Below, one piece after another: positions 1 through 64,000 of a DNA stretch of 64,000 nucleotides. This DNA is from a virus. Its lineage: Duplodnaviria > Heunggongvirae > Uroviricota > Caudoviricetes. The translations under genes and the position numbers were made by a program. The DNA is taken from IMG/VR virus record IMGVR_UViG_3300048850_000049, positions 55,864-119,863 of that record. The stretch is one strand, 5' to 3'. The notes under the pieces are model-generated. The model made no database searches, was not told where the DNA came from, and saw nothing but the letters and a program-made list of their open reading frames with translations. The number at the start of each line of letters is the position of its first letter. Position 1 is the stretch's first letter.

Positions 1-222
1 AAGGCTTCGACGGCCAAGGCTACCGATGTCGGCGACGACTGGAACAAGGCTCGCACGGTTGATCTTATGCTGGGCATCAATGCGACTGATGCCGAGAAGG
101 CCGCAGGCGAGGCTCGTTTGACCTGGCTCTTGTCGCGTAACTCCGAGGACGGCTTCTCGCTGGCTATCAGGCAGGATCGTTCCAAGATGCAGTTCATCAA
201 GTCAGTGATCGGGCGCGTATAA
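1..222 (+). CDS. 3' end of upstream gene (last 73 codons), hypothetical protein
   Basis: Frame-1 open from the window edge to TAA 220-222, which overlaps the next ATG (TAATG coupling). Confidence 0.4.
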   Translation, partial: KASTAKATDVGDDWNKARTVDLMLGINATDAEKAAGEARLTWLLSRNSEDGFSLAIRQDRSKMQFIKSVIGRV

Positions 223-1337
223 TGGCAAGGCTGACTTTGGAGCAGATCCAGGAGGAGCTCGATATGGAGTTCCTGCTTGAGCGTGAGAGCGTCGCATTCC
301 GTGAGACGCGAGGCGTTTCCGGAACCCAGCTGAACATCAAGACCTGCCCGAATCCTGCCTGCCGGGATGAACGCTGGCGCACCTATTTCGGCGTTGATAC
401 TGGCCGAGGAAACTGTTTCGTCTGTGGTGAGAGTTTCAACAAGTTCCGTTTTATCAATTTCCACTTCGATCATGGCGATCATTGGCGCGCTACCTTCGAA
501 GCGTGTGAAGAGATCATGCGGGACCAGGGCTATCGTCCGAAGCGCAAGGCGATGGTTCAGGTTGATCACGGCGCCGTGGTGCTGCCGATCTCCCAGGCAC
601 TTCCCTTGGAAACGGGTGAGAACCTGGCCTATCTCGAACAGCGCGGCTTCGACGCCGAGATTGCCAAGTATTTTGAGCTTCGCTGGTGCCAGTTCGGTTG
701 GTGGAAGTTCATCGACGCGGACGGCGAAAGCAAGACGCAAAGCTTTAATGATCGGATCATCATCCCGGTTTTCGATCTCGACGGCACCTTGAAAACCTTT
801 CAGGGGCGCGACCTGACCGGAACGTCGCCGAAGAAATACCTATTTCCGATGGAGCTGCCTGGAACCGGTCGGTATCTGCTCAACGGTCACAATGCCGTTG
901 CGACGGAACATGTCTGCATGGGCGAGGGGGCTTTTGACGTTGCCGCGACTAAGCTGGCTTTCGATGCCGATCCGGAGCTGCGCAACATCGTCGCGATTGG
1001 ATCCTTCGGCAAGCATTTGTCTTACGGTGCTCCGGACGGCGATGACCAGCTCGGACGTTTCATCAAGCTCAAGGCAAGGGGCGTCAAGATCGTCACGATC
1101 ATGTGGGATGGGGAAAAGGCTGCTCTTTTGGCTGCACTTAGCGCCGCAAAGCTCCTTTCAGGTATCGGTCTCCAGGTTCGTATCGCCCTTCTGCCCTTCG
1201 ACAAGGATCCGAACGAGGTAACGGGTGATGTCGTCCGTAAGGCGTTCTACGCCGCAAAGGTCTGGACTCCCTCGCTCGATATCAAGTGGCGCTTGCGCAA
1301 TCCCTACCGCGATAACGTTCTCCATAGCACTGCGTAG
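222..1337 (+). CDS. DNA primase (Zn-ribbon + TOPRIM, DnaG-like)
   Basis: CxxC..CxxC ribbon (CPNPACRDE..CFVCGE) followed by a TOPRIM EGxxD motif (CMGEGAFDVAA). Confidence 0.6.
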   Translation: MARLTLEQIQEELDMEFLLERESVAFRETRGVSGTQLNIKTCPNPACRDERWRTYFGVDTGRGNCFVCGESFNKFRFINFHFDHGDHWRATFEACEEIMRDQGYRPKRKAMVQVDHGAVVLPISQALPLETGENLAYLEQRGFDAEIAKYFELRWCQFGWWKFIDADGESKTQSFNDRIIIPVFDLDGTLKTFQGRDLTGTSPKKYLFPMELPGTGRYLLNGHNAVATEHVCMGEGAFDVAATKLAFDADPELRNIVAIGSFGKHLSYGAPDGDDQLGRFIKLKARGVKIVTIMWDGEKAALLAALSAAKLLSGIGLQVRIALLPFDKDPNEVTGDVVRKAFYAAKVWTPSLDIKWRLRNPYRDNVLHSTA

Positions 1338-1342
1338 GGAAT

Positions 1343-1394
1343 AGTAAGGAAGCACTTACTTCCTGCCGCGTTCCAATGACGATCTCGCTATAAC
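1343..1394 (+). promoter_or_regulatory. Phage promoter class (palindrome GTAAGGAAGCACTTACTTCC, -35-like CTGCCGCGTTCCAATG, -10-like CGCTATAAC)
   Basis: Motif instance upstream of gene 1404. Confidence 0.5.
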
Positions 1395-1403
1395 TGAAAT
1401 CAG

Positions 1404-1988
1404 ATGAACGACAGACACGACCGGATGCGAGTGAAAGCCCGGAAGTATCTCGCGAAGAGGAAATCAATGTCTTATCCGATTAAAACGCGGTCGATCTCGC
1501 TCGACCATAGGGGCGGCACCAAGTCCTATCACCTCATGATTATTGAGGCTGCGAACGGGAATGCCGTCTTTATCAGTCGCTGGGGCAAGACCGGTCAGTT
1601 CGGCGAAATGAAGGTCGAAGAATACGACAGTCCTGCCAAGGCAATGAAGGCTTGGGAAAAGAAGGAGCGCGAAAAGACGCGAAACGGATACGGTCAGGCA
1701 GGTCCGGCGCGAGAAGGCCGCGCGGACACGTCTGACGAGTTCCCGAAGGCCGTCTCGCTGTCCATCTTCAACAAGATGGGTGCAAGTGCCGTCAAGCACC
1801 TCGACCCCGGCTTCGACACCGCAGGAATGCGTGAGGCTGATCCCGCCCAGTATGACGAGGAGACCGGCAGGAAGATCGATACGGCGCGCAAGGCTGACAT
1901 TAGCGAAGCGCTCGCGGCCGAAAAGGCTGCTTCTGAGAAAGCCGCTGCCGAGGCTTACGCCGACAATCCGATTTTTGGGAGGTTCTGA
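1404..1988 (+). CDS. WGR-domain protein; C-terminal PIFGRF tail
   Basis: RWGKTGQFGEMKVEEYDSPAKAMKAWEKKEREKTRNGY matches the WGR-domain pattern; ends ..NPIFGRF. Confidence 0.5.
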   Translation: MNDRHDRMRVKARKYLAKRKSMSYPIKTRSISLDHRGGTKSYHLMIIEAANGNAVFISRWGKTGQFGEMKVEEYDSPAKAMKAWEKKEREKTRNGYGQAGPAREGRADTSDEFPKAVSLSIFNKMGASAVKHLDPGFDTAGMREADPAQYDEETGRKIDTARKADISEALAAEKAASEKAAAEAYADNPIFGRF

Positions 1989-2536
1989 TGTCTGGACCCG
2001 TTTTGACGTTAATGAGCGCGAACAAGGCTTCGTTCACTTGCCCGATTTTCAATGTGGAAACCCGGGTTTCCCACTGCCTGCAGTTGCGCGACAAGGTTTG
2101 GGCAGGCTTCAAGCCTCCGATCCGCAAGGGCTGCCAGGCGTGCATGACGGCCGGCAAGTGCCCGATGGCGAAGATGGTCGACAAGATAATCTACGGCAAG
2201 CAGGGCAAGGATGCGCCCGAGCCTTACGCGTCGGCGGAGCCCAAGCAGGTCAAGCTGCGCGACGATCTCCTCGAACGTGTCCTGCCGGTCCTGGTCCGCC
2301 ACGAAACGATGTCCCGCTACGATGTGAGCGACAAGGAACGTGAACTGATCGAGTCCGCGAACGATCGCATCCGCAAGCAGATGCAGAATGCTCCGCTGGC
2401 TTCCAGCGACACGGTTTCAACGCCTTACCGCAGGTCTGCGCCGAAGAAGGTCGCACCGAAGCCGAGCAACACCAACAACCGCATCAACGAAGCTGCAGCT
2501 TCCGGCGATCTCGCCGCAGCCGTGAACGCAGCGTAA
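1988..2536 (+). CDS. Hypothetical Cys-rich protein; C-terminal SGDLAAAVNAA motif
   Basis: ATG overlaps the upstream TGA; N-terminal Cys cluster (CPIF..HC..C..C..C); the tail motif is shared with two other ORFs. Confidence 0.4.
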   Translation: MSGPVLTLMSANKASFTCPIFNVETRVSHCLQLRDKVWAGFKPPIRKGCQACMTAGKCPMAKMVDKIIYGKQGKDAPEPYASAEPKQVKLRDDLLERVLPVLVRHETMSRYDVSDKERELIESANDRIRKQMQNAPLASSDTVSTPYRRSAPKKVAPKPSNTNNRINEAAASGDLAAAVNAA

Positions 2537-2546
2537 GGAGAACCCG

Positions 2547-4064
2547 ATGAACGCATACGACGCAGCGCGCCTGATCGAGGAGATCGGCGCAACGTCCTCT
2601 CGCACGGAGAAGGAACGACTGACCAAGATTCTCGCAGATGCCGAGATTGGGAAGTTCATCCTACAGTGGGCTTATAACCCCTTCATCACCTTTGGGCTCA
2701 ATCCTGCGCTCAGTGAAAACGCCGGCAAGTTCAAGATTGAATTCAAGCCGAGCCTGGTCGAAGGGCTTTTGAAGCGCCTGTCGTCGCGTGAACTGACCGG
2801 CCATGCCGCAGAACGCGAGGTAGGTGAGGTTATGGGCGCGCTAGACGAAGACGGCGCACGGCTTCTCTTTCTCATCCTGTCGAAGGACTTGAAGTGCGGC
2901 ATCGCCGAGAACACGATCAATCAGGCTGTGCCTGGTCTCGTGCCGGTGTTCTCCGTGCAGCGCGCCCAGACCTACGAAGCAAAGCGCATGACCAGTGTGA
3001 TGAAGGGCGAGTATAAGCTCGACGGCAATCGCAACACGTTTCTGTGCAAGGATAATGACGGTGGGTTCTTTACGCGCACCGGAAAGCGTGTCGCGGCTCT
3101 CGATTTCATGGTTCCTCCTGTCATCAAGGCTGCCAAGGCAGTTGTGCAGCAGTCGGAGCTCCTGCAGCGTGTCATGGTCCGCAAGGGCGAGACCACGCTC
3201 AACTTCATGCTGGACGGCGAAGCAATGATGACGCTGTTCGAGGAGACCGGCGCATTCAGGCGCACTTCCGAAGATGCTCTCGGAGCGGAGCTTCATCTCT
3301 ACGACATGATGTCCTTTGACGATTTCGATGCGCCTGGCGCCGTCGGTGAGATCCTCGAAGTTCGCCGCACCTGGGTTGCCGAGTTCGTAAGGCTCGCCAA
3401 GATCGCACTCGCCGGCACGAAGGAAGCTGAAGCCATTCAGATCGTCCCGCAGTTCTTCGTCAATGACGATGCAGAGGTCCAGGCACTGTTCGACAGGGCT
3501 CGTTCAAAGACGCTCGCATCCTATCTGGCTCGCGGCAATGCCGAGCGTGAGAAGGATCTTCTGACCAAGACGATCGATAAGGCAACCGGCAAGCCGAAGG
3601 TGCTCGAGGGGATCGTCGTCAAGGATCCGAAGGCCAAGTATGAGAAGAAGAAGTCCTGGGTGTGGATGAAGCTGAAGGCGGAAGAAACCCTCGACCTTCG
3701 CATCACTGGCGCTTATCCCGGCAAGCCGCACACCGAGCTCCAGGACACGTTGGGTGGTATCCAGGTGGTGCACAAGGGCGTTCCGGTCAATGTAGGCGGT
3801 GGATACGAACGTCCTGAGCGCGACGAAATCTGGGCCTTGTGGAACGAGGACCGTCTCAACGGCACGATCGAGATCATTAAGGTCGCAAACGGCAAGAAGC
3901 TGATCTCCTACAATCCGAACCCTGGTTATACGCCGAAGCTGGTGTCGCGCCTTCTCGAGGTCGAATTTATGGAAGAGACGCCCGACGGCTCGCTTCGTCA
4001 TCCTCGCGCCATTCGCTTCCGCGACGATAAAGACGGTGAAGTCGAAGTGAAGGAGGCTGCATAG
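2547..4064 (+). CDS. ATP-dependent DNA ligase
   Basis: Adenylation motif I KxDGxR (EYKLDGNR); motifs IV/V EGIVVKD and WVWMKLK; RBS AGGAGAA upstream. Confidence 0.75.
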   Translation: MNAYDAARLIEEIGATSSRTEKERLTKILADAEIGKFILQWAYNPFITFGLNPALSENAGKFKIEFKPSLVEGLLKRLSSRELTGHAAEREVGEVMGALDEDGARLLFLILSKDLKCGIAENTINQAVPGLVPVFSVQRAQTYEAKRMTSVMKGEYKLDGNRNTFLCKDNDGGFFTRTGKRVAALDFMVPPVIKAAKAVVQQSELLQRVMVRKGETTLNFMLDGEAMMTLFEETGAFRRTSEDALGAELHLYDMMSFDDFDAPGAVGEILEVRRTWVAEFVRLAKIALAGTKEAEAIQIVPQFFVNDDAEVQALFDRARSKTLASYLARGNAEREKDLLTKTIDKATGKPKVLEGIVVKDPKAKYEKKKSWVWMKLKAEETLDLRITGAYPGKPHTELQDTLGGIQVVHKGVPVNVGGGYERPERDEIWALWNEDRLNGTIEIIKVANGKKLISYNPNPGYTPKLVSRLLEVEFMEETPDGSLRHPRAIRFRDDKDGEVEVKEAA

Positions 4065-4088
4065 CAACGTGACCCCTAAGTCGAGCGG

Positions 4089-4823
4089 CTATTCAGCAGC
4101 CCAAAACTGTAGCAACCCGCCGATCAACCCCATAATACCGGCAAGTCCCATTACGGGCCCGTCCTTATGGGTTGCAATTTGAAAAAGCACATGTTGTGCG
4201 CAAAACATAAAAGTCCAACCCACCGCACTAAAGACAATCCATAAAACAATTGAAAAATAGATGATCACAATTGCCCATAGTTCACCCATGAGGGGTGCGG
4301 TAATATACTGCCACGCTGGATCCCGGCAATGTTCAGCTGCCACACCCCAATAACAATTTGGCAAATAGTTAAGCCTCAACACTATTTCTCCTACAGCAAA
4401 CAATGTCATGCTCACCGCGACTGCTATCGACAGCTTCGTGAAAAATCTCCTGCGATTAGTTGCCTCTCCAAGGTAGCGAATTGCCTTCTTTGCGATGAAC
4501 GGATGCACTATCAACCCCAAGCCCATCATTGCCGCAAAATAAGCAACAGAGTTGGAGTCATGAAAGTCTGTTACGTCGTAATACATATGGACGTATACAG
4601 TCGTAGCCATTGCTGCTTGAAGCCACGGCGAGGATAGCGTGGACAAAAATCGACTTGTGGCATAACCGGCAGCCAAGTAGAGCCACAGGTCCTCCGACCG
4701 CCTTCTAATCCACTTCTTAGCTCCATCACTTAAAATGAAATCGAGGAGTTTAAGCCCAAATATAATGACGCCGCTCCACGCGATCACAATACCGATCAAT
4801 TGAGGTATATTCATAAGCGGCAA
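4089..4823 (-). CDS. Polytopic membrane protein, hypothetical (AT-rich island)
   Basis: Several hydrophobic helices; minority strand; local GC clearly lower than the surrounding sequence. Confidence 0.5.
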   Translation of the reverse strand: MPLMNIPQLIGIVIAWSGVIIFGLKLLDFILSDGAKKWIRRRSEDLWLYLAAGYATSRFLSTLSSPWLQAAMATTVYVHMYYDVTDFHDSNSVAYFAAMMGLGLIVHPFIAKKAIRYLGEATNRRRFFTKLSIAVAVSMTLFAVGEIVLRLNYLPNCYWGVAAEHCRDPAWQYITAPLMGELWAIVIIYFSIVLWIVFSAVGWTFMFCAQHVLFQIATHKDGPVMGLAGIMGLIGGLLQFWAAE

Positions 4824-4873
4824 CCCCCAACTCGACTTCTATTCTACTCCCACGTAAAAATCCGGTCGAGGCT

Positions 4874-5974
4874 TCAATGAGCCCTCCTTCGCCGCATGTA
4901 TCTCACGACTTCGGCGAGGTCGATCTGCCCGCGTTCGATCATCCGGACGTAATTTCGGTAGTATCCGCCTGGATTCTTGATCTTCATCGGCCCCGCCTGG
5001 TCCGCGGAATAGATTTCAAGCACCACAAAGAAGGCCGCGGCCGCTCGCATCGGCCCAATTTTCTCGACAGCCTCATCCCAGGCACTCCGGTGTATCCCAA
5101 TCGCGCCTCGCAAACCGGCCGCGGCCGATAGAAGTTCTCTATCGTTGGTGATCGTGTCGGTGTAACTCATTGCATCAGGGCAGGCAGCGCACAAATCTGG
5201 CAAGTTGATTTCGGATTCATTATCTCTTTGCCGTTTGTCACAAGACTGGTCAGGAGAATCTTTGTTGTTCTCAATGAGACGGCAGTTTTTGCCGCCACAG
5301 GCGGCATTATATTGATCCTCAAGGGTAGTTTTCAGACTTTGCCATAGAGAAAGCACAGGCTCGACCGGCTGCGATGACGTTCTACGCGGGGAGAGGGCGC
5401 TCAATCGCTCAAATTCGATCGTGAGCGCGTTCATATCGATGTTCTGACCGAGTGCGTCAAGCGCGCCCAGAAGCTCCTGAGAAGCTCTCCTGCAGATCGT
5501 AATCTGATCGAACAGAGCCATCCGCGCTCGCTGCAACTCCCGGATCGCATCGGTGCGCGCCTGCAGCTCATCTTTACGCGCCAGGAGGGGGGAGAGATCG
5601 AAGCCATAGGCATCAAGAATCTGTCCCTGCTTTGAGCGCACAGCGAAACGTTTGCCATTGGCGCTGTCTCGTGCAAGCACGCATCCTGCTCGGATCAGTT
5701 CACCCACGGCATACCTGATCGCGCGGTCGGAGAGTCCCGTTCGGTCGGAAAGGAACTCGTTTGACGGCCAGACCAGGTAAAGCCCGTTGACCGGCTCGCG
5801 AAAGAACCCGACCAGCTGCGAAAGGATCGATCTTGCGGAAGGGCGCAGGCCAAGAGCAATGGCTGCCAAGTGCGCGCTTTCAAATAGATCCTTCTTGGTG
5901 CCGGCATCCTCCGGCACGTAGGTATCCGCTGCCGGCGCAACGCGGCGCCAGCCTGAATGTCCCTCAGTTCTCAC
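4874..5974 (-). CDS. RepC-like winged-helix replication initiator / DNA-binding protein
   Basis: WPSNEFLSDRTGLSDRAIRYAVGELIRAGCVLARDSANGKRF and AYGFDLSPL resemble RepC (repABC family) N-terminal HTH motifs as I recall them. Confidence 0.5.
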   Translation of the reverse strand: MRTEGHSGWRRVAPAADTYVPEDAGTKKDLFESAHLAAIALGLRPSARSILSQLVGFFREPVNGLYLVWPSNEFLSDRTGLSDRAIRYAVGELIRAGCVLARDSANGKRFAVRSKQGQILDAYGFDLSPLLARKDELQARTDAIRELQRARMALFDQITICRRASQELLGALDALGQNIDMNALTIEFERLSALSPRRTSSQPVEPVLSLWQSLKTTLEDQYNAACGGKNCRLIENNKDSPDQSCDKRQRDNESEINLPDLCAACPDAMSYTDTITNDRELLSAAAGLRGAIGIHRSAWDEAVEKIGPMRAAAAFFVVLEIYSADQAGPMKIKNPGGYYRNYVRMIERGQIDLAEVVRYMRRRRAH

Positions 5975-6086
5975 AGTCCTATCCCTCGTTGGGACAAAGC
6001 TTCGCCGATCACCGAAATCGATGTTGACAGTGATTCGGAAAAGTGGGAAAACCTACTTGTTCACGGTGGTTCGCCACTTACTTATT

Positions 6087-6126
6087 AAAAGCCCTAGAGA
6101 CGCCAATCTCTGGGGCTTTTGCTTTG
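6087..6126. terminator. Bidirectional intrinsic terminator (AAAAGCCCTAGAGA..TCTCTGGGGCTTTT)
   Basis: GC-rich hairpin flanked by an A-run and a T-run, between the repC-like and RHH genes. Confidence 0.5.
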
Positions 6127-6131
6127 TCGGG

Positions 6132-6323
6132 TTAAGCTCCTAGTTCCTTGCTAAACTCACGCACTGCAATTTTAATCGCCTCAGACTGGTTTGCCGCGCC
6201 GAACTTCTTGGCTACGAGTTCCAGCGCTTTCTGATCATCCGGCGTGAGCCAAACGGTCGTATCGCGCATTCCTTCTTTCCGGCGTCGCTCCCGAGTGAGA
6301 GCCATTCTCTCTTTTGCAGTCAT
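6132..6323 (-). CDS. Ribbon-helix-helix (CopG/Arc-like) DNA-binding protein
   Basis: 63 aa, N-terminal basic beta-strand segment (ERMALTRERRRKEG..TVWLTPDD) then two helices; a bidirectional terminator lies downstream. Confidence 0.55.
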   Translation of the reverse strand: MTAKERMALTRERRRKEGMRDTTVWLTPDDQKALELVAKKFGAANQSEAIKIAVREFSKELGA

Positions 6324-6511
6324 GCCTGATTCTCGCTTGTCTTAGCAACTGTTGCTCCGATTCTGCGATCAGTGGCAAGGCGCTGGGGAATTTAGTCCAA
6401 CGGATTTCACTACACCCATTTGTATTACGCCAAAATCGGTCAGTAGCAGGCATTCACAATCGGGAATAAAATTTCATTGCTTTCATTCATAATTGAACAA
6501 AGGGGAAAGAA

Positions 6512-7618
6512 ATGCCAAATATTTTTCTTGAGGCTAATGGCCTTCTTAACACGACCGCTAAGCGCTCGCTCCAATATATCGTTCAAGCCTGTTCAGTGTT
6601 TTGTTTTACCGCAATTACAACTTCTACTCTATTGGCCCAGGACAATCCATTGGTGGCCGCGTGTCAGGCAGTATACGCGACCTCAACCGCAAATGTATCA
6701 ACCGAACGTCGACGCACGGCTGAATTAGAGACTCTACACGACGCCATGTGTAGCGCGGATATCGTGAAAGAAGGCTTTCAATTGGACGCTGGCCTAGAGG
6801 CAATTGTCTATGGTGTTCCCATAGCTGGCGATTTGGGGATCAACTCCACAAAAGATAGGCAGAATTATATCTGCAAGAACTTCGAATCTCTTCGCACAGC
6901 AACCGCGGCTCTTGATACATATTCTAAGACGATTGTCGTGGCGGCTCTGTCAAATTTCAACGGTTGTCTAGAACTCGCCTCCCGCGGCGTTTCTGTTCAG
7001 CCAGCGGTCGCAGCGCCCCAGTCACTGGTGGTTAAGCTAAGTCTTACAGATCCGGACGGTATGACACTCCAAGCATTCGCGAAAACCAACAACATGAATT
7101 GCATCAGTCCTCAAATCGAAGGAAAAGACAAAGTTATCGATCCGGCAAAAGAATATAGATTTAAAAACGACTTCTCTGTCGCCTGCACTCGGTCAGCAGA
7201 GAAAGGAGAGAAGGAATTTTATAAGCCCGGCCACGTAAACTTCACTACAAGCCGATCTAAGTATCCATTCACGTTCAGCCTGGCTGAAGATGAGCTGCTA
7301 GCACCCATGCTTGCCAGTCAGTCGAAAACACGTATTGACGAACTCGAAGGGATGGCGAATAGCGAAAAGGGGCGCGCCGATAAGAACCAAGCGGAGCTTA
7401 ACAAGGTAAACGCCTATACCGTGGTAACTCACGGATATGTTGTTGGACAATACAATCCTGGAGGCCGTGGAAGTCACTTCGGGTGTTACACCCTGGAAAG
7501 CGTGGCTCTAGCGCAACTCTGTCCTAACGCGGTCAAAACAGCGGTAACGCATCTCGGCTCATGGAGTGGCCACCAGTGCGGCTACGCCGCTTACACTGCG
7601 GCGTGTCTGATGCCCTGA
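6512..7618 (+). CDS. Secreted Cys-rich hypothetical protein (AT-rich island)
   Basis: Signal-peptide-like N-terminus (KRSLQYIVQACSVFCFTAITTSTLLAQ), many Cys, low-GC codon usage. Confidence 0.45.
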   Translation: MPNIFLEANGLLNTTAKRSLQYIVQACSVFCFTAITTSTLLAQDNPLVAACQAVYATSTANVSTERRRTAELETLHDAMCSADIVKEGFQLDAGLEAIVYGVPIAGDLGINSTKDRQNYICKNFESLRTATAALDTYSKTIVVAALSNFNGCLELASRGVSVQPAVAAPQSLVVKLSLTDPDGMTLQAFAKTNNMNCISPQIEGKDKVIDPAKEYRFKNDFSVACTRSAEKGEKEFYKPGHVNFTTSRSKYPFTFSLAEDELLAPMLASQSKTRIDELEGMANSEKGRADKNQAELNKVNAYTVVTHGYVVGQYNPGGRGSHFGCYTLESVALAQLCPNAVKTAVTHLGSWSGHQCGYAAYTAACLMP

Positions 7619-7712
7619 CAGGCGGAAGGTCCTTTACGCCGGCGGTATCCACCCGCCGGCAGTGAAAATCAGATAAGAGTTGTTATGGAACTGGCTTGGG
7701 TGGAGTTTCATA

Positions 7713-8300
7713 TCATGGAACCACGATCGACTTTTCCAAGCTTTCCAGTATTGCCTTGTGCCCGTTTATTTGCTTGTTCAAACGAACGATGGTGGTCTCT
7801 TTAATGCTGATGCGAAGAAACTCCACACCGATACAAAAGACGGCCTTGTTGTATTTTACGAAGCCCTTAGACCTAATCTCGTATTCGGGGATTGGCATCT
7901 TTGGACGCTGGAACCGCTCGATTTTTTCGCCGTTATAATTTTCGTGCGCCTTGCGACAGCAGTGCATCGACATAATCAGATCTTTGATGTCCGCTTTTAA
8001 GAAGTCCGCATGTTCCATATCATGAGCAAAGCGGTTTCTTAGCTTTCTGAGGATCCCGATATCCCTAAACTCATCGTCATTTATCAGCCCGAAGGCGCGA
8101 CAAATGCTGGACTTGCCTGAGAAGGTCGACAAAGGTCCATTTGAATCAAAAAGGTCAGTTGTCGCCTTTTGCGACATACCGTTCACCTGGCATTCATAGA
8201 GTAGCATCTGGCGGAGCTCAGCGTCGATTATAGAGGCCGCTAGAATGACGCAGCCACGATCTGACTCTTCCATAAGGTCGTATTTTAGCTCTTCGAACAT
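7713..8300 (-). CDS. HEPN-like (Rx4-6H) protein, Abi/DUF4145-like
   Basis: RKLRNRFAHD motif in a helical 195-aa protein; minority strand; AT-rich island. Confidence 0.5.
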   Translation of the reverse strand: MFEELKYDLMEESDRGCVILAASIIDAELRQMLLYECQVNGMSQKATTDLFDSNGPLSTFSGKSSICRAFGLINDDEFRDIGILRKLRNRFAHDMEHADFLKADIKDLIMSMHCCRKAHENYNGEKIERFQRPKMPIPEYEIRSKGFVKYNKAVFCIGVEFLRISIKETTIVRLNKQINGHKAILESLEKSIVVP

Positions 8301-8402
8301 ACCGGTCTCCGCTCCCCCATCAAAACCCTCTAAGAGCTCCTAGTCTCACATTATGAACAAATTAAAATTCGACAAGGCTTTTGTTTCAATTATGAGTGCA
8401 GA

Positions 8403-8479
8403 AAGTAAGTATGCATTGACTTACTTTTTTTTCAGTGGTCTAACGCTTCCGCTGCGATCCCGTGAGTGTCTCGCTATAA
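8403..8479 (+). promoter_or_regulatory. AAGTAAGT..ACTTACTT palindrome plus T8 (terminator-like), then -35-like GCGATCCCGTG and CGCTATAA
   Basis: Upstream of the XRE regulator gene 8532. Confidence 0.5.
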
Positions 8480-8531
8480 TTCAACTATCGAAAGCGAGAT
8501 GCAATTGATTGATAAAAACCGAACCGTATAA

Positions 8532-8963
8532 ATGGGGATTAAGAACATGACAGCGAAGACAGGAAACCAAACACGGTTTTCCACCTTCATAGAAAAGAAG
8601 CTGATGGAGAGCACAAAGACCCAAAAGGAAATTGCGCAAGCCGTCGGCTACAAGAACCAGAATATGATCACCATGCTTAAGCTTGGTGACGTAAAGCTCG
8701 CTCTCGATCGCGTGCCGGCAATGGCAAAAGCCCTTGATATGGATCCTTTGGATCTTTTCAAAATTGCCCTTACCCAATTCTATGACAACGAGTCCGTCTC
8801 CCTCCTCGTAGGGATCATTGAACGAGGCATTTCTCCGGCCGAGCGTAAGATCCTCGAAACCGTTCGGGAAGCCTCAGGAAGTGATACGCCGGAACTTACC
8901 CCAGAACGAGCCAAAAAGCTCGCGAAGGTCTTCGCCCCTGAAAAGGTGAAGGAGCCTGGATAG
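8532..8963 (+). CDS. XRE-family HTH transcriptional regulator
   Basis: QKEIAQAVGYKNQNMITMLKLGDVKL HTH; preceded by the phage promoter motif and followed by an intrinsic terminator. Confidence 0.6.
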   Translation: MGIKNMTAKTGNQTRFSTFIEKKLMESTKTQKEIAQAVGYKNQNMITMLKLGDVKLALDRVPAMAKALDMDPLDLFKIALTQFYDNESVSLLVGIIERGISPAERKILETVREASGSDTPELTPERAKKLAKVFAPEKVKEPG

Positions 8964-8993
8964 TTCACTCACGACCCACCGCGGTTCAACTGG

Positions 8994-9027
8994 AAGCCTG
9001 CTATAAGCCCAAGCAGGCTTTTCTTTT
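8994..9027 (+). terminator. Intrinsic terminator (GAAGCCTGC..GCAGGCTT plus TTCTTTTG)
   Basis: After the XRE gene stop. Confidence 0.55.
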
Positions 9028-9094
9028 GCGCCGTGACTTAAGTAATTACTGACTTATGCCTGACCACCCCTCCTCGTTCCCCAAGGATTCTACA

Positions 9095-9322
9095 ATGACC
9101 GAACGCACGCCCTTCCTTCGCAATCTGTCCCTCGCGAATGAGGACGCCTACATTCTGGCTTCCGAGCTGGAAGATAAAAAGACCGATGAGGTCAATGGCT
9201 GCACCATCTACTCCGGCAAGCACCCGGAATTTGGCAATATTCACATCGTTATTCCGGCGCTAGGCGACGCAAAGGCACTTTTTCCCTTTGAGCTGAAGCC
9301 TGTTGTTCTCCAGTCATTTTAA
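9095..9322 (+). CDS. Hypothetical small protein
   Basis: ATG with an AAGGA RBS; same orientation as the flanking genes. Confidence 0.3.
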   Translation: MTERTPFLRNLSLANEDAYILASELEDKKTDEVNGCTIYSGKHPEFGNIHIVIPALGDAKALFPFELKPVVLQSF

Positions 9323-9366
9323 GCGCAGAAGTAAGTAATCAAATACTTACAAGGAGTTAGCGAAGC

Positions 9367-11643
9367 ATGAACCGCGATATCATCGAACTGCGCGAGGTAG
9401 TTCAAAAGCTCGTTCCTCTGCTTTCTGGTAAAGGGTTGACGGTCACGCAGCGTGGCAGTCAGGCATATGTTTCAACCAACCCTCGCACGAAGCAGCCTGA
9501 GACCGTCAACATTCCCAATATTCCTGACTCCGCCCCGCCTGAGTTCGTCCAGGCGATCCAGGGCTTCATCGATCACGAAGTCGGTCACGTCCTTCATACC
9601 GACTGGAACTTCTACGGCGGCAAGGGCGGAATGTCAGTCGCGGATCTGCAGGATCCGAAGCGCCGCGCTTTTATGAACACGCACAACATCATCGAGGACG
9701 TGATGATCGAGCGGGAGATGTGCAAGACCTTCCCTGGCTCGGCTCGCAATATCTCAAGCACCCGCAAGTGGTTCCTTGAAAAGATCACCAATGAGGCTCT
9801 CAAGGCTACCAAGGATCCCAAGGAGCAGTTCCGCTACCTGATCGTCCCGATGATGCGCGCCATCGGCGGGCATGAGGAAATGCAGGATTTCATGGACGAC
9901 GGCAAGTGGTGGACGAATATCTACGTCCAGGAGCTGCTCACCAAAATGAAGCCTGCGACCATCGAACTCCTCAAGACCTGCACGAACACGGAAGAGACGC
10001 TTGTCATTTCCGAAGAGGTCCACGCGATCATCATGCCTTCTGCTGCTCCCGAAGCTCCGGTTCCGCCCAAGGAAAAGGAAGAAAAGAAGAAGGATGAGAG
10101 GGATGAAAAGAAAAAGAAGGGCAAGTCTGAGGACAAGCCCGAAAAGAAGGCTGACGAGGGCGACGGTGACGGAGAGCGTGATCATGAGGACACCAAGCCT
10201 GATGAGGACGGCGACGGCGATGCCAAGGACGACGAGAAGGATAAGGATGAGGAAGAAGATGCCGGCGCTGATGCTGGCGATGATGATGGCGCCGAGAAGG
10301 AGTCCGATGAGGCGGAATCCGGAGACGATGACGGCGACACGGATACTGACGAGCCGAGCAAGCCCGAGCCGAAAAATGCGGCTTCTGACGACGATGAGGC
10401 TGGTGAGGATGAAGCAGCTGCGGCAGGCGACGACGCCGATGACGACGCGGCTACCAGTTCAGGCGCTTCTGGTATCGGAGCTGAACCCGGCAACGCAGGC
10501 GATGGTGATGAGAGCGACGGTGATGCGGAAGGTGGCAATCCGCCGATCCGCACCGAAGGCGCCGATGGTGGTGGTGTAGGCACGATCGACGGTGGAGATG
10601 ACCACGAACGCCAGGGAGGAGGAGGCGGTGTCGGCAACGAGTCTGCCAAGTCCTTGTTCGACTATGAGGATGACGACTTTGACGAGGTTGATATGTCCTC
10701 GCAGATTGCGATCAAGATCTCCGACGAAGCCGTCCTCGCGATGGATCCCAAGCAGTATCTCGTATTCACTCGCGAAATGGATCAGATCCAGCCGGTCGAA
10801 GTGCCCGAGAAGATGAACAAGTCTTGGGTTCCGGCTATGGAAGACGAAACTCGCCTGATGACCTCAAAGATGTCGAAGGACATCGAACGCGCAATGGCTT
10901 CACAGAGCCACGTCATCCGCACGCCTGGTCACAAGACCGGCAAGCTGCACGCGCCGTCCCTCTTCCGCGTAACCCAGGGCGATCCGCGAGTATTCTCGCA
11001 GCGCCAGGAACACGTTTCAAAGGATACGGCCGTCTCGCTTGTCGTGGACAACTCCGGCTCGATGGGCGGACCCAAGATGAAGCTCGGCATGATCGCCAGT
11101 TACGCCCTCTCCTCGACGCTCGACCGTGTGAAGATCGCTCATGAGGTGATCGGCTTCACGACCGGCGGATACTGGAACGGCGTTCCCGACTCGATCCGTA
11201 GGGCAATGGCTGACGACGCTGCCAAGGCGGGCATTAACTGGGATCGGATGACGCCGATCATCATGCCTATCTACAAGTCCTTTGAAGAACGCATCACTGC
11301 AACGGTGAAGGCGCGCTTCGCCTATATGATGAATGCGCAAGCTGGTCTCAACGGCAACGTTGACGGCGAGTCCCTGCAGTATGCGGCTGAACGCCTGCTT
11401 AAGCGGCCGGAGAAGCGCAAGGTAATGCTGGTTCTGTCCGACGGACAGCCGGCAGGTTCCCACAAGTCGGGCCCTCACCTCTCGCATGTGGTCAAGGATC
11501 TGGAGCGCTTCGGCATCGAATGCGTCGGAATTGGCATCCTGGATGACAGCGTGAAGAAGTTTTATCCGAAATACACCGTCCTTCGGACTGTGGAGGATCT
11601 GCCTGGTCAGGTCATGGCCGAAATCAAGAAGATCCTCATGTAA
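9367..11643 (+). CDS. cobT: CobT-like vWA-domain protein with a long acidic tract
   Basis: C-terminal MIDAS motif DNSGSM (vWA); roughly 200-aa D/E-rich low-complexity middle; HEVGH motif near the N-terminus; paired with a CobS-like ATPase as in phage cobST pairs. Confidence 0.6.
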   Translation: MNRDIIELREVVQKLVPLLSGKGLTVTQRGSQAYVSTNPRTKQPETVNIPNIPDSAPPEFVQAIQGFIDHEVGHVLHTDWNFYGGKGGMSVADLQDPKRRAFMNTHNIIEDVMIEREMCKTFPGSARNISSTRKWFLEKITNEALKATKDPKEQFRYLIVPMMRAIGGHEEMQDFMDDGKWWTNIYVQELLTKMKPATIELLKTCTNTEETLVISEEVHAIIMPSAAPEAPVPPKEKEEKKKDERDEKKKKGKSEDKPEKKADEGDGDGERDHEDTKPDEDGDGDAKDDEKDKDEEEDAGADAGDDDGAEKESDEAESGDDDGDTDTDEPSKPEPKNAASDDDEAGEDEAAAAGDDADDDAATSSGASGIGAEPGNAGDGDESDGDAEGGNPPIRTEGADGGGVGTIDGGDDHERQGGGGGVGNESAKSLFDYEDDDFDEVDMSSQIAIKISDEAVLAMDPKQYLVFTREMDQIQPVEVPEKMNKSWVPAMEDETRLMTSKMSKDIERAMASQSHVIRTPGHKTGKLHAPSLFRVTQGDPRVFSQRQEHVSKDTAVSLVVDNSGSMGGPKMKLGMIASYALSSTLDRVKIAHEVIGFTTGGYWNGVPDSIRRAMADDAAKAGINWDRMTPIIMPIYKSFEERITATVKARFAYMMNAQAGLNGNVDGESLQYAAERLLKRPEKRKVMLVLSDGQPAGSHKSGPHLSHVVKDLERFGIECVGIGILDDSVKKFYPKYTVLRTVEDLPGQVMAEIKKILM
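10040..10690 (+). repeat. Coding low-complexity D/E-rich tract (about 215 aa) inside the cobT-like gene
   Basis: EEKKKDERDEKKKKGKSEDKPEKKADEGDGDGERDHEDTKPDEDGDGDAKDDEKDKDEEEDAG... Confidence 0.8.
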
Positions 11644-11650
11644 AAAAGTT

Positions 11651-11674
11651 AAGCGGGAGCTTACTTTCCCGCTT
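11651..11674 (+). terminator. Hairpin after the cobT stop (AAGCGGGA-GCTTACTT-TCCCGCTT), no downstream T-run
   Basis: 8-bp perfect stem. Confidence 0.3.
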
Positions 11675-11709
11675 GCATCCCACATCAGTTTTAAGTAAGC
11701 AATTACTTA
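11674..11709 (+). promoter_or_regulatory. Promoter variant (TTGCATCCCACATC .. TTTTAAG) plus palindrome TAAGTAAGCAATTACTTA
   Basis: Upstream of cobS 11750. Confidence 0.45.
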
Positions 11710-11749
11710 TGCGCAACGCGAAAGCGCTAACAGCTTAGAGGGAATATCA

Positions 11750-13054
11750 ATGAACCAGGTAGTTGAAACTGGTGCAGTCACCGCTGCACCGGACGGGAAG
11801 ATTTTGTGCCATATCGATAACGTTCGCGTTCACTCGATCCAGTCGCACATCCAGAAAAACCATAAGGGCTGGACGATCGAAAAGTATCAGGCCGATTTTC
11901 CTGGTGAACCGATTCTGTCGGACACTGCAAAAACGCTGCTCGCCAAGCGTGAGCAGGAAATGAGCGCCGCGGCTAGTGCTGCGCCGGCCGCTGCATCAGT
12001 TCAGGCGCAGATGGTCGCCGACGCGACCGGCATGTCCGCTCCCCAGGTCATCGTCAATCAAGCGTTCTTCCACGATCTATTCGAACTTGGCGCTGCACCT
12101 TCTGCGCTCTCGACCAAGGGTCAGCCCATCCCGGTCAAGACGCTCTCCGGGCATGACAGCCTCTCGGCCGATTACCTGCCCGAGATCGACAAGGCGTATG
12201 TGTTCAACATTGATCTTCTCAAGAAGGTCATTATCGGCTTGGAACTGAATATTCCCTCCTATCTATGGGGCTATCACGGCACCGGCAAGACGACGCTCCT
12301 GCAGCAGGCTGCAGCGCGCACCCGCCGTCCGTTCATGCGCGTCCAGCATACGATCAATATGCAGGAGTCGGACGTTCTTGGTCAGTGGACCGTGCGTTCG
12401 CGGCCCGTTGAGGTGGAGCAAATCGACCAGACCGGTGTCAAGCACATGGTTGTTCAGCAGCAGTCCGTCACCGAGTTCCAGCTTGGACCGTTGCCGCTCG
12501 CGATGATCAACGGCTGGGTCTACTGCGCCGATGAATACGATTTCGCGATGCCGTCTGTAACTGCGGTCTATCAGCCGGTTCTCGAAGGCCAGGCGCTGAT
12601 CATCAAGGATGCTCCTGCACACTTCCGCAAGATCGTCCCGCATCCGAACTTCCGCTTCGTTGCAACCGGCAACACCAACGGCATCGGTGACGAAACCGGT
12701 CTCTATCAAGGCACGCTTGTGCAGAACGCAGCCAACTATTCCCGCTTCGGCATCACTGTCGAGGTCGAATACATGGAAGCGAAGATCGAACAGGCGATCC
12801 TCACCTCCAAGACCGGCATCGACGCGGCGAACGCCTCGAAGATCGTCAAGATGGCGAATGAGGTGCGCAAGATGTTCCGCGATGGCAAGATCACCATGAC
12901 GATCTCGCCGCGTGAGCTGCTCCGCTGCGCTTCGCTCGGGATCGCTTACGGCGGTAACTGGACGCTCGGTATGGAGCTCGCTTTCGCAAACCGTCTGTCG
13001 CGCGTCGATAAGAAGGTTGTCCAGGAATACATGCAGCGGGTGTTCGGATCTTGA
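11750..13054 (+). CDS. cobS: CobS-like AAA+ ATPase (AAA_5/MoxR type)
   Basis: Walker A GYHGTGKTTLL; follows the vWA partner directly; RBS AGAGGGAA. Confidence 0.6.
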   Translation: MNQVVETGAVTAAPDGKILCHIDNVRVHSIQSHIQKNHKGWTIEKYQADFPGEPILSDTAKTLLAKREQEMSAAASAAPAAASVQAQMVADATGMSAPQVIVNQAFFHDLFELGAAPSALSTKGQPIPVKTLSGHDSLSADYLPEIDKAYVFNIDLLKKVIIGLELNIPSYLWGYHGTGKTTLLQQAAARTRRPFMRVQHTINMQESDVLGQWTVRSRPVEVEQIDQTGVKHMVVQQQSVTEFQLGPLPLAMINGWVYCADEYDFAMPSVTAVYQPVLEGQALIIKDAPAHFRKIVPHPNFRFVATGNTNGIGDETGLYQGTLVQNAANYSRFGITVEVEYMEAKIEQAILTSKTGIDAANASKIVKMANEVRKMFRDGKITMTISPRELLRCASLGIAYGGNWTLGMELAFANRLSRVDKKVVQEYMQRVFGS

Positions 13055-13056
13055 GT

Positions 13057-13710
13057 ATGACGCAGTATCGCGATCCGAAGGAAAGCCGCGCCCAGATTAA
13101 GGCTTTCGCTCACAAGGTTCTCCGCCGGGTGCATTCACTCGGCGCGAGGACGCAGACACTGGACGATGTTGAGGGCGAATTGTGGGTAGCATGGTGCCTC
13201 GCCTGTGAACGCTTCAATCCGGAAGCAGGCTGCGCCTTCTCGACCTATCTCTACACGGGTATGCGCCGGCACATTAATCGCTGGATCGAAAAGAATTTCG
13301 AGCGCTTCCACGATGAGACGGTCGCCGCGTCCCTAGACGCTTCCTATGGGTCAGAGATGTCTGAGGATGGTTCGGGCTCGACGCTCGGCGAGGCAGTCGC
13401 TGACACGCATATGCGTCAAGACCAGGAATACGAGCAGAAGGATTGCTTCGCTTACGCCCTCACCCGGTTGTCTGACCGCGCCAAGATGTTCCTGACCTTC
13501 CTTAAGGATCATCCGCCCGAGCTGATGGCGCAGATGAAGGATCTCGAAGCGAAAGCGAAGCACGCGAAGGAACTTGGCGTCACCTATGCCATGCCCAACC
13601 GTCTCACCAGCTTCATGATCTTCGATTTCATGGGCGCTACTCGCGTCGAACGGAAGCAAATTATGGACGAGGTTGCCCAGGTGGGGCAGCTGATTTCGAA
13701 CCAGGGTTAA
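13057..13710 (+). CDS. Sigma-70 family protein (region 2-like)
   Basis: ERFNPEAGCAFSTYLYTGMRRHINRWIEK resembles sigma region 2.1-2.4 (FNPE.G..FSTY....IR..I); start overlaps the cobS stop. Confidence 0.55.
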   Translation: MTQYRDPKESRAQIKAFAHKVLRRVHSLGARTQTLDDVEGELWVAWCLACERFNPEAGCAFSTYLYTGMRRHINRWIEKNFERFHDETVAASLDASYGSEMSEDGSGSTLGEAVADTHMRQDQEYEQKDCFAYALTRLSDRAKMFLTFLKDHPPELMAQMKDLEAKAKHAKELGVTYAMPNRLTSFMIFDFMGATRVERKQIMDEVAQVGQLISNQG

Positions 13711-13711
13711 G

Positions 13712-14260
13712 ATGACGACTATTCCTCAACTATCTCCAGGTTGCTTCGGCTCTGCCGTGGCGTTCAAAAAGGACGACACGGTATGCCGTGGCTGCAAGTT
13801 CGCGCAGCTATGTGAACCGGCACACCTGAATGCTCAAAAGGCTCTCCGCGATCGCTACGGCATCAAGACCACGCAGGAGGTTCTCACCGATCGAGCAAAG
13901 GCTCGTGCCGAAGAGAAGGCGCTGCGTGAGGCATCGCGGGACGCAGCTGCTTTGGTCCTGCCTAAAAAGACGCAGGAGCTGATCGATCGGCTGGATCGCG
14001 GTTCCTATGACGTGAAGGGCAAGCTCTCGCGCGGCGAGAATCCCTTTGGAGCATCAATGCGCTTCATGCAGATGGCAGCCCACATTCTCTTGAGAATGCC
14101 GGGCGATATCACCCGCGCCACGATCGCATCCGCCTACGTCCGAAAATTCGAATGGCAGCAGGGCACGGCTGACGCTCATGCGCGAATGGCAATCCAGGCG
14201 CTCGAGCACGTAGGCGCAATTATTAACAACGACGGCATCGTGTCGGTTCGGAGGAACTAA
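13712..14260 (+). CDS. Hypothetical protein
   Basis: Translationally coupled ORF with phage-like codon usage. Confidence 0.4.
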   Translation: MTTIPQLSPGCFGSAVAFKKDDTVCRGCKFAQLCEPAHLNAQKALRDRYGIKTTQEVLTDRAKARAEEKALREASRDAAALVLPKKTQELIDRLDRGSYDVKGKLSRGENPFGASMRFMQMAAHILLRMPGDITRATIASAYVRKFEWQQGTADAHARMAIQALEHVGAIINNDGIVSVRRN

Positions 14261-17200
14261 ATGCACTCAATTCTCGCAGCCCGCACTGACTTTTCAGTCG
14301 GTGAAAGCATCCTCACGACCAAGTTTCTCATCAAGAATGCGGTCGATGCGGGTGCCAAGGCAGTCGCGATGACGGATACCATGTCTGTCACCGGCATGAT
14401 CGACTTCACCGGCAAGGCGAAAGCTGCAGGATTGAAGCCTATTATCGGCGTCCGCCTGCGCCTGGTGGACAATCCGGAATGGCGTCCTGGCGACGGCGAG
14501 AAGAAGAAGGACATGCCGCGTCCCTACTTTCTGACGCTCTATGCGCTGAAAGAAGCTGGCATCAAGGCGATCTTCCGGCTGCTGACGCTCGCAAACGGCG
14601 CAAGTCGCTTTTATTACGAGCCGAAGCTCGGCTTCACGGATCTCTATGATGAACTGAGGGCCATCGAGGGTGACGAGTTGGCGATTGTCCTTGGCGATGC
14701 GCACTCGGTTCTGGAGCATCCTGACGCAGACGAGATCGTCCGCAATCTCAGCGCCGAGGTCACGCATCTTTATGCGCCGCTGATTCCTATCGACACGCCC
14801 TATTATGGGCGTCTTAACGAGATCGCCCTGCGGATTATCGCTGACACTTACGCCAAGCCGATTATCGTTCGTCCCGCCTTCTATGGTCAGGGCGAAGCTG
14901 ACACGCAGGAGATCATGACCGCGATCTCCGACAATCATAAGATTACCGATGGCTGGTTTAAGTCGCGTCACAACCGCGACATGCACGTCATGAGCCTGAC
15001 CGAACTCGTAGGTCAGATGAAGATTGCAGTCCAGCACCTTGAAAAGCGAGGCATTGTTGGCGCTGGCGCTGAGTTCAAGCAGGGGCTGCTCAACACGGGC
15101 GTTCTCGTCGCTGCCGTCGAATATGAATGGTCAAAGGCCGAGGTCTCGCTGCCTATCATGGCGCCTGATGAGTTCGCCGCTTTGCTGGAAGAATGCAAGA
15201 AGGGCTGGAAGATCCGCTTTGATGCTCCGGTCTTCGGACATCAACCGACGCCGGCCGAATTGTCGACCGTCTACAAGGAGCGGCTTGCCTACGAATTGCA
15301 GACGCTCAAGCGGCTCAACTTCTCGGGTTACTTCCTGCTCGTGCAGGACGTGGTGCAATTCGCCAAGAACAGCGACATTCTGGTTGGTCCTGGTCGTGGT
15401 TCCGTGGGCGGATCCCTTGTCGCTTATCTAATGGGCATTACCGAGTGCGATCCTATCCGGTTCGGGCTGCTTTTCGAGCGCTTCATCAATCCTGACCGTA
15501 TCGATCTTCCCGACGCCGATCTCGACTTCATGTCCGAGCGCCGGCACGAGATTTTCGAATACCTGGTCAAGAAGTATGGCGATGCGCGCGTCGCAGGCGT
15601 TTCGAACTTTGGAACGCTCGCTTCCGCCTCGTCAATCCGCGATGTTGGCCGCGTGACCAACATTCCTGAAAAGGACTATTCGGTCTCAAAGTTCGTGCCT
15701 AAGAAGAACGGTCAGAACATTCCCCTGCCCGACTGCCGCAAGGCAGTTCCCGAGATCGATGCGTTCGCTAACAACTATCCGGCTTTCTGGCCAATCATGG
15801 AACGGCTTGAAGGCACGATCCGCAACTTCGGACAGCACGCAGCTGGTGTGGTCGTCGGCGGAGTTGATCTTGTAGAGCGTGCCGTCATTGAACGGCGCAA
15901 GGACGGCTCTGTCGTCTGTTGGGACAAGCGCATCGTCGAGGATCAGGGCCTGGTCAAGATGGATATTCTTGGTCTTGTTACCCTCGATCTTATCAAGCTG
16001 ACGCTCGATTATGTTCGCGAACGTTCCGGCAAGCGTGTGGATATCAGCCGGATTCCCCTCGATGATGAGAAGGTTCTTGCGAACTTCGTCAAGGCGAACA
16101 CGACCGCGGTCTTTCAGTTCGAGTCCGGTGGTATGCGCCGGCTTCTGAAGGAACTCGGCTCGACCGGCTCGATCACGTTCGAGGATATCACCGCCGCAAC
16201 TGCTCTTTACCGTCCTGGTCCGATGGAATCGGGCATGATGGACAGCTTCTATCTGCGCAAGCAGGGGCATGAGACCATTGAATATGACCATCCGCTGATG
16301 GAGCCGGTGCTCGAGGAGACCTTCGGCGTCATCGTCTACCAGGAACAGGTCATGAAGATCTCCCAGGTGATTGCCGGCTACTCCGGTGCCGCTGCTGACA
16401 AGCTGCGCAAGATCATGGGTAAGAAGCTGCCCGAGGAAATGAAGAAGGAGCGCCAGAAGTTCTGCGATGGCTGCGTCGCCACGATTGCTTGCACCGAAGA
16501 ATGGGCAGGCGAGCTTTTCGACAAGATTGAAGGCTTCGCCGGCTACGGCTTCAACAAGAGCCACTCGGTCGAATACACGCTGATCTCCTACCAGGCGATG
16601 TGGCTCAAGACCTATCACGCCGTCGAGTTCTACGCGGCTGCCCTGACGCTTCTGAAGGAAGAAAAGCTGACTGGCATTATCCGCGATGCAAAGGCCCTCG
16701 GCATCGATGTATCCATGCCTGACATCAACATTTCGACCAACCGGTTCGAGATTGCGACGGACGCAAGGCTTGTGATGCCGTTCCAGCGTATCAAGGGACT
16801 GTCTCAGAAGGCGACTGACGCGATTATTAACGCTCGGGCGGCTGGTCCCTTCAAGGACAAGACCGACTTCCTCAATCGTGTGGAGAAGCGCGTCTGCAAC
16901 GTGAAGGTGCAAGGCGCTCTGGATCTTGTCGGCTCTTTTGCCCGCATCGAGCCTGGCCAGGTGGCCGCGAACGATCCGAGCCGCATCAAGGACCAGATCG
17001 AGCTCCTGCCCGGTCTCATCGCCGTCCATGTGCCTATCGATCATGAACTCAACCGCGACAAGGATACGAAGGTCGCGCTCGGCGAGCTGGTTGACGAATA
17101 TCGCGCAGCGCACGGTCCTGCCGCAACGGTCGCTGACGGATATCCGGTCAAGCCGTTCTTCGGCAAGGAAGCGTCTGCGATGGTGATCTCGGATGCTCCC

Positions 17201-17620
17201 GGCAATGAGGAAGATACGGGCGGCATCATGGGCTTCTCGATGTCAAACAACTCCGTCATCGAGGCGCTGGAAGAAAATAGCCTTGATAGAACGCATATTT
17301 ACTGGACGGCGCTCATCAAGCGTCCGAAGCGCGGCAAGCAGGTCACGCCTGACGAAATTGCGATGTATTGGCCGTATCTCGAAAAGGAGATCGAGATCCT
17401 GCAGCCGCCTATCATCGTGCTTCTCGGCTCGCAGACGGTTCGCCACTTCATGCCCGACTTCAAGGGCAAGGCGTCCGACATGGCCGGCAAGGTAGTCTAT
17501 TCGAAGAAGTATGACGCAAACCTGGTGATCGGCTTCTCGCCTGGCGAAATCTACCATGATCCGGACAAGCAGACGAACATGAATGAGGTCTTCTCCTCAG
17601 TTGCGGACATGCTGGCATGA
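14261..17620 (+). CDS. dnaE: DNA polymerase III alpha (compact DnaE) fused to a C-terminal degenerate UDG family-4-like domain
   Basis: N-terminal PHP (ILAARTDFSVGESIL..), GYGFNKSHSVEY polymerase core, HhH; C-terminal about 180 aa aligns to family-4 UDG (ISDAPGNEEDTGG, PIIVLLGSQ, GFSPGE) with GE->SD and HP->SP substitutions and no Fe-S cysteines. Confidence 0.8.
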   Translation: MHSILAARTDFSVGESILTTKFLIKNAVDAGAKAVAMTDTMSVTGMIDFTGKAKAAGLKPIIGVRLRLVDNPEWRPGDGEKKKDMPRPYFLTLYALKEAGIKAIFRLLTLANGASRFYYEPKLGFTDLYDELRAIEGDELAIVLGDAHSVLEHPDADEIVRNLSAEVTHLYAPLIPIDTPYYGRLNEIALRIIADTYAKPIIVRPAFYGQGEADTQEIMTAISDNHKITDGWFKSRHNRDMHVMSLTELVGQMKIAVQHLEKRGIVGAGAEFKQGLLNTGVLVAAVEYEWSKAEVSLPIMAPDEFAALLEECKKGWKIRFDAPVFGHQPTPAELSTVYKERLAYELQTLKRLNFSGYFLLVQDVVQFAKNSDILVGPGRGSVGGSLVAYLMGITECDPIRFGLLFERFINPDRIDLPDADLDFMSERRHEIFEYLVKKYGDARVAGVSNFGTLASASSIRDVGRVTNIPEKDYSVSKFVPKKNGQNIPLPDCRKAVPEIDAFANNYPAFWPIMERLEGTIRNFGQHAAGVVVGGVDLVERAVIERRKDGSVVCWDKRIVEDQGLVKMDILGLVTLDLIKLTLDYVRERSGKRVDISRIPLDDEKVLANFVKANTTAVFQFESGGMRRLLKELGSTGSITFEDITAATALYRPGPMESGMMDSFYLRKQGHETIEYDHPLMEPVLEETFGVIVYQEQVMKISQVIAGYSGAAADKLRKIMGKKLPEEMKKERQKFCDGCVATIACTEEWAGELFDKIEGFAGYGFNKSHSVEYTLISYQAMWLKTYHAVEFYAAALTLLKEEKLTGIIRDAKALGIDVSMPDINISTNRFEIATDARLVMPFQRIKGLSQKATDAIINARAAGPFKDKTDFLNRVEKRVCNVKVQGALDLVGSFARIEPGQVAANDPSRIKDQIELLPGLIAVHVPIDHELNRDKDTKVALGELVDEYRAAHGPAATVADGYPVKPFFGKEASAMVISDAPGNEEDTGGIMGFSMSNNSVIEALEENSLDRTHIYWTALIKRPKRGKQVTPDEIAMYWPYLEKEIEILQPPIIVLLGSQTVRHFMPDFKGKASDMAGKVVYSKKYDANLVIGFSPGEIYHDPDKQTNMNEVFSSVADMLA

Positions 17621-18243
17621 TGCCCCGGCCGGAACACTTTGTCCGGCTGGTGTCAGTGGAGCCGGAGAAGAAGACCCTGCTACAGAAGCTTGGAGATTTC
17701 GTCAGCGGGATCTTCAAGCCTGATACCGAGGCCGAAGATCGCCGCAACGCTGAATGGGCAAAGCTCCTAACGGCTAAGCAACCTGTGCCGCGGGCTCCTA
17801 TGCGAAGTCCGATGCTTATTCGGCCGCAGCAGGCGAAAATCTCAGGCAGTCCCACCAAGATTGGTTACGACGCCCCTCAACACCTGCCTGTCTGCGCAAG
17901 CGGAAACATCATTCTCTACGAGGACTTGGTTTTCGGAAGGTATTCAATGGAAGAATGGAACGACATGGAAGAGGAAGAACGCGAAGAGGTTCTCGAAGAG
18001 TGGAACGCCAACGTTGAAATGAGCGAACACGACAAGATTTCCAACCTCGCTACTTTCGGTATTCAGCCGCCCGTGCCTATCGATCCGCAAGAAGCTGCGG
18101 TTCGTCGTATGCACGAGAGGGCGGTTGCCAACAATCTCGCCCGCGACATGGAAGCCCACAAGAAGAAGCTGGAACTTGAGCTGGCAGAAGCCGAGGAGCG
18201 GGAGAAGCATTACACCGGCAACGCAATTTTCGGCGCGTTCTAA
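17617..18243 (+). CDS. Hypothetical protein with C-terminal AIFGAF tail
   Basis: ATG overlaps the dnaE stop (ATGA); ends ..GNAIFGAF. Confidence 0.45.
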   Translation: MMPRPEHFVRLVSVEPEKKTLLQKLGDFVSGIFKPDTEAEDRRNAEWAKLLTAKQPVPRAPMRSPMLIRPQQAKISGSPTKIGYDAPQHLPVCASGNIILYEDLVFGRYSMEEWNDMEEEEREEVLEEWNANVEMSEHDKISNLATFGIQPPVPIDPQEAAVRRMHERAVANNLARDMEAHKKKLELELAEAEEREKHYTGNAIFGAF

Positions 18244-18244
18244 A

Positions 18245-18275
18245 TGCGCGTCCCGAGCGCAGTCTCGCTATAATT
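18245..18275 (+). promoter_or_regulatory. Promoter (TGCGCGTCCCGAG .. TCGCTATAA), no palindrome
   Basis: Upstream of gene 18300. Confidence 0.45.
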
Positions 18276-18299
18276 TCACTCTCAACAAGGAAATAGAAC

Positions 18300-18866
18300 A
18301 TGACGACTCCGACGACGGCCGACGCCGCAAAGGAAGTTACGACCTATCCGGTCAGGGACTTTCTCGACGCTCATCAATTGAAGAAGGATCTCGCCTTCTC
18401 TCCCAACAACCTGACGGATGCCATGATTCAGCAGGCGTCGATGTTCTCGCATTATGGCGTGCTTGCGGCCGACGCATCCCGTCAGGTCGACGTGGTGAAG
18501 ATGCTGCTTGAGAATACCGAGGCAGCAGTTTCCCAGATCATCCGCGATGAAGTGGCAAAGGCCGGCGAAAAGGTGACTGAGGCCGGAATCGCAACCAAGA
18601 TCGCCCGTCATCAGCGCGTCGTATCGATGAAGAAGGCTTTGAACGAAGCCAAGCGCATCGAAGCCATCGGCAAGACCGCAGTTGAGTCCTTCCGGCACCG
18701 GCGTGACATGCTGGTGCAGCTCGGGCTCATCAGCCGTGAAGAAATGAAGGGTGAGCTTCGGATCGGCGAAAAGTCGGCCCGTGAACAGGCGGCCGAGACG
18801 TCCAAGGAGCTTGCTCTTTCGCGCCTTGCCCGGAAGAACACCGTAAGCGAAAATTCTGACAATTAA
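18300..18866 (+). CDS. Hypothetical protein
   Basis: Preceded by the GCTATAA promoter motif and an RBS. Confidence 0.45.
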   Translation: MTTPTTADAAKEVTTYPVRDFLDAHQLKKDLAFSPNNLTDAMIQQASMFSHYGVLAADASRQVDVVKMLLENTEAAVSQIIRDEVAKAGEKVTEAGIATKIARHQRVVSMKKALNEAKRIEAIGKTAVESFRHRRDMLVQLGLISREEMKGELRIGEKSAREQAAETSKELALSRLARKNTVSENSDN

Positions 18867-18867
18867 G

Positions 18868-18915
18868 TGCAATCCCTTTCATTTTGCGCTATAAAGTAAG
18901 TAAGCACTTACTTAG
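18868..18915 (+). promoter_or_regulatory. Promoter (GTGCAATCCC .. TTTGCGCTATAA) plus palindrome AGTAAGTAAGCACTTACTTAG
   Basis: Upstream of gene 18943. Confidence 0.55.
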
Positions 18916-18942
18916 TGTGAATCCTCTCTACTGGAGAATATC

Positions 18943-19206
18943 ATGAACAACCTGATCGAACTTTTACTCCGCCTCATTGGTCGCGAGCGTTCCATCGAAA
19001 CCATCACTTCCGCAGGAAACAAGGTCATCCGTGACCTGGACAATCTTGCCGCCCGTCACCAGGCAAAGCACGCCGCAGCCGCCAAGCGCGCTGCACTTGC
19101 TGCCGCCCAGGCCGAGCAGAACCGCTTTGCAGCGGAAGACGCAGCTGAACTCTCTTCCAACTGGAAGAACTCCGGATTGGTCCGCCCGAGCCGCAAGGCC
19201 GCGTAA
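18943..19206 (+). CDS. Hypothetical small helical protein
   Basis: Promoter motif plus palindrome upstream; RBS GGAGAA. Confidence 0.35.
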   Translation: MNNLIELLLRLIGRERSIETITSAGNKVIRDLDNLAARHQAKHAAAAKRAALAAAQAEQNRFAAEDAAELSSNWKNSGLVRPSRKAA

Positions 19207-19222
19207 TGGACTGATAAACTTA

Positions 19223-19279
19223 TGCGATCCCATGCCGAGGTCGCTATAAGTGAATTAGCTAAATAGCTATCTAGCTATG
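19223..19279 (+). promoter_or_regulatory. Promoter (TGCGATCCCATG .. CGCTATAA) plus a second operator type TTAGCTAAATAGCTATCTAGCTA
   Basis: Upstream of the SSB gene; the same TAGCTA-repeat operator recurs at 54861. Confidence 0.55.
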
Positions 19280-19287
19280 AAGCAGGA

Positions 19288-19322
19288 ACAAAGCACAAAG
19301 TCAAAAGAACAAAGGAACAAAG
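19288..19322 (+). repeat. (ACAAAG)x5 tandem-like repeat in the 5' leader of the SSB gene
   Basis: GAACAAAGCACAAAGTCAAAAGAACAAAGGAACAAAGC immediately before ATG 19324. Confidence 0.7.
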
Positions 19323-19323
19323 C

Positions 19324-20382
19324 ATGGCTCTTAGCCCCGAACTTAAGAAGATGGTCTCTGGCGCGAAGAATAAGTATTCTGGCGGTTCTGGAAAGACCAT
19401 CAAGCCCAAGGAAGGTCGCAACACCTACCGCATTCTGGCTCCGACCAGCGCCCAGGCTCCCTGGGTTCCTGCATCCGGTCAGTATTGGGCAGATCTTGGC
19501 GTTCACTGGATCAAGGCAGACGTAAACAGCAACAAGCCGCTCGTCGTCTGTGGCGACTGCGACACTGTTTATCAGCAGCCCTCCGTCCTGAACACCGCGA
19601 TCGAGATGGCGATTAACTCCGCTATCGATGAAGAGTCCAAGAAGCTCTACGAGGATTGGAAGGCTTCGAAGTCCGTCATCGTCAACGTGATCGACCGCTC
19701 GCTCGGTGAAGATCCGCAGGTTCTTGAACTGACGCCGACCACTTTCGGCAAGGTCATGGATCTGATCAACATCTACGACGACGCCGGCCAGGACATCACT
19801 AGTCCGCTTACCGGAACCGACATCATCGTGACCAAGACCGGCAAGGGTCTCAACACGAAGTATGACGTTGCCGTCTCGCCTGCCCCGAGTGCACCGCTTT
19901 CCGCGGACGTTCTCGGCCGCGTAACTGATCTGCACGCCTTCATTGCGCAGAACTACTTCCGCGGTGAAGAACAGAAGGCTCTGAACGCCATCGCCCAGAT
20001 TGCCGGCGTTGCTGTTCCTGCCCTGACCGGACCTTCCGGTGCGGCCGGTGTTCGCACTCCGACTGCTGCTCTGGCCTCTCCGTCTGCTACTGTTGCAGGC
20101 GCCCAGGTTGCAGCCGCTGTCGCAACTGCCCCTGCAGCTGTCGCTGCCGCCGCTGTGGCTCCGGCTGCCGCTGTTGCCGCTGCTCCTGCCGCAGAAGATC
20201 CTGCAATTGCTGCACGTCGCGCCGAAATTCTGCGTCGTCAGCAGGAAGCTGAAGCCGAGCTTGCCGCTCTGTCTCAGCCTGCAGTTGAACCTGCAGCTGC
20301 CGCGGCTCCCGCTGCCGGCATCTCCTCGCTGCCTGTTTCCGAACAGGACGCGATCCTCGCCGAACTCGATAACCTCGTGTAA
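19324..20382 (+). CDS. gp32-like ssDNA-binding protein with an Ala/Pro-rich insert and acidic C-terminal tail
   Basis: YRILAPTSAQAPW...GVHWIK..CGDCD..VYQQP...LYEDWKASKSVIVNVID resembles the T4 gp32 core (IRFLPSKNDEQAPF..H..C..C..; KEYSLVKRKTSYWANILVV); acidic C-terminus SEQDAILAELDNLV. Confidence 0.5.
   Translation: MALSPELKKMVSGAKNKYSGGSGKTIKPKEGRNTYRILAPTSAQAPWVPASGQYWADLGVHWIKADVNSNKPLVVCGDCDTVYQQPSVLNTAIEMAINSAIDEESKKLYEDWKASKSVIVNVIDRSLGEDPQVLELTPTTFGKVMDLINIYDDAGQDITSPLTGTDIIVTKTGKGLNTKYDVAVSPAPSAPLSADVLGRVTDLHAFIAQNYFRGEEQKALNAIAQIAGVAVPALTGPSGAAGVRTPTAALASPSATVAGAQVAAAVATAPAAVAAAAVAPAAAVAAAPAAEDPAIAARRAEILRRQQEAEAELAALSQPAVEPAAAAAPAAGISSLPVSEQDAILAELDNLV
19990..20340 (+). repeat. Coding Ala/Pro-rich low-complexity linker inside the SSB-like gene
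   Basis: PALTGPSGAAGVRTPTAALASPSATVAGAQVAAAVATAPAAVAAAAVAPAAAVAAAPAAE... Confidence 0.7.
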
Positions 20383-20392
20383 CGCGCTTCGT

Positions 20393-20442
20393 CCGGCGGG
20401 TTCCCCTCCCCGCCGGGCTTCCTCCATCGTCGCGGATGGAGG
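20393..20442 (+). terminator. Two tandem GC-rich hairpins after the SSB gene (CCGGCGGG..CCCGCCGG; CCTCCATC..GATGGAGG)
   Basis: Perfect 8-bp stems; no T-run. Confidence 0.35.
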
Positions 20443-20495
20443 GTCGATGGTGACGGCGCTCAATGCGTCGTCACCTTTCCCTTTGAGAGGTTTCA

Positions 20496-21446
20496 ATGTC
20501 CAAGAATTACATGCTGGTCGATGGCAACTCGCTGGGCCACTTTCACAATAACGCCGCTAGGCTGTCGATCGGCGAAATGCAGGTCCAGGCGATCTTCGGC
20601 TTTCTTCGCGCGCTGAGACAGCAGGTCGCGAACTATCAGAATTACACTCCGGTCGTCCTTTGGGATGGTGCGTCGTGGCGCAAGCTCATGTTCGCTGCCT
20701 ACAAGGAGAACCGCGACAAAAAGGAAACGAAGAACGAAGTAAAAATGCAAGCCATGAAGGACGCTTACAAGCTCCAGGTGCCATACATCAAGAAGGCTTT
20801 GCGTTTCCTCGGCATTCCCCAGGTCTGGGCCCTCAATATGGAAGCCGATGATCTCGGCGCCATCCTGACCGACCGTTACACCGCATCCGGCGCGAAGATC
20901 ATTCTTCTGACCGGCGATAAGGACTGGCTGCAGCTGGTTGGACCGGGTGTTGTCTGGCGCGACTTCGCCAATGATCGGCTGGTCAATGAGAAGAACTTTG
21001 CGGAATTCACCGGCGTCGACACCATCCGGCAGTTCATCGAGGTCAAGGCTCTAGCTGGCGACATGGGCGACAATATTGCTGGCGTAGGTGGCATCGGTCA
21101 GAAGGGCGCGGTTGATTTCATCAAGGAATATGGCTCCGTCGCCAACTTTACCAATGGCTGCATTCTCGAAAAGTCCATCGATGTCAGCAAGTTGCCGAAG
21201 AAGTATCGGAACTTGGTTGAAGATGAGGATAAGGCGATCACGTTCAATCGCAACATCGACCTGATGGACCTTCGCACCACGATGCGTCCCGCGCCCGTCA
21301 ACCTGCAGATCGATAAGGGCACGCCCGACAAGGAGAAGTTCCAGACGTTCTGCGACCTGCTCCTTTTCAAGTCGATCACCCAGGAGTTCGAGGAATGGCT
21401 CCGCGTATTCCCGCATTTCCGCGAGCAGTTCTCGCTCGCCGCTTAG
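20496..21446 (+). CDS. 5'-3' exonuclease / flap endonuclease (FEN, RNase H-like)
   Basis: LVDGNSLGHF and LLTGDKDWLQLV motifs typical of Pol I-type 5' nucleases. Confidence 0.8.
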   Translation: MSKNYMLVDGNSLGHFHNNAARLSIGEMQVQAIFGFLRALRQQVANYQNYTPVVLWDGASWRKLMFAAYKENRDKKETKNEVKMQAMKDAYKLQVPYIKKALRFLGIPQVWALNMEADDLGAILTDRYTASGAKIILLTGDKDWLQLVGPGVVWRDFANDRLVNEKNFAEFTGVDTIRQFIEVKALAGDMGDNIAGVGGIGQKGAVDFIKEYGSVANFTNGCILEKSIDVSKLPKKYRNLVEDEDKAITFNRNIDLMDLRTTMRPAPVNLQIDKGTPDKEKFQTFCDLLLFKSITQEFEEWLRVFPHFREQFSLAA

Positions 21447-21465
21447 ATTCAACGAAGGAGAAAGT

Positions 21466-22572
21466 ATGAGTAGTCCCGCAGATATTATGAAGGCGCTGAC
21501 CGGCGTCATCGGCGACAACGACGAAGAGGCAACCGTCAAGCATTATCTCGACACCGGCTTCCCGCCGCTCAACAACGCCTCGGCTTCCGATTGGAACGGT
21601 GGATTGCCTGTTGGGCGCGTGATCGAGATCGCCGGTCCTCCGTCATCCGGCAAGACCGCAATCGCAACCAAGGCAATGGCTGCGGCACAGGCTGCAGGCG
21701 GTGTTGCTGGCTTTATGGACCATGAGCGGTCGTTCTCGATGGGTTTGGCACCGAAGCTCGGTCTCGATATCACGCCTGGCCGCCTGATCTACAAGAAGCC
21801 GCAGACGTTCGAGGATTCAGTTGCGATCTTCCACCTGGCCGTCAAGACGATCCGCGATAAGAAGCTGATCGCCAAGGATGCACCGATCTGTTGGGTATTC
21901 GACAGCCTTGCCGCAATGGTCCCTCAGTCTGTTTTGACGGACTCGAAGGGCAAGGAGCGCGATGCGACTGACCGCAACATGAACGACAACACGGCACTTG
22001 CCCGTGCAACGTCGGCGCATTTCCCGGCGATCGCCATGATTGCAGAGCAGTATGACGTTCTGGTCATCTTCCTCAATCAGATCCGCACCAAGATCGGCGT
22101 TGTGTTCGGTGATCCGCGCAAGACGACGGGTGGCGACAGCCCTGCTTTCTACTTCTCGCAGCGTCTCTGGCTTTCGGCCGCACAGATCCAGGACTCGGTG
22201 ACGAAGGAAGTCATCGGCATGAAGGTTACGGGTTCGTTCGTCAAGAACAAGGTCGCCCGTCCCTTTGCAAAGGCATCCTGGCGCTTCATGTTCATGCCCG
22301 ACGGAACTGGACGCTTTGACGCCGAAGGCAGCCTGGTAGACTTCCTTGTCGATCAGAAGCTGCTTCCGACCGTCAAGCCGGACGGCAAGGATTGCCGCAA
22401 GGGCTATGTGATGTGGGATGGTAAGGAAGTCTCGCGTAACGCGCTCGGCAAGGTCATCGAGGCGGAAGGTGCTGCTGGCTATAACAAGCTGAAGGCATTG
22501 CTGCCGGCCAAGTATGAGGCGCCGGTCGTCTCTGAGGTCGAAATGGACGAGCTTGCAGCCGAAGCAGCCTAA
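21466..22572 (+). CDS. recA: RecA recombinase
   Basis: GRVIEIAGPPSSGKT Walker A; VIFLNQIRTKIGVVFGDPRKTTGG matches the RecA L2/ATPase core. Confidence 0.85.
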   Translation: MSSPADIMKALTGVIGDNDEEATVKHYLDTGFPPLNNASASDWNGGLPVGRVIEIAGPPSSGKTAIATKAMAAAQAAGGVAGFMDHERSFSMGLAPKLGLDITPGRLIYKKPQTFEDSVAIFHLAVKTIRDKKLIAKDAPICWVFDSLAAMVPQSVLTDSKGKERDATDRNMNDNTALARATSAHFPAIAMIAEQYDVLVIFLNQIRTKIGVVFGDPRKTTGGDSPAFYFSQRLWLSAAQIQDSVTKEVIGMKVTGSFVKNKVARPFAKASWRFMFMPDGTGRFDAEGSLVDFLVDQKLLPTVKPDGKDCRKGYVMWDGKEVSRNALGKVIEAEGAAGYNKLKALLPAKYEAPVVSEVEMDELAAEAA

Positions 22573-22600
22573 TCCCTGCATTCCCTCGCCCGACTTGCTA
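22566..22600 (+). promoter_or_regulatory. Promoter (CTGCATTCCCTCG .. TGCTATAA)
   Basis: Upstream of gene 22636. Confidence 0.45.
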
Positions 22601-22635
22601 TAAGTGAAAAATCGAAACAGCAGGTCGGGCGTGAA

Positions 22636-23181
22636 ATGAAGGTAATATCCATCTGGCAGCCCTTTTCGAGCTTACTCGTGAAGGGCTTTAAGATTTTTGA
22701 AACAAGAACCTGGCCTGTGCCGGCTTCTGTCGTTGGTCAAACAATTGGTATTGCATCAACCAAGGGCATCAAGTCGGCACAGCGCGCCTACTTCGACGAT
22801 GAAAACTTCCTGAAATTCTATGCGGCCACAGCTATGCCGCAACTTGAGGATTTGCCGTGCGGCTATCTCCTCGGAACGGTCAAAGTCGACTCTTGTGAGT
22901 TGATGACGCCGGAGTTCATGGAAGAGGTCTCTGATGAAGAACAGGCATACGGTCATTGGGAAGAAGGTAACTACGCCTGGCGGATGACCGACCGGCGCGT
23001 TCTTGACCATCCTATCCCGATCCGCGGCGCGCAGGGCCTCTTTGAATGGAACGGAGTCCTACCCGATGGCAGCGAAACGAGCATTTCCGAAACCGCCGCA
23101 GCGCAAGTGGATCAGCAAGGGAGTCCTTTGGGAGTTCAAGAAACGCCGAACCATTATCGGCACGGGCTCCGCCTTGTCTAA
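22636..23181 (+). CDS. ASCH (PUA-like) domain protein
   Basis: MKVISIWQPFSSLLVKGFKIFETRTW is a typical ASCH N-terminus; the C-terminal about 45 aa look out-of-frame-like. Confidence 0.5.
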   Translation: MKVISIWQPFSSLLVKGFKIFETRTWPVPASVVGQTIGIASTKGIKSAQRAYFDDENFLKFYAATAMPQLEDLPCGYLLGTVKVDSCELMTPEFMEEVSDEEQAYGHWEEGNYAWRMTDRRVLDHPIPIRGAQGLFEWNGVLPDGSETSISETAAAQVDQQGSPLGVQETPNHYRHGLRLV

Positions 23182-23503
23182 TGGGGATCTGATCTACACC
23201 GCCCGCCGCTGGCGTGGCGAAATCTGGTGCGGAGGAGAGCCCTCTATATCGGCTGCTATGTTTAAGGGTAAGGATGGCTGGGCGCTGGATCACGACCATG
23301 TTCTTGAACTGCGGCTCAAGAAGGTGAAATGGGTGGCATTTCAGGAGCGAGAACGCGATGGCAACCGTTATCTGGTGCCGTTCGAAGCGTTCACCAATCC
23401 GGCTTATCATCAGATGATGAACTTTCGCGATCGTGGTGGAGAGTTGCAGCACTACGTCAACATGCGCCATTTCCGCATCAAGCCCGGCGTCGTTAAGTTT
23501 TAA
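23066..23503 (+). CDS. Hypothetical protein (start uncertain; overlaps the ASCH 3' end)
   Basis: Protein-like composition from about aa 20 onward; 5' boundary ambiguous. Confidence 0.3.
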   Translation: MAAKRAFPKPPQRKWISKGVLWEFKKRRTIIGTGSALSNGDLIYTARRWRGEIWCGGEPSISAAMFKGKDGWALDHDHVLELRLKKVKWVAFQERERDGNRYLVPFEAFTNPAYHQMMNFRDRGGELQHYVNMRHFRIKPGVVKF

Positions 23504-23520
23504 GTTCCGCGCACAACCTG

Positions 23521-23575
23521 ACGCATCCCAACTCGTCATTTGCTATAACAAGATTAATCAGTAATTACTTACTTA
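23521..23575 (+). promoter_or_regulatory. Promoter (ACGCATCCCAAC .. TGCTATAA) plus palindrome CAGTAATTACTTACTTA
   Basis: Upstream of gene 23588. Confidence 0.5.
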
Positions 23576-23587
23576 AATGAGGTCGTC

Positions 23588-23872
23588 GTGAAAGAAGATA
23601 TTATCGAGGTTGGAGGCGTTACGCACATCAAGGTGCGTCATCTCATAAACAGTTATCAGCACCATACTCAGCTCTCCATTTCCACTAATGGCCTGATGAA
23701 GCGTCTTGGCCCTCGACTGCGCAAGCGGTTTGGTATCGCGCCGCTCTGCGAGGGAAAGATGTCAGGCTTGTTCATTCCCGAATCCAAGGTTGTTGACCTT
23801 CTCACGTGGCTCTCCAAGCGCCACAGCGCCGAGGAATACAATGAATTGGTAATGAAGGAATTCGCAGCATGA
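23588..23872 (+). CDS. Hypothetical protein (GTG start)
   Basis: Promoter motif plus palindrome upstream; RBS GAGG. Confidence 0.35.
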   Translation: MKEDIIEVGGVTHIKVRHLINSYQHHTQLSISTNGLMKRLGPRLRKRFGIAPLCEGKMSGLFIPESKVVDLLTWLSKRHSAEEYNELVMKEFAA

Positions 23873-24960
23873 TTTTCGCCGTCGTAGCCGACATTCACGC
23901 CCATAACTCGACGGTCTATTCAGGAACCGGCTCCGATGGGATCAACACGCGCCTCGCGCTCATCCTGAAGGAACTGCGCCGGACGGCAGCAACGCTTACC
24001 GCGGCGGGTGGCAAGACCATGTTCATCGCCGGAGACATCTTTCACACGCGCGGCTCGATCGATCCCGAGGTGCTTAATCCGCTGAGGTCGGCAGTTGAGG
24101 AGATCCTCGAAGCAGGAACCGACATCATCGCCATCCCTGGCAATCACGACCTGAAATCCGCAGATAGCCGGGCGCTGTCCTCACAGATCGAGAACCTCGC
24201 CCAGATCTCCATCACGGGCGGTCAGTTCCGGGTGTTCAACCAGGTGACGAGCATCAACATCGGCGACGAGTATTTTGGCTTCGTGCCTTGGCGCTCAAGC
24301 CGCGCCGACTTCCTTGAGGACATCGGCGATCTCTCGGCGCATCCGGCACACAAGAAGATGCACGTTTTCATCCACGCAGGTATCGACGGCGTGCTGTCGG
24401 GAATGCCGGCAAGTGGCCTGACTGACGGCGATCTTGCTGCTTTGGGGTTCAAGCGCATCTATGCTGGTCACTATCACAATCATGTCGTCTTCCCTGGCAG
24501 CAAGGTCGTGTCGGTTGGCGCGACCACGCATCACAACTGGGGCGACGTTGGAACGCGCGCAGGATTCCTCATCGTCGATACCGACAAGGATACGGTCACG
24601 TTTCACGATACGCTGGCGCCGAAGTTCTGTGACCTGACCGGGTTGGATGAGGTCGAGATGGAGCTGGAGTGCAAGGGCAATTACGTGCGCTTCCGTGGCC
24701 CGACCATGACGCAGAATGAGATCAACGAGTTCCGGGACCAGCTCCGCAAGTGGGGCGCACTCGGCGTCTCGATCGAGGTTCCGAAAGCGACGGTTGCAAC
24801 CCGGTCGGCTAGTCCCGTCAAGGGCGTGACGCTTGAGCAGTCCGTCGCGAACTACGTCGATGCCAAGAAGGATATTCCCGCCTCGATCGACAAGGTGCGG
24901 CTCAAGCAGCGCGCGGCCGAAGTCCTCGAACAGTCCAAGCTCGCTTTCGTAGAAGCCTGA
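23869..24960 (+). CDS. sbcD: SbcD/Mre11-like nuclease (gp47-like)
   Basis: Calcineurin-like phosphoesterase motifs DIHAH, GDIFH, GNHD. Confidence 0.75.
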   Translation: MIFAVVADIHAHNSTVYSGTGSDGINTRLALILKELRRTAATLTAAGGKTMFIAGDIFHTRGSIDPEVLNPLRSAVEEILEAGTDIIAIPGNHDLKSADSRALSSQIENLAQISITGGQFRVFNQVTSINIGDEYFGFVPWRSSRADFLEDIGDLSAHPAHKKMHVFIHAGIDGVLSGMPASGLTDGDLAALGFKRIYAGHYHNHVVFPGSKVVSVGATTHHNWGDVGTRAGFLIVDTDKDTVTFHDTLAPKFCDLTGLDEVEMELECKGNYVRFRGPTMTQNEINEFRDQLRKWGALGVSIEVPKATVATRSASPVKGVTLEQSVANYVDAKKDIPASIDKVRLKQRAAEVLEQSKLAFVEA

Positions 24961-25024
24961 CGCAATCCAAGCGCTGATATGTCAAAACATATTAACGCAC
25001 TGAAAACGCATAGGAAAATAGATC

Positions 25025-25366
25025 ATGCAGCTCTACACCGTCCACTTTTCGACCAAGCAGATCGTGTCGCAGTTCAACGCGAAAGGTCAAAAGACTGGCG
25101 AGTATCAGCTGGATTATCCGCAGACGCTGCACGCCCTGCCGCTGACGACGGCGCAGCAGTATAAGACCTGCGATAACTACAGCATCGAGCCTTACTTCAT
25201 CGAGGCGCACAAGCAGGCCGTCAACTCCTTCAAGCCCAAGTCCCGGCCGGATTATTCCGGTGCAGCCAAGCGCGGCAAGACCTTCACGAAGAAGGCAGCC
25301 AAGTCTAGCGTCAGCCATGCAGCCGAGACCGGCGATCTGGCAGCGGCACTGAACGAGGCTTACTAA
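25025..25366 (+). CDS. Hypothetical protein with C-terminal ETGDLAAALNEAY motif
   Basis: RBS plus ATG; tail motif shared with two other ORFs. Confidence 0.4.
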   Translation: MQLYTVHFSTKQIVSQFNAKGQKTGEYQLDYPQTLHALPLTTAQQYKTCDNYSIEPYFIEAHKQAVNSFKPKSRPDYSGAAKRGKTFTKKAAKSSVSHAAETGDLAAALNEAY

Positions 25367-25590
25367 TGGCTAAGAACTCAGCTGCCCGCAACGAACGCCG
25401 TCGTGCGATGGAGGACGCCTGGGAAGCTGAGGCATTGGCTAAGGCAGAGGAGCAGGCGCGCAAGGATGGCACGCCGCTCGAATTTCTCATCGATGAGGTC
25501 CGCTCCTGGGAGGAAGTTCAATACGTCCTCAAGAGGCTGGCGAAAGCCGTGGCTCTGCAAACCGAGCTACTGAAGAGGGTTGAACTCTAA
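25366..25590 (+). CDS. Hypothetical small protein
   Basis: TAATG coupling at both ends. Confidence 0.4.
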   Translation: MAKNSAARNERRRAMEDAWEAEALAKAEEQARKDGTPLEFLIDEVRSWEEVQYVLKRLAKAVALQTELLKRVEL

Positions 25591-25777
25591 TGCCGCAAGA
25601 GCTTTCCCATGCTGCGAAGAAGGATCTGCTCTGGGAGCATGTCCAGAAATTCATCGACGACCAGATATCCATTGCGCCGAGACCGTCGGCCAGAGTGACA
25701 ACGTTATCCTCAATGCCTACGAATTTATCGAGGGCTGCTGCGATATCGTCGGTTACAAAGAACCCGAGGACGACTAA
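25590..25777 (+). CDS. Small hypothetical gene with an apparent -1 frame change midway (possible frameshift or sequencing indel)
   Basis: Frame A (from 25590) is protein-like for about 30 codons and then becomes R/S/P-rich; the -1 frame is protein-like from about 25680 to the stop at 25777 (..ILNAYEFIEGCCDIVGYKEPEDD). Confidence 0.3.
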
Positions 25778-25780
25778 TCC

Positions 25781-27718
25781 ATGAAGTTCCCCGAACTCAA
25801 TATCAAAAATTTCCTCGCCCTCACCGAGGCGAAGATCAAGCTCTCGGATCGAGGCTTGGTTCTCATCCAGGGCGAGAACAAGGCTGATACCTCGGCCAAT
25901 TCGAACGGCGCCGGCAAGTCATCCATTCCAGACGCACTTTGCTGGTGCTGGTTTGGCACGACGGCTCGCGGTGTATCCGGCGACGAGGTGGTCAATCGTG
26001 ATGCGAAAAAGGATTGCGTCGTCGAGTCCGTGGTTCAGGACGGTCATATGACCTACACCGCGACCAGGCACCGCAAGCACAAGACCGGCAAGAACACCTT
26101 CACGCTGAAGTCCTTCGACGGCATGAAGGAAATCGATCTTACCAAGGGCACCGAGAAGCTGACCCAGGAGGTTGCGAGCGCCATCATCGGCTGTTCTCTC
26201 GAAGTGTTCTCGGGCTCGATCTACGCGGGCCAGGATGAGATGCCTGACCTTCCGGCAATGACCGACAAGCAGTTGAAGATGCTGATCGAGGAAGCTGCCG
26301 GCGTCACGGTGCTCGAGGCTGCCTATAAGAAGGCTCGTGAGGATCACGGCACGGCGACGACCGCTTTGACCGAAGCCCGGACCAATGTCGACAAGGCAGA
26401 GAGCCAGGCAGCGTTCATGCGCTCGCAGCTGGTCTCCGTAAAGGGCGAGGTTGGCTCCTGGGAAGGCTTGAAGGTCTTCCGGATGGATAACGTCAAGTCG
26501 GACATCAACGCGATCGTGCCCAAGCTCCGGCAGCTTATGGATGATATCGCAGCCATCGATCCCGCTGACCTTGAGGCGAAGATCAAGGATTGCGATGTAA
26601 AGATCGTCGCGGTCGCCGCGGAGCAGACTGAACTTGCACGGCTCCTCGCGAGCGCTTCAAAAGCCGAAAGCAGGCTTCGCATCGCGGAAAGCAATTACAC
26701 GCGGATGCAGCGTGAACATGCCTCTATCAAGATCGAAGTTGATGGCATTGTTCATAGGGTCGGTTGTCCTTGCAATGAATGCGGCCGTCCTCTTACTCCC
26801 GCCGAACTCGCAGACGCGACCAAGGCAGCCGAAGGAAGGCTTACGAGCAAGCATACCGAACTGATGAATGCGGAGTCGGAAAAGGAGGCTGCAGAAGCTG
26901 AATTTAACGACGCTCAGCGTGAACGGGACGAATATGCTGCATCGATGACTGACATCAGCGCGGTCAGCGCCCAGCGTCTTGTATTCGAACGTGGCCTTGC
27001 TGTTTACAACGGTCTCGTATCGCAGCAGAGCGTGCTGACCAGCCAGGCTCGAACCCTTCGCGATCAGCTTTTAGCCATTCAGGCCGAGACCAATCCGCAT
27101 GAAGCGACGGTCAAGAAGCTCGAAACGTCCCTCACCGCTCTTGAGGACAGTCTCGTCAGTCTGCGCAAGCAGGTCTTGGTAGAAGAGGAGACCGTCGCGC
27201 TTGAGGCAGAGGTAGTCAAGATCTATTCGCCGGCCGGCGTCCGCGCCCATGTCCTCGATGACGTGACGCCGTTCCTTAATACGCAGTCCGCCAAGTATCT
27301 CGTCACTCTGTCCGACGGCAACATCGAAGCCACCTGGAACACGCTGACGCCGGATGCGAAGGGTAATCTGAAGGAGAAGTTCACCATCGACGTGACCAAC
27401 GCGACGGGCGGCGAAAGCTTCAAGAGCATGTCGGGCGGTGAGAAGCGGAAGGTGCGTATCGCTACGGCGCTCGCGCTGCAGGATCTGGTCGCTACCCGCG
27501 CATCAAAGCCCATTGACCTGTTCATCGGCGATGAAATCGATGACGCGCTCGATCCGGCCGGTCTGGAACGGCTCATGATGATCCTCGAGGAGAAGGCTCG
27601 CGAACGTGGATCGGTCTTTGTGATCTCCCATAACGAGCTCCGCGACCACATCAAGCAGGTTCTCCTGGTTGAGAAGCTGCCGAACAAGACCACGAGGATT
27701 ACGGAGATTGCAGCATGA
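25781..27718 (+). CDS. sbcC: SbcC/Rad50-like ATPase (gp46-like)
   Basis: Walker A GAGKSS, zinc hook CPCNEC, signature MSGGEKRK, Walker B LFIGDEID. Confidence 0.8.
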   Translation: MKFPELNIKNFLALTEAKIKLSDRGLVLIQGENKADTSANSNGAGKSSIPDALCWCWFGTTARGVSGDEVVNRDAKKDCVVESVVQDGHMTYTATRHRKHKTGKNTFTLKSFDGMKEIDLTKGTEKLTQEVASAIIGCSLEVFSGSIYAGQDEMPDLPAMTDKQLKMLIEEAAGVTVLEAAYKKAREDHGTATTALTEARTNVDKAESQAAFMRSQLVSVKGEVGSWEGLKVFRMDNVKSDINAIVPKLRQLMDDIAAIDPADLEAKIKDCDVKIVAVAAEQTELARLLASASKAESRLRIAESNYTRMQREHASIKIEVDGIVHRVGCPCNECGRPLTPAELADATKAAEGRLTSKHTELMNAESEKEAAEAEFNDAQRERDEYAASMTDISAVSAQRLVFERGLAVYNGLVSQQSVLTSQARTLRDQLLAIQAETNPHEATVKKLETSLTALEDSLVSLRKQVLVEEETVALEAEVVKIYSPAGVRAHVLDDVTPFLNTQSAKYLVTLSDGNIEATWNTLTPDAKGNLKEKFTIDVTNATGGESFKSMSGGEKRKVRIATALALQDLVATRASKPIDLFIGDEIDDALDPAGLERLMMILEEKARERGSVFVISHNELRDHIKQVLLVEKLPNKTTRITEIAA

Positions 27719-28143
27719 ACGAGGAAATCAAGTTCGAACCCGCCTATCCCGGCGATCTGACCGAGCTGTTGAGGTTCGCGTTCTCGGCAGGCGGTGAATA
27801 TAGGCACCCGCTCGACATGACCGAAGCTGATAAGGAGCGCTGGAAGGAATACGCCAAGACTCCCGTTCCGCGCTCGACCTATCAGCGCGTCGAACATGCA
27901 CTCGCACATTCTGTCATCACCGACGAAATGGTCGAGCGCGCCGCTAAGGCTCTCGAAAAGAAGACCATGCAGGACACTTACGAGTGGACCGACGAGGAAT
28001 TCGAGATCTGGTGGAACAAAGATTCCCGTTTCATCGCGAGGAAGCGTGTTTGGGCATTCTTCGAAGGCACGGAGAGGGAAAAGTGTCTGTATGAGGCACG
28101 TATTCTCCTTGAGGCGGCATTTAATTCGGAGAAAAAGGCATGA
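27715..28143 (+). CDS. Hypothetical protein
   Basis: Coupled ORF. Confidence 0.4.
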   Translation: MNEEIKFEPAYPGDLTELLRFAFSAGGEYRHPLDMTEADKERWKEYAKTPVPRSTYQRVEHALAHSVITDEMVERAAKALEKKTMQDTYEWTDEEFEIWWNKDSRFIARKRVWAFFEGTEREKCLYEARILLEAAFNSEKKA

Positions 28144-28439
28144 ACCGACGCGAACACCTTTTGACCATCCTCGGCGAAGAAGGCGTCGAAGTCTCGCAGC
28201 GTTGCTCGAAAGCATTGCGGTTTGGTCTTGATGAGGTTCAGCCCGGCCAGGAGCTGACCAATGCGCAGCGCATCCGTGGTGAATATATCGACCTGCTCGC
28301 AGTCATGCGGATGCTTGTAGAGGAAGGCGCTATCGAGCCTTTGACGGATCCTTCCTTCATGCAGGCTATGGAAGACAAGCGACAGAAGGTCGAGAAGTTC
28401 CTCGAATACTCCCGGCAGTGCGGAACGCTCACCGAATAG
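28140..28439 (+). CDS. Hypothetical protein
   Basis: Coupled ORF. Confidence 0.4.
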   Translation: MNRREHLLTILGEEGVEVSQRCSKALRFGLDEVQPGQELTNAQRIRGEYIDLLAVMRMLVEEGAIEPLTDPSFMQAMEDKRQKVEKFLEYSRQCGTLTE

Positions 28440-28452
28440 GCGCAACAATCAG

Positions 28453-28499
28453 CGCAGTCCCGATAGATTTGCGCTATAAAGTAAGTAAGCACTTATTTA
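28453..28499 (+). promoter_or_regulatory. Promoter (CGCAGTCCCGAT .. TTTGCGCTATAA) plus palindrome AGTAAGTAAGCACTTATTTAC
   Basis: Upstream of gene 28513. Confidence 0.55.
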
Positions 28500-28512
28500 C
28501 TAGGAGATCGAA

Positions 28513-29007
28513 ATGGCAAAAGCAAAAGAGGACCTGAGCCCCGAGGCAAAGAGGATCATGGAAGAGATCGGCAACGAAGTCGTTGCGGCTCTGAAGGGTG
28601 AGTTCTTTGAGGTCGAAGGCGCGCCGATGTCGGTCGTCAAGTATGAGGATAACCGCATTCGTCAAAAGCCTCTCATGCCGACCTGGCTCTTTCAGTTCGA
28701 ATACGCCTACGTCGGCGGAATGGGCCGCATTCAGTTCGGTCTCTCGCCGGAAGACGCGCAGGAATACAAGTTCATCGAAATGAACCCGAAGGAGCTTGAT
28801 CGCGCGTTTCCGCTTGTCGGCGCAGCAGTCGCAAAGCACTACGGCGTTGAAGGTGAGAACCTGAAGATCCTGCTGGACGAAATCTTCGCCAAGCGCATCG
28901 ACACCGTGGCCGCTGCACAGGAGAAGGCGCGTGAAGAGGCTGCTGCATCCTACGAGGCAAATCCGATCTTTGGAGCCTTCTTAATTCCCAACTTTGGAGC
29001 CTTTTAA
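28513..29007 (+). CDS. Hypothetical protein with a tandem C-terminal NPIFGAF-LIPNFGAF tail
   Basis: Promoter plus palindrome upstream; RBS AGGAG; duplicated FGAF tail. Confidence 0.45.
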   Translation: MAKAKEDLSPEAKRIMEEIGNEVVAALKGEFFEVEGAPMSVVKYEDNRIRQKPLMPTWLFQFEYAYVGGMGRIQFGLSPEDAQEYKFIEMNPKELDRAFPLVGAAVAKHYGVEGENLKILLDEIFAKRIDTVAAAQEKAREEAAASYEANPIFGAFLIPNFGAF

Positions 29008-29582
29008 TGGCTAAGATTATGGTCGCAGGGCTCGATGGATCCCTTCGCAACTTTGGTATCGCTCGCATGTGGCTCGATACCGTCACCCTCGATTTGTCGG
29101 TCCAGGATCTGATCCTAATCAAGACCGAAAAGTCCAAGGACAAACAGGTTCGCAGGTCATCAGATTATCTCAGCGCCGCGATCGCGCTTAAGGAAGGCTG
29201 CCAGAAGGCCATGTTGGGTGTCACCACTGCGTTCTACGAGGTTCCGGCAGGTGGTCAGGATTACAACGCCGTCATGGGCTTTGGGATCGTTATCGGCACC
29301 TATGCGAGCCTTGCTGTTCCGGGCGCAGAGGTTTCTCCTGGCGAAACCAAGAAGGCTGCAGTTGGCACGAAGACGGCTTCGAAGCAGGAGATGATTGAAT
29401 GGGCGATGGAGAAGTTTCCCGAGGCACCCTGGCGCACCCGCAAGCTCAAGGGCGAAATCGTGCCGACCAATGACAATGAGCATCTGGCCGACGCTGTGGC
29501 GATTGTCCATGCTGGGATTATGACGCCTAGTTTCAAGCAAACGCTCGCCATCCTGAACCAGAGCTTTCCCATTGCGGCGTAA
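29007..29582 (+). CDS. ruvC: RuvC-like Holliday junction resolvase
   Basis: IMVAGLDGSLRNFGIA (RuvC N-terminal DxG motif) and NDNEHLADAVAIVHAG (RuvC C-terminal catalytic D/E-containing helix). Confidence 0.65.
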   Translation: MAKIMVAGLDGSLRNFGIARMWLDTVTLDLSVQDLILIKTEKSKDKQVRRSSDYLSAAIALKEGCQKAMLGVTTAFYEVPAGGQDYNAVMGFGIVIGTYASLAVPGAEVSPGETKKAAVGTKTASKQEMIEWAMEKFPEAPWRTRKLKGEIVPTNDNEHLADAVAIVHAGIMTPSFKQTLAILNQSFPIAA

Positions 29583-29598
29583 TTAATTTTTGTCAAGT

Positions 29599-29654
29599 CT
29601 AGTAAGTAATCACTTACTTATCTATCCTGTGAACCCAACCATCGTGTTGGGTTC
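29599..29654 (+). promoter_or_regulatory. Operator-type palindrome AGTAAGTAATCACTTACTTA followed by a 9-bp-stem leader hairpin GAACCCAAC-CATCGT-GTTGGGTTC
   Basis: Upstream of the nrdB-nrdA-grx operon; no T-run after the hairpin. Confidence 0.4.
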
Positions 29655-29683
29655 AATCAACTCAAATACCGACGGAACAGACC

Positions 29684-30649
29684 ATGCTTTTTGAACGCCA
29701 GGTCGAACGCCTTCCCGACCTCTATCCATGGGCGCAAGACTATATCGAAGCTATGCAGGAAGGCTTTTGGACTGCGAAGAAGTTCACCTTCGACAGCGAT
29801 GCCACTGACTACGAACTCAACCTCACCGACCAGGAACGGCTGATTACCAAGCGCTGTCTCGCCGCGATCGCGCAGATCGAGGTAGCGGTCAAGAAGTTCT
29901 GGACCAGGCTCGGCGATAATCTGCCTCATCCATCGATCACCGATCTTGGCATCACGATGGGCTACATCGAGGTCATTCACAACAATGCCTACGAGAAGTT
30001 GCTCCGGAAGCTCGGCCTGACCAATGTGTTCAAGGAGAACATGTCGGTCCCTGCCCTCGCCGGCCGCGTCGCTTATCTCAATAAGCACAATGACAAGACC
30101 TACGGCGACGACCGCAAGCAGTATATCTACAGCCTGATCCTCTTCACGCTGTTTGTGGAAAATGTCAGCCTTTTCAGCCAGTTCTACATCGTTCTTTGGC
30201 TCAATCGGTTCGACAACCGCTTCAAGGATCTAGCGCAGCAGGTGAAATACACCCGCAATGAGGAGTTGCTCCACGCCCAGGCCGGCACGCGGATCATCAA
30301 TACCCTCCGCAAGGAATACCCGGAGCTGTTTGACGACGAGCTCCGCGCCAAGATTCAGGAAGAGTGTGCCGTCGCTTATGACGCCGAGGCCAAGCTGATT
30401 GACTGGATGATCGGCGACTATGACCGGCCGAGGCTCAATGCAGAAATCCTCAAGGGCTATGTCGCACAGCGGCTGAACGAAAGCCTCGAGGGTATTGGCT
30501 ACGAGCCGATGTTCACCGTCACCGAAGAGCAGAAGGCTGAGACCTTCTGGATGACCGAAGGGCTTCTGGCACCTTCGAAGGTCGATTTCTTCCACTCAGA
30601 ACCCACCGAATACCAGCAGGCCGACCAGCCTGATGACGATGAATTTTAA
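29684..30649 (+). CDS. nrdB: Ribonucleotide reductase class I beta subunit (R2)
   Basis: Ferritin-like ExxH pairs (IEVIHNNAY; NEELLHAQAG) and FVENVSLFSQFY. Confidence 0.75.
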   Translation: MLFERQVERLPDLYPWAQDYIEAMQEGFWTAKKFTFDSDATDYELNLTDQERLITKRCLAAIAQIEVAVKKFWTRLGDNLPHPSITDLGITMGYIEVIHNNAYEKLLRKLGLTNVFKENMSVPALAGRVAYLNKHNDKTYGDDRKQYIYSLILFTLFVENVSLFSQFYIVLWLNRFDNRFKDLAQQVKYTRNEELLHAQAGTRIINTLRKEYPELFDDELRAKIQEECAVAYDAEAKLIDWMIGDYDRPRLNAEILKGYVAQRLNESLEGIGYEPMFTVTEEQKAETFWMTEGLLAPSKVDFFHSEPTEYQQADQPDDDEF

Positions 30650-30662
30650 TAAGGAAATGGAA

Positions 30663-32345
30663 ATGCGTGAAGACTACGCCTGGCTGAACCAGGAATCCCT
30701 TACTACGCTTTCTCGCGGCTATTTGCGGGACGGCATCAAGCGTGAAGATCTGAAGGACGCGGCGATCGCTCGCGTCAATGAGATTGTCGACACCGCTGAG
30801 CAGATCCTCGGCCGGAAGCTGCCGACGCTGCGGCACGGCATCAAGCGCGGGTGGGTATCGCCCGCCTCCCCTGTCTGGTCGAACTTCGGCGCAGGTCGTG
30901 GTTTGCCGATCTCATGCAACGGCTCCTTTATGGACGACGACATGGACTCGATCCTGTTCAAGAACGCCGAAATCGGCGCGATGACCAAGGAAGGTGCCGG
31001 CACGTCGCTCTACATGGGCAAGCTGCGCGGCTTCGGCAAGGCGATCCGTGGTGGTGGGGTTTCGGAAGGGCCGACGCACTTCGCACGTCTGCCGCAGGAA
31101 CAGGTTACGGTCGTCTCACAGGGCAATACCCGTCGCGGCAACTGTGCCGTCTACCTCGACATCGAGCATGACGACATCGACCGCTGGATGGAGATGCGTT
31201 CGACCGCAGGCGGCGTGCATCACCCGATCCAGCATCTGTCCTTTGGTGTCGTCATCGGCGACGAGTGGATGAACGCCATGCTGGCCGAGGAAAAGGGCGG
31301 CCCGAAGCGCAAGCTGATGGCGAAGATCCGCAACAAGCGCCGTGAGACTGGCTTCCCCTACATCGTTTTCCGCGACAATGCGAACAAGGCACGGCCTGAA
31401 GTTCTCAAGCGGTTGAAGCTTTATATCTACGCCTCGAATCTCTGCACCGAGATCATGCTGCACTCCGGCCCGGACGAAAGCTTCGTCTGTGATCTCTCGT
31501 CCGTGAACCTTCTCTATTACGATGAATGGAAGGGAACGAATTTCGTTCGGGAGATGATCTATCTCCTCGATGCGGTCATGACCGAATACATCGAGAAGAC
31601 CGCAGGTAAGCGCCTTCTGGCGGACGCACATCGCTTTGCTGTCCGTTGGCGCGCACTTGGCCTCGGAACGCTTGGCTGGCACTCTTATCTGCAGTCGCGG
31701 ATGATCCCGATCGAAAGCGACGATGCTCGCCGTCTGAACATCGAGATCCATGAATATGTCGGCGCAGAGTCCCACGCAGCTTCGAAGGAACTGGCGCAGC
31801 TCTTTGGCGAACCGGAAGGTCTGATTGGAACGGGCTATCGCAACCTAACGGTTAACGCGATCGCGCCGACCACTTCGTCCTCGATCATCTGCGGCCAGGT
31901 CTCGCAGTCCATCGAGCCTTGGGAAGCGGTTGTCTTTGAGAACGACAACGCCAAGAGCGTTTTCACCAACTACAACCCGATCTTCGTCGATCTGCTCAAG
32001 GCACGCGGCAAGAACACGGCCGAGGTCTGGACTTCGATCCTGCAGGCAGGCGGCCGCGTCAGTCATCTGGAATTCCTCTCACCGCTTGAAAAGGAAGTGT
32101 TCAAGCCGTGGGTTGAAATTAACCAGGAGGAGCTGGTCCGTCAGAACGCAGACCGTCAGAAGTTCATCGACCAGGGCATCTCCTTTAACGTCAAGATGCC
32201 GGCAGAGGCTTCGATGAAGGACGATATCGACCTGATCGTGCTCGGATGGAAGCTTGGGCTCAAGTCCTTCTATTACCGCAAGGGTGTCAACAAGGCGCAG
32301 GAGCTCGCTCGCGCGAACGCTTCCTGTGCGGCATGTGAGGCGTAA
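30663..32345 (+). CDS. nrdA: Ribonucleotide reductase class I alpha subunit (no ATP-cone)
   Basis: Active-site NLCTEIML; C-terminal CAACEA cysteine pair; RBS AAGGA 7 nt upstream. Confidence 0.8.
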   Translation: MREDYAWLNQESLTTLSRGYLRDGIKREDLKDAAIARVNEIVDTAEQILGRKLPTLRHGIKRGWVSPASPVWSNFGAGRGLPISCNGSFMDDDMDSILFKNAEIGAMTKEGAGTSLYMGKLRGFGKAIRGGGVSEGPTHFARLPQEQVTVVSQGNTRRGNCAVYLDIEHDDIDRWMEMRSTAGGVHHPIQHLSFGVVIGDEWMNAMLAEEKGGPKRKLMAKIRNKRRETGFPYIVFRDNANKARPEVLKRLKLYIYASNLCTEIMLHSGPDESFVCDLSSVNLLYYDEWKGTNFVREMIYLLDAVMTEYIEKTAGKRLLADAHRFAVRWRALGLGTLGWHSYLQSRMIPIESDDARRLNIEIHEYVGAESHAASKELAQLFGEPEGLIGTGYRNLTVNAIAPTTSSSIICGQVSQSIEPWEAVVFENDNAKSVFTNYNPIFVDLLKARGKNTAEVWTSILQAGGRVSHLEFLSPLEKEVFKPWVEINQEELVRQNADRQKFIDQGISFNVKMPAEASMKDDIDLIVLGWKLGLKSFYYRKGVNKAQELARANASCAACEA

Positions 32346-32348
32346 GAA

Positions 32349-32567
32349 ATGGCGTATCTCATCATGACGAGGCCGGGTTGCTCCTATTGCGTCAAGGCAA
32401 AGACGCTCCTCAAGAACAACAAGCTGCCCTTTGCGATCACCGATCACGACACTCCTGAAAAGGTCGAGACGTTTAAGGCGGCTGGCTACAAGACCTTCCC
32501 TCAGGTGTTTCACGACGGGGTTCTGGTCGGCGGTTATGACCAGCTGGTCGAATACCTGGAATTCTGA
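32349..32567 (+). CDS. Glutaredoxin/NrdH-like redoxin
   Basis: 72 aa with a CSYC active site. Confidence 0.7.
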   Translation: MAYLIMTRPGCSYCVKAKTLLKNNKLPFAITDHDTPEKVETFKAAGYKTFPQVFHDGVLVGGYDQLVEYLEF

Positions 32568-32568
32568 A

Positions 32569-32597
32569 AGGGGCGCTTCGGCGCCTCTCTCTTTTTG
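32569..32597 (+). terminator. Intrinsic terminator (AGGGGCGC-TTCG-GCGCCTCT plus CTCTTTTTG)
   Basis: After the glutaredoxin stop. Confidence 0.55.
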
Positions 32598-32645
32598 TGC
32601 AGTCCCGAGAACATTTCGCTATAAGTTAAGTAAGCACTTACTGAC
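32598..32645 (+). promoter_or_regulatory. Promoter (TGCAGTCCCGAG .. CGCTATAA) plus palindrome GTTAAGTAAGCACTTACTGAC
   Basis: Upstream of gene 32655; overlaps the upstream terminator. Confidence 0.55.
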
Positions 32646-32654
32646 GAGGCAATT

Positions 32655-33062
32655 ATGACTGATGAAGAACTGGAGAGGCGCGGAAAGCAGGTGTTCGACA
32701 AGTTCAGCACCGCTGACAAGGACGCTCTCAAGTGGTTCTTGACCGGCCAGATCCAGAACATTCTCGCGAATGAACATGGCATCGGCGGAAAGAAGGATAT
32801 CGCCAGCCAGGTGGATCGCCGGGTTGAGGCACGGATCGCTTCATTCGCCAGCGACGACAAGCTGATGCAGCGCCTGGCTACGCTCCTCGCAAAGGATCGG
32901 CGCATCGACTTCGCCAAGCTCATCACAGACGCGGCCCGACACGAGGCACAAGACGCCATCAAGAAGGCTGCCGGCACTGCCGCAAGCCGCGTCAAGGTTC
33001 ACGTCTTCATAGAGCCGGATCCCAACGAACCGGCAGAAACCACCGCTTTTGGAGCATTTTAA
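32655..33062 (+). CDS. Hypothetical protein with C-terminal TAFGAF tail
   Basis: Promoter plus palindrome upstream; ends ..ETTAFGAF. Confidence 0.45.
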   Translation: MTDEELERRGKQVFDKFSTADKDALKWFLTGQIQNILANEHGIGGKKDIASQVDRRVEARIASFASDDKLMQRLATLLAKDRRIDFAKLITDAARHEAQDAIKKAAGTAASRVKVHVFIEPDPNEPAETTAFGAF

Positions 33063-33069
33063 GGAGAAA

Positions 33070-33363
33070 ATGATGTTCAACTTCCTGCGTCGGCCTGCGC
33101 CGATCAATTTAACCGTCAATATCAGCGGCGCGGAAATCGCAAAGCAGGCAGATGTCCGGATTTCCGAGCTTCTGACCGACAACAACGCCAAGCTGCAGAC
33201 CATCCGTGACCAGAAGGCTTTGATTGCCCGCCTGGTGGACGCTGCAGACGCCGGCGAGAATCTCCTCATCGAAAAGAGCGAGTTCACCGGCTACTGCGGT
33301 TCAAACCTCGAGAAGGCTACCTTCGAGGCTATCCGTGACGGAAAGACGTTCCTCAATGTCTAA
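33070..33363 (+). CDS. Hypothetical protein
   Basis: AGGAG RBS then ATG at 33070. Confidence 0.4.
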   Translation: MMFNFLRRPAPINLTVNISGAEIAKQADVRISELLTDNNAKLQTIRDQKALIARLVDAADAGENLLIEKSEFTGYCGSNLEKATFEAIRDGKTFLNV

Positions 33364-33370
33364 GGAACGT

Positions 33371-34315
33371 ATGTTCGCGAAGGTCGTGCTTGCAAGCAAG
33401 CCGACCAACGGCGCTCTGCCGCTCTTCTCAATCCACATGCACTATCCGGACATCATCCACGGCGAAGTGCTGACGCACCGGAAGTTTGGACGAAATGCCC
33501 GTTCCATGCGGGCAACGCCCATCAAGACCTTGCTCGAGGAGATCCGCAAGGATCCGTTTGTGCCCTGGCACTGGGGTAAGAACCAGAAGGGAATGCAGGC
33601 AAGCGAGGAAAACAACTCGTTGGTCTCTGTCCCGACCTTCAACGGCGGATGCGAGGATCTTACGCGGGAAGACGCATGGCTGCGTGGCCGTGATTTTGCT
33701 GCGATGGTTGCAGAAGGCTACGCGCTTTCCGACTATCATAAGCAGGTCGCAAACCGCATCATCGCGCCCTACACCTGGAAGCATACGCTGATCAGCTCGA
33801 CCAGCTGGGCGAACTTCCTTCATCTGCGCGATCATGAGGATGCCGAACCGCATTTCCACGATCTTGCGGCTTTGGTCCGTGAAGCTCTGGCCGGCGCACA
33901 GTTCCAGCTCCTCGAGCATGGCGACTGGCACCTCCCGTATGTCACTCCGCAGGAAAAGAAGTTCCACAGCCTCGACGTTTTGCGAAAGCTGTCCGTAGCC
34001 CGCTGCGCCCGTATCTCCTACGCGCCGTTCGACGGCAATCCGTCGGTCGATCGGGAACTTGAACGCTACGACCTTCTGGTTGGATCCTCACCGCTTCACG
34101 CTTCGCCCACCGAGCATCAGGCCACTCCGGACAGTCAGTCAACCTACCGGCTTCAGGTGAAGACTTTCGAAGGCGGAAATGGGTTCGATCGCTGGGAGAC
34201 TGTCTCGGAAGACAACAGCTGGAACCACTCCGATCTTTCCGGAAACTTCGATCCTGGCTGGATCCAGTTCCGCAAGACCCTTCCTCTCGAATTCATCAAG
34301 GATATAGCAGCATGA
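33371..34315 (+). CDS. Divergent ThyX-like (flavin-dependent thymidylate synthase family) protein with a C-terminal extension
   Basis: THRKFGRNARSMRA versus the ThyX RHRxxSxxxxSxRY motif, and SWANFLHLRDHEDAE versus ThyX NARSLMNFLNLRADSHAQ; AAGGA RBS. Confidence 0.4.
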   Translation: MFAKVVLASKPTNGALPLFSIHMHYPDIIHGEVLTHRKFGRNARSMRATPIKTLLEEIRKDPFVPWHWGKNQKGMQASEENNSLVSVPTFNGGCEDLTREDAWLRGRDFAAMVAEGYALSDYHKQVANRIIAPYTWKHTLISSTSWANFLHLRDHEDAEPHFHDLAALVREALAGAQFQLLEHGDWHLPYVTPQEKKFHSLDVLRKLSVARCARISYAPFDGNPSVDRELERYDLLVGSSPLHASPTEHQATPDSQSTYRLQVKTFEGGNGFDRWETVSEDNSWNHSDLSGNFDPGWIQFRKTLPLEFIKDIAA

Positions 34316-34569
34316 AGAAGTTCGCCCTTCTCGCGGCAGTTGCCGCAACCTCGCTCCTCGCCGGCTGCGGTGTGGATCCGGACAATGCTCGCCGCGCCCT
34401 GGAAGCGCAGGGCATCACCAACGTCCAGATCGGCGGACATGCCTTCTTCGGTTGCGACAAGAATGATCAGTTCGCGTCCAATTTCACCGGCGTCGGCGTC
34501 AATGGCAAGCCTATCTCCGGCGTTCTGTGCGGCGGGATCTTCAAGGGCATCACCGTTCGCTATGACTAA
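34312..34569 (+). CDS. Small lipoprotein
   Basis: Signal peptide plus lipobox LLAGC. Confidence 0.55.
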   Translation: MKKFALLAAVAATSLLAGCGVDPDNARRALEAQGITNVQIGGHAFFGCDKNDQFASNFTGVGVNGKPISGVLCGGIFKGITVRYD

Positions 34570-34768
34570 TCGCAGCGAGACTTCCTCCCACACCGCCTTT
34601 GAGATCGTGGAGCAGCGTAACGGCTTCCACTATCGCTGGCCCGCAGACGACGAGACCGCGCTTCTTCGCGGTCCCTTCCCCAATCGTGGCGCGGCTGAAA
34701 CCGCAGCCATGAAGACGATCGAAGAATTTCTAGCCGAAAGCGTCCTGTCGGCGTTTGGCATCAACTAA
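34562..34768 (+). CDS. Hypothetical small protein
   Basis: ATG overlaps the upstream stop. Confidence 0.35.
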   Translation: MTNRSETSSHTAFEIVEQRNGFHYRWPADDETALLRGPFPNRGAAETAAMKTIEEFLAESVLSAFGIN

Positions 34769-34780
34769 GGAGAATACAAA

Positions 34781-35251
34781 ATGGGCGGATCAACTTCCAA
34801 TATCTACATGGTGCCCTACCGGCTTTTGACGGCCTGGGCGAAGGCTCCCGCTTATAGCTCTGCCGAAGCTGCAGGCGCTGATCTTTACGCCGACCTCTCG
34901 ACTCTGGACACGGAACTCATGGAAACGACCATCCAGCCCGGCAAGCGGCTCCTGGTGAAGACCGGCGTCGCCATCGAATTGCCGACTGGATCCTACGCCA
35001 AGATCGAAGGGCGCTCCGGACTTGCTAACAAGCACGGCATCTGTGTCCTCGGCGGTGTGATCGACAGCGATTATCGCGGCGACGTTGGCGTCATCCTTCT
35101 GAACACCGGCGAAGAGCCGTTCACGTTCAAGCACGGCGACCGGATCGCTCAGCTGGTCATTCATCCCTATCTCGTCGGTCACTTTGAAGAAGCCGACGCG
35201 CTGACTCACAGCGATCGTGGTGCAGCTGGTTTCGGTTCCTCGGGGTCATAA
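34781..35251 (+). CDS. dut: dUTPase
   Basis: RSGLANKHGI, GVIDSDYRGDVGVILLN and RGAAGFGSSG dUTPase motifs. Confidence 0.9.
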   Translation: MGGSTSNIYMVPYRLLTAWAKAPAYSSAEAAGADLYADLSTLDTELMETTIQPGKRLLVKTGVAIELPTGSYAKIEGRSGLANKHGICVLGGVIDSDYRGDVGVILLNTGEEPFTFKHGDRIAQLVIHPYLVGHFEEADALTHSDRGAAGFGSSGS

Positions 35252-35871
35252 TGCTGTTCGGCTTGACCGGTTCCAGCGGCACTGGAAAGACCACGCTCGC
35301 AAAGCGGGTTGCAGAGGAATTGGGCATTACTTTCATGCCCACTTCTATCACTGAATGCGCCAAGCGGCATGGATTCGACGCAGTAGCGCCGATGACGATT
35401 CAGACGCGCATTGCCCTACAGATGAAGCTGCTCGAGGACCACGTTTCGATGGTTATGGATGCAGATCGTCCGCTCATCGTGGACAGGACGCCGATCGACA
35501 TGATCGGCTATCTGCTCGCGGAGATCGATATGCACTCCAATCATCGTATGCTCTCTGAGGATATCGTTGCGGCCGAGGAATATGTCGATCTTTGCCTCGA
35601 GACCACGGCGAAGCTCTACGACTACATCTTCGTCCTGGGCCAGCTGGAGCATTACGAGATCAAGGACAGTCGGCCGGCTAACAACCGCGCCTACCAGACC
35701 CATACCCAGCTTATCATGCAGGGTGCATTGAGCCGTCTGTGGGGCCGGGTGAACTTTTCGATCGTCCGCCAGCAGGAGCTGGAGATCCGTCACGAATACG
35801 TCCACGACGCAATCGTGAAGCGTATGGATGACATTTCTCGGGAAAGGGCTTCATCGGCTCACATTCACTAA
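35251..35871 (+). CDS. P-loop NTPase, predicted nucleotide/nucleoside kinase
   Basis: Walker A GSSGTGKTT at the N-terminus; sits inside the nucleotide-metabolism cluster. Confidence 0.5.
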   Translation: MLFGLTGSSGTGKTTLAKRVAEELGITFMPTSITECAKRHGFDAVAPMTIQTRIALQMKLLEDHVSMVMDADRPLIVDRTPIDMIGYLLAEIDMHSNHRMLSEDIVAAEEYVDLCLETTAKLYDYIFVLGQLEHYEIKDSRPANNRAYQTHTQLIMQGALSRLWGRVNFSIVRQQELEIRHEYVHDAIVKRMDDISRERASSAHIH

Positions 35872-35890
35872 CTTCCCGCGAACAACCTAA

Positions 35891-35945
35891 TGCGCTCCAA
35901 CGAGCGCATCGCTATAACTCTGAATGTAAGTAAGCACATACTGAC
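35891..35945 (+). promoter_or_regulatory. Promoter (TGCGCTCCAAC .. GCTATAAC) plus an imperfect palindrome
   Basis: Upstream of gene 36056. Confidence 0.45.
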
Positions 35946-36055
35946 AAGCACGAGGCGACAAACATGAGTTTACGTTTCGCACAGGCCGCGTTCGCCGCCT
36001 CATTCTGCTTCATTGTCGGTCTTGTTCTTTTTCAATTCTAATCCAGGAGCCATGA

Positions 36056-36478
36056 ATGCCCGATACAAACGACCAGAGTGCCGCTGAGGTGGTGAAAGTC
36101 GAACCGACGCTTGCCATTATCCGCGGTGAGCGTGAAGAGTCCGCTGCAGCCGCTGAGAAGGCTAAGGCTGAACGCGAGGAAAACTACCGTTTGCAGCTGA
36201 AGCGCTCCGCTTTGGGCCGCGTTTTCGACATGTCCCAGGACGTGGACAAGAAGCTCGCTGAGATCAAGGCGCAGAAGAAGCTCCTCAAGAGCTTGCGCGA
36301 TGATCTGGCCGCTGCCGAAAAGGACGAAAGCCTGACGGTTGGCGATCTGAATGTCCTGATCGATCGCGGCGTCGAAGCTGTATATGGGAGCAAGGTCCAT
36401 ACCGGCGGGATCGTTTTCAATCCGATTTCTATTCTTGCGCGCTCGCCGCTTGAAGATTTGGTCTATCGGGTTTCTTAA
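36056..36478 (+). CDS. Hypothetical coiled-coil protein
   Basis: AGGAG RBS; charged helical sequence. Confidence 0.4.
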   Translation: MPDTNDQSAAEVVKVEPTLAIIRGEREESAAAAEKAKAEREENYRLQLKRSALGRVFDMSQDVDKKLAEIKAQKKLLKSLRDDLAAAEKDESLTVGDLNVLIDRGVEAVYGSKVHTGGIVFNPISILARSPLEDLVYRVS

Positions 36479-36491
36479 CCGGTAGGCTTTG

Positions 36492-36538
36492 GAGATCCGG
36501 ACTAAAACGCCGGATCTTCTCTTCCGGGTAGCTCCCGG
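36492..36538 (+). terminator. Two hairpins (GAGATCCGG..CCGGATCTT; CCGGG-TAGCT-CCCGG)
   Basis: After gene 36056..36478, before the tRNA-like region. Confidence 0.35.
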
Positions 36539-36573
36539 TAATCAGCAGAACGAGAATTGATAGGGGTCGTTAC

Positions 36574-36641
36574 GCCCCGGTAGCACAGGGCCGTGCAGTG
36601 GTTGAAAGCCAAAGGTCGTGGTTCGACTCCACGCCGGGGAT
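36574..36641 (+). tRNA. tRNA-like element 1 (acceptor/D/T arms; no canonical anticodon stem found by eye)
   Basis: 6-bp acceptor CCCCGG/CCGGGG, U8A9, D-stem GCAC/GUGC, T-arm CGUGG-UUCGACU-CCACG. Confidence 0.35.
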
Positions 36642-36859
36642 GCCTATCAAGCCCGCAAGGGTGCTGTAAAACGAGGCGTCATAACCCACGCCTATCGTCT
36701 GCAAAGCCGGAGTAGCGCTCCGGCAACGAATAAAGATCGTGGCACACGGCAGTCCGCTCATTGCGATTGGAAGCCAGGTGCCCGTTCTCGAGCCCCTGCT
36801 TTGTATCGCGTTAGTCAGGCTAGTAGGTTCACCGTATGGGGACCGGCTCCGAGTTAAGT

Positions 36860-36990
36860 CCCGCCGCTCGAAGGCTAAAGGATGGACTGTTCGAAACGTC
36901 CTTCTGGTGCCAGGGGTGGCCCTAGAGAGAGCAAGTGACCAAGGCTCACGCAAGGCCAAGGTCCAAGAGGTTCGATTCCTCGGCGGGGCA
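36860..36990 (+). ncRNA. Structured RNA region with a tRNA-type T-arm (GAGG-UUCGAUU-CCUC); 5' boundary unresolved
   Basis: T-arm at 36966-36982 followed by 3' strand CGGCGGG; the only complementary 5' strand (CCCGCCG) lies at 36860, giving about 130 nt, which is too long for a normal tRNA. Confidence 0.25.
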
Positions 36991-37145
36991 TCACATTCGC
37001 CCGAATGGGCAAAAGTTTGAGGAAGTGGGGAGGTAGCGTGCTCCGCGGGATTTGAGACACTGATGCGCTTGTGTCTCTCGGCGAACAACCGCCCGCCCTC
37101 ATTACCGTCGGACGAACGGCCCTTCCCTGGGTCGCCGACGGTCAT

Positions 37146-37213
37146 GCTGAGGTCGTCTAGCTGGTTAGGACGCAACGTATACCGAAACGTGGGTTCGACT
37201 CCCACCCTCAGCC
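37146..37213 (+). tRNA. tRNA-like element 3 (7-bp acceptor, D-arm, T-arm; anticodon arm not canonical)
   Basis: GCUGAGG/CCUCAGC acceptor, D-stem CGUC/GACG with loop UAGCUGGUUAG, T-arm GUGGG-UUCGACU-CCCAC. Confidence 0.35.
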
Positions 37214-37227
37214 CAACCACACATCCC

Positions 37228-37285
37228 CTGCCGCATTCCACTTCGACATTTGCTACTTTGAGTAATCAGTAAGCACTTACTTAAC
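37228..37285 (+). promoter_or_regulatory. Promoter variant (CTGCCGCATTCCAC .. TGCTACTTT) plus palindrome AGTAATCAGTAAGCACTTACTTAAC
   Basis: Upstream of the lipoprotein gene 37301. Confidence 0.45.
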
Positions 37286-37300
37286 GAAAGGAATTCAGAC

Positions 37301-37543
37301 ATGAAGAAGTCACTTATCTCCGTCGGCGTGATGCTGGCGCTTAGCGCCTGCTCTACAACGGGTTTCCAGCCCAATGACAAATACGAGACGGTCGCCGGCT
37401 ATCCGTTCAAGACGAACCTGAGCTGCACGCGCACCAAGCCGGTCGGCCTGTTTGATCCCAAGTGCGACTATCCCCGTCTCGGCTTCAAGGGCTTCTCGCC
37501 CATGCCCGATTTCAGCGTCGGAAGTGGCGTCAGCGGCAGCTAA
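37301..37543 (+). CDS. Small lipoprotein
   Basis: MKKSLISVGVMLALSAC signal plus lipobox. Confidence 0.5.
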   Translation: MKKSLISVGVMLALSACSTTGFQPNDKYETVAGYPFKTNLSCTRTKPVGLFDPKCDYPRLGFKGFSPMPDFSVGSGVSGS

Positions 37544-37587
37544 GTCAACTGGCGCGCTCTTCGGGGCGCGCCACCCTCACTCATTAC

Positions 37588-37645
37588 CTACCGCATCCCA
37601 ACAATTGCTGCGCTATAACGATGTCAGTAAGTAGTTACTTAAGAG
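37588..37645 (+). promoter_or_regulatory. Promoter (CTACCGCATCCCAAC .. CGCTATAAC) plus palindrome CAGTAAGTAGTTACTTAAG
   Basis: Upstream of the GHKL ATPase gene. Confidence 0.55.
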
Positions 37646-37651
37646 GCACAA

Positions 37652-40018
37652 ATGCAGGTTTCCACAATCGCAGAGCTTGATACGCACGCCGTTATTGGCG
37701 GTGGGCAAGCCCAGGCTTTCGGAATGTCCGACAGCGCTGAATTCTTCACCGTTCTTTCCGACACCCTTTATCGCGACAAGAAGCGCGCCGTGATCCGCGA
37801 AGTGATCTGCAACGCCCATGATGCTCACGTCATGGTCGGTAAAACCGATGTGCCGCTGGAAATCACGCTCACCGAAAACGAGCTAACCATCAAGGATTTC
37901 GGGCCTGGCATCGCCAAGGACAAGATCGGTCCCGTCTACTGCGTTTATGGCGCATCGACCAAGGTCAAGGATGCAACTCAGACCGGTGGCTTCGGGCTCG
38001 GCTGCAAGGCGCCGTTTGCGTATTCCGACCACTTCACGGTTACGAGCTGCATCGATGGGTTCCGCACGCTTTGGGCGATCTCTCGCGGCGGGGCTGCAAC
38101 CGATGGTAAGCCGGACTTTCGTGCGATGGTGTCCGTGCCCTCGACTGAAACTGGTATCACCGTGTCGATCCCGCTCAAGAACAGCGGCGATGTGCAGGTG
38201 TTTACGACGCTCATCAAGGAAGTGGTCCGCAACGGCGGGATGCTCGCCAAGCTCAATGGCGAACGCCTGGAGCGCTTCGACTACACCGAGGCTCGCAAGA
38301 ATGGTTTCGCAATCGCACCGCGCGGCAGCTACTCGTCATTCCGCGAGTCCCGCGTCTATCTGCTCTACGCGACCGTTCTCTATCCGGTTCTGACGACCGA
38401 TGAAGAGATTATGGCGAAGGTCGACGATTTTGACCGCCTGATCGAAAGCAATGGCCGCGCTGTGCTTATTGCCAAGCCGAACACGATTGGCGTGCAGCCC
38501 TCGCGTGAAGGTCTCTCCTACTCCGAGCTGACGACCGGCACGCTCCACTCTCTGCTCGATCAGGCGATCGCGACGTTGAAGGCGACTGGCCCTCTCATCG
38601 CTCGCAAGATCGTTCGGGCACATGCCAGGTCGATAATGAAGGATCGTTACGCCCTTACGGTCTCATCGCCCACGTCCTCCAATACGCCCTGCCGTGAATT
38701 GCTGTCGGATCCCAAGGTTATTGCTGAACGTGCCGTCCGGGAGCGCCTGTCCAACTACCTTCCGGACGCGCAACGCAGGAAGATTGCGATAAGCGAGATG
38801 GCGAAGAAGTTTCGTGATGATCGCCGCATTTTCAGGCGCGGCGCGGCCGACTATCGGTTCAACCTGGAACGAGAGCGGTTCGATCACTCCCGAAGGCTGA
38901 TTTTGCGCCTGGCTTCGAAGGCAGACGTTCTCGACAACGTGGTTCTTTTCACGAAGGATTCCGGTTACGTCCGCTGGGTAGGTTCCAAGATCGATGAAAA
39001 GCGCTTCAATCGCCCGATGATCCAGCGCTTGATTATCGGACCTTCTCGCAAGCTGGTCGATGAACAGCTTCGCAAGGAGTTCGATAGCAAGAGCCGCTCC
39101 GCCTATGACGATCAATCCAGCGACATCATTCCGGCTCTCATTCTCAACGCGCCGAGCGAGAAGCTGCTTATGTCAGTCCTTGAGATTGCAGAAGCTCTCA
39201 AGATCCCGACGACGCTGTTGGAATTTCCGAAGCGCAAGAAGTCGGCCAAGATTGGTGATCTGTTCACCGGACTGCTCGACCTTACGCACAATTCCAAAAA
39301 CTACACCTGGCGCGCGGTTAAGGCGAATGTGAGTGAGCCGAAGCACTATATACGCGCCTACGGCACGCAGGAGCGCCTTGAGCTAGGTTTTGCCCGTTAC
39401 AGCGAGGACAAGTCCGCGTTCAAGAAGATCGAGAATATGTTTCCCGGCACCGTCGTCGCCTGGACCGTCAAGCAAGAAGCCAAGTTAAAGTCGAAGGGTA
39501 TTCCGAACCTCGACGTGGTGATCGCTAAGGAGCTGAAGGCGCTCGAAAACAGCCGTGAGGTTCAGTATGCGACGATGATGCAGGGTGGTCACTTCATCTC
39601 CTCGCAGGAGTATCGTCACTCCATCTCCGGCAAGATTGCAGTTATGTGTTCGCAGTCCCTGACCATGTGCAAGTTTTTCTTCCCCGATCGCGCCAAGTTG
39701 GGCGACAAGACCGATCGTTTGCACAAGCTCTGCGAAATCGCCGGCATGATCGGCAATGAACGTGGCTATGCGTGTCCAAATGGCACTATCGCCCGCGAGA
39801 CGATGAAGAATATCGCAACGAAGGCGAAGATCACGTTCAAGGACATGATTATGGATAGCAGGGCGGTCGAAAAGAAGTTCGACTACATGCGACTGATCGC
39901 CAACATCAATTACAGCCCGGCCGATGACGAGCAGATCCTCGGCCTCATTAAGTTCCTCGCCAAGCAGGCGAAGGCTGCCTCATCTGCAAACACTGAAACC
40001 CAGAAGGAAGCTGCATAA
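37652..40018 (+). CDS. GHKL-family ATPase (HATPase_c-like N-terminal domain), 788 aa
   Basis: N-box VICNAHDA, G1 KDFGPGI and G2 TGGFGLG motifs at the N-terminus; long uncharacterised C-terminal region. Confidence 0.55.
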   Translation: MQVSTIAELDTHAVIGGGQAQAFGMSDSAEFFTVLSDTLYRDKKRAVIREVICNAHDAHVMVGKTDVPLEITLTENELTIKDFGPGIAKDKIGPVYCVYGASTKVKDATQTGGFGLGCKAPFAYSDHFTVTSCIDGFRTLWAISRGGAATDGKPDFRAMVSVPSTETGITVSIPLKNSGDVQVFTTLIKEVVRNGGMLAKLNGERLERFDYTEARKNGFAIAPRGSYSSFRESRVYLLYATVLYPVLTTDEEIMAKVDDFDRLIESNGRAVLIAKPNTIGVQPSREGLSYSELTTGTLHSLLDQAIATLKATGPLIARKIVRAHARSIMKDRYALTVSSPTSSNTPCRELLSDPKVIAERAVRERLSNYLPDAQRRKIAISEMAKKFRDDRRIFRRGAADYRFNLERERFDHSRRLILRLASKADVLDNVVLFTKDSGYVRWVGSKIDEKRFNRPMIQRLIIGPSRKLVDEQLRKEFDSKSRSAYDDQSSDIIPALILNAPSEKLLMSVLEIAEALKIPTTLLEFPKRKKSAKIGDLFTGLLDLTHNSKNYTWRAVKANVSEPKHYIRAYGTQERLELGFARYSEDKSAFKKIENMFPGTVVAWTVKQEAKLKSKGIPNLDVVIAKELKALENSREVQYATMMQGGHFISSQEYRHSISGKIAVMCSQSLTMCKFFFPDRAKLGDKTDRLHKLCEIAGMIGNERGYACPNGTIARETMKNIATKAKITFKDMIMDSRAVEKKFDYMRLIANINYSPADDEQILGLIKFLAKQAKAASSANTETQKEAA

Positions 40019-41490
40019 TGGCAAACATTCGCATTGCCGCTGCTATCGCAAGTCAGCACGGCATTACGCTCTACCTCGAAAACGGCAAGGAAATGAACCT
40101 GCCGACGACGAGCTGGCGCACCAAGGCTATTCTCGATGATATTCTCAAGCGCCTTTCGGTAGGTGAGATCGTTGAAATCGATCCGGAAACCTATTCGATC
40201 GAGGCTCGCGTCGAGAAGGAAACGAAGGGGTTGCTTCGCTTCACGAAGAAGACCAAGAGCTTCGTAGCCGGTCTGTTCGGCAAGAACGCCGCAAATGACG
40301 ACTTTGTTTCTGTCGTTCTCGCGCCTGCTGATCCGGTCAAGAAGTTCTCTGCATCCGTGGCTCCCGCTGCCGTTAGCGTCCAGGAAGAGGAAACTGAGCT
40401 GGTCGCTATTGTGACGAATAAGGCAACTGGCAAGGAAACCATGATTCCTGGCGTCGCTGCGCTTGAAAAGCACGTCGAGTCCGCCGTCATGAACAACAAT
40501 GTCGCCGGATTGCAGCGCTTCATGGAGCGTCTGGCCTCAATGCAGGCTAAGCGGTCGCACACGGTTCAGGAGCTCTTGCGCTTCATGGAACGCGGTGATC
40601 TTCCGATCGCTGATGACGGCTGCATCGTCGCCTACAAGGTCTTGCAGTCCAGCGGCTCGAATGGCTACTTCGTCGATTGCCACACGAAGCGCATTCAGCA
40701 GCGTGTCGGGTCGAAGGTGCAGCAGGCCGAAAGCCTGATTGACCAGGATAGGCGCCATGAATGCTCCACCGGTCTGCATATCGCCCGCCGTGGTTACTTG
40801 AAGCAGTTTGGCGGTGACATCATCACCATCGTCAAGGTCGCTCCGGAAGATGTGGTTGCAGTTCCGAATTACGACGCCAACAAGATGCGCGCGGCGTCAT
40901 ATCATATCGTCGGGCAGCTTCCGTCTGAAATTCATAGCGTCCTGCGTGCTGACAAGCCGATGACCGGGAACGTGGTCGCGGCAAAGATCCTCGCAGACGT
41001 GATCGCCGGCAACCATATCGGTGTTGTTGAAACGGTCAGCATCACGGAAGCGAATGGGGGAAGCTTCATTGTCACGCCTGTCAGCGACGGTGGAACGTTC
41101 GTGTCGGGCCAGGCAGGCTTCGCCAGGGCGTTGGATGCTCCGGTCGATGGTCTGAAGCCTGCCGACATTCGCGCCGCTGTAGAGGCCAATGTCGCAGCGA
41201 AGAAGGAAGAGATCAAGAAGGTCAAGGCTGTGAAGAGTGCGGCTGAGACCGGCGACCTCGCCGCTGCTCTGAGCGTGTCCGCGGCTCCCGCGAAGGCTAA
41301 GAAGCCGAAGCCTGAACCGAAGAAGAAGTTGGTCGCTACCAAGCCTAACAATCTCGACGCCGAGCAGCTTCCTACGAAGCACCTTCAGGCTCTGGAAATG
41401 CGCAAGAGCGGAATGTCCAACCGTGCGATCGAGGCTGAGCTCCATATCTGCCGCAAGACCTTGAAGAAGCTCTTCGACAAGCACGGCTGA
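40018..41490 (+). CDS. Hypothetical protein with a C-terminal LuxR/GerE-type HTH
   Basis: TAATG coupling to the GHKL gene; C-terminal LQALEMRKSGMSNRAIEAELHICRKTLKKLFDK; internal AAETGDLAAAL motif and a K/P-rich linker. Confidence 0.5.
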   Translation: MANIRIAAAIASQHGITLYLENGKEMNLPTTSWRTKAILDDILKRLSVGEIVEIDPETYSIEARVEKETKGLLRFTKKTKSFVAGLFGKNAANDDFVSVVLAPADPVKKFSASVAPAAVSVQEEETELVAIVTNKATGKETMIPGVAALEKHVESAVMNNNVAGLQRFMERLASMQAKRSHTVQELLRFMERGDLPIADDGCIVAYKVLQSSGSNGYFVDCHTKRIQQRVGSKVQQAESLIDQDRRHECSTGLHIARRGYLKQFGGDIITIVKVAPEDVVAVPNYDANKMRAASYHIVGQLPSEIHSVLRADKPMTGNVVAAKILADVIAGNHIGVVETVSITEANGGSFIVTPVSDGGTFVSGQAGFARALDAPVDGLKPADIRAAVEANVAAKKEEIKKVKAVKSAAETGDLAAALSVSAAPAKAKKPKPEPKKKLVATKPNNLDAEQLPTKHLQALEMRKSGMSNRAIEAELHICRKTLKKLFDKHG

Positions 41491-41521
41491 TAACTCCCGA
41501 CAATATAGCGCGCAAAATCGA

Positions 41522-41568
41522 AGCACTCCCTCGACTTGCGCGCTATAAAGTAAGTAAGCACTTAATTA
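41522..41568 (+). promoter_or_regulatory. Promoter (GCACTCCCTCGAC .. GCGCTATAA) plus palindrome AGTAAGTAAGCACTTAATTAT
   Basis: Upstream of the RNA ligase gene. Confidence 0.55.
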
Positions 41569-41572
41569 TAAT

Positions 41573-42187
41573 GTGGAGAATGCAGTGACCATCACCATTC
41601 CTGATCGCGAATTCAAGTCCTTCGAAAAGATCAACCGCGCCAAGACCGGCTTCGGTTGTGTCATGACCGAGAAGCTCGACGGTTCAAACGCCCAGATCCT
41701 CATCGAGGACGGCAAGATCGTCGGCGTCGGATCCCGTCAGCGCTGGATCAAGCCTGGTAAGGAACACGACAACTTCGGATTTGCCGCCTGGGTTGAGCGA
41801 AACGAGGAAGAACTCCTCCGGCTCGGCGACGGCGCTCACTTCGGTGAATGGTATGGGTCCGGCATTCAGCGCGCATACGGTCTGACTGGCGGTGACAAGC
41901 GCTTCGCTCTGTTCAACACGGGTCGCTGGTCAAACGATGAGATCCGCCCTGCCTGCTGCGAATGCGTGCCTGTCCTGTTTGCCGGCGAGTTCACTCGCGA
42001 GAACGTCAACATGGTCATGCGGAATCTCGCCGAAGAGGGTTCGCGCCATGTGCCCGGTTTCATGCGCCCCGAAGGAATCGTCATTTTCATCCCTGGCTCA
42101 CGTTCGCTCCTCAAGGAAACTTTCGAGTTCTCCGACGGCAAGTGGAAGGCCGATAACGCAAATGCCTCAGCTGTCGCTGTCGCTTAA
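41573..42187 (+). CDS. Rnl2-like RNA ligase nucleotidyltransferase domain protein
   Basis: Motif I TEKLDGSN, motif III HFGEWYGSGIQ (compare T4 Rnl2 FGEFAGPGIQ), motif IV EGIVIF; GTG start. Confidence 0.6.
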   Translation: MENAVTITIPDREFKSFEKINRAKTGFGCVMTEKLDGSNAQILIEDGKIVGVGSRQRWIKPGKEHDNFGFAAWVERNEEELLRLGDGAHFGEWYGSGIQRAYGLTGGDKRFALFNTGRWSNDEIRPACCECVPVLFAGEFTRENVNMVMRNLAEEGSRHVPGFMRPEGIVIFIPGSRSLLKETFEFSDGKWKADNANASAVAVA

Positions 42188-42196
42188 GGAACAATC

Positions 42197-42880
42197 ATGA
42201 CGATCACTCACCGTCACAGCGGCATCAACACCCCGACGACGGCTCCCGTCGCCACTGGTCGCGGACCTTACATGCACTCCTCCAACGGCCGGAAGATTTA
42301 TCCGTTCGATCCGCGCCCGGAGGAATTGAACATCAACGTGATCGCGCACCACCTGGCCTGCAATAATCGCTGGAACGGCGCAACGCAGCACAAGCGGTTC
42401 AAGTCGCGCATCTCCTTCTCCGTTGCAGAGCATTCGGTCCTGGTCGCAAGGTATATGGTCGAACACCTGAAGCGTCCTGACCTGGAGCTGGAAGCGTTAA
42501 TGCACGACGCACCGGAATATCTCCTTTCTGACATGATCCGGCCGATCAAGCACGATCCGCGCGTCTATCCGGTTTACAAGCCGCTTGAAGACAGGGCCGA
42601 GAAGGTGATCGCTGAGCGGTTTGGCCTGATCTATCCGCTTCCGCCCGAGGTCAAGATGGCTGACGAGGCTGTCTGCGCGGCCGAGGCCATTCAGATCGTT
42701 CCCAAGGATGAGCGCGACGAATGGATCTCCGGCAAGATGCACGATGATAGCCGGGTTGCTCCTTACGAAATCCAGATGCTCGGCGCCTACGCCGCGAAGG
42801 AATTGTTCCTGGTCGCCTATGAAGAAGCCATTCGTCGCCGGCCTGACTTCCACATGCTTCCGTCTTCTGTTGAGCTATAA
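42197..42880 (+). CDS. HD-domain phosphohydrolase (YfbR-like 5'-deoxynucleotidase family)
   Basis: H..SVAEHS ... LMHDAPE HD motifs. Confidence 0.6.
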   Translation: MTITHRHSGINTPTTAPVATGRGPYMHSSNGRKIYPFDPRPEELNINVIAHHLACNNRWNGATQHKRFKSRISFSVAEHSVLVARYMVEHLKRPDLELEALMHDAPEYLLSDMIRPIKHDPRVYPVYKPLEDRAEKVIAERFGLIYPLPPEVKMADEAVCAAEAIQIVPKDERDEWISGKMHDDSRVAPYEIQMLGAYAAKELFLVAYEEAIRRRPDFHMLPSSVEL

Positions 42881-42900
42881 CATAAGTAAGAAAATACTTA
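42853..42900 (+). promoter_or_regulatory. Promoter (CATGCTTCCGTC .. AGCTATAAC) plus palindrome TAAGTAAGAAAATACTTA
   Basis: Overlaps the 3' end of the HD-domain gene; upstream of 42914. Confidence 0.5.
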
Positions 42901-42913
42901 TGCAGAGGTTTAA

Positions 42914-43165
42914 ATGATCGACGCTGATAACTGGCCGAGTTTGGGCGCTGAACTCGGCCGCAAGACTGCCGGCGTCATCGAAAGATGGATGGCGCAATAC
43001 GAAGCCGGCCGACTGACGTTCAGGGAATTCTACCTCATCGTCAACGCGCTTTACGACACGACCAGCGGCCTCGCGCCGCAAGATATCAGCGACATGCTGG
43101 CAACGATTGAAAAGGAACTGCGAAATGAGGCATCGAGTCGAAAGAAGGCACAAGCTGCATTGTGA
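42914..43165 (+). CDS. Hypothetical protein
   Basis: Promoter plus palindrome upstream. Confidence 0.4.
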   Translation: MIDADNWPSLGAELGRKTAGVIERWMAQYEAGRLTFREFYLIVNALYDTTSGLAPQDISDMLATIEKELRNEASSRKKAQAAL

Positions 43166-43421
43166 CAGCTGCCATGAAGAGGTCGAAATCGATCGCGTGA
43201 GCCTTGCCTGGGTGGATACGCCCTGCCCCGTCTGCCAGTCCAACATGCTGCCCGAAGAGGACTTCCGCGAATACTGCCGCGTTGAACATCGTTTGGTCTG
43301 GATGGAGCGCTTCGCCCGGTTTCTCAACTTCTTCGGGCTGCTGCCCGCTGGTGGACTTAGCCGCACGACCATCAAGCACGGCGAAACTGTGACCAGGCTC
43401 CGCGAGGGCAGCCTGCTTTGA
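43125..43421 (+). CDS. Hypothetical zinc-ribbon protein
   Basis: CDSCHEE...CPVCQ; AAGGA RBS. Confidence 0.35.
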   Translation: MRHRVERRHKLHCDSCHEEVEIDRVSLAWVDTPCPVCQSNMLPEEDFREYCRVEHRLVWMERFARFLNFFGLLPAGGLSRTTIKHGETVTRLREGSLL

Positions 43422-43993
43422 GCAAGTTTCCAAAGGACAAGTGGATTATGATGGCGGTGCGAAACCGCTATCTAATTCCCCATGAGGACGGCACCATTCA
43501 GCGCGCCAACAAGGCCGACGCAAAAGGTGTTGTAGATCCTGCCAGGGGTTATTCGCAGGTCGCCGTTCAGATTCACAAGAAGTCGGGTCGCGTTTACTTC
43601 AATATGACCTATCTGGGCTTCACGAAGTCCGTCCTGGTCAACAGGGTAATAGCGCTCGCCTTCCGCCCGAACCCGCTCGATCTGCCGCAGGTGAATCACG
43701 TCGACGGCGACAAAGAGCACAACTATCTCCGGCAGCCAACCAAGGAGCTGCGCGCCAAGTGGGGCGAGTATCAACTCGAATGGTCCAGCGGCTCAGATAA
43801 CGAGAAGCACGCCCATCGAACCGGTCTTAAGTCCGGCCGTGGCAGCGCCAATTCGAATGCAAAGCTGACGGCGCCGGAAGTAATCGAAATTCGTGCCAGC
43901 CAGTTATCCGTTCCTGAACTCATGGCAAAGCACGGCGTCAGCCGTTCAACCATCACCAACATTTTAAATGAGACCACCTGGAGTCACATCTGA
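43418..43993 (+). CDS. HNH homing endonuclease
   Basis: VNHVDGDKEHN HNH motif plus a C-terminal NUMOD-like HTH (AKHGVSRSTITNIL). Confidence 0.75.
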   Translation: MSKFPKDKWIMMAVRNRYLIPHEDGTIQRANKADAKGVVDPARGYSQVAVQIHKKSGRVYFNMTYLGFTKSVLVNRVIALAFRPNPLDLPQVNHVDGDKEHNYLRQPTKELRAKWGEYQLEWSSGSDNEKHAHRTGLKSGRGSANSNAKLTAPEVIEIRASQLSVPELMAKHGVSRSTITNILNETTWSHI

Positions 43994-44280
43994 TGGCATT
44001 CGCGGCTCGTAACGAGGATGGCTGGCGCCTCTGCTATCGCATGGGAAGAACCATCAAGCACGTTTGCTCTGCAGAGGCTCCAGGAGTCGATATCAGGTTC
44101 TCGTCGCAGACTGTGACGAAGAAGTGCGCCGACGCGCTCAATGACCGGTTCTGGGCCGAATACGAGCGACATGAACGCTTGGCACACGGGCAGGAAAACC
44201 CCTGCTACGCCGGAATGCTCGAAATCATCTTCGAACACGGCGGATTATCATCCGCAGACTACGAAAGGGTAAAACCATGA
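43993..44280 (+). CDS. Hypothetical protein
   Basis: ATGA coupling. Confidence 0.4.
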   Translation: MAFAARNEDGWRLCYRMGRTIKHVCSAEAPGVDIRFSSQTVTKKCADALNDRFWAEYERHERLAHGQENPCYAGMLEIIFEHGGLSSADYERVKP

Positions 44281-44840
44281 GCCTTCCGATTATCGCAGGT
44301 CTCGATTGGGAAACGACGGGCAAGTTCGAGCCGGACCATCGCATTATCGAAGCCTATATCGGGCTATATCGCGGTGGAAAGCGGATCTGGTCTTATGAGC
44401 AGCGCATCGACCCGCAGCGTTCAATCTCCGCGGATGCTCAGCGCGTTCACAAGATTTCGTCATCCGATCTGATTGGAATGCCCATCTGGTCAGCCGTGGC
44501 TCCCACGATCAATTCGATCCTTGCCCGCTGTGATTTCGTGGTCGCTCACAACGGCAATGAGTTCGATAGGCCGTTTGCCGAACAGGAGATGACTCGGATC
44601 GGTCTCACCCTGACCGAGAAGCCGTGGGTCGATACGATGCAGGATGGTCTTTGGGCCACCTCTGACGGCAAGAAGCCTCGCCTGGGCGAACTCGCCTTTG
44701 CTTGCGGCGTCGAATACGACCCCTCGATGGCTCATGCCGCGGCCTATGACGTTGACCGCATGATGGAGTGCTACTTCAAGGGCCTGGAATGGGGCTTCTA
44801 TACGCAGCCGAAGCTGGAAGGCTTCGCACTCGCTGCGTAA
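44277..44840 (+). CDS. DnaQ-like 3'-5' exonuclease (DEDDh)
   Basis: Exo I GLDWETTG, Exo II VVAHNGNEFDRPF, Exo III HAAAYDV. Confidence 0.75.
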   Translation: MSLPIIAGLDWETTGKFEPDHRIIEAYIGLYRGGKRIWSYEQRIDPQRSISADAQRVHKISSSDLIGMPIWSAVAPTINSILARCDFVVAHNGNEFDRPFAEQEMTRIGLTLTEKPWVDTMQDGLWATSDGKKPRLGELAFACGVEYDPSMAHAAAYDVDRMMECYFKGLEWGFYTQPKLEGFALAA

Positions 44841-44845
44841 CTCTC

Positions 44846-44880
44846 CTGCCGCATCCCAAAGCTGTCTGCGATACAACTAA
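44846..44880 (+). promoter_or_regulatory. Promoter variant (CTGCCGCATCCCAA .. GCGATACAAC)
   Basis: Upstream of gene 44922. Confidence 0.4.
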
Positions 44881-44921
44881 AACATAGAAAACGCAGTCAC
44901 TTAGGAACAGGAGCTAACGAA

Positions 44922-45686
44922 ATGACCAACGCAGCAACGGACGTGAATACATTGGCAGCCGCAGAAATCGACGCGCTCGACGCCGTTCTTGCCGACTTCG
45001 ATCTCGAAGGCGGTGAAGAAGTCATCGGCGAGGAAATTCTCGAGGCTGATGCCGGTGAAGCCGAAGTGATTGAGGAGGCGACCGTTCTTGGGGACGATGC
45101 CCTCGCCGATCTCGACCTCGCTCTCAACCGCAGCGAGATCTACGAGGAACAGACCTCTGACGCCATCGCAAGCGTTGAGCCGGTCGATCCGACGGCTGCC
45201 AAGGCGCCGAAGAAGCCTCGCGTCGCAAAGGCAGCCGGTGCTGCCGCATCGACCCGCACGCCTCGCGACATGAACTCCGTCGCATCCGAGTTCTTCGTTC
45301 TGCGCGGCGACGTGTCGACTATGAGCGACGAAGATAAGGACGCGGCCAAGGCGGCAACCATCGCCACGAAGCCTGCCCAGGTGAAGATCGCCGAGAAGTT
45401 CGAGAACCTCTTCACTGCGCTCTCCGTCAACAAGGCACCGTCCACCTACGTGATGATCGCCTTCGCGCTGCTTGAGGCGAAGAAGTCCGTCACTTCCGGC
45501 GATATCGTCGGCGCCTACAAGGCATCTGGCCTCGGCGAAGGCACTGCTCGCTCGCAGTCCGGTCAGATCATGCACCTCTTTGCGACTGTCGGGATCGCCA
45601 CGCGCTCCAGCCAGACGCTCACCTTGAACGCTGACAGCCTCGTTGCTGAGCGTTTGCGTAGCCTGCCGGTCGTCGCCGCAAGCTGA
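44922..45686 (+). CDS. Hypothetical protein with an acidic N-terminal region
   Basis: Promoter variant upstream; D/E-rich N-terminus. Confidence 0.45.
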   Translation: MTNAATDVNTLAAAEIDALDAVLADFDLEGGEEVIGEEILEADAGEAEVIEEATVLGDDALADLDLALNRSEIYEEQTSDAIASVEPVDPTAAKAPKKPRVAKAAGAAASTRTPRDMNSVASEFFVLRGDVSTMSDEDKDAAKAATIATKPAQVKIAEKFENLFTALSVNKAPSTYVMIAFALLEAKKSVTSGDIVGAYKASGLGEGTARSQSGQIMHLFATVGIATRSSQTLTLNADSLVAERLRSLPVVAAS

Positions 45687-45743
45687 TAGGCCGCTACGCA
45701 AAGCGGGCGGTGAATCCCACCAGGTTCATCGCCCGCTCACTAC

Positions 45744-45795
45744 CTACCGCACTCCAAATTCAATCGCGCTATAAACTAAGTAAGAAATTACTTAG
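45744..45795 (+). promoter_or_regulatory. Promoter (CTACCGCACTCCAA .. CGCGCTATAAAC) plus palindrome CTAAGTAAGAAATTACTTAG
   Basis: Ends 1 nt before ATG 45797. Confidence 0.55.
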
Positions 45796-45796
45796 C

Positions 45797-46045
45797 ATGA
45801 GGATGCAGATCGTGAGCACTCGTAAATTCCTTCAGCGTTTAGCCCTTGGTGTGAGCCTCTATCTCTGTGGATACGCGCTGACCTTCGGCTACGTCTGGAA
45901 CGAAAAATACGTTCTCGCCAAGCAAGATTGGCCGAGCCTCGGTGAAAATGTCTGGCAGTCGAGCGCGAATATGCCTGCTCATTTTACCGGCTGCATCTGG
46001 CCGCTCTATTGGCTGGTTCGTGCTGGAATCGAGGTGACGAAGTGA
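45797..46045 (+). CDS. Small membrane protein
   Basis: Promoter plus palindrome immediately upstream; two hydrophobic helices. Confidence 0.4.
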   Translation: MRMQIVSTRKFLQRLALGVSLYLCGYALTFGYVWNEKYVLAKQDWPSLGENVWQSSANMPAHFTGCIWPLYWLVRAGIEVTK

Positions 46046-46305
46046 CCTTAAGCTCTCTCGCGCTCACCGCTTCACTGCTGGTCAACACGTTCTATCCGAT
46101 CTGCGTCAGCCTTGCTGATGAGGTCGTAACGACCGTTCAGGAGGAGCTGGATGCCAAATCCTCCGAGCAGGCTGTCGCCATCGAGGAAGTTTACAGCGTC
46201 GAGCCTTCATCGCCCTGGATCTGCACCGCGACCGGGTTCGGGTCCAAGCCTCGCTGCTACGCAAGGCCATTGATGCTGGAAGAGGATGCTACCAATGTGG
46301 ATTAA
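46042..46305 (+). CDS. Hypothetical protein (GTG start overlapping the upstream stop)
   Basis: GTGA start/stop overlap. Confidence 0.3.
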   Translation: MTLSSLALTASLLVNTFYPICVSLADEVVTTVQEELDAKSSEQAVAIEEVYSVEPSSPWICTATGFGSKPRCYARPLMLEEDATNVD

Positions 46306-46768
46306 TCTCCCCAAGGAAGATCTCGACCTGCTCTGGTCGCTCCTGACGACGAGCGCTGATGCGGAACGCAAAGATGCCGCGCTCTTCTGGCGCCGCGAGG
46401 ACGGTGAATTGTCGAAGCGCCTGAATTTGCGCGCGGACAAATACGTCAACATCGCCAACACGATTCAAAAGGCGCAAGCCGTCGATCCCTCTGATGCAGC
46501 CTATCGTGCAGCGGCTCAGGCTCAAGCAGACGATGAGCTTGAGGTGGACGAGGACGCGATCGTGTCCGTTGGATCTGATCCGGGTGCCTTCGTTCAAGCC
46601 TGGATTTGGATCTCCAACGAAGAAGCCGGAATTAAGGACGACGACGAAGATACTTGCCGCACCTGCGGCGAGGAATACCCGGAGGGCGGTGACGGGTTCG
46701 ATGGCGAATGCCCGAACTGCGCCGACAAGACCGACCAGAAGCTTCACCCTGAGAATTACGAGGACTGA
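46286..46768 (+). CDS. Hypothetical acidic protein with a C-terminal CxxC..CxxC ribbon
   Basis: CRTCGEE...CPNCAD. Confidence 0.4.
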   Translation: MLPMWINLPKEDLDLLWSLLTTSADAERKDAALFWRREDGELSKRLNLRADKYVNIANTIQKAQAVDPSDAAYRAAAQAQADDELEVDEDAIVSVGSDPGAFVQAWIWISNEEAGIKDDDEDTCRTCGEEYPEGGDGFDGECPNCADKTDQKLHPENYED

Positions 46769-47119
46769 ATGACCGACATTTTCGTGTTTGGTTCGAACCT
46801 TGCCGGCCGTCATGGCGCAGGTGCCGCTCGTTATGCGCTTGAGAAGAAAGGCGCCGTCCTCTTCCAGGGCGAAGGCTTGCAGGGCGAATCCTATGGCATT
46901 GCAACCAAGGATGACTGGTTGCGCACCCGTGGCCTCGTCGAAATCGAGCGCTCCGTGATCGAGTTCATCCGCTTTGCCGAGCTTCATCCCGAGCTGACCT
47001 TCGACGTGACGCCGATCGGCTGCGGTCTCGCCGGCTACAAGCGTGAACAAATCCGCCCGATGTTCGCCGATATGCCGGCAAACTGCCGCTTCAACGCAAC
47101 TTGGGAGGATCCAGACTGA
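46769..47119 (+). CDS. Hypothetical protein with a Rossmann-like FGSNLAGRHGAGAA motif (macro/SLOG-like?)
   Basis: ATGA coupling; motif resemblance only. Confidence 0.35.
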   Translation: MTDIFVFGSNLAGRHGAGAARYALEKKGAVLFQGEGLQGESYGIATKDDWLRTRGLVEIERSVIEFIRFAELHPELTFDVTPIGCGLAGYKREQIRPMFADMPANCRFNATWEDPD

Positions 47120-47535
47120 TGTCGCGCCGTTTCCCAAAGCTTCGGGTCAATAAGAAGGGCATGGCTGTTCTATCTGGGATTCATATCCGAGACCTACAGT
47201 CGATCTTCACCTCTGCCTCGATCCATCATTATGAGACGGAGCGCACTATCAAGGCCAAGGCCGAAAAGGTGGAGCGCGACGCCCAGGAGGACAATCTCGG
47301 CCTCGCCGATGTTATCCGCGAGAACTATAAGAGCGACCAGACCTGGGCAAGGCGAATGCGCCTGCTGATCAATGCATTGGAAACGCCAGGCTACAACCAT
47401 GGCTACGACAACATTCCTGTCATTCAGCTAGATGGCCTCGGCCGTTTCTGTCGGCTCCGCGCCGTCAAGGAAGAGCGCAAGGGTCGCTTGGTCATCGAGG
47501 ATATCATGAAGAGTTTCGGCAAGGGGCGCTCTTAA
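47101..47535 (+). CDS. Hypothetical protein
   Basis: Coupled ORF. Confidence 0.4.
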   Translation: MGGSRLMSRRFPKLRVNKKGMAVLSGIHIRDLQSIFTSASIHHYETERTIKAKAEKVERDAQEDNLGLADVIRENYKSDQTWARRMRLLINALETPGYNHGYDNIPVIQLDGLGRFCRLRAVKEERKGRLVIEDIMKSFGKGRS

Positions 47536-47536
47536 C

Positions 47537-47570
47537 CTACCGCGCTCCAACAGCATTCACGCTATAACTT
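47537..47570 (+). promoter_or_regulatory. Promoter (CTACCGCGCTCCAAC .. CGCTATAAC), no palindrome
   Basis: Upstream of the 663-aa gene. Confidence 0.5.
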
Positions 47571-47647
47571 AATCACTAACGAAATCAAAGACTTGTCGCA
47601 TTGCGCGGCGTGTCTTTGCTCGTCCAAATCACGGAGTAAAGACCCGA

Positions 47648-49639
47648 ATGAGTGCCGATTTTCCAAAGTTTGCGAAGGCGATTGAAGCCCACTTCAACGA
47701 GATGGCAAAGGGCGATCTTTATATCGTCGATGCCGTTGATCTGTTCGACCGATATCTGGCTGCCTTTCCTGAAGGCACCAACCCGATTTACCGCGTTCGC
47801 ACCGAGCATGACGGCTCCTATGACAAGCAGTTCATCCGGAACGTCGGTCATGTCGTCAAGATCAAGGGCTCGAAGATCGAAACCCTCTGGGACGTGAAGG
47901 GCTTGCCGCATCCATATGATGTCGTCGCCGCTGCGCTTGCCAATTATATTCGCTCCTTGCCGATCCGGTCGATCTTCAAGACCAAGGAAGGCAAGTTCTC
48001 GATGGAATCCAACATCGAGTTGAAGGACGGCGTTACGACGAAGTTCAACCACTTCTTCTGCGTTGTGCCGAACTCGCACCGCTCCGCTACGCCGGAAGCT
48101 GACAAGGGCACGAAGACCACGAACATCGGCGTCTTCCGTCGCGGCCTCGAGGAGCTGACCGCAGACGCTCTCGAAACGGTTCTCGACCTGATCAAGAGCA
48201 ACGGGCTCTATCGCGGCGACGAACACAAGCGCGCTGTTACCGAATTCCTCGCTCTGCACCGTGCCTACCCGCGCGGTGGCTCCCAGGCTGAGAAGGACGT
48301 ATTTCTCTGGTCGAATATCTTCATGCCGGCCGCACTCTTCCGCAACACCGTCATTGGCACGCTGATTGTGGATATTTCCGCCGGCATCGATCTTGAGGCC
48401 GCTGTCCGCAAGTTCGAAAGCAAGGTCGCTCCCGAAAACTACAAGCGCCCCACGGCTCTGATTACGCCCAAGATGATCGATGACGGTCTCGCCAAGCTGC
48501 GTGAACTCGGTCTTGAGTCCGCTGTCGAGCGCCGCTTCGCCAAGATCTCCGACGTGTCCGTCAACAACGTCCTGTTCGTTGACAACTCGGTCAAGGGCCA
48601 GATGAAGGGTGGTCTGGAAGGTCTGCTCAACGAGGCTGTGAAGCCTGCCACGGTCGACATCAAGCACGCCGAAGAGATCACGATGGATGACTTCCTGGCG
48701 CGCATCGTGCCGCAGGCGTCCTCGATCGACCTTCTCCTGCAGAACACGCACCTCGCAAACTTCATGAGCCTGACTGCACCGGTCGATCCGGCAGCCGGAC
48801 AGTTGTTCAAGTGGGCAAATGGCTTCGCCTGGTCCTATGACGGCGACGTAACCGACAGTCTGAAGGAGCGTGTCAAGGCTGCAGGCGGCAACGTCAAGGC
48901 TGACTTCCGTATCTCACTTGGTTGGTTCAACTTCGACGACCTCGATATTCACGTCCGCTGGCCGGGTGGCCCCGAAATCTACTACGCCAACAAGCAGGGT
49001 CATCAGGACGTTGATATGAACGTTTCGCCTGACAGCCGCAAGGCAGTCGAGAACGTGGTCTTCAATGGCCGCGACGTGAAGGATGGCGAATACATCGTCA
49101 TGGTTCACAACTTCACGAAGCGCGAGTCCACCGATGTCGGGTTCGAGCTTGAAGTTGAGAGCCGCGGCGTAATTCATCGCTTCACCCACAGCAAGGCTGT
49201 TCCCTCTCGCGCTGTGGTCGTCGCTCTGTCGATCACGGTCAAGGGCGGCGTTGTCACCGGCGTCAAGACTGGCCTTAACGTCACGGGTGGCTCGTTCGCC
49301 CAGGAAAAGTGGGGCGTCAGCACTGAAACGCTCGTTCCTGTCGACACGCTCATGGCGTCTCCGAACCACTGGGACGGTCAGGGCGTCGGCAACAAGCATT
49401 GGTTCTTCCTCTTGAAGAACTGCCTCAATCCGGGCTCTGCACGCGGCATCTACAACGAGTTCCTCAAGTCCGAACTCGATCCGCACCGCAAGGTGTTCGA
49501 GGTGCTTGGCGCCAAGTCCAAGGCGCCGTTCGTCACTGAACAGCTGTCCGGTGTCGGCTTCTCATCCACTCGCGACGACCAGGTGAAGGTCGTCGTTAAG
49601 GGCAATCGCATCAACAAGGCATTCAACATCAGCTTCTAA
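47648..49639 (+). CDS. Large conserved hypothetical protein (663 aa)
   Basis: Promoter motif upstream; long, clean ORF. Confidence 0.5.
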   Translation: MSADFPKFAKAIEAHFNEMAKGDLYIVDAVDLFDRYLAAFPEGTNPIYRVRTEHDGSYDKQFIRNVGHVVKIKGSKIETLWDVKGLPHPYDVVAAALANYIRSLPIRSIFKTKEGKFSMESNIELKDGVTTKFNHFFCVVPNSHRSATPEADKGTKTTNIGVFRRGLEELTADALETVLDLIKSNGLYRGDEHKRAVTEFLALHRAYPRGGSQAEKDVFLWSNIFMPAALFRNTVIGTLIVDISAGIDLEAAVRKFESKVAPENYKRPTALITPKMIDDGLAKLRELGLESAVERRFAKISDVSVNNVLFVDNSVKGQMKGGLEGLLNEAVKPATVDIKHAEEITMDDFLARIVPQASSIDLLLQNTHLANFMSLTAPVDPAAGQLFKWANGFAWSYDGDVTDSLKERVKAAGGNVKADFRISLGWFNFDDLDIHVRWPGGPEIYYANKQGHQDVDMNVSPDSRKAVENVVFNGRDVKDGEYIVMVHNFTKRESTDVGFELEVESRGVIHRFTHSKAVPSRAVVVALSITVKGGVVTGVKTGLNVTGGSFAQEKWGVSTETLVPVDTLMASPNHWDGQGVGNKHWFFLLKNCLNPGSARGIYNEFLKSELDPHRKVFEVLGAKSKAPFVTEQLSGVGFSSTRDDQVKVVVKGNRINKAFNISF

Positions 49640-49649
49640 GGAGAGCAAC

Positions 49650-50072
49650 ATGAACCTTTTCGAAATCGCTTCGCGCAAGAAGCTCCGTTTTCCCTCCGTT
49701 AAGGGCGATCTAACTGCAGAACAGCTGTGGGATCTTCCCCTGACCATCACGTCCGCAACCCGCGACGTGAAGGCCGACCTCGACACCATCGCCCGCTCCG
49801 TCAATGCGGAACTCAAGTCGGTGACGGAAGAGACCTTTGTCGCTGTGAAGCCCGATCCGCGCAAGCCGGACCTGGAAACGAAGCTTGAGATCCTCAAGCA
49901 CATCATCGCCTTTAAGGTGAAGGTCTCAGAGGATGCCAAGGCAAGCGCCGAACGCGCTGAAAAGCGCCGGAAGCTGGTCGAGGCTCTTGCTTCGAAGGAA
50001 GACCAGGCGCTCGCCACGATGTCGAAGGAGGACATCCTCAAGCAGCTGGCCGAACTTGAGGCCAACGGCTGA
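49650..50072 (+). CDS. Hypothetical protein
   Basis: RBS AAGGAGAG. Confidence 0.45.
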   Translation: MNLFEIASRKKLRFPSVKGDLTAEQLWDLPLTITSATRDVKADLDTIARSVNAELKSVTEETFVAVKPDPRKPDLETKLEILKHIIAFKVKVSEDAKASAERAEKRRKLVEALASKEDQALATMSKEDILKQLAELEANG

Positions 50073-50115
50073 TCCCACTTGCGGCTCACACTCGATGGGC
50101 CGCAACTCCCCTCTC

Positions 50116-50150
50116 GGAAGCGTTCATCACCTGATGCGCTTCCGTTTTCA
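50116..50150 (+). terminator. Intrinsic terminator (GGAAGCG..CGCTTCC plus GTTTTCATTTG) that overlaps the next promoter
   Basis: After gene 49650..50072. Confidence 0.45.
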
Positions 50151-50185
50151 TTTGCGCTATAAGATCAGTAAGAACTTACTTACTC
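50133..50185 (+). promoter_or_regulatory. Promoter (GATGCGCTTCCG .. TTTGCGCTATAAG) plus palindrome CAGTAAGAACTTACTTACTC
   Basis: Upstream of gene 50200 and the nadM-nadV genes. Confidence 0.55.
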
Positions 50186-50199
50186 AGCAAGGGAAAGCA

Positions 50200-50412
50200 A
50201 TGAGCGATACCATTCAGATCACCGGCACCATCAAGAATGCGCGGTTCTTCGATATCGGCAGCAAGCAGATCGTCTGCGGCCAGATCTACGGCGATGCCGG
50301 CAACCGCTTCGAAGATGGCACGCAGATCAACACGTCCGAGGTCATCAGCGTTGATGGCGATCTCGTGACGACCCGCAATTCGGTCTATCGGATCGAACGG
50401 AGGGCCGCTTAA
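50200..50412 (+). CDS. Hypothetical small protein
   Basis: Promoter plus palindrome upstream. Confidence 0.4.
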   Translation: MSDTIQITGTIKNARFFDIGSKQIVCGQIYGDAGNRFEDGTQINTSEVISVDGDLVTTRNSVYRIERRAA

Positions 50413-51453
50413 ATGCGGGACTACCATTACGGCGTGTATATCGGCCGGTTTCAGCCGCTGCATGTCGGGCATGAGACTATCATCCGCGAGGCGCTTGAGC
50501 GGGTCGAGACCCTGATCATCGTCGTAGGTTCGAGCTTCGTGTCGCGCACGCCGGTCAACCCGTTCTCCTTTACCGAGCGCGAGCAAATGCTGCGCATGGT
50601 CTTCGGGCACGAGATTGCGTCAGGCCGGATCATCATTCTCCCGCTCTACGACTATGAGCATGACCATGCTTGGATCTCGAACCTTAAGTCCGTGGTCAAT
50701 GAGGCTATTCTCGATCATGCCAATCAAGGCGGTGTTCGTTTGCATGGCACTCGCGACTTCAAGGTTGCGCTGACCGGATACGGTAAGGACGCCTCGTCCT
50801 ACTATCTCAAGATGTTCCCCAACTGGGACAGCATCCAGATCGAGACGCAGCACGGCACGATCAATGCGTCCGATATCCGCTACGACTACCTGCGCCGGCT
50901 CCCGCGTTACCCGAGCCACGCTGTCAATCCGCGTGTGAACTTGTGGCTGGAAGGCTTTTCGCTCAGCGAGGAGTTCAAGCACCTGGTCGCGGAAAAGCAG
51001 CAGCTGCAGGACGATAAGGTGGCGTTCGGCGCGGGTCCGTTCCTGACGGCTGACGCTCTTGTGACCTGGCGCGGCAAGGTTCTCCTCGTCACGCGGGGCG
51101 GCAAGATTGGCTACGGCCTGTTCGCCATGCCGGGCGGCTTCGTCAATCCGGGTGAGCGCATGTTCGACGCCGCGCTGCGCGAGCTCCAGGAGGAGACCAA
51201 GATCGAGGGCGTGAACATCGATGACTTCTACGCCGGTCACATGCTCGCGGACAATCCGAAGCGCTCCCTGCGCGGGCGCGTCGTTTCGATGGTCTTCCAC
51301 TTTGATATCCCGAGCGATGTCGAGGTCCAGAAGCCCGAAGGCTCCGACGATGCCAGGCACGCCGATTGGTATTCATTCGAGGAGCTGAACACCTCTCAGT
51401 TCTTCGACGACCATCACACTCTCATCTCCAACATGTTGAAGGACGCCGCATAA
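50413..51453 (+). CDS. nadM: Bifunctional NMN adenylyltransferase (NadM-type) / Nudix hydrolase
   Basis: GRFQPLHVGH nucleotidyltransferase motif; C-terminal Nudix box GGFVNPGERMFDAALRELQEETKIEG. Confidence 0.8.
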   Translation: MRDYHYGVYIGRFQPLHVGHETIIREALERVETLIIVVGSSFVSRTPVNPFSFTEREQMLRMVFGHEIASGRIIILPLYDYEHDHAWISNLKSVVNEAILDHANQGGVRLHGTRDFKVALTGYGKDASSYYLKMFPNWDSIQIETQHGTINASDIRYDYLRRLPRYPSHAVNPRVNLWLEGFSLSEEFKHLVAEKQQLQDDKVAFGAGPFLTADALVTWRGKVLLVTRGGKIGYGLFAMPGGFVNPGERMFDAALRELQEETKIEGVNIDDFYAGHMLADNPKRSLRGRVVSMVFHFDIPSDVEVQKPEGSDDARHADWYSFEELNTSQFFDDHHTLISNMLKDAA

Positions 51454-52892
51454 TGGCAAGCAACATCATCCTTGCGACCGACAGTTACAAGCACAGCCAC
51501 TTCCTGCAGTATCCCGCCGGCGCAAAGCACGTTTCGAGCTACATCGAGGCGCGCATCGGTGCGGACCATAAGCAGGTGACGCAGTTCTTCGGGATCGACG
51601 CTTATATTCTCGAGAACCTCATGAGTCCGCTCTGCAGCGACGACATCGCCGAGGCGAAGGAGCTTCTTGAGGCGCACGGTCTGCCGTTCAACGAGGTTGA
51701 TTGGAACTATATCCGCGATCATCACGAAGGCTATCTGCCGATCGAGATCCAGGCGCTACCTGAAGGTCTGGTCGTGCCGCGCGGTATTCCCCTCATCCAG
51801 GTGCGCAACACTGATCCGAAGCTTCCCTGGCTGACCAGCTTCATCGAGACGGGATTGCTTCGCGCCGTTTGGTATCCGTCCTCCGTGGCAACTCTGTCGT
51901 TCCTGACCAAGGCGATTATCTGGGAAGCCCTGCAGCGCACGTCCGACGATCCGGACGGTCAGATCGGCTTCAAGCTGCATGACTTCGGTGCGCGCGGTTG
52001 TTCGTCGGCCGAAACTGCCGCTCTCGGCGGTATGGCGCATCTGCTGAACTTCAAGGGCTCGGATACGCTTGAAGCCATTCATGCAGTCCAGCGCTACTAC
52101 TGCACTTCGGACATGCCCGGGTTTTCCATTCCGGCGTCTGAACATTCGACCATGACCAGCTGGGGCAAGGATCGCGAGAGCGAAGCCTACGCGAACATGA
52201 TGGACACGTTCGGCAGCGGCATGTTCTCGATCGTGTCCGACAGCTACGACATCTTCAACGCCGTCGAGAACATCTTCGGCAATGAGTTGAAGGATAAGAT
52301 CCTGAACCTCGAAGGCAAGCTGATCGTGCGGCCGGACAGCGGAAATCCCGTTCTGACGCCGATCGCCGTTCTTGAAAAGCTTTGGGCGAGCTTCGGTGGG
52401 TCGGTCAACTCGAAGGGCTATAAGGTTCTGAACCCGAAGATCGGTCTGATCCAGGGCGACGGCATGAACGCTCACTCGATTGCCGCACTTGTGGCCGGCG
52501 TCGCCGCTGCAGGATTCTCGGTAGACAACATCGCTTTCGGTATGGGCGGTGGACTGCTCCAGGGCCACATGCGCGATGATATGCGTTTTGCCATGAAGGC
52601 CAACGCCATCGACTTCGGTGAAGGCTGGGTTGACGTGCAGAAGAAGCCTGCGTCGGATCCCACGAAGACCTCGAAGGCCGGTCGTCAGGCTGTTTACCGT
52701 GTTGGCACCGAGTATTTCGATTGCCGCGAGGACCAGCTGCCGCAGGGCGAGGTCAATCTCCTTGAGACTGTCTACCGCGATGGCGAGTGCTTCTTGAGCG
52801 AAGAGTGGTCCGACCTGACCAAGCGCGCCCACGAAGAGCTTCTGACGTTCCACGGCGAGGCGTTCTATGAGCGGAAGGAGGCGGCTGAATAA
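51453..52892 (+). CDS. nadV: Nicotinamide phosphoribosyltransferase (NAMPT/NadV)
   Basis: ILATDSYKHSHF N-terminus, GFKLHDFGARG, overall NAMPT-like. Confidence 0.8.
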   Translation: MASNIILATDSYKHSHFLQYPAGAKHVSSYIEARIGADHKQVTQFFGIDAYILENLMSPLCSDDIAEAKELLEAHGLPFNEVDWNYIRDHHEGYLPIEIQALPEGLVVPRGIPLIQVRNTDPKLPWLTSFIETGLLRAVWYPSSVATLSFLTKAIIWEALQRTSDDPDGQIGFKLHDFGARGCSSAETAALGGMAHLLNFKGSDTLEAIHAVQRYYCTSDMPGFSIPASEHSTMTSWGKDRESEAYANMMDTFGSGMFSIVSDSYDIFNAVENIFGNELKDKILNLEGKLIVRPDSGNPVLTPIAVLEKLWASFGGSVNSKGYKVLNPKIGLIQGDGMNAHSIAALVAGVAAAGFSVDNIAFGMGGGLLQGHMRDDMRFAMKANAIDFGEGWVDVQKKPASDPTKTSKAGRQAVYRVGTEYFDCREDQLPQGEVNLLETVYRDGECFLSEEWSDLTKRAHEELLTFHGEAFYERKEAAE

Positions 52893-52908
52893 GCCGCTCA
52901 CTCCCTTC

Positions 52909-52950
52909 AGCACTCCGTCACGATCAACGCTATAAGTAATTCATTACTTA
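52909..52950 (+). promoter_or_regulatory. Promoter (AGCACTCCGTCAC .. CGCTATAAG) plus palindrome AGTAATTCATTACTTA
   Basis: Upstream of the small-TM/SPFH module. Confidence 0.5.
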
Positions 52951-52960
52951 ACTCTCTCAG

Positions 52961-53095
52961 GAGCAGACAATGAACACCATCAACGATGACCGCAAGGCGT
53001 TCAACGGCAACTACGGCCCGCTGATCATTGGCGTGGTTTACGCCACTGGCGTGCTCATCGCCTTTGTCGGCAACGCGCTCTTTGGCGCCAGCTGA
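52961..53095 (+). CDS. Small single-TM protein (44 aa)
   Basis: Promoter plus palindrome upstream; RBS GGAGCAG. Confidence 0.35.
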   Translation, partial: EQTMNTINDDRKAFNGNYGPLIIGVVYATGVLIAFVGNALFGAS

Positions 53096-53205
53096 TGCTG
53101 AAGGTCATCGGAGCGACCGTCGTCGCAATCATCATCGCAATGGGTGTCGTCAAGGCACTCGAAATCGCCCGCAAGCGCGTGGGTAACAACGAAAAGAAGG
53201 ACTAA
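53095..53205 (+). CDS. Small single-TM protein (36 aa)
   Basis: TGATG coupling; hydrophobic core. Confidence 0.35.
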   Translation: MLKVIGATVVAIIIAMGVVKALEIARKRVGNNEKKD

Positions 53206-53206
53206 C

Positions 53207-54061
53207 ATGAACCTGTTCAAGATTATTCCGGCGGCAATCGTCGGGCTCCTCTTCATTGGCATTGCCGGTGGATCATTCTTCACCGTCGACGAAGGCGAGA
53301 GGGCCGTCGTTGTTAGTCAGGGCAAGATTTCCGGCGTCTATGGCGCAGGATTCCACGGCAAGACGCCGTTCATCGCTGACACTCACTACATCTCCACGCG
53401 CACTCAGGCCGTCGAGTTTCCGGAAGAGCCGGTCTACACTGCCGATCGTCAGACGGCGACCGTGAGCTTCTCTGTCAACTATGCCGCGGTGCCGACCGAC
53501 AAGGAGATCACTGCGATCTATCGCGACTTCCAGACCCTTGAAGGTCTCGAAACGCGGGCCTTGAAGCGTCAGATCCGCGAGCAGATCAAGAATATCTTCG
53601 GCACGTTCACCGCTGACATCGCTATCCGCGAACGTGGGCGTCTGAACAACGAGGTCGCTGCAGCTATTGCTGATCTTGGTGGTGGGCTGATTAAGATCGA
53701 AGGCGTCAATATCGAGAATATCAACTTCTCCGATGGCGTCGAACGTGCGGCTGAGGAACGCGCCCAGGCCGAAATGAAGGTCCAGACCAAGAAGCAGGAG
53801 CTGGATATCGCAAGGAAGGATGCTGAAATCACTGTGGCTAAGGCTCAGGCGACTGCCGACAGTCAGCTTGCCCAGGCAAAGGCTACTGCCGAAGGTGTTC
53901 GTCTGACCGGTGAAGCCGAGGCTGCCGCTATTAAGGCGAAGTCCGAAGCTTTGCGTGAAAGCCCGAACCTGGTCGAACTGACCAAGGCTGAGCGCTGGGA
54001 TGGAAAGCTGCCGACGAGCTTCGTGCCTGGGTCTGCGATCCCGTTCGTCAACATCAAGTAA
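53207..54061 (+). CDS. SPFH/band-7 (prohibitin/HflK-like) membrane protein
   Basis: N-terminal TM then SPFH core and a coiled-coil AEERAQAEMKVQTKKQELDIARKDAEITVAKAQA; a strong terminator follows. Confidence 0.7.
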   Translation: MNLFKIIPAAIVGLLFIGIAGGSFFTVDEGERAVVVSQGKISGVYGAGFHGKTPFIADTHYISTRTQAVEFPEEPVYTADRQTATVSFSVNYAAVPTDKEITAIYRDFQTLEGLETRALKRQIREQIKNIFGTFTADIAIRERGRLNNEVAAAIADLGGGLIKIEGVNIENINFSDGVERAAEERAQAEMKVQTKKQELDIARKDAEITVAKAQATADSQLAQAKATAEGVRLTGEAEAAAIKAKSEALRESPNLVELTKAERWDGKLPTSFVPGSAIPFVNIK

Positions 54062-54085
54062 TCCGCGGCTCCCGCTGCGAATTGA

Positions 54086-54113
54086 GAGGCGCCCTTGTGG
54101 CGCCTTTTTCTTT
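54086..54113 (+). terminator. Strong intrinsic terminator (GAGGCGCC-CTTGT-GGCGCCTC plus TTTTTCTTTG)
   Basis: After the SPFH gene. Confidence 0.65.
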
Positions 54114-54146
54114 GTCCGAGAGTCCCGTCCAAACCCGGCAATTGTC

Positions 54147-54180
54147 CTGCCGCACTCCAATTCTTAATTCGATAAAATGA
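54147..54180 (+). promoter_or_regulatory. Promoter variant (CTGCCGCACTCCAA .. CGATAAAA)
   Basis: Upstream of gene 54212. Confidence 0.45.
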
Positions 54181-54211
54181 TCTTGTCAGCAACATCGGCG
54201 GAGATCGAAAA

Positions 54212-54523
54212 ATGTATTTCTATAGCGACAATGCTCCAAAGGGCTCATCAGACATAAACGTTTGGAAGATGAACGGGTCAAAGGGTTATCTTCGGCACTT
54301 TGATAACTACCTGTTTCTGCAGTTTATTGCGAAAGAGGGGACTCGGGATGAGAGGGCGTCCGTAGAGAAGGAAATTATCATTTGTGAGCGTAAGCTCGCA
54401 TTCTGGGAACGCCATCCGAATTACGACGCGGATTTGGTCAAGCGCGAGAAAGAACGCAAGATCCGCGAATGGCGTCAGGCTCCGGGTGGCGCAACGTGTT
54501 CAGGAAATACCTCGGCACCGTAA
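54212..54523 (+). CDS. Hypothetical protein (AT-rich island)
   Basis: Promoter variant at 54147-54180; the 3' tail converges on and overlaps a minus-strand gene. Confidence 0.4.
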   Translation: MYFYSDNAPKGSSDINVWKMNGSKGYLRHFDNYLFLQFIAKEGTRDERASVEKEIIICERKLAFWERHPNYDADLVKREKERKIREWRQAPGGATCSGNTSAP

Positions 54524-54684
54524 ATGAGCGTCTCCTTGCTCAGTTGTTCGAGGTCGGTTTCGGTCTGGCTACGGAAGGACGCCAGGCTGAAAACAATGCT
54601 GTTCTTGGAAAGATAGAGTTGGATGGCCGACTCAATGGCCCGCCGGACTCCTTCGGCATGGTGATAGAACTCTACGTGATGCAT
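54475..54684 (-). CDS. Small hypothetical protein, paralog of 55723..55920 (MHxxEF...GAEVFP)
   Basis: ATGCAT start with an AGGA RBS; equal-length alignment with about 33% identity to the second copy. Confidence 0.4.
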   Translation of the reverse strand: MHHVEFYHHAEGVRRAIESAIQLYLSKNSIVFSLASFRSQTETDLEQLSKETLIYGAEVFPEHVAPPGA

Positions 54685-54860
54685 TTATTCCTGTCCTGTT
54701 AATGCTTGTAGGATGACATTCCTATACGCTGGGTAAACAGAGTCAACCGTGATTCATCGGTTTTATTGTGGAAGAGAAGAAGCCTGCCGCAAACCAAGCT
54801 GCGCTGAGATACATTTAAACATGTCAAACATCAAGAGTCGGAGCGAAAAGATTTAGCCAT

Positions 54861-54879
54861 ATAGCTATTTAGCTAGTAT
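54861..54879 (+). promoter_or_regulatory. TAGCTA-repeat operator ATAGCTATTTAGCTAGTAT (second copy of the 19255 element)
   Basis: Upstream of gene 55015. Confidence 0.4.
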
Positions 54880-55014
54880 ATTGCTCCGATTGAGTAAAAG
54901 GAGCAGAGACAATGGTGAATCCTGTAGCGAAATCATTACGATCCCCGATGTTGCGGCAGCAGAAGTTGAAGCCCCGCAAGGGGCGTGGATCCTATACCCG
55001 GAAGGATAAAAACA

Positions 55015-55419
55015 ATGAAAATCAACAAACTCGACCGCGCAGAACACCGCCTGCTTTCGACGGCGATGATTGCAGCCCTTAAAGATGTTGGGGATAAGTT
55101 CGGCGTCGACTTCACCGCAGCCGGCGGGGTCATCGGTATGGGCGATGGCGTCGTGAAGATCGGTGTCAAGATCCGGGATACCGGCAATGGTGTTTCCGGC
55201 GCGAAGCGGGATTGGAACATCTGGGCAGAGCGCTACGGTTTGACCAAGGAAATGTTCGGCGAGACTATCGTTCTCCAGAACACCGCCTACAAGATCGTAG
55301 GAATCAAGCCCGGCAGCCCGAAATACACGGTCCAGATCGAACGGCTCTACGACAAGAAGATTTTCGGCACCACTGTATTGTCAGTCACCCGCGCGTTGCC
55401 TAAGAAGATCGCTGCTTAA
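55015..55419 (+). CDS. Hypothetical protein
   Basis: TAGCTA-repeat operator upstream; RBS GAAGGA. Confidence 0.45.
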   Translation: MKINKLDRAEHRLLSTAMIAALKDVGDKFGVDFTAAGGVIGMGDGVVKIGVKIRDTGNGVSGAKRDWNIWAERYGLTKEMFGETIVLQNTAYKIVGIKPGSPKYTVQIERLYDKKIFGTTVLSVTRALPKKIAA

Positions 55420-55440
55420 TCACTTAAACAGAGATCACCC

Positions 55441-55692
55441 ATGCACCAGCTTGCCTATATTGCCGTCGTAATGACTATACTTGGAGGAGGAGACAAGCCG
55501 GAGACGCAGCTTGTCCCTCAGGGCATATGGGAACAGGCTGAATGCTTGGCCTGGCAGAAGGACATGGAGAGCACGAAGCCGACAGCGGTGAACGCTGCCG
55601 GCCGACCGGTGATCGCCAAGCAATATATCTGCCAATTGGTATCAGTGAATGATCTGCAGGGCTTTATCGATAAGATCAAAAAGCCTCAGTAA
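55441..55692 (+). CDS. Small hypothetical protein with an N-terminal TM
   Basis: A bidirectional terminator follows. Confidence 0.4.
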   Translation: MHQLAYIAVVMTILGGGDKPETQLVPQGIWEQAECLAWQKDMESTKPTAVNAAGRPVIAKQYICQLVSVNDLQGFIDKIKKPQ

Positions 55693-55698
55693 ACGCTT

Positions 55699-55722
55699 AT
55701 GGCCCGACATCGGGCCATTTTG
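55699..55722. terminator. Bidirectional intrinsic terminator (ATGGCCCGA-CA-TCGGGCCAT plus TTTTG)
   Basis: Between convergent genes 55441..55692 (+) and 55723..55920 (-). Confidence 0.6.
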
Positions 55723-55920
55723 CTATTCCTGGCTGATCGGGAAGACTTCTGCGCCGACGAAGAACGCCTCTCTCAATATCTGATCGAGGTTAACTTCGCT
55801 CGCCTCGAGAAACTGGACTACATCAAAGGAGTATTTCCTTTGCGCAAAGTGATGTTCCACGACATTAAGAACAGCAGCCCTCAATTCAGTCAGCTGCCCT
55901 TCAAATTCACACCTATGCAT
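55723..55920 (-). CDS. Small hypothetical protein, paralog of 54475..54684
   Basis: ATGCAT start with an AAGGAAAA RBS; shares a terminator with the convergent + gene. Confidence 0.4.
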   Translation of the reverse strand: MHRCEFEGQLTELRAAVLNVVEHHFAQRKYSFDVVQFLEASEVNLDQILREAFFVGAEVFPISQE

Positions 55921-56053
55921 AGCGTATTTTCCTTTTACACCCCTCCCCTTAAACCTTTGGTTTAAAGCGGAACTCGCGCGGCAGGTATTAGCTCAAATTG
56001 ATGTATTGGCAATAGGCATGTTTGCGGCATCAGTCGCAAGAAAGTCAGATTCT

Positions 56054-56090
56054 GTGCGTTTCCTACACTGGCACGCTATAAGTAATATAT
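56054..56090 (+). promoter_or_regulatory. Promoter (TGCGTTTCCTAC .. CGCTATAAG)
   Basis: Upstream of gene 56133. Confidence 0.45.
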
Positions 56091-56132
56091 ATGCAACAAC
56101 AAGAACAGCTTGAGCGCTGATGGAGATTTTTA

Positions 56133-56456
56133 ATGACTGACTCGAAGGGTATGTTTTCAAAGGCGCTAACCCTGGAAGAAAGACGGCCGATTATCGAGGC
56201 GGGCGATGTTGCACTTTTGTTGAAGAAGGACGGAACCGCTCAGGCGTTAACTTTTGGCTATGATTGCAGCAAGTTATCGCAGCCCAACGCGGTTTTGACC
56301 GATGAAGATAACCATATGGTCGAACAGGGTAAGAAGCTGTTTGCCCTGGCTTTTGCGGCCAGCCATCCGAAGCTTCTCCAGGTGTTGATGGATATCGCTT
56401 CCGACCCTGATGTCGTGGATGTTGAGACCCTTAAGGCTGCAACTGTCCGTCATTAG
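56133..56456 (+). CDS. Hypothetical protein
   Basis: Promoter motif upstream. Confidence 0.4.
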   Translation: MTDSKGMFSKALTLEERRPIIEAGDVALLLKKDGTAQALTFGYDCSKLSQPNAVLTDEDNHMVEQGKKLFALAFAASHPKLLQVLMDIASDPDVVDVETLKAATVRH

Positions 56457-56475
56457 TAACGATTGCGTGATCGCC

Positions 56476-56727
56476 ATGAATGTTATCAACCGACAGCGGC
56501 TCGAGTTTGCAGCCGCTGGGTTTCTCAATGAGATGCGCAAGCAATGGGTGCAGATGCACCCCGAGGATCCCTGCCCCATTAAGTCTCTTGCTGAATATCC
56601 GCCGGCGCAACGTTCTGCTCTGATGGCCGGTATTCAAAAGTCGATCCAGTTCGCCGGCACTGACACCGATGTCGCCTTTGCGGCCTGGGTAGAGCGAAGG
56701 GAAGAAGAGAAGGCGCGCACGACCTGA
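56476..56727 (+). CDS. Hypothetical protein
   Basis: ORF on the coding strand. Confidence 0.4.
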   Translation: MNVINRQRLEFAAAGFLNEMRKQWVQMHPEDPCPIKSLAEYPPAQRSALMAGIQKSIQFAGTDTDVAFAAWVERREEEKARTT

Positions 56728-56774
56728 CGCAATCCCATTTTCTTTTGCGCTATAACATAAGTAATCGCTTACTT
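56726..56774 (+). promoter_or_regulatory. Promoter (ACGCAATCCCAT .. TTTGCGCTATAAC) plus palindrome TAAGTAATCGCTTACTTA
   Basis: Upstream of gene 56793. Confidence 0.55.
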
Positions 56775-56792
56775 ACTGCAGGAGACTCCCCC

Positions 56793-57110
56793 ATGTTAAT
56801 GCCTTTGCTTCTTCAGATGGCGCTCGGATCCGGCAAGGTCCAGGTCGTCGAGACTGAGGATGAATATCGCCTGATGGCCCCTGCCCTCGGCGTGAAGATC
56901 AAGCTGGCAGCGGTCAAGAAGGAAGACTACTACCAGATGATCCGCACACCTGAGATGCCTGCGACGCTCACAGAGGCAATTGCACAGCGGGCAGAGCAGA
57001 TGGCGCTCGATGCGCCGAAGCCTCTCCTGGCCGTTGCTGGTGACTCCCAGCAAGTATCCGAGGCGCCTCGCCCGCCGAAGGGCAAGCCCACGCTCACGGT
57101 GGTGAAATGA
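56793..57110 (+). CDS. Hypothetical protein
   Basis: Promoter plus palindrome upstream; RBS GGAGA. Confidence 0.4.
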   Translation: MLMPLLLQMALGSGKVQVVETEDEYRLMAPALGVKIKLAAVKKEDYYQMIRTPEMPATLTEAIAQRAEQMALDAPKPLLAVAGDSQQVSEAPRPPKGKPTLTVVK

Positions 57111-57334
57111 GCGCCCGTCTGATCACAGAGATTGAGCGCCGGGCCAAGGCTCGCCCCAACACGGGCAAGCCTGCCTATGTGACCATCATCACCCAGTCTG
57201 GCGACTTCAAGGGCATCATTGGCAAGCTTGATACGGGCTCCGGCTATGTGGAGCTCGATTGCAGCTACACGTCCAGTGGAATCCTGCTAATTAACCTCGA
57301 CAAGATCGTCGCTGTGCGTCCGGGATGGTCCTGA
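57107..57334 (+). CDS. Hypothetical small protein
   Basis: ATGA coupling. Confidence 0.35.
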   Translation: MSARLITEIERRAKARPNTGKPAYVTIITQSGDFKGIIGKLDTGSGYVELDCSYTSSGILLINLDKIVAVRPGWS

Positions 57335-57888
57335 TGGCGCTAACCGAACTCTCTGAATGGCTCAACTTGGCAGACAAGCCGGGCTTCAGCGTTGGCGAGC
57401 TGGCGCCGTTCCTCGCCATGTCACGCGGCAACGGCAAGTCCACGTTCATGCGCGACTTCATGCAGGAGATAATCACGTCCGCAGAAGCCGAGCCTATCAA
57501 TCAAATCGTCGTCGGCACGCGCGGCATCCTTTCGATGATTGACGAGCTGCAGCCGGCCATCAAGTTTGAGCCTGACCTAATCAAGAGGTTCTCCGATCCG
57601 GATTGGCCGGCAGCGGACGTGACCGTCACTCTCGAAAAGCTCGACAAGAAGGATCCACGGCATCCTAACCCTGAAGCCGGCACCATTCGGCGTTTTTACG
57701 TGAATGCAAGTGGCCGTCGATCCAATCAGAAGAACAAGACGGCTGCGCTCAATCATGGCAAGCGAACGCATGAGCGCCTGGTCGCAGCCCTCGTCAAGGA
57801 TCGTGACGACAGGATCGCCGCTGAGAAGCGCGAGCTGCTGGAGCGTCACGCCTACCTCAACAGCTTACCAACCTTTGGAGATTACTGA
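57325..57888 (+). CDS. Hypothetical protein (ends ..LPTFGDY, a variant of the FGAF tail)
   Basis: Coupled ORF. Confidence 0.4.
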   Translation: MVLMALTELSEWLNLADKPGFSVGELAPFLAMSRGNGKSTFMRDFMQEIITSAEAEPINQIVVGTRGILSMIDELQPAIKFEPDLIKRFSDPDWPAADVTVTLEKLDKKDPRHPNPEAGTIRRFYVNASGRRSNQKNKTAALNHGKRTHERLVAALVKDRDDRIAAEKRELLERHAYLNSLPTFGDY

Positions 57889-58100
57889 TGCCCCTGCTGA
57901 ACCTTGAGGATCGCGTTTACTCGACCGTTCGCACCGAATGCGAGATCACCTTTGACGAGGGCGTTCCGCACGATCTCTACATCGAGGAGATCGAGCGAGT
58001 CCGGACTCAGATGGAGCGCCAGATCCCGCTCCTGGTCCAGAAGCGCGTTCTTGAGCGCCGTTTGGCCGTCATCGATCAGATGCTGGAGAGTGCGGCATGA
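57888..58100 (+). CDS. Hypothetical small protein
   Basis: Coupled ORF. Confidence 0.35.
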   Translation: MPLLNLEDRVYSTVRTECEITFDEGVPHDLYIEEIERVRTQMERQIPLLVQKRVLERRLAVIDQMLESAA

Positions 58101-58435
58101 CAGAGGAGCAACGCAAGGCGCGCATCCGCGAACTGAATGATGAACTGCGCACCGGCGCCCAGCCGCTCAACGGCAAGGTTATCGTAACCGGAAGATTGGC
58201 TCAGATGGACGCTAACCTGCAATATATGGTTGCACGGAACGCCGCCCGGTTCAACGCCTTCAGCGAGGATAACGATCCCCATGGCGAGCATGACTGCGCG
58301 GTCTTCGAGGTCGGCGACCGGTTCATGTTCAAAATCGACTACTACGCCTTGGACGAGGAGACCCTTTCGGAGCACCCGGAAGATCCAAACGTCACGATCA
58401 GGGTTATGTCCCTCTTCTACGCGGACGATTATTGA
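58097..58435 (+). CDS. Hypothetical protein
   Basis: Coupled ORF. Confidence 0.4.
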   Translation: MTEEQRKARIRELNDELRTGAQPLNGKVIVTGRLAQMDANLQYMVARNAARFNAFSEDNDPHGEHDCAVFEVGDRFMFKIDYYALDEETLSEHPEDPNVTIRVMSLFYADDY

Positions 58436-58452
58436 TGTCCGAGCGGGGTTCG

Positions 58453-58513
58453 CTCACTTCCAAGCGCAAGCCGAATTCTTTTGCGCTATAAGTTAAGTAA
58501 TTGCTTACTTATA
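58453..58513 (+). promoter_or_regulatory. Promoter (CTCACTTCCAAGCGC .. TTTGCGCTATAAG) plus palindrome GTTAAGTAATTGCTTACTTATA
   Basis: Upstream of gene 58561. Confidence 0.55.
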
Positions 58514-58560
58514 AAGGACTTACAGATGCTTAATCCACCACTGAGGCACAAGGTTTTCCA

Positions 58561-58812
58561 ATGAGCGTTCAAAAACGAAAGCGCGACCTTCTGAAAATGG
58601 CGCGCGCTATCTGTCCGAAGGCCACGGTGGATCACACGAGCGGGTCACACCTGGTCGTCACCATCTTTGGGCCGGAAGGCAGTCGCAAGATATTTTGCGC
58701 CGCTACAGCGTCCGATCATCGCGATTCCAAGAACGTGAAGCGCGACCTGATGGGCGCGGCCCGTGCAGTAGGCATTGTTGCTAACCGTAATGATCCTCCC
58801 GCTTCCCAATAG
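58561..58812 (+). CDS. Hypothetical protein
   Basis: Promoter plus palindrome at 58453-58513. Confidence 0.4.
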   Translation: MSVQKRKRDLLKMARAICPKATVDHTSGSHLVVTIFGPEGSRKIFCAATASDHRDSKNVKRDLMGAARAVGIVANRNDPPASQ

Positions 58813-58855
58813 CGTTCTTGCTACTTTTTACATCTGCAATTCAGGAGATTTGAGC

Positions 58856-59410
58856 ATGGCCCAGTATTCCGTTCACGGCAGCAGCATGATCCAAAAAGCG
58901 TTTGCGTTCGCTTATGGCGCGCACGGCGCGATTGACCAGCGCCGTAAATACACCAATGAGCCATATATTGTGCATCCCAAGGCCGTCGCTGAATTGGTGC
59001 AGTCGGTTGCGACACACATCTGGCAACAGGTTGTTGTGGCTTGGCTCCACGATACCGTCGAAGACACGGCGATCACGCTGCGCGACATCGAGGAGATGTT
59101 CGGTGGCGATATTGCTATGGGTGTTATGCACCTGACCAATGTCGGGCATGAGATGGGCAATCGCGCCAAGCGGTTCGAATTGAACCTCACCCGGCTGATG
59201 AATGCGCCAGATTGGGTGAAGACCGTCAAGGTTGCGGATCTGATCGACAATACCAGGACCATCGTCGAAAACGATCCGCAGTTCGCCGTTCTCTATCTGC
59301 GCGAGAAGGCCGTCACCCTTGAAGCGATTAAGGGCGCGGACGCTGATCTGTGGCAGAGGGCATGGCAGCAGCTTGAGAAGGAGCGCGCATCGCTCAAGGT
59401 GCCGGCATGA
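58856..59410 (+). CDS. Small alarmone hydrolase (SpoT/RelA-type HD domain, Mesh1-like)
   Basis: NEPYIVHPKAVAELV ... WLHDTVEDTAIT ... FGGDIAMGVMHLTN match the (p)ppGpp hydrolase HD motifs; RBS AGGAGA. Confidence 0.7.
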   Translation: MAQYSVHGSSMIQKAFAFAYGAHGAIDQRRKYTNEPYIVHPKAVAELVQSVATHIWQQVVVAWLHDTVEDTAITLRDIEEMFGGDIAMGVMHLTNVGHEMGNRAKRFELNLTRLMNAPDWVKTVKVADLIDNTRTIVENDPQFAVLYLREKAVTLEAIKGADADLWQRAWQQLEKERASLKVPA

Positions 59411-59790
59411 AGCTGACACAAGCTGAAATGAATACGCTACGCCAATGCTGGCTTATGACCGAAGGCAAGGCATGGGAGCCCCGACGCGGAACAAATTCCA
59501 AGGGCATAAAACGATTGGTCGAAGCCGGATATATTCGTGTCGTTGACGGTCGTTGCGGATTTGAACTTCTCAAAGACGCAATGGTTGATTGGACCGAAGC
59601 GGGGCGCGCAGCGCTCGCCGCGTCGTCAGTTAAGCCGCTGGAGTTGTTCGATCCCAAGGACGAAGAAGCGATAAAGTGGATCACCGAGAACCTGTCCGGG
59701 TTGCGGCGCGATGACGGATCGATCGAATATACCCTCGTGGCCGTTGTCCGAGCCTTCCAGGCGGGCAAGCATGAGGCAGCGGACTCATGA
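59407..59790 (+). CDS. Hypothetical protein
   Basis: ATGA coupling. Confidence 0.4.
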   Translation: MKLTQAEMNTLRQCWLMTEGKAWEPRRGTNSKGIKRLVEAGYIRVVDGRCGFELLKDAMVDWTEAGRAALAASSVKPLELFDPKDEEAIKWITENLSGLRRDDGSIEYTLVAVVRAFQAGKHEAADS

Positions 59791-60323
59791 GAGGCGATAT
59801 CATTGTCCACGATATCTATACCTTGCCGGACGCAGTAACCACGCTGCAGGTGATCTCCATCGAGGATTCTTCTCTCAGCACGCCGCAGTTTTATGTCCGA
59901 TTGAAAGAGGGCGATGAATGTGCGGATGAACCGTTTGAGGACTATCCGCAAGCCTGTGCGCATTGGCGTAACTGCCTGCGTCAGATGGGTATTGTTGTTC
60001 CGTATCAGGCGCCGGTCGCCGAGATCAATCTTAAAGGCGAGATTGATGCCCAAGAGAAGACCGCGACTGAGGTCTACTACCACTACCATTCGCTTCTAGC
60101 GGCCCAGAGACAGCCCAATGACGAGGCGACCAGGATCCGTGACTGCATGATCCAGGATCCCGACTTTGTTCGCTTCGCGCAGGATATCCTGCTTATTGTG
60201 CCAGAGAAGGCCCATGACTGGATTAGTGCCTCAATGCGCGTGTGCTGCAAGAGGGTTGCCGCTCTCCAGCGGATGACAGAATTCAAGGCGCTCGAGGTCA
60301 TACCGGGTTTCGGCTCCTTCTGA
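59787..60323 (+). CDS. Hypothetical protein
   Basis: ATGA coupling. Confidence 0.4.
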   Translation: MRGDIIVHDIYTLPDAVTTLQVISIEDSSLSTPQFYVRLKEGDECADEPFEDYPQACAHWRNCLRQMGIVVPYQAPVAEINLKGEIDAQEKTATEVYYHYHSLLAAQRQPNDEATRIRDCMIQDPDFVRFAQDILLIVPEKAHDWISASMRVCCKRVAALQRMTEFKALEVIPGFGSF

Positions 60324-60350
60324 TGGGAACACGCTTCGAGCGATCATCAC

Positions 60351-60385
60351 CTACCGCACTCCAACGCTGTAATTGCTAAAACTGT
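60351..60385 (+). promoter_or_regulatory. Promoter variant (CTACCGCACTCCAAC .. TGCTAAAAC)
   Basis: Upstream of gene 60416. Confidence 0.45.
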
Positions 60386-60415
60386 AAACAGATACAGCAT
60401 GAAGCAGAGTGAGGT

Positions 60416-60826
60416 TTGAAAATGGTAAGCGTGCCGAACATCGAGCGCGTTATAGCGTCAATCAAGGGCGAACTGCCCGAGACGCAACACCTGGGGTTCA
60501 ACATGGGCGGCTATGTCAGCCGCACCAGCTTCAACCTTCCTGACCATTCCGGCCGCAACTGCGCCTGGGTTGGTTGTATCGCCGGTCACGCCTACACGCT
60601 CAGCACTGGTGAGCTGCCTGACACCGTAGCCAACACTCTGCCGGATCCGATCGACAAGATCGCAGGCGAGTTCCTTCAAATCGATGAGAACCAGGCGCGC
60701 GAACTCTTCTTCGACCTGCCTTCGTTCATCACCCTCGCATTCGTTCCGCAGAGTGTCGCCCTCGAGGTGCTTGAGCGCCTGAAGGAAGCTGGAACGATCG
60801 AGTGGGAGAAAGTTGCAAATGCCTGA
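60416..60826 (+). CDS. Hypothetical protein
   Basis: Promoter variant at 60351-60385. Confidence 0.4.
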   Translation: MKMVSVPNIERVIASIKGELPETQHLGFNMGGYVSRTSFNLPDHSGRNCAWVGCIAGHAYTLSTGELPDTVANTLPDPIDKIAGEFLQIDENQARELFFDLPSFITLAFVPQSVALEVLERLKEAGTIEWEKVANA

Positions 60827-61109
60827 TCTCCAGCCAGGTTGGACCCAGATGAAAGGTATCTCCGGCGCTGGCTGGGATATCTGGCTGGGAACGGGTCCTC
60901 ACATGCCGGAAGGTTCACGCTTCGCCATGTTTCGCCGGCGGATCGCGGATGAGGAGACCTACACCAAGGGCCTCACCTACCCGACGCTGACTACGGCCGA
61001 GGAAGCGCTCACGCAGATCAAGCACCAGTTCCACCTGGGCAAATACCAATTCGACGACCTCTTTCCCAATGAAGTCGTTATCGACCATCCCTACTTCGGA
61101 GCCTTTTGA
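60813..61109 (+). CDS. Hypothetical protein with C-terminal HPYFGAF tail
   Basis: Ends ..VIDHPYFGAF. Confidence 0.4.
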   Translation: MQMPDLQPGWTQMKGISGAGWDIWLGTGPHMPEGSRFAMFRRRIADEETYTKGLTYPTLTTAEEALTQIKHQFHLGKYQFDDLFPNEVVIDHPYFGAF

Positions 61110-61309
61110 TGAAGATCCAGTCAACCTTCTGCCTGCTCGATGTAAAGCGGGGCCGCAAGAAGCTCGCCAAGTTCTTTAACTTCGAGGCCGCGCCGGAAGG
61201 GCTGCGCATTCCAGTGACCATCACCGGCTACGTGACGGGCGTCTGGGGCAACGATGACGGCGAGAGCCAGGAGTTCACCGTCGAAGTCACTAAGGCGAAA
61301 TTGTCATGA
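61106..61309 (+). CDS. Hypothetical small protein
   Basis: ATGA coupling. Confidence 0.35.
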   Translation: MMKIQSTFCLLDVKRGRKKLAKFFNFEAAPEGLRIPVTITGYVTGVWGNDDGESQEFTVEVTKAKLS

Positions 61310-61665
61310 ACGCCTATGTGATCCTCACCACGAACGGCGACGACACCTTCATGACGATCGTCAATCAGAAGACCTGGGATTGGTTTCAGAAGCGCATCAA
61401 TGACCCTCATCTGGTTACGGAAGATCCGCCTGAGGCCCAGATCGTCGGCTGCATGGAAGCTAACGAATGCACACGGCTTGAGGCGCTGAGTTACCTCAAA
61501 GGTAATCCCGACAGCCGATCGCATGACAACGACATTGCCCTGATGCTCGTCGGTGACGAGTTCAACGGCGAACACTTCACCGAAGGCAGTCTGCCGGCGC
61601 TGTTCGCATTTCTCTCCCAGCGCGGCATCACCCTGGCCGACCAATACATAGGAATGGTTTACTGA
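61306..61665 (+). CDS. Hypothetical protein
   Basis: Coupled ORF. Confidence 0.4.
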   Translation: MNAYVILTTNGDDTFMTIVNQKTWDWFQKRINDPHLVTEDPPEAQIVGCMEANECTRLEALSYLKGNPDSRSHDNDIALMLVGDEFNGEHFTEGSLPALFAFLSQRGITLADQYIGMVY

Positions 61666-61970
61666 TGAAGATCTACCTCGCAGCCGTTCACCACAAGCAT
61701 GGTGTCAATCTCTACGCCGGCGCCTCGAAGGATGAGCTCCTTGGCAAGCTCGCCGGCTATGTCCGCGAACAAGGCGGCCCGGAAGAGTGGTGCGGATCCT
61801 ACGCACCGGTCAGTCAGGCAGCAATTGACGCCATGCCTGATGAGGATCTGGTCGAGAATTACTTCCAGGATCATCCGTCAGAGTATGTGACGGAGGATTC
61901 GGATGAGATCAGCGAGTCCGTCTGGTTTGTGAGCATGGGGAATCCTGAGCCTAGAAAGGCACCGTTATGA
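61665..61970 (+). CDS. Hypothetical protein
   Basis: Coupled ORF. Confidence 0.4.
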   Translation: MKIYLAAVHHKHGVNLYAGASKDELLGKLAGYVREQGGPEEWCGSYAPVSQAAIDAMPDEDLVENYFQDHPSEYVTEDSDEISESVWFVSMGNPEPRKAPL

Positions 61971-62518
61971 CCGAGGTTCCGTTTGTTCATGCAGAGCCTT
62001 TCCAGAGCCATCGTGCGGCTATGTCCTTCATCACTGCCAACTACCCGCCCAACACGGTGACGCTTGAACCCGTTCAGAGCGGCGATAACGTCAATTGGCG
62101 CATTGTGCCATTGGGCGAAACCCCTCCCCTGCTAGATTGGACGAAGACCGAGGAGCTCACCTTCTCTTCTAAGGACTTGCACAACATGCAGCGCCATCTG
62201 GCAAGGGCGCCGGATCCCGCTGAGGCGTTGAAGCAGCTCATGGCAGAGAAGATCGATGAGAAGGCGGTCCAGGAAGCTCAGCGCCGCATGGAGCGCATGA
62301 CTAAGGATGCTGCGCGTATCAGCGCCACTGACCGCTGGTGGGACAAGCGCCAGCTGTTTGTGAAGTCTCAGCCCTGGATCACGGAAAGCACGGGACAGAT
62401 GCGCTCGGGCGTCATCGCACCACACGACATTCTGACGGTCGCGGTAAATGGAAATGGACTGACCCTCGAGAAGTTCGACACGATCGAGGATCTGGTCAAG
62501 ATTTGGAGCGTGGACTGA
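61967..62518 (+). CDS. Hypothetical protein
   Basis: Coupled ORF. Confidence 0.4.
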   Translation: MTEVPFVHAEPFQSHRAAMSFITANYPPNTVTLEPVQSGDNVNWRIVPLGETPPLLDWTKTEELTFSSKDLHNMQRHLARAPDPAEALKQLMAEKIDEKAVQEAQRRMERMTKDAARISATDRWWDKRQLFVKSQPWITESTGQMRSGVIAPHDILTVAVNGNGLTLEKFDTIEDLVKIWSVD

Positions 62519-62781
62519 TGAACCTGAATGGACACAAGGAATGGCGCAACAAGGTGATCGATCATTATGGCTCGATCGACGCCTTTGAGGATGCGCGCAC
62601 CATCCGCACCATGCTCCGGTTTCTTCATGAGAAATCCTTTGAGGATGAGCGGATCGCCAGCGAAGCGACCCCTGCTGGGCTCAAGATGTGGCGCGAAGCA
62701 TTTGCCGAGGAACGCGCCGAGATCGTCACCTATAAGAAGGAGCTCGAGGATTGGCTTACGAAGCGGGGCTTGGCGCTCTAA
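62518..62781 (+). CDS. Hypothetical protein (last gene of the + strand run)
   Basis: TGATG coupling; a hairpin follows. Confidence 0.4.
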   Translation: MNLNGHKEWRNKVIDHYGSIDAFEDARTIRTMLRFLHEKSFEDERIASEATPAGLKMWREAFAEERAEIVTYKKELEDWLTKRGLAL

Positions 62782-62802
62782 GTGATTCGTAATTCGAAGT
62801 GA

Positions 62803-62822
62803 TTAGGGCGCTACAGCCCTAA
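62803..62822 (+). terminator. Hairpin TTAGGGC-GCTACA-GCCCTAA after the last + strand gene
   Basis: Weak T content downstream. Confidence 0.3.
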
Positions 62823-63114
62823 GTTTGGCCTCTGTCGTGCCCTCTTTTGGTCATTTTTCCTCCACGTTGCATTTGCGCAACAACGGCTTGTTTCGGGCCA
62901 AAACTGACCATTTTTGCCGCTTTTTGAACCAGATGCGTTCCAAAGATACCTATTCGGAAGCCCAAGGCTGCCCGAATCAGGAGTTTTCTAAAATCCTTCG
63001 TTGATCTCTCGTTAATGCCCCTCATCCAAACGTGTTGCACGATCTCGAAGCTTCGGCGAATTTCCGTATTGGTAAGAATTCGACCTGGGGAAGGTCACAC
63101 GAGCGGGAGGGCAA

Positions 63115-64000
63115 ATGCCTAAGTCAATTACATCAATCGTCGGTAGTGCGCTGCTAATCACCAGCATCGCCACGTCTGCACAGGCCGGTGGCCTCGAGCG
63201 CAATGGCTATAACTGGGACCTGCTCTTCGATCAGGAACGCTTCGCTTCGGAAGCCGGCGTCATCTACGTCATGCCGGATCGCAGAATAAAGAATGCCGAG
63301 GACACAAATCCAGCCAATGGTTTGGGGTCCGATGGTATTAATGGCGGAGCTCGCTCCGTAGACGAGACGCCTAATTACACTGTGCCGCGCTTCGGTGCGA
63401 AGGTCGGTCTCACTCCTGAAGCCGACTGCCTGGCGACCTACAGCCAGCCATGGGGCGTTCATACCAATCCCGGCTATGATTGGGTTGGCGCGAACGAAAA
63501 CATCGAAACCAAGATCAAGAGCGACGATTACGGACTGACCTGCTCCTACAAGTTCGACATGACCAAGGGCTATGTTCGTGCCATCGGCGGTGTCTCTTAT
63601 CAGGAAGTCTCAGGCTACAAGCGTCGACTCGTCAATGGCCTGCTCGCACAGACGCCGTTTGCCGGATTGGGCTTTGACGGAACCGGACTTCTCGACCTCG
63701 AGGCGGATGGTTGGGGCTGGCGCGTTGGTGCTTCCTACGAAATCCCTGAAATCGCGTTCCGCGCAAGTCTTATCTACAACGCGGAAGTCGATCTCGGGCA
63801 GATCAACGGCACGGTCGACCTGACGGAAATACCGGCCATCCTGGCAGGCCCGACCGGCAATCCATTCGTGGGCCAGGTAACCGACGTTTACGGCACCGCG
63901 ACTATGCCTCAGTCCGTGGAATTCAAGTGGCAGACGGGTATTGCTCCTGATTGGCTGGCATTCGGAACGGTGAAGTGGGTCGACTGGAGCGTTCTCCAGG
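63115..64000 (+). CDS. FadL/OmpP1/TodX-family outer-membrane protein (5' partial; continues past the window)
   Basis: Signal peptide ..SIATSAQA then GGLERNGYNWDLLF, typical of the FadL family; RBS GGGAGGG; about 330 bp non-coding region upstream. Confidence 0.55.
   Translation, partial: MPKSITSIVGSALLITSIATSAQAGGLERNGYNWDLLFDQERFASEAGVIYVMPDRRIKNAEDTNPANGLGSDGINGGARSVDETPNYTVPRFGAKVGLTPEADCLATYSQPWGVHTNPGYDWVGANENIETKIKSDDYGLTCSYKFDMTKGYVRAIGGVSYQEVSGYKRRLVNGLLAQTPFAGLGFDGTGLLDLEADGWGWRVGASYEIPEIAFRASLIYNAEVDLGQINGTVDLTEIPAILAGPTGNPFVGQVTDVYGTATMPQSVEFKWQTGIAPDWLAFGTVKWVDWSVLQ

Follow-up and report, generated by a model that had tools for sequence, protein, structure and literature searches.

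The low-GC segment at positions 6324–8531 of the window (the whole stretch of 64,000 nucleotides analysed here) is an ordinary accessory insertion of two foreign genes beside the replication-control region of a ~120-kb Rhizobium siphophage belonging to the RHph_X66 / B1VFA / RHEph10 lineage. The short divergent control region between the copG–repC and XRE–cobT operons is a hotspot for foreign DNA, and the explanation we favour, with a confidence only a little better than even, is that two unrelated low-GC cargo genes have settled in it, one encoding a Cys-rich envelope factor and the other a HEPN protein which would serve as a latent defence RNase. The features of the locus are:

6132–6323, minus strand: CopG-like gene, the left neighbour of the island.
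6324–6511, no strand: intergenic non-backbone DNA between the CopG-like and Cys-rich genes (GC 0.436).
6512–7618, plus strand: gene for a 368-aa protein, predicted to be exported, with ten mature Cys (leader approximately residues 1–42, 6512–6637).
7633–7666, no strand: GC-rich hairpin GCCGGCGG-N7-CCGCCGGC (core 7638–7660) between the convergent genes, with no U-tract.
7660–7696, no strand: possible remnant of the ancestral CopG–XRE element (in relatives, AAAGTyGCrTAAG..CTTATGGAACT).
7713–8300, minus strand: gene for a 195-aa stand-alone HEPN protein of MtlR/HepS-like architecture, recognised by profile, fold and motif.
8022–8048, minus strand: predicted catalytic motif R85..R88-N-R-F-A-H93, within the HEPN gene.
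8253–8267, minus strand: conserved N-terminal E-S-D-R-G (residues 12–16), within the HEPN gene.
8301–8392, minus strand: AT-rich non-backbone region upstream of the HEPN gene, with Shine-Dalgarno sequence GGGGGAGCGGAG.
8393–8531, plus strand: backbone regulatory region forming the right edge of the island, placed by alignment to relatives.
8404–8433, plus strand: conserved palindrome AGTAAGTATGCATTGACTTACT plus T8 (hairpin of −9.6 kcal/mol), a member of a palindrome family.
8454–8479, plus strand: phage promoter GCGATCCC-N10-CGCTATAA, upstream of XRE, which it drives.

The accessory nature of the island, proposed in the first-pass annotation, was borne out when we compared presence and absence across related phages, as both genes are missing from all nine relatives examined. 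Seven of these have only an empty gap of 340–400 bp where the CopG-like gene ends and XRE lies beyond it, and the remaining two have another gene there, of 116/117 aa, against the two genes in this phage; in RHph_X66 the different, foreign cargo gene of 117 aa sits at the HEPN position alone. Backbone DNA identity is 76–78% with RHph_X66, V1VFA-S and B1VFA, and it is to these three that the right edge (8393–8531) aligns with z scores of 17–20, while 6324–6511 shows no similarity (z at most 1.4) to the CopG–XRE gaps in six relatives. The low-GC non-homologous region extends beyond the bounds first given to the island, with DNA homology to the relatives ending at 4046 and restarting at ~8393–8394; we note that there is a second low-GC orphan gene at 4089–4823 on the minus strand. 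Closer phage relatives were sought in an IMG/VR scan with CobT, which returned only 55%-identical loci, and in a metagenome scan with XRE, which returned one locus that was non-syntenic. Plasmid forms occur in two relatives (pLM21S1 and pRlX6), and B1VFA and V1VFA-S have been regarded as possible prophage-plasmids (PMC12509600). Plasmid lysogeny is the lifestyle proposed for the lineage, and this phage can probably also live as a plasmid. Rhizobial phage-plasmids have barely been studied, and the locus identifies a cargo hotspot next to the region that controls their replication.

The drop in GC across 6.3–8.5 kb was also confirmed, with a value of 0.476 for 6324–8531, whereas the window averages 0.559 (sd 0.021 across stretches of 2208 bp). 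This is the lowest-GC 2.2 kb within the 64 kb, and the 0.24% of sliding windows which are equally low all overlap it. Of the 65 non-overlapping ORFs compared, none is lower in GC than the 195-aa gene (0.466, z −3.3) and none lower in GC3 than the 368-aa gene (0.499, z −3.0); homologues of the two genes in other genomes likewise have less GC than the DNA around them. The two ORFs are convergent, carry Shine-Dalgarno-like sequences (AAAGGGGAAAGAA immediately before the ATG at 6512 in the case of the Cys-rich gene), and have true homologues (E 5e-140 and 3e-49). The island contains neither an integrase nor a transposase nor a homing endonuclease, the search for flanking repeats or target-site duplications gave short chance-level repeats at most, and an Rfam scan of 5800–9400 produced zero matches at E ≤ 1.

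The 368-aa protein had been described as having a signal peptide and about 14 Cys. The count is in fact 12, with two in the leader and ten in the mature protein, but the predicted signal peptide stands, with a KR n-region followed by a core of 19 hydrophobic residues (Kyte-Doolittle 1.65) and an LLA↓QD site which aligns with AxA↓Q in homologues. A heuristic test finds a hydrophobic leader in 86 of the 95 members of the family, and 86 of 95 likewise have exactly 10 Cys past the leader, with six Cys invariant; ten conserved Cys would allow five disulfides. We rejected the reading of C51 (VAAC) as a lipoprotein residue because it lies nine residues past the hydrophobic core and because homologues are missing the lipobox. 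In the predicted structure a helical N-terminal part is followed by an Ig-like beta-sandwich (~160–257), a long helix (271–299) and a small C-terminal beta domain ending GxxCGY, but this is a low-confidence model (pLDDT 58) which gives no functional clue.

The Cys-rich family is uncharacterised, comprises ~600 clusters, and is without a match in Pfam and the PDB. It recurs as solo cargo in prophages and one Tn7-like element, and we found members beside the terminase of a lambda-like prophage, adjoining AbiE or RT/AAA_13 genes, and, in a prophage-like region of a Pseudomonas genome, near an integrase gene followed by pyocin-activator-like, DNA methylase and ClpP protease genes. Candidates for a conserved partner were discarded: the small ORFs upstream of the gene in two loci (L004 and L005) are unrelated, and paralogy was dismissed for the second gene, of 340 aa, in the Tn7 locus. 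Most plausibly, the protein would act at the cell envelope of the lysogen, altering surface or periplasmic properties, for example so as to bar the entry of other phages. It should be noted that a sizeable exported family recurring in prophages and a Tn7-like element is hereby flagged which has no database entry.

For the 195-aa protein, the HEPN Rx4-6H motif suggested earlier is present as RNRFAH (R88–H93) and is supported by a match to PF05068 (MtlR; E 2e-9, 38 bits compared to a cut-off of 25.2), and the predicted structure is an alpha-helical bundle superposable on solved HEPN domains. R85, R88, N89, A92 and H93 do not vary among 10 database homologues and three phage relatives, and in R88-N89-R-F-A-H93 the Arg is followed by the polar Asn; a polar residue at this point is typical of active HEPNs. 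When nine proteins were scanned (six database homologues, including the 195-aa protein, plus the three phage relatives), DUF4145 was matched in six (best E 4.4e-5) and Abi_2 in two, and there were also matches to HEPN_RiboL-PSP and HEPN_Cthe2314, though the 195-aa protein itself reached no DUF4145 or Abi model at E ≤ 0.1. PADLOC-DB v2 returned no family at the same threshold for either island protein or their neighbours. The protein may be a metal-independent endoribonuclease, but motif retention is not proof of catalysis because the nearest solved relatives, MtlR and YggD, are regulators rather than nucleases and E. coli MtlR also keeps R-x4-H.

HEPN relatives have a patchy, GC-poor distribution on mobile elements. 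They occur as solo genes in phage KS9, where the gene lies between those for replication and those for HNH/terminase, and in phages Atu_ph08 and Lo5R7ANS, as well as next to an integrase in an integrative element, and more generally are surrounded by integrase, resolvase, methylase and phage genes. We note that Lo5R7ANS (Autographiviridae) and Atu_ph08 are probably strictly lytic phages. No conserved neighbour or partner was found in 19 homologous loci, and no mtl genes were found in such loci; here the neighbours are repC, copG, XRE and cobT. Possible partners were considered and dismissed in the case of two upstream proteins, a 591-aa DUF6538/integrase-like protein (L007) and a 643-aa protein (L010), which are mutually unrelated, and in a Pseudomonas sp. 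KK4 locus, where the sole nearby candidate is a C5-methylase.

The first-pass annotation had also held that XRE uses the phage promoter and may regulate the island. The promoter is indeed there, at 8454–8479; the window has 17 copies of it on the plus strand, typically just upstream of genes, and the motif is absent upstream of both island genes (6324–6511 and 8301–8392). The regulatory link is not supported: XRE belongs to the backbone, with 70% identity to its counterpart in relatives which do not have the island, and is neither part of the island nor a dedicated regulator of it. As to signals of the island's own, weak sigma-70-like hexamers, TTGAAA-N17-TTTAAT, were read by eye at 8389–8361, though a consensus promoter scan found fewer promoter-like sites than in shuffles, did not report these hexamers, and found none usable for the island genes. 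The hairpin at 7633–7666 is a possible terminator for either strand; it forms an 8–9 bp GC stem in the minimum-energy fold of both strands (whole-segment z of −2.0 and −1.4, which is modest), and is missed by a consensus terminator scan.

Whether the two genes arrived together can be judged from the 94-bp spacer between them and from their distribution elsewhere. Local alignment of the spacer with the gaps of six relatives gave z scores of 3.0–5.4 against shuffles in four of the six, and the foreign 117-aa gene of RHph_X66 starts directly after the same TTATGGAAC. The alignment is suggestive only, because the relatives are not independent, but if the remnant is real then 7660–7696 may separate two independent insertions. 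The two families do not co-occur in eight Cys-rich and 19 HEPN loci (278 kb), and because of this and the possible backbone-like remnant between them, two insertions, and INDEPENDENCE of the two genes, appear probable. We note that the idea of two insertions depends on a 35-bp similarity. A single cassette, in which an exported sensor or receptor-blocker is coupled to a cytoplasmic RNase effector and regulated by XRE, would fit with the adjacency of the genes, their shared low GC and absence from relatives, and the single hairpin common to both 3' ends. However, the lack of co-occurrence largely refutes it, the genes are convergent and so not co-transcribed, their GC3 differs (0.50 compared to 0.59), and both the possible remnant in the spacer and the RHph_X66 gene at the HEPN position alone speak against it, and we regard a cassette as highly improbable.

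In the explanation we favour, the phage gained the two unrelated genes at the CopG–XRE region, probably in two events. The HEPN protein would be expressed during plasmid lysogeny, made without an antitoxin as a latent RNase that is inactive by default. A component of a competing phage may then trigger it to cut tRNA or mRNA, aborting the infection as HepS of the Gifsy-1 prophage does, and by analogy the locus may act in superinfection exclusion or abortive infection. A lysogen-defence role is inapplicable to the HEPN relatives in likely strictly lytic phages such as Lo5R7ANS.

The alternative we take most seriously, though we think it rather unlikely, is that the 195-aa protein is an MtlR-like regulator without catalytic activity, which binds a protein or RNA of the host or phage and tunes expression without RNA cleavage, perhaps affecting lysis, plasmid maintenance or the carbon-status response of the phage-plasmid. 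The best profile and fold matches are to MtlR and YggD, relatives are labelled 'MltR family transcriptional regulator' by JGI and RefSeq, E. coli MtlR combines R-x4-H with no known RNase activity, Anantharaman et al. suggest that some of the family works non-catalytically, and the gene adjoins a replication and regulatory control region. Against this, the full RxxRNxxAH including the polar Asn is invariant in the 10 database homologues and three phage relatives but has been lost from Vibrio MtlR, mannitol/PTS genes are absent nearby, the NCBIfam MltR model (NF008234) scores 37.7 bits where the cut-off is 149 and matches only residues 45–120, homologues are GC-poor and scattered patchily over mobile elements, and the gene is unnecessary for backbone regulation because it is absent from all relatives. 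An RNase working in lytic growth, either offensively by shutting off host mRNA or tRNA or as a housekeeping enzyme processing phage transcripts, would accommodate the relatives in Lo5R7ANS and Atu_ph08, the part that HEPN RNases also play in RNA processing (PMC3710099), and the many conserved 5'-leader palindromes in the window which could be processing sites. We judge this unlikely, as the gene does not have the phage promoter motif, runs counter to nearly all phage genes, and is missing from all nine relatives, which have the same promoters and palindromes. Still less likely is an addiction (toxin–antitoxin) toxin stabilising the phage-plasmid, for which the antitoxin would be XRE or else a small gene or RNA missed in annotation: no homologue-bearing ORF flanks the HEPN gene on its strand as in HEPN-MNT or type II pairs, no MNT or other partner ORF is adjacent, Pfam finds no MNT/NTP_transf match among the neighbours, XRE is present in relatives without the HEPN gene, no partner is conserved in the 19 homologous loci, and Rfam finds no RNA in 5800–9400.

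A wider and more tentative proposal, which we hold to be doubtful but worth stating, is that phage- and element-borne MtlR-like proteins with RxxRNxxAH make up a hitherto unrecognised clade of abortive-infection RNases, each encoded by a single gene, and, separately, that the ten-Cys family is a new class of envelope factor carried by prophages and transposons, acting for instance in superinfection exclusion. The candidate members of the clade are the 195-aa protein, KS9 gp48, Atu_ph08 gp19, Lo5R7ANS_48 and phrog_22031; structurally they are nearest to the MtlR/YggD regulators, with HepS as the next closest solved structure. The existence of such a clade would imply that the 'mannitol repressor' of enterobacteria arose from a mobile defence nuclease.

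With this locus, a class which has only recently been characterised mechanistically (HepS, 2026) gains a candidate solo HEPN defence gene, carried by a phage of a soil alphaproteobacterium, and the candidate is small and easy to test; the locus extends known themes to a new host group and leaves current concepts unchanged. HepS (STM14_3211) of the Salmonella prophage Gifsy-1 is a solo HEPN abortive-infection anticodon nuclease (PDB 9oij and 9oik), a tetramer which is activated by a phage tail-tip protein and cleaves tRNA anticodon loops (PMC13043305). Like HepS, the HEPN gene here stands alone, with neither partner nor immunity gene, on a presumably temperate phage, but the identity in structural alignment is 13% and the carrier is a probable phage-plasmid of an alphaproteobacterium rather than an integrated lambdoid prophage. 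The HepS entries are present in the fold library, and a profile of 10 HEPN family members searched against all PDB sequences (E ≤ 10, with 9oij and 9oik presumed to be included) found MtlR entries only, so that sequence similarity to HepS is not detectable. The canonical MtlR/YggD proteins (PF05068; PDB 3brj, 6kcr and 3c8g; mannitol operon repressor) are gammaproteobacterial, mtl-linked and thought to be non-catalytic, and Vibrio MtlR is without the Arg and His, whereas the 195-aa protein keeps the full RNxxAH, is phage-borne and has no mtl context. With the DUF4145/Abi-type HEPN proteins (PF13643 and Abi_2, PF07751) and other solo HEPN defence proteins such as ApeA and AbiV it has in common the superfamily, the catalytic motif and a mobile or defence-linked distribution.

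Many phage morons encode exported proteins, and the island resembles lambdoid morons such as bor and lom in having extra genes between backbone genes, with a base composition that deviates from the backbone, which are missing in close relatives, do not have the phage's own promoter motif, and include one with a predicted exported product. It differs from them in that the candidates for its own terminator and promoter are a GC hairpin lacking a U-tract and hexamers that are weak, and in having a probable 120-kb phage-plasmid as the carrier and a replication-control intergenic region as the site of insertion.

What the first-pass annotation observed was confirmed, with small corrections of detail. 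GC content in the interval 6324–8531 is 0.476, where the window averages 0.559 (sd 0.021); this is the strongest dip in the window, and in a sliding GC scan the lowest of all 2.2-kb windows falls at 6401. Both ORFs were recovered as annotated, with Shine-Dalgarno-like sequences and clear homologues; of 65 non-overlapping ORFs, none has a lower GC than the 195-aa gene (z −3.3) or a lower GC3 than the 368-aa gene (z −3.0). The motif RNRFAH is found at residues 88–93 of the 195-aa protein, and the 368-aa protein contains 12 cysteines rather than about 14, ten of which belong to the mature part and two to the leader. The genes at and beside the island are:

4089–4823, minus strand: 244-aa multi-pass membrane orphan (GC 0.467, z −3.2)
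6132–6323, minus strand: CopG-like gene
6512–7618, plus strand: 368-aa exported Cys-rich protein
7713–8300, minus strand: 195-aa HEPN protein
from ~8532, plus strand: XRE gene

The phage genome holding the window is roughly 120 kb, the exact island proteins being encoded on a JGI contig of 119,863 bp. Its gene order (primase, ligase, RepC, CopG-like, XRE, small ORF, CobT, CobS, sigma factor, DnaE) is shared, at 76–78% backbone DNA identity, with the Rhizobium siphophages RHph_X66, V1VFA-S and B1VFA, with the RHEph10 group a more distant match to the gene order. Two relatives were deposited as plasmids, pLM21S1 (Sinorhizobium sp. LM21) and pRlX6 (R. beringeri), and a prophage-plasmid lifestyle has been proposed for B1VFA and V1VFA-S from parA, parB and repC (genome announcement, PMC12509600). 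The plus strand carries almost all window genes, those on the minus strand in the first 12 kb being mainly the block 4089–6323 (orphan membrane protein, RepC, CopG-like) and the 195-aa gene. ARAGORN places tRNA-Trp(CCA) at 34358–34435 (minus) and tRNA-Phe(GAA) at 36574–36641 (plus), and a 'pseudo-CCA' tRNA is listed for relatives in the B1VFA/V1VFA-S paper (PMC12509600). The CobT/VWA-like protein (9367–11643) has a long, highly acidic low-complexity insert (residues ~230–440, window 10000–10650) that gives rise to spurious overlapping ORFs and to a strong skew in both GC and AT.

The island is absent from the relatives compared, and its reading as accessory DNA holds. An empty gap of 340–400 bp separates the CopG-like and XRE genes in seven relatives (V1VFA-S, B1VFA, RHEph10, RHph_Y2_11, RHph_N1_10, pLM21S1 and near-identical siblings by layout), whereas the window phage has two genes within 2.2 kb there, and RHph_X66 and pRlX6 have a single different gene:

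RHph_X66 locus (L001) 8772–9125 and pRlX6 locus (L020) 4861–5211, minus strand: 116/117-aa cargo gene, signal-peptide-like N-terminus MQSLKRHFIPGLILVAATLAGGSSQAADG…

This gene occupies the same hotspot as the HEPN gene, directly after a conserved TTATGGAAC, and the site thus accepts a variety of cargo. Neither flanking repeats nor mobility genes that might explain insertion were found at the island. Similarity to the backbone returns at 8393, a short way upstream of the XRE promoter (z 17–20, alignment to relatives). Leftward, DNA homology to RHph_X66, B1VFA, V1VFA-S and pLM21S1 is lost across 4047–8392, as far as the ligase gene end at 4046, except for 80 bp in repC (5230–5312). RepC and the CopG-like protein share only 43% and 23% identity with those of B1VFA, against 76–78% for backbone DNA, which suggests that the replication/copy-control module has been exchanged or is fast-evolving, possibly with a different incompatibility type. 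The island is therefore the right part of a larger variable region (4.05–8.4 kb) of replicon and accessory genes, the low-GC membrane orphan being a third accessory gene. This orphan fills the ligase–RepC slot, which in relatives is taken up by three or four small plus-strand ORFs, and has no match in Pfam, PHROG, NCBIfam or PADLOC and no tblastn match in the phage collection. A strong minus-strand hairpin at 6087–6120 (−18.8 kcal/mol, z −3.9) separates the CopG-like gene from repC and may limit repC expression as an attenuator or terminator.

The convergent island genes had been treated as a unit, and this was not supported. Within the 94-bp spacer between them, a 35-bp stretch (7660–7696) resembles an element, …AAAGTyGCrTAAG…CTTATGGAACT…, that is conserved in the CopG–XRE gap of every relative (z 3.0–5.4 versus shuffles in 4/6 comparisons, the relatives not being independent). 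The foreign gene in RHph_X66 begins immediately after the TTATGGAAC of this element, which is the HEPN gene position in the window. The Cys-rich and HEPN families never co-occur in 8 + 19 other loci (278 kb), and GC3 differs between the two genes. Together these observations lead us to propose, with moderate confidence, that the island probably consists of two independent cargo genes either side of a backbone remnant.

Searches of Pfam, PHROGs, NCBIfam, PADLOC and the phage and plasmid collections gave no match to the 368-aa protein. An exhaustive profile search yielded 599 cluster representatives, 416 of them at 1e-10, with lengths almost always of about 330–370 aa. Alignment of 95 members shows six invariant cysteines and several others that are nearly so; 86/95 members have an N-terminal hydrophobic leader (median 26 residues before the first invariant cysteine) and 86/95 have exactly ten cysteines after it, a pattern that fits a predicted Sec-exported protein with up to five disulfides. 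The n-region of the window protein is unusually long; there is no alternative in-frame start, and the Shine-Dalgarno suits 6512. The nearest homologues come from Rhizobium laguerreae (64%) and R. giardinii (59%), so that the gene is in circulation within the host genus. Family contexts are mobile or defence-adjacent:

Pseudomonas locus: integrase close by, prophage-like genes just after
lambda-like prophage: beside the terminase
L018 (Cys-rich homologue locus) 950–9367: first cargo gene after tnsA-tnsB-tnsC/tniB-tniQ of a Tn7-like transposon, an unrelated 340-aa gene next
further locus: adjoins AbiEi/AbiEii
further locus: adjoins RT-trypsin and AAA_13 genes

Only seven sequences went into the structure model, which is poor for that reason (pLDDT 58), and its predicted central beta-sandwich gave generic Ig-like matches only. 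We regard the family as an uncharacterised, apparently exported one, and our working guess, in which we have little confidence, is that it acts for the lysogen at the envelope, e.g. in superinfection exclusion.

The phage promoter motif GCGATCCC-N10–11-CGCTATAA has 17 plus-strand copies, typically just upstream of genes, and only one on the minus strand; the phage-encoded sigma factor (ORF 13051–13710) may recognise it.

Promoter motif, plus strand: 1386, 8472, 18266, 18887, 19242, 28472, 32617, 35910, 37611, 41541, 45767, 47560, 50155, 52928, 56074, 56748, 58484
Palindrome AGTAAGTAAGCACTTACT, e.g.: 18895–18916, 28480–28501, 41549–41566, 8404–8425, 9330–9351

The palindrome has 23 matches versus 8.4 ± 2.5 in shuffles and lies 1–8 nt downstream of the CGCTATAA box in at least 10 promoters, as well as in several other leaders; the copy at 8404–8425 is followed by T8 and is kept in island-free relatives. 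The palindrome may serve as an operator bound by a repressor, possibly XRE, or form a hairpin in the 5' leader. XRE is preceded by a promoter motif copy (8454–8479), as annotated, and neither island gene has one, which would fit host-type, moron-like expression. A consensus sigma-70 scan gave no convincing site for the island genes; visual inspection picked out only weak hexamers, upstream of the HEPN gene. Between the 3' ends of the two genes lies a GC-rich hairpin without a U-tract (7638–7660).

The HEPN family is rare and patchy, with ten clusters in 5.8 billion proteins (word-indexed search), scattered matches in Pseudomonas, Nitrospiraceae, Armatimonas, Verrucomicrobia, Acidobacteriota, Planctomycetes and other genomes, and members on plasmids of six genera; homologues elsewhere are GC-poor versus their own surroundings. 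No conserved neighbour was found across the loci compared: one element has an integrase-like protein near the gene, another a 643-aa protein unrelated to it, and a third a C5-methylase. The gene for the closest homologue (54% identity; locus L007, 134–2529) overlaps a 591-aa DUF6538/integrase-SAM-like gene at the latter's stop codon, which suggests translational coupling with an integrase; this element has a resolvase and an M78 peptidase as well. Phage-borne relatives are lone genes:

KS9 gp48: between replication genes and HNH/terminase genes
Atu_ph08 gp19 and Lo5R7ANS_48: opposite strand to adjoining structural genes

The window protein has no PADLOC match, and there is no Rfam RNA at its locus. 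It might be a non-catalytic MtlR-like regulator, given its architecture, and we consider this unlikely, the RxxRNxxAH motif being present. A lytic-cycle RNase is less probable still, the phage promoter motif being missing from the gene. We give little credence to the toxin of a toxin–antitoxin pair: no antitoxin-like ORF was found beside the gene in the window, and XRE, being 70% identical in relatives without the HEPN gene, cannot serve as its dedicated partner. A two-gene cassette with the Cys-rich protein, suggested by their adjacency, is the most improbable reading in view of the lack of co-occurrence. The first-pass interpretation was largely right on both the island and the HEPN call; making XRE the island regulator and the two genes a unit was wrong or unsupported.

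HepS of Gifsy-1 is the best precedent for mechanism. HepS is harmless when expressed alone and is allosterically activated by tail-tip proteins of other siphophages, after which it cleaves tRNA anticodon loops and infection is aborted (PMC13043305). The window protein resembles HepS in size, solo arrangement, carrier type, position by replication genes, motif and fold sub-type, but there is no detectable sequence similarity between them, and it is therefore not filed as a HepS family member. That it would work like HepS we rate at about even, leaning slightly in favour. The gene is a further example of the solo-HEPN kind in a phage-plasmid cargo hotspot, and the pair are typical accessory genes.

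Follow-up and report, generated by a model that had tools for sequence, protein, structure and literature searches.

Does a phage-encoded sigma factor read the promoters that are dispersed over the genome that carries it? The question is raised by a gene at 13057-13710 in 64,000 nucleotides of a tailed-phage record (IMGVR_UViG_3300048850_000049, Caudoviricetes; the whole analysed stretch is called the window here), which a first-pass annotation had proposed as the cognate factor of a promoter class with an atypical -35 region. On the sequence evidence set out below, we put the probability that this sigma factor would read the class promoters at about 0.45, somewhat short of even. If it does, the system would be a natural case of modular promoter rewiring, in which the -10 element was kept, the -35 element was swapped and the two sigma domains diverged to match; it would also provide rhizobia with an orthogonal sigma/promoter pair, and a poorly understood group of phage-plasmids would be seen to have a simple master switch. 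If it does not, the gene is one more annotated phage sigma factor without known targets. Cultures exist of the related phage B1VFA and of its host, so the question is directly testable.

The sigma gene and its operon

The sigma gene lies in a run of closely packed genes; next to the operon, on its upstream side, is a regulator gene with a class promoter of its own:

8532..8963, + strand, Cro/CI-type HTH_3 regulator gene (Pfam HTH_3 25.6 bits against a cut-off of 23; PHROG transcriptional regulator families)
9367..11643, + strand, cobT-like VWA gene, same operon as the sigma gene (CobT_C 8.5e-40)
11750..13054, + strand, cobS-like AAA+ (MoxR-type) gene, directly upstream of the sigma gene (AAA_5 + CbbQ_C; PHROG 249)
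13057..13710, + strand, phage sigma-70-family gene (ATG 13057, TAA 13708-13710, 217 aa)
13712..14260, + strand, conserved Cys4 protein gene, beginning 1 nt past the sigma stop
14261..17620, + strand, DnaE-like DNA polymerase III alpha gene (ORF), abutting the Cys4 gene without a gap

The mechanical ORF list starts the sigma ORF at TTG 13051; the N-termini of homologs support ATG 13057. Third-position GC is 0.71, typical for genes of the window. The stop codon of the cobS-like gene (TGA 13052-13054) precedes the sigma ATG by 2 nt, and this junction measures -4 to +2 nt in six other lineages (seven including the window), so that the tight, probably translational coupling to the cobS-like gene recognized in the first-pass annotation is a conserved feature. 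On the other side, the gene 3′ of the dnaE-like gene overlaps it by 4 nt, and homologs of the DnaE-like protein have PHP, DNA_pol3_alpha and UDG domains. The sigma gene was found just upstream of dnaE in 57/57 related viral contigs with enough flank, and the Cys4 protein gene separated the two in 55/57 related loci. The window also contains a RepC-like gene (4874-5974, - strand), and no Rfam family matched within it.

The Cys4 protein has four cysteines that are invariant in 42 sequences (C11, C25, C28 and C34; C-x13-C-x2-C-x5-C) and an invariant NPF motif, with no match in Pfam or the PDB. The spacing of its cysteines is presumably WhiB-like. We considered a FlgM-like anti-sigma identity and rejected it, as the E value went from 0.098 with 7 sequences to 2.7 with 42 and there was no Pfam match. 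Its position, in strict linkage to the sigma gene, is what makes this protein a candidate partner or antagonist of the sigma factor.

The nearest deposited genomes are those of Rhizobium phages B1VFA, V1VFA-S and RHph_X66, with ~78% nucleotide identity and ~70% identity of the sigma protein, followed by the group of RHEph10 (gp045), RHph_Y2_11 and RHph_N1_10 with ~35% sigma protein identity. B1VFA and V1VFA-S are ~120-kb siphophages with parA, parB, repC and 3.6-kb terminal repeats (PMC12509600), features that make them phage-plasmid-like, and the window belongs to a Rhizobium siphophage of ~105-125 kb that has phage-plasmid features too. The orthologs in B1VFA (B1VFA_132), V1VFA-S, RHph_X66, RHEph10, RHph_Y2_11 and RHph_N1_10 are already annotated as sigma factors, and the announcement of B1VFA and V1VFA-S is silent on promoters and on the role of the sigma factor (PMC12509600). 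The sigma family is thus already known and named in related phages; the window is a new relative, and the records and papers on those phages give the sigma neither promoters nor a function other than its name.

A two-domain sigma factor with a divergent region 4

We are highly confident that the ORF encodes a genuine two-domain sigma-70-family factor, comprised of region 2, a region-3.2-like linker and a divergent region 4 with an inserted helix:

13099..13293, + strand, sigma region 2 (core binding, -10 recognition), aa 15-79 by Pfam; helices at aa 7-27, 35-52 and 61-80, pLDDT 85-93
13306..13413, + strand, low-confidence acidic linker, 3.2 'sigma finger'-like, leading into region 4.1, aa 84-119
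13414..13707, + strand, sigma4-like C-terminal domain, aa 120-217

The Pfam model Sigma70_r2 (PF04542) matched aa 15-79 with an E value of 2.5e-9 and 37.3 bits against a curated cut-off (GA) of 24, and the ORF also matched PHROG 351, 'RNA polymerase sigma factor', at 2e-15. The segment ERFNPEAGCAFSTYLYTGMRRHINRWIEK, residues 51-79, falls within the Pfam match, which bears out the region-2-like segment described in the first-pass annotation. Homologs numbered 38 in a word-indexed search (210-223 aa) and 838 representatives at E <=1e-3 in an exhaustive profile search, 152 of them at E <=1e-30, nearly all full length at ~200-220 aa. Sigma70_r2 scored above the Pfam threshold in 27/27 and then in 84/84 of the family members scanned. 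The same Pfam check, which had been proposed for regions 2 and 4 together, succeeded only for the former: neither Sigma70_r4 nor r4_2 matched in any of the 27 or the 84 members, even at E <=1. Faint region 3 matches occurred in 6/84, and a C-terminal profile (A2) found no sigma factor in the PDB, only noise.

When an 84-member profile (A3) was compared with the PDB, it matched region 2 of SigA, RpoD and RpoS with E values down to 4e-13. A second stretch of it (q82-142) aligned to SigA 277-339, in region 3.2/4.1, with an i-E value of 0.002 and the pattern 'sLd..g.e....l.d.i.d......L..LSpRar.fv.L'; this alignment is weak yet reproducible across four primary sigmas. Region 2.2/2.3 aligns to DLIQEG..GL..A..KF....G.KFSTY of SigA/RpoD, with D37, E41, L42, A49 and F61 invariant or nearly so and an aromatic residue (Y/F) at position 64. 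Region 2.3 retains F-S-T-Y but has T-G in place of the W-W dyad of primary sigmas (W433/W434 equivalents), so RpoD-like reading of the -10 element is not guaranteed.

The full-length AlphaFold model (pLDDT 78.7) consists of two helical domains and a disordered linker, with pLDDT <50 at aa 84-107 of the latter. All of its best 50 Foldseek matches were sigma factors; the TM scores were low, as the domains are free to move. The model of the C-terminal domain matched sigma region-4 structures, including region 4 of sigmaE on -35 DNA, and differs from canonical region 4 by an extra helix and loop of ~25 aa (aa 154-184), placed after the 4.1 helix and ahead of the helix-turn-helix (aa 185-216). Region 2 in all 84 members, the 3.2/4.1 profile match and the sigma4-like fold together sustain the assignment to the sigma-70 family that the first-pass annotation had made. 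By sequence, region 2 of the family is closest to primary sigmas and region 4 is strongly diverged, with no similarity to known region 4 that our searches could detect.

We also considered membership of the ECF family (group 4). The protein has an ECF-like layout, with two domains (sigma2-sigma4) in 217 aa. However, the ECF model TIGR02937 gave 34.0 bits against a cut-off of 42.9, and the 60 best PDB sequence matches included no ECF sigma, the best being primary-type sigmas. We therefore rejected ECF membership.

A promoter class with a host-type -10 and a private -35

Promoters of the form GCRNYCC-N12-GCTATAA occur at 24 sites in the 64-kb window, all on the + (gene) strand; the fuller consensus is (a)CC.ac.GCa.TCC - 12 nt - GCTATAA(c/g/a). 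The spacing between the boxes is fixed at 12 nt, with a shift of 1 nt in two or three sites. A weight matrix matched 22 of the 24 sites on the + strand of the window, none on the - strand and 0-1 in shuffled sequences, which upholds the existence of dispersed promoters noted in the first-pass annotation. The same matrix gave 74 gene-strand matches and 0 on the opposite strand in 929 kb of related loci. The sites, and one further element in the sigma operon, are as follows:

1360..1394, + strand, class promoter (matrix score 37.9)
8446..8480, + strand, class promoter before the HTH_3 gene, site 8473 (score 30.0)
8973..9007, + strand, class promoter before the sigma operon, site 9000, GCGGTTC-N12-GCTATAAG (score 24.9); last class site before 18267
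11675..11709, + strand, -35-type box GCATCCC (11675-11681), N12, AGTAAGC; in the cobT-cobS gap, 1.38 kb upstream of the sigma gene
18240..18274, + strand, class promoter (score 20.4)
18861..18895, + strand, class promoter with palindrome (score 33.6); orthologous sites in B1VFA and the related loci L007, L008 and L009
19216..19250, + strand, class promoter (score 30.9)
22570..22604, + strand, class promoter (score 29.8)
23515..23549, + strand, class promoter (score 33.0)
28446..28480, + strand, class promoter with palindrome (score 33.7)
32591..32625, + strand, class promoter with palindrome (score 29.1)
35884..35918, + strand, class promoter (score 35.9)
37585..37619, + strand, class promoter, '37588' in the first-pass annotation, CCGCATCCC-N12-GCTATAAC, with GCTATAA from 37612 (score 36.1)
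41515..41549, + strand, class promoter with palindrome (score 32.3)
42847..42881, + strand, class promoter, spacing shifted by 1 nt
44843..44877, + strand, class promoter, weaker -10 (score 19.4)
45741..45775, + strand, class promoter, top score in the window (40.3)
47534..47568, + strand, class promoter (score 38.5)
50129..50163, + strand, class promoter, spacing shifted by 1 nt
52902..52936, + strand, class promoter (score 27.6)
54144..54178, + strand, class promoter, weaker -10 (score 22.5)
56048..56082, + strand, class promoter (score 20.6)
56722..56756, + strand, class promoter (score 22.3)
58458..58492, + strand, class promoter (score 31.8)
60348..60382, + strand, class promoter, -10 variant GCTAAAAC (score 31.7)

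The -10 region is almost invariant, at 1.8-2.2 bits per position, and the -10 half GCTATAAC fits both the Caulobacter RpoD -10 consensus GCtANAWC and S. meliloti CTATAT (PMC8144410, PMC2873474). The N12 spacing lies inside the 10-19-nt window that pairs the host -35 box TTGaCgS with its -10 box (PMC8144410). The GCRNYCC box is asymmetric and sits in place of the host TTGaCgS box, to which it is unrelated in sequence. A promoter class with a host-type -10 and a private -35 is therefore present. Host-type promoters themselves numbered only 2 on the gene strand of the window, where 6.9 were expected, which calls for a reader beyond plain RpoD. A hidden phage RNA polymerase was considered as that reader and rejected: none was detected, a 1205-aa ORF of B1VFA being a beta-helix protein and the further large ORFs checked an ATPase and a GHKL protein. 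The 15-mer CCTACCGCAYTCCAA, searched for in viral contigs, gave almost exclusively single chance matches and was uninformative.

The only promoter elements at the sigma operon are two class sites (8473, 9000) and the 11675 box. We searched for a host-type promoter upstream of it and found none beyond chance. The 9000 promoter has an ortholog in B1VFA at 94678. The first-pass annotation had stated that the sigma gene has no promoter motif of its own within the operon. This stands for the strict motif, of which the weight matrix found no site between 9000 and 18267, but it has to be qualified for the box GCATCCC at 11675-11681 with its 12-nt spacing. A G(C/A)NNNCC box at this spacing was present in all seven lineages examined, including RHEph10, B1VFA, L007, L008, L009 and L010. 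The AGTAAGC of the 11675 element is the left arm of a palindrome, TAAGTAAGCAATTACTTA, and on sequence grounds the element may possibly be a weak internal promoter.

Many class promoters are followed by palindromes of the form TAAGTAA-N2-6-TTACTTA (roughly -6 to +13), which also occur without a promoter in the cobT-cobS gap and throughout the late module of B1VFA. RHEph10-type phages have another palindrome, GTCAGTCAATATTGACTGAC, at corresponding places. The variable centre favours a hairpin over a dimer site of fixed spacing; the predicted RNA hairpins are weak (-4 to -7 kcal/mol, z -0.2 to -2.4), and the element may act as RNA or as DNA.

Distribution of the class in related phages

B1VFA has 24 gene-strand matches to the class, confined to its early/middle 68 kb and absent from 31-85 kb, where the partition, packaging, head, tail and lysis genes are located. 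A late-acting sigma factor would therefore need other targets. We searched the late modules of B1VFA and RHEph10 for such promoters and found no separate motif assignable to the sigma factor. At a handful of sites, host-like hexamers flank an AT-rich palindrome that fills the spacer (TTGCAA-N17-TACAAT and TTGATA-N17-TATTAT; in RHEph10, TTGACG-N17-TACCAT). As these late promoter-like elements look host-like, the late genes have no obvious need for a special sigma factor.

The class is also found in lineages whose sigma factors are 45-51% identical, is weaker in RHEph10 and is present in a lineage with 28% identity. Down to 28% sigma identity, each lineage has both the sigma factor and the promoter class, and all belong to one phage lineage. 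Relatives that lack the sigma gene would have served as a natural tie-breaker, and there were none (0/57 loci); with a single phage lineage and no sigma-less relative, the sigma factor is inseparable from other co-inherited factors. Across the 658 kb of loci whose sigma4 helix retains the motif R.ER..I, two-box sites numbered 82 on the gene strand and 20 on the other. The motif is missing from the 11 loci at the greatest divergence (L197-L208); these had 2 two-box sites, a background level, while their -10-like TATAAT elements persisted. This covariation of the box with R.ER..I is confounded by overall divergence and descent, as the number of independent lineages is small and parallel divergence would be expected of any phage factor.

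Does the sigma factor read the class promoters?

Under the reading that we favour, the sigma factor would bind host core RNA polymerase, its RpoD-like region 2 would read the host-type -10 box GCTATAA(c), and its idiosyncratic region 4 would read the private -35 box GCRNYCC at the position of the host TTGACGS. The factor would direct RNA polymerase to the ~24 early/middle promoters of the window, and the lytic early/middle genes, being without host -35 boxes, would be silent until it appears. Since the operon carries class promoters (9000 and possibly 11675), a small initial leak could suffice for the sigma factor to reinforce its own expression.

The first-pass annotation held that a phage sigma would explain the atypical -35 region, and the evidence on this point is divided. 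In its favour, the modularity of the protein parallels that of the promoter, with an RpoD-like region 2 beside a host-type -10 and an unrecognisable region 4 beside a private -35; the rigid spacing and the asymmetric box would suit one monomeric sigma on core polymerase, and the box is lost where the helix motif is lost. The scarcity of host-type promoters, the host-like look of the late elements and the precedent of 7-11/phiEco32, where phage-specific promoters lie ahead of the sigma gene (PMC4331800), point the same way. Against the claim stand the near-absence from the window of host-type promoters that could start the cascade and an operon with class promoters only, which implies that the host holoenzyme uses at least some class promoters or that transcription enters from outside the window. 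The class furthermore serves early/middle genes only, and several characterised phage sigmas act on middle/late genes.

An alternative, which we consider rather unlikely, is that the sigma factor serves different, later promoters, for example those of the packaging/structural module, and that RpoD reads the class -10 while a second phage protein binds GCRNYCC. The latter would be either an activator or, after the model of MotA/AsiA, a pair that appropriates sigma; the Cys4 protein and the HTH_3 regulator are candidates for the role. A neighbour that is conserved and has the look of a DNA-binding protein is at hand. The -10 is the same as the host consensus, and for this reason host RpoD with a phage activator resembling MotA/AsiA of T4 would explain the same pattern. 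The MotA box of T4 is centred near -30, as is the GCRNYCC box. T4 gp55 and SPO1 gp28 and gp33/34 are characterised sigma factors of middle or late genes. The same holds for phiEco32 gp36 (PMC4331800), and the location of the sigma gene inside an operon with class promoters, in a class covering early/middle genes only, fits a later role as well. However, the B1VFA late module offers no separate motif for such a sigma, its recurrent element being the AT-rich palindrome with host-like flanking hexamers; we saw no MotA or AsiA homologs, and two factors would be needed where one would do.

It is improbable, in our view, that host RpoD reads the class unaided, with a near-perfect GCGCTATAA -10 making the -35 dispensable and GCRNYCC serving as a regulator site. 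The sigma factor would then be accessory, for example competing for core RNA polymerase to depress host transcription or acting on a few promoters outside the window. Such a reading would supply the first transcriber that the sigma operon needs, given that only class promoters are found there, and agrees with the near-invariance of the -10 region. On the other hand, RpoD promoters of rhizobia and Caulobacter depend on their TTGAC -35 box, as the effects of single -35 changes show (PMC8144410), and the GCRNYCC box keeps its distance in 24/24 sites and in lineages down to 28% sigma identity, which indicates that the box is part of the promoter itself.

We regard it as very improbable that the protein has degenerated from a sigma factor and lost its part in initiation, to act for example as a DNA-binding regulator or a replication accessory acting with cobS/cobT and DnaE: the loss of the W-W dyad, a region 4 without a sequence-level match and the rigid embedding of the gene in a replication gene block would fit, but the signature residues of region 2.2/2.3 are kept family-wide, and at least 152 clusters at 50% identity preserve the full two-domain layout together with its 3.2-like linker, which argues for selection for sigma function.

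If the sigma factor does read the class, a wider scheme can be drawn, which we offer as doubtful. An alphaproteobacterial phage-plasmid lineage may hide its lytic early/middle programme by having stripped the host -35 from ~50 promoters per genome while keeping the -10. One self-activating sigma factor, with an RpoD-like region 2 and a region 4 rebuilt around an inserted helix to read a private 7-bp box, would gate this programme. The translationally coupled Cys4 protein (metal or Fe-S) would be its partner or antagonist, and the AT-rich hairpin palindrome at nearly every operon start would be a second layer of control.

Comparison with known systems

The closest counterparts are the orthologs in Rhizobium phages (B1VFA and others), which have the same length, the Sigma70_r2 match and the gene order cobT-cobS-sigma-hypothetical-dnaE; B1VFA shares the promoter class as well. 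Among cellular factors, the likeness to ECF sigmas extends to the compact sigma2-linker-sigma4 form without regions 1.1 and 3, the missing W-W dyad, and an operon with a putative cognate promoter of its own, in which the gene that follows the sigma gene is tightly coupled to it. Unlike in ECF systems, the promoter here is without the usual AAC -35 and CGT -10 motifs, region 4 has an insertion of ~25 aa and the Cys4 gene that follows cannot be recognised as one for an anti-sigma. Judged by its architecture, the protein appears to work most like an ECF-type two-domain sigma, yet it fails the ECF model.

Phage systems offer partial parallels. The sigma-family proteins phiEco32 gp36 and its counterpart in 7-11, SPO1 gp28 and gp33/34, and T4 gp55 are likewise phage-encoded and use host core, and phage-specific promoters are likewise found before the sigma gene of 7-11/phiEco32 (PMC4331800). 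The targets of these factors are middle/late genes, whose promoters have a single element or differ strongly from the class (TAATGTATA; TATAAATA), and host promoters serve the genes of these factors as well, whereas here the candidate promoters have two boxes, keep the host -10 and serve early/middle genes. T4 gp55, unlike the sigma factor of the window, has no region 4. The middle promoters of T4 that depend on MotA/AsiA follow the same logic as the class: they too keep a host-type -10 and have the -35 replaced by a phage box near -30 at a fixed spacing.

Promoter-associated palindromes and leader elements

An AT-rich palindrome, TAAGTAA-N2-6-TTACTTA, lies immediately 5′ of ribosome-binding sites in the window. 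It often abuts, on the 3′ side, the -10 element of a class promoter (the 24 sites of the form GCRNYCC-N12-GCTATAA), and promoter-less copies occur as well. The copies are located as follows.

Palindrome TAAGTAA-N2-6-TTACTTA in the window
9330-9350
11692-11709
18893-18916
23560-23575
28482-28505
29601-29622
32627-32650
37268-37289
37626-37647
45779-45800
50167-50188
52935-52956
56760-56781
58496-58517

As RNA, the palindromes form weak hairpins (-4 to -7 kcal/mol). B1VFA, a complete related Rhizobium phage, carries about 33 copies, among them copies spread throughout its structural module, where some constitute the exact 17-nt spacer separating host-like -35 and -10 hexamers. At equivalent positions, the more distant RHEph10-type phages carry another palindrome, GTCAGTCAATATTGACTGAC.

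Repeated TAGCTA units (tgaattAGCTAAATAGCTATCTAGCTAtg; 19251-19280, +) lie directly 3′ of class promoter 19243 and precede the gp32-like SSB gene, and similar AGCTA-rich repeats are found 3′ of the orthologous promoter in B1VFA and in the related loci L007, L008 and L009. At the head of the sigma operon, the promoter -10 runs straight into a hairpin that, with its T-run, resembles a terminator (AAGCCCAAGCAGGCTT TTCTTTTG; 9005-9020, +) and may act as an attenuator.

In a subclass of promoters the upstream box is longer, (C)ACCTACCGCAYTCCAA, and frequently the -10 reads GCTAAAAC and the palindrome is missing.

Longer-box promoters and their leaders
47569-47590, window
60383-60400, window
23722-30994, B1VFA
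~40.3-41.5 kb, B1VFA

In B1VFA these promoters share a leader motif, T.ATCATCA.CAAC, on their 3′ side, which the corresponding leaders in the window resemble only loosely. The longer-box promoters may represent a separate temporal class.

Genes of the sigma operon

The gene following sigma encodes a conserved protein of 182 aa with four cysteines, which we refer to as the Cys4 protein.

13712-14260, +, Cys4 protein gene, translationally coupled to sigma

It adjoins sigma in 55 of the 57 related loci with enough flanking sequence. The cysteines C11, C25, C28 and C34 (C-x13-C-x2-C-x5-C) and an NPF motif are invariant, and the C-terminus has the appearance of a winged helix. Searches of Pfam and the PDB returned no relative in either. 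Judged only from the position of its gene, the Cys4 protein is a possible candidate for a metal or Fe-S partner of sigma.

The cobT-like VWA protein (gene 9367-11643) contains an acidic, low-complexity insert of ~200 aa, rich in D/E/K/G (window ~10050-10650), between its N-terminal part and its VWA part. In related loci, the C-terminus of the DnaE-like product (window gene 14261-17620, +) also matches the uracil-DNA glycosylase domain PF03167, which suggests a DnaE-UDG fusion.

tRNA calls and a B1VFA repeat

ARAGORN made two tRNA calls in the window.

36574-36641, +, tRNA-Phe(GAA), in an intergenic gap
34358-34435, -, tRNA-Trp-like, within an opposite-strand ORF

The second is probably spurious. 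In B1VFA, a tRNA-Cys lies just 5′ of the class promoter at 475. B1VFA (L005/L006/L004) also contains three copies of a ~50-bp repeat that includes ATGGACGGGAAT, with gtgcatataat on its 5′ side (~40.2 kb, 54.3 kb and 84.2 kb), the 54.3 kb copy having an inverted copy alongside. These repeats flank the packaging/structural module and may serve in packaging or in regulation.

The regulator and RepC region

A regulator gene is placed with a RepC-like gene on one side and the sigma operon on the other.

4874-5974, -, RepC-like plasmid replication gene (RP-C + RP-C_C)
6512-7618, +, 368-aa ORF with low GC3
7713-8300, -, MtlR-like ORF
8532-8963, +, HTH_3 regulator gene of Cro/CI type (25.6 bits in Pfam vs cut-off 23)

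Upstream of the HTH_3 gene, class promoter 8473 is overlapped by a weak host-like TTGATT-N16-TATAAA at 8505. The stretch from the RepC region to the HTH_3 gene (about 6454-8530), which holds the MtlR-like ORF and the 368-aa ORF (for which searches gave no matches), is ~2 kb longer in the window than in B1VFA. Several homologous contigs of ~117-122 kb carry plasmid labels (Rhizobium, Ensifer or Agrobacterium isolates), and the RepC-like gene of the window fits the phage-plasmid features that have been described in B1VFA.

Follow-up and report, generated by a model that had tools for sequence, protein, structure and literature searches.

The 64,000-nucleotide stretch analysed here (the window) comes from an SSU5-like rhizobial phage-plasmid and contains the gene for its replicative DNA polymerase, a C-family (DnaE-type) enzyme whose C-terminal domain is best read as a descendant of a family-4 (Fe-S) uracil-DNA glycosylase (UDG), located where the OB fold and the tau-binding domain stood. 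The C-family core is intact, and the UDG-derived domain is probably a non-catalytic module that replaces OB/tau and serves to hold DNA or to dock a partner protein. The features on which this reading is based are listed in Table 1.

Table 1. Features of the dnaE-like gene and of related loci in the window (aa, residues of the 1119-aa protein).
Feature	Position	Residues (aa)	Strand	Remarks
Shine-Dalgarno GGAGGA	14250..14255		+	upstream of the dnaE-like gene
dnaE-like gene	14261..17620	1119 aa	+	one ORF, UDG-like domain included
PHP domain	14282..14653	8-131	+	Pfam core
Pol III alpha palm/thumb	15182..15973	308-571	+	Pfam DNA_pol3_alpha
Catalytic Asp	15512-15520; 15923-15925	D418 and D420; D555	+	aligned with Taq
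Fingers domain	15980..16480	574-740	+	Pfam finger
HhH (HHH_6)/beta-binding-domain region	16700..16951	814-897	+	Pfam
Linker motif [DH]PxRxxDQxE[LF][LMI]PGL	16973..17017	905-919	+	candidate internal beta-clamp-binding motif; here DPSRIKDQIELLPGL
UDG family-4-like fold, degenerate	17033..17617	~925-1119	+	
Motif A equivalent SDAPG	17189..17203		+	family 4: GE[AG]PG
YWTALIKRPK	17300..17329		+	equivalent of family-4 [FY]ITNxVKCRPP
Motif B equivalent GFSPGE	17531..17548		+	family 4: xxHP[AS]
208-aa ORF 3' of dnaE	17617..18243		+	start overlaps dnaE stop, ATGA at 17617-17620
ThyX thymidylate synthase	33359-34312		+	tblastn with annotated RHph_X66 proteins
dUTPase	34781-35233		+	tblastn with annotated RHph_X66 proteins
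DnaQ-like (epsilon) 3'-5' exonuclease gene	44283..44837		+	

The reading frame of 1119 codons is unbroken, with no internal stops or frameshifts. The first-pass annotation had considered that a frameshift might make the UDG-like domain a separate gene; this was ruled out, since the frame is continuous and the domain lies in the same ORF as the polymerase. The PHROG 405 family ('DNA polymerase') aligns with residues 5-1118, the whole length of the protein. The TAA stop of the upstream ORF abuts the ATG of the dnaE-like gene. On the downstream side, the 208-aa ORF, for which no family match was found, is possibly translationally coupled to dnaE. A gene for a gp32-like SSB is located at 19324-20382.

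The PHP, palm, thumb, fingers and HhH domains and the catalytic Asp triad are common to the phage protein and to cellular DnaE1 (E. coli and Taq Pol III alpha). All the Pfam polymerase domains scored above their gathering thresholds, and the match to the DnaE superfamily model TIGR00594 (677.5 bits, cut-off 434) places the protein within this superfamily, whereas the score with the cellular DnaE1 equivalog NF004226 (738 bits) was below the cut-off of 1002. Residues D418, D420 and D555 align with D463, D465 and D618 of Taq, and the triad is invariant across eight phage homologues. The PHP domain is the part of the protein that evolves fastest. The DnaE profile match stops at aa 898, corresponding to profile position 886 of 1146, and the alignments with E. 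coli and Taq alpha stop at aa ~895-903, the HhH region being the final stretch that can be aligned to cellular DnaE. Because DnaE profiles and both alpha subunits align only to aa ~898-903, the phage protein is missing two parts of cellular DnaE1, the OB fold and the C-terminal tau-binding domain, in agreement with the first-pass description of a DnaE-type polymerase without its usual C-terminal domains. Proofreading also differs from cellular DnaE1 in being assigned in the phage to a separate DnaQ-like gene.

That description had extended the absence to any beta-binding tail. The lack of OB and tau parts stood, but the lack of a beta-binding element is uncertain, given the clamp-motif-like DQIELLPGL at aa 911-919. 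This stretch belongs to a linker motif (Table 1) in which R908, Q912 and P917 are conserved in 86/90, 84/90 and 78/90 sequences, respectively. The internal beta-clamp-binding motif of E. coli DnaE is QADMF (920-924), located after the HhH. The QIELL segment (912-916) is found at a comparable position, inside the clade-wide DQxE[LF][LMI]PGL, and judging by this resemblance DQxELLPGL may be an internal beta-clamp site. Alternatively, in cellular DnaE a helix comes after GAFDRLGP, and the segment might be homologous to it; the AF2 models show the segment as helical (pLDDT 60-80). A model of aa 746-1119 was built to see whether the linker motif is free or packed and how the UDG-like domain is posed; it had a pTM of 0.60 and a linker pLDDT of 69-83, with no fixed pose of the UDG-like domain relative to the polymerase. 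No clamp gene is annotated in the examined parts of the genome of RHph_X66, a close relative.

Several lines of evidence identify the C-terminal domain as UDG-like. The Pfam UDG family PF03167 matched aa 967-1098 with an E-value of 1e-11 and 45.6 bits (gathering score 24.3), and phmmer comparisons with family-4 UDG structures gave E-values from 4e-10 to 5e-8. The HMMER alignments with solved UDGs paired ISDAPGNEED with VGEGPGEEED and PIIVLLGS with QIIVPLGA in 1ui0, and GFSPGE with TYHPAA in 4zbx, reproducing the pairings from which an in-frame family-4-like fusion with collinear motifs had been proposed. The UDG assignment of the C-terminal region was thus upheld, although its length had been underestimated at about 180 aa, the fold spanning ~195 aa (~925-1119).

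The AF2 model of aa 901-1119 (pLDDT 89.9, pTM 0.87) showed the UDG fold that the first-pass annotation had suggested looking for with AlphaFold. Foldseek searches with this model retrieved UdgX, 4zbx, 1ui0 and 1l9g at E-values of ~1e-12 to 1e-11, with a probability of 1.00 to 36 family-4/UdgX entries and a target TM of up to 0.79 (TthUDG). Lower matches included the phiLo UDG-PolA 9qhs (1e-5) and structures of TDG (~1e-5). A second family-4-type UDG domain was not found in the window.

The motifs are collinear with those of family 4, and the residues that define them have been substituted. The Glu of motif A is replaced by Asp (D978), which is also found in 36 of the 40 full-length and 31 of the 35 split clade members. 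In YWTALIKRPK the uracil-reading Asn is replaced by Ala1017 and the Fe-S Cys is gone; position 1017 is A/S/G/T across the clade. The His of motif B is replaced by Ser1093, a position that holds N, S or T across the clade, with Asn (GFNP) the commonest. The stacking Phe is lost as well, and the clade varies at the first Gly of motif A, where bulky residues (Phe/Leu) are often found. Past residue 890 the window protein has no Cys, so the 4Fe-4S ligands are absent; some other clade members retain a CxxC and a third Cys. These alignments bear out the first-pass observations that GE had changed to SD, that the motif B His had changed to Ser and that the Fe-S cysteines were missing. The score with the family-4 UDG model TIGR00758 was 60.3-64.8 bits, below its cut-off of 125.3. 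The Asn and His residues that read uracil in family-4 enzymes and UdgX are N80/N91 and H155/H178 (PMC10359453, PMC9796141), and in the family-4-like protein DR0022 either N90A or H159A alone abolishes activity (PMC9796141). The sequence therefore indicates that uracil is no longer recognised by the domain and that neither the catalytic His nor the Fe-S cluster has survived. The earlier proposal that it binds uracil or abasic sites without excising them was not supported for uracil, with Ala1017 and Ser1093 at the reading positions, the stacking Phe lost and the motif A Gly replaced.

A trap like UdgX, a suicide enzyme cross-linking to abasic DNA, had also been suggested. The top Foldseek matches are indeed UdgX structures, but this ranking reflects only the shared family-4 fold, and the trap is extremely unlikely. 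The R-loop of UdgX is KRRIH, with the nucleophilic His109. Neither an insertion nor a His was found in the corresponding loop T1016-Y1036 (aa 1017-1040 checked), D, A and S stand in the places of E52, N91 and H178, and the score with the UdgX model TIGR03914 was 29-34 bits (cut-off 190).

The domain is widely distributed and well conserved. About 126 cluster representatives (50% identity) were found at E<1e-10, and full-length fusions are present in SSU5, nickie and ANB28, as well as in plasmids of Klebsiella, E. coli and Y. pestis (pMT1-type); the clade includes clinically common phage-plasmids. Xanthomonas phage JGB6 was left out of the homologues, its record having fragmented genes and shifted product names. 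A related-locus search of genome contigs with a single protein gave no relatives. The domain is kept from Rhizobium to Yersinia, with overall identities of 36-45%, and the same degenerate signature was found in 109 aligned domain sequences: K1020 and E1043 are invariant and D978 nearly so, K1023, R1061 and K1068 are near-invariant, and E984 is conserved.

In some relatives an intein or an HNH gene interrupts dnaE within the fingers, at aa ~726-731. This break lies ~200 aa ahead of the UDG-like domain, which remains on the half bearing the HhH. The UDG-like domain is thus obligatorily linked to the HhH domain. In annotations of split genes this C-terminal half goes under 'uracil-DNA glycosylase family protein', a name that is probably misleading.

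For the UDG-like domain, comparisons of the window with its relatives gave a dN/dS of 0.16-0.19, and the pair RHph_X66/V1VFA-S gave 0.01, values that match those of the polymerase core. The domain is under strong purifying selection and is not decaying. A functionless evolutionary relic carried along with the polymerase would agree with the disappearance of the catalytic residues and of the Fe-S cluster, but is very unlikely, since the dN/dS is as low as that of the core and the domain is maintained with a clade-wide signature, which argue for a functional domain. Taken with the loss of the recognition residues and of the R-loop His, this leaves uracil sensing and UdgX-like trapping poorly supported as explanations of a domain that is nevertheless preserved.

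The net charge of the UDG-like core is -8 in the window protein, while the clade mean of -1.8 resembles the value of -1.4 for canonical UDGs. A basic domain clamping DNA was considered but finds no support in this charge; so acidic a core makes simple electrostatic clamping of DNA less likely and counts against a role in holding DNA.

The window encodes ThyX and dUTPase (Table 1), which speaks for DNA with ordinary dT and for a small dUTP pool, and no base-modification or hmU pathway was seen in it. A link with hypermodified thymidine, as in the SPO1 and SP15 phages, was therefore rejected. These genes also bear on a read-ahead sensor, in which the domain would flip out a uracil, abasic or other non-canonical template base without cutting it, so that the polymerase stalls or signals. 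Such a sensor is unlikely. The UDG fold is kept with high confidence, Asp978 and Glu984, in or beside motif A, are conserved, and the active UDG of SP15-like PolA reads dU on the 5' template before the fork (bioRxiv 10.1101/2025.03.26.645540). P0163 (DnaE + OB + intact UDG), in which the UDG at the C terminus of DnaE appears intact, makes an ancestral read-ahead function plausible; this architecture was found in none of the isolated phages searched. On the other hand, the domain retains neither the Asn and His that contact uracil nor the stacking Phe, the positions lining the pocket (977, 981, 991, 1017 and 1093) differ between clade members, unlike what would be expected of a specific ligand pocket, and with dUTPase and ThyX present template dU should be rare. 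Of the template-uracil sensor put forward in the first-pass annotation, the uracil part fell with the reading residues, while a sensor for another lesion could still be accommodated by the near-invariant Asp.

A glycosylase altered to act on a base other than uracil, with an Asp-activated water (family 1-like) and an Asn/Ser motif B (MUG/TDG-like), appears quite unlikely. The frequency of D978 among full-length and split members is compatible with it, as are the predominance of Asn in motif B (GFNP), which recalls MUG, and the TDG structures among the Foldseek matches. The corresponding motif of MUG is NPSG. However, motif B in the window has Ser rather than Asn, at a position that changes between N, S and T in the clade, the bulky residues common at the first Gly of motif A would fill the pocket, the equivalent of the base-reading Asn is absent, the score is under the curated family-4 cut-off, and the window shows no pathway that would supply a modified base.

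The near-invariant acidic D978 and the conserved E984 might reflect some remaining chemistry or the binding of a ligand, an observation that sits uneasily with a pure scaffold. More specifically, the Asp978/Glu984 pocket might be a working site on a C-family replicase, either a reader of template bases or lesions or a glycosylase that depends on the Asp and has a new specificity, which we also regard as unlikely. If this were true, the protein would be a DnaE with built-in read-ahead, comparable to uracil sensing by archaeal PolB and to the UDG of SP15-like PolA, and would have originated from an ancestral active DnaE-UDG fusion like P0163.

The non-catalytic module remains the preferred reading. 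The UDG-like domain would hold or guide DNA at the fork, or dock a replisome partner, thereby supplying the processivity or coupling that OB and tau give to cellular DnaE, and the host beta clamp would be used through the conserved DQxELLPGL motif. This proposal draws on an analogy with the inactive UDG of N4-like PolA and with poxvirus D4/E4. The processivity role of poxvirus D4 is independent of its glycosylase activity.

Nothing specific on a DnaE-UDG fusion was found in the literature, where a prior mention is possible; a Yersinia plasmid Pol III-UDG fusion may have been mentioned by Aravind and Koonin in Genome Biol in 2000. For viral C-family polymerases, the part that follows the fingers has been described as different from that of E. 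coli (Kazlauskas and Venclovas 2011).

A close parallel is the N4-like PolA (cluster 17, Czernecki et al. 2023, PMC10201439), likewise a phage replicase covalently joined to an inactive-looking family-4-derived UDG, in which the catalytic residues are not conserved and for which a role as processivity module was proposed. The N4-like enzyme, however, belongs to the A family, with its UDG in an N-terminal position between exo and pol, while the window protein belongs to the C family and carries a C-terminal UDG in place of OB/tau. The N4-type UDG also has a deletion of a helix and a beta-hairpin, whereas the window domain keeps the full fold, as indicated by the target TM with TthUDG.

The SPO1-like and SP15-like UDG-PolA proteins (YerA41, phiLo; PDB 9qhs) resemble the window protein in the fusion of a UDG fold to a phage replicase. 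For SPO1/T5 PolA, the UDG domain has been put forward as a built-in processivity factor, on the model of vaccinia D4-A20 (PMC3201878). In the SPO1- and SP15-like UDGs motifs A and B are kept and the enzymes are active, excising dU ahead of the fork (bioRxiv 10.1101/2025.03.26.645540); their phages have hypermodified thymidine, in contrast to the window phage, which has ThyX and dUTPase and has lost the motif residues. Free-standing family-4 UDGs (1ui0 and S. tokodaii 4zbx) and UdgX (6ail) share the fold and the collinear motifs and are the best sequence and structure matches, but the window domain lacks the 4Fe-4S Cys, has Asp for Glu, Ala for Asn and Ser for His, and is part of a larger protein. 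In poxviruses, too, a viral replicase, here of the B family, has taken up a UDG fold, D4/E4 (cited in PMC3201878 and in bioRxiv 10.1101/2025.03.26.645540); D4 is a separate, active, family-1-like protein bridged by A20, while the window domain is fused and inactive-looking.

UDG folds are thus known with A-family (N4, SPO1 and SP15-like) and B-family (a poxvirus subunit) viral replicases, and the window protein shows the recruitment of this fold in the C family, at the opposite end of the protein and in the place of OB/tau. A role of the domain in processivity or coupling would explain how a DnaE replicase is run without tau in these phages, and would make it a third independent case of a repair fold turned into replisome hardware.

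[quoted passage not shown] The gene is a single ORF, translated without an internal stop; GGAGGA lies 6 nt upstream of its ATG, which directly abuts the TAA of the preceding ORF, and its TGA overlaps the ATG of the downstream 208-aa ORF. Five Pfam domains scored above their gathering thresholds within this one frame, confirming the DnaE-UDG fusion proposed in the first-pass annotation; neither a frameshift nor a separate gene for the UDG-like domain was found in the window. PHROG 405 ('DNA polymerase') covers residues 5-1118, end to end, indicating a phage family in which this entire architecture recurs.

Features of the DnaE-UDG gene, its product and other window genes
Feature	Position	Family 4	This protein	Clade	Support or location
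dnaE	window 14261..17620 (+)		1119 aa
PHP	aa 8-131				Pfam, above gathering score
DNA_pol3_alpha	aa 308-571				Pfam, above gathering score
DNA_pol3_finger	aa 574-740				Pfam, above gathering score
HHH_6	aa 814-897				Pfam, above gathering score
Linker motif [DH]-P-x-R-x-x-D-Q-x-E-[LF]-[LMI]-P-G-L	window 16973-17017, aa 905-919		DPSRIKDQIELLPGL		Between HhH and UDG fold
UDG PF03167	aa 967-1098				Pfam E 1e-11, 45.6 bits vs gathering score 24.3
Motif A		GE[AG]PG	SDAPG
Stacking residue		PF	MG	Lost across clade
Uracil-reading Asn		[FY]ITN	YWTA (Ala1017)	A/S/G/T
Motif B His		HP[AS]	SP (Ser1093)	N/S/T
Fe-S Cys ligands		Four	None (0 Cys after aa 890)
CobT-like, CobS/MoxR-like AAA ATPase, sigma-70-like factor	window 10645-13710				Directly upstream of dnaE
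208-aa ORF	window 17617-18243				Directly after dnaE
RNR	window 29684-32342				Relative's annotations
ThyX	window 33359-34312				Relative's annotations
dUTPase	window 34781-35233				Relative's annotations
DnaQ-like exonuclease	window 44283-44837				Separate gene

Alignments to E. coli and Taq Pol III alpha cover aa 721-903 and 382-600. The catalytic aspartates D418, D420 and D555 aligned with Taq D463, D465 and D618, and are invariant in 8 diverse phage homologues. The protein is a member of the Pol III alpha superfamily (NCBIfam TIGR00594, 677 bits vs a cut-off of 434) and missed the DnaE1 equivalog cut-off (738 vs 1002 bits). All the DnaE profiles end at residue ~898, equivalent to profile position 886 of 1146, indicating that the OB fold and tau-binding domain are absent. 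No other part of the polymerase evolves as fast as the PHP domain (window 14261-15160; dN/dS 0.16-0.43), which has 55-77% identity vs 75-86% in the polymerase core; by eye its usual N-terminal HxH is seemingly replaced by LAARTDFS.

The UDG fold assignment over about aa 925-1119 is secure. A phmmer search of PDB sequences with the last 189 aa found only family-4 UDGs and UdgX (4zbx, E 3.9e-10; 1ui0, 5e-8; 1l9g, 7e-8; UdgX entries, ~1e-6). The structure prediction likewise bore out the UDG fold: the AlphaFold2 model of aa 901-1119, built from a 32-sequence alignment, had a pLDDT of 89.9 and a pTM of 0.87, and Foldseek against the PDB retrieved 36 UdgX and family-4 entries (E 1e-12 to 1e-10; target-normalised TM up to 0.79 across ~190 columns), followed by the family-5 enzyme 2d3y, the phiLo UDG-PolA 9qhs (1e-5) and TDG (~1e-5). 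Among viral models the domain matched UDGs of phages and, in many phage PolAs, the UDG domain.

The active site was compared through HMMER alignments to 4zbx and 1ui0 and a MAFFT alignment of 129 related domains. The degeneracy noted in the first-pass annotation was found at the catalytic Glu (Asp), the motif B His (Ser1093) and the absent Fe-S cysteines, and the uracil-reading Asn is also replaced (Ala1017). Asp takes the place of the motif A Glu in 36/40 full-length and 31/35 split clade members; the first Gly is variable (F/T/L/S/Y) and the last is N/S/T. Some clade members keep the CxxC and third Cys of the Fe-S ligands, and canonical free-standing UDGs in the same alignment retain GE[AG]PG, PF, TN, C and HP. 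In family 4 and UdgX, Glu activates water, His stabilises O2 and Asn forms a bidentate hydrogen bond to uracil N3/O4 (PMC10359453; PMC9796141); in the family-4-like DR0022, E44A, N90A and H159A each abolish activity (PMC9796141).

The uracil binding suggested earlier is thus probably not a property of this domain, with Glu, Asn and His replaced, the stacking residue lost and the curated family-4 model reaching 60-65 bits vs a cut-off of 125.3; judged from these motifs, uracil-specific recognition is very unlikely. That the domain senses uracil, AP sites or some other lesion by reading ahead is improbable, and a glycosylase with altered chemistry slightly more so. A pure scaffold model, for its part, leaves the near-invariant Asp at the catalytic position unexplained. 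A UdgX-like trap, also proposed earlier, is next to impossible: the nucleophilic His of UdgX is located on an inserted R-loop (PMC10359453), no such insertion or His was found between T1016 and Y1036 in the window protein, and TIGR03914 (UdgX) gave 29-34 bits vs a cut-off of 190. By its motifs and model scores the domain appears to be a family-4 derivative, neither a family-4 enzyme nor UdgX.

The UDG-like domain is under strong purifying selection. Its dN/dS by Nei-Gojobori (aa 961-1119) was 0.157 vs RHph_X66, 0.187 vs V1VFA-S and 0.010 between these two phages, near the 0.112, 0.120 and 0.013 of the polymerase core, so that a non-functional relic is highly improbable; it evolves slower than the PHP domain. 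With aa 921-1119 as query, phmmer searched 1.84 billion cluster representatives exhaustively and gave 1900 matches at E<1e-3, 126 of them at E<1e-10; the strong ones fall into two length classes of about 1077-1155 and about 372-431 aa. The long class has an identical architecture (PHP, pol, finger, HHH_6, UDG). The degenerate signature is shared by 109 aligned clade domains, in which K1020 and E1043 are invariant, E984, K1023, R1061, K1068, D1073 and D1085 near-invariant, and D978 invariant or near-invariant.

Proteins of the short class are C-terminal halves, their dnaE being split at ~aa 730, the end of the fingers (window equivalent, about 16440-16460), by an HNH/NUMOD4 homing-endonuclease gene, as in a Logan contig of SRR33465434 (2842-7152) and the A. 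baumannii plasmid NZ_CP076741.1 (1498-5741). The products are a ~786-aa N-half and a ~383-421-aa C-half (HHH_6 and UDG-like); C-halves of this kind make up ~35 of the cluster representatives at 50% identity. In another homologue, P0057, this site is occupied by a LAGLIDADG intein. In every split or intein case the UDG-like and HhH domains remain together; a conserved clade-specific surface signature and obligatory linkage to HhH characterise the UDG-like domain. The PGAP name of the A. baumannii C-half (4476-5741), 'uracil-DNA glycosylase family protein', propagated in RefSeq, is probably misleading because the motifs are degenerate. In the Xanthomonas phage JGB6 record (OQ436456.1), dnaE is fragmented into many small CDS and product names are shifted relative to genes, e.g. 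'AAA family ATPase' over the dnaE C-terminus, likely a sequencing or annotation problem.

A metagenomic DnaE of 1262 aa (P0163) carries a C-terminal UDG with all the canonical motifs (GEAPG, PF-type pocket, TN, HP) and four Cys (Pfam, 90 bits), and is apparently an active DnaE-UDG fusion; an OB-like segment before its UDG was read by eye only, and OB models gave no match. No such form was found among 50,697 phage records of isolated phages. This protein suggests that there are, or once were, active fusions, and that the domain of SSU5 type may be a specialised, inactivated derivative.

The bacterial clamp-binding consensus is QL[SD]LF, with QADMF at 920-924 in E. coli alpha. The Q-x-[ED]-L-[LMF] of the linker fits this consensus and lies at a distance after the GAF-x-R-x-x-P helix comparable to that in E. 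coli alpha; no clamp gene is annotated in the covered parts of RHph_X66 (all but about 3.5 kb). Use of the host beta clamp through the linker is therefore plausible, and the earlier claim that OB, tau- and beta-binding elements are all missing stands for OB/tau and needs qualification for beta, where the linker is a candidate site only. Among 90 sequences, R908 is conserved in 86, Q912 in 84, L915 in 67, P917 in 78 and G918 in 68, and D911, Q912, E914 and L915 are invariant in eight phage proteins. AlphaFold2 predicts the segment as a helix (pLDDT ~60 in the isolated domain, ~80 with the HhH domain), and it could be the counterpart of the helix after HhH in cellular DnaE.

Rhizobium phages RHph_X66, V1VFA-S and B1VFA encode a 'DNA polymerase III alpha subunit' with 82% identity to the protein, and their DNA is ~78% identical; among public sequences, the nearest relative of the region is plasmid pLM21S1 of Sinorhizobium sp. 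LM21 (dnaE, 83% aa identity). The order CobT, CobS/MoxR ATPase, sigma factor, hypothetical, dnaE, hypotheticals, gp32-like SSB, FEN, RecA, SbcCD and RNR is common to Salmonella phage SSU5, Pseudomonas phage nickie, Stenotrophomonas phage ANB28 and many Klebsiella and E. coli phage-plasmids. These identities and this order indicate that the element is an SSU5-like phage-plasmid of a rhizobial host; a RepC-type replication gene annotated in RHph_X66 is consistent with this lifestyle. The CobT/CobS/sigma-70-like order upstream of dnaE is kept from Rhizobium to Salmonella, Acinetobacter and Pseudomonas phage-plasmids. Family searches with the immediate dnaE neighbours gave no informative matches. 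The 208-aa ORF, with an acidic stretch (EEWNDMEEEEREEVLEEW), matches nothing in Pfam or PHROG; it keeps its position in RHph_X66 and V1VFA-S, and its size is not conserved in SSU5 and nickie. It could encode a polymerase accessory factor. When the window's 495 six-frame ORFs were scanned with a profile from the UDG alignment, no further UDG domain of family-4 type was found.

On balance, the UDG-like domain is probably a non-catalytic module of the phage DnaE replicase that holds DNA or docks a partner, standing in for OB/tau. It would substitute for the OB/tau contributions of cellular DnaE by holding or guiding DNA near the fork, with the UDG fold as a scaffold that grips the DNA backbone, or alternatively by docking a phage or host replisome partner, while the DQxELLPGL motif possibly recruits the host clamp. 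The domain is acidic in the window protein (net charge -8), which counts against DNA holding or is neutral for it, and no pose could be derived from the two-domain AlphaFold2 model (pTM 0.60).

The fusion is real, widespread and uncharacterised, and neither hidden nor categorically new. It is not hidden because the domain is visible to Pfam and NCBI models, the split half is named by PGAP, and hundreds of sequenced plasmids carry it, including a 96-kb Y. pestis plasmid; product names of the intact gene do not include UDG in the records of the Rhizobium phages, pLM21S1 and the SSU5-like phages and phage-plasmids of shared gene order. A full-text literature search for DnaE and UDG found nothing relevant beyond PMC3201878, where the region after the fingers of C-family polymerases 'may include different structural domains'. 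One older paper may mention a Yersinia plasmid fusion.

The role suggested here is also only a proposal for two other UDG domains: the inactive one of N4-like PolA (PMC10201439) and, by analogy with vaccinia D4-A20, that of SPO1/T5 PolA (PMC3201878). The active UDG-PolA of SPO1, SP15 and YerA41 phages is linked to hmU-derived hypermodification (PMC10201439; 10.1101/2025.03.26.645540), whereas the ThyX, dUTPase and RNR genes of the window point to DNA with ordinary thymine and to a small dUTP pool. UDG-polymerase associations are established for two families: phage A-family enzymes carry an N-terminal UDG, either active or inactive, with cryo-EM structures dating from 2025-26, and the poxvirus B-family holoenzyme has the UDG as a subunit; here it is fused C-terminally to a C-family polymerase. 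The main value of the finding is this parallel across three polymerase families, together with the testable hypothesis that phage DnaE replicases have a dead UDG in place of OB/tau.
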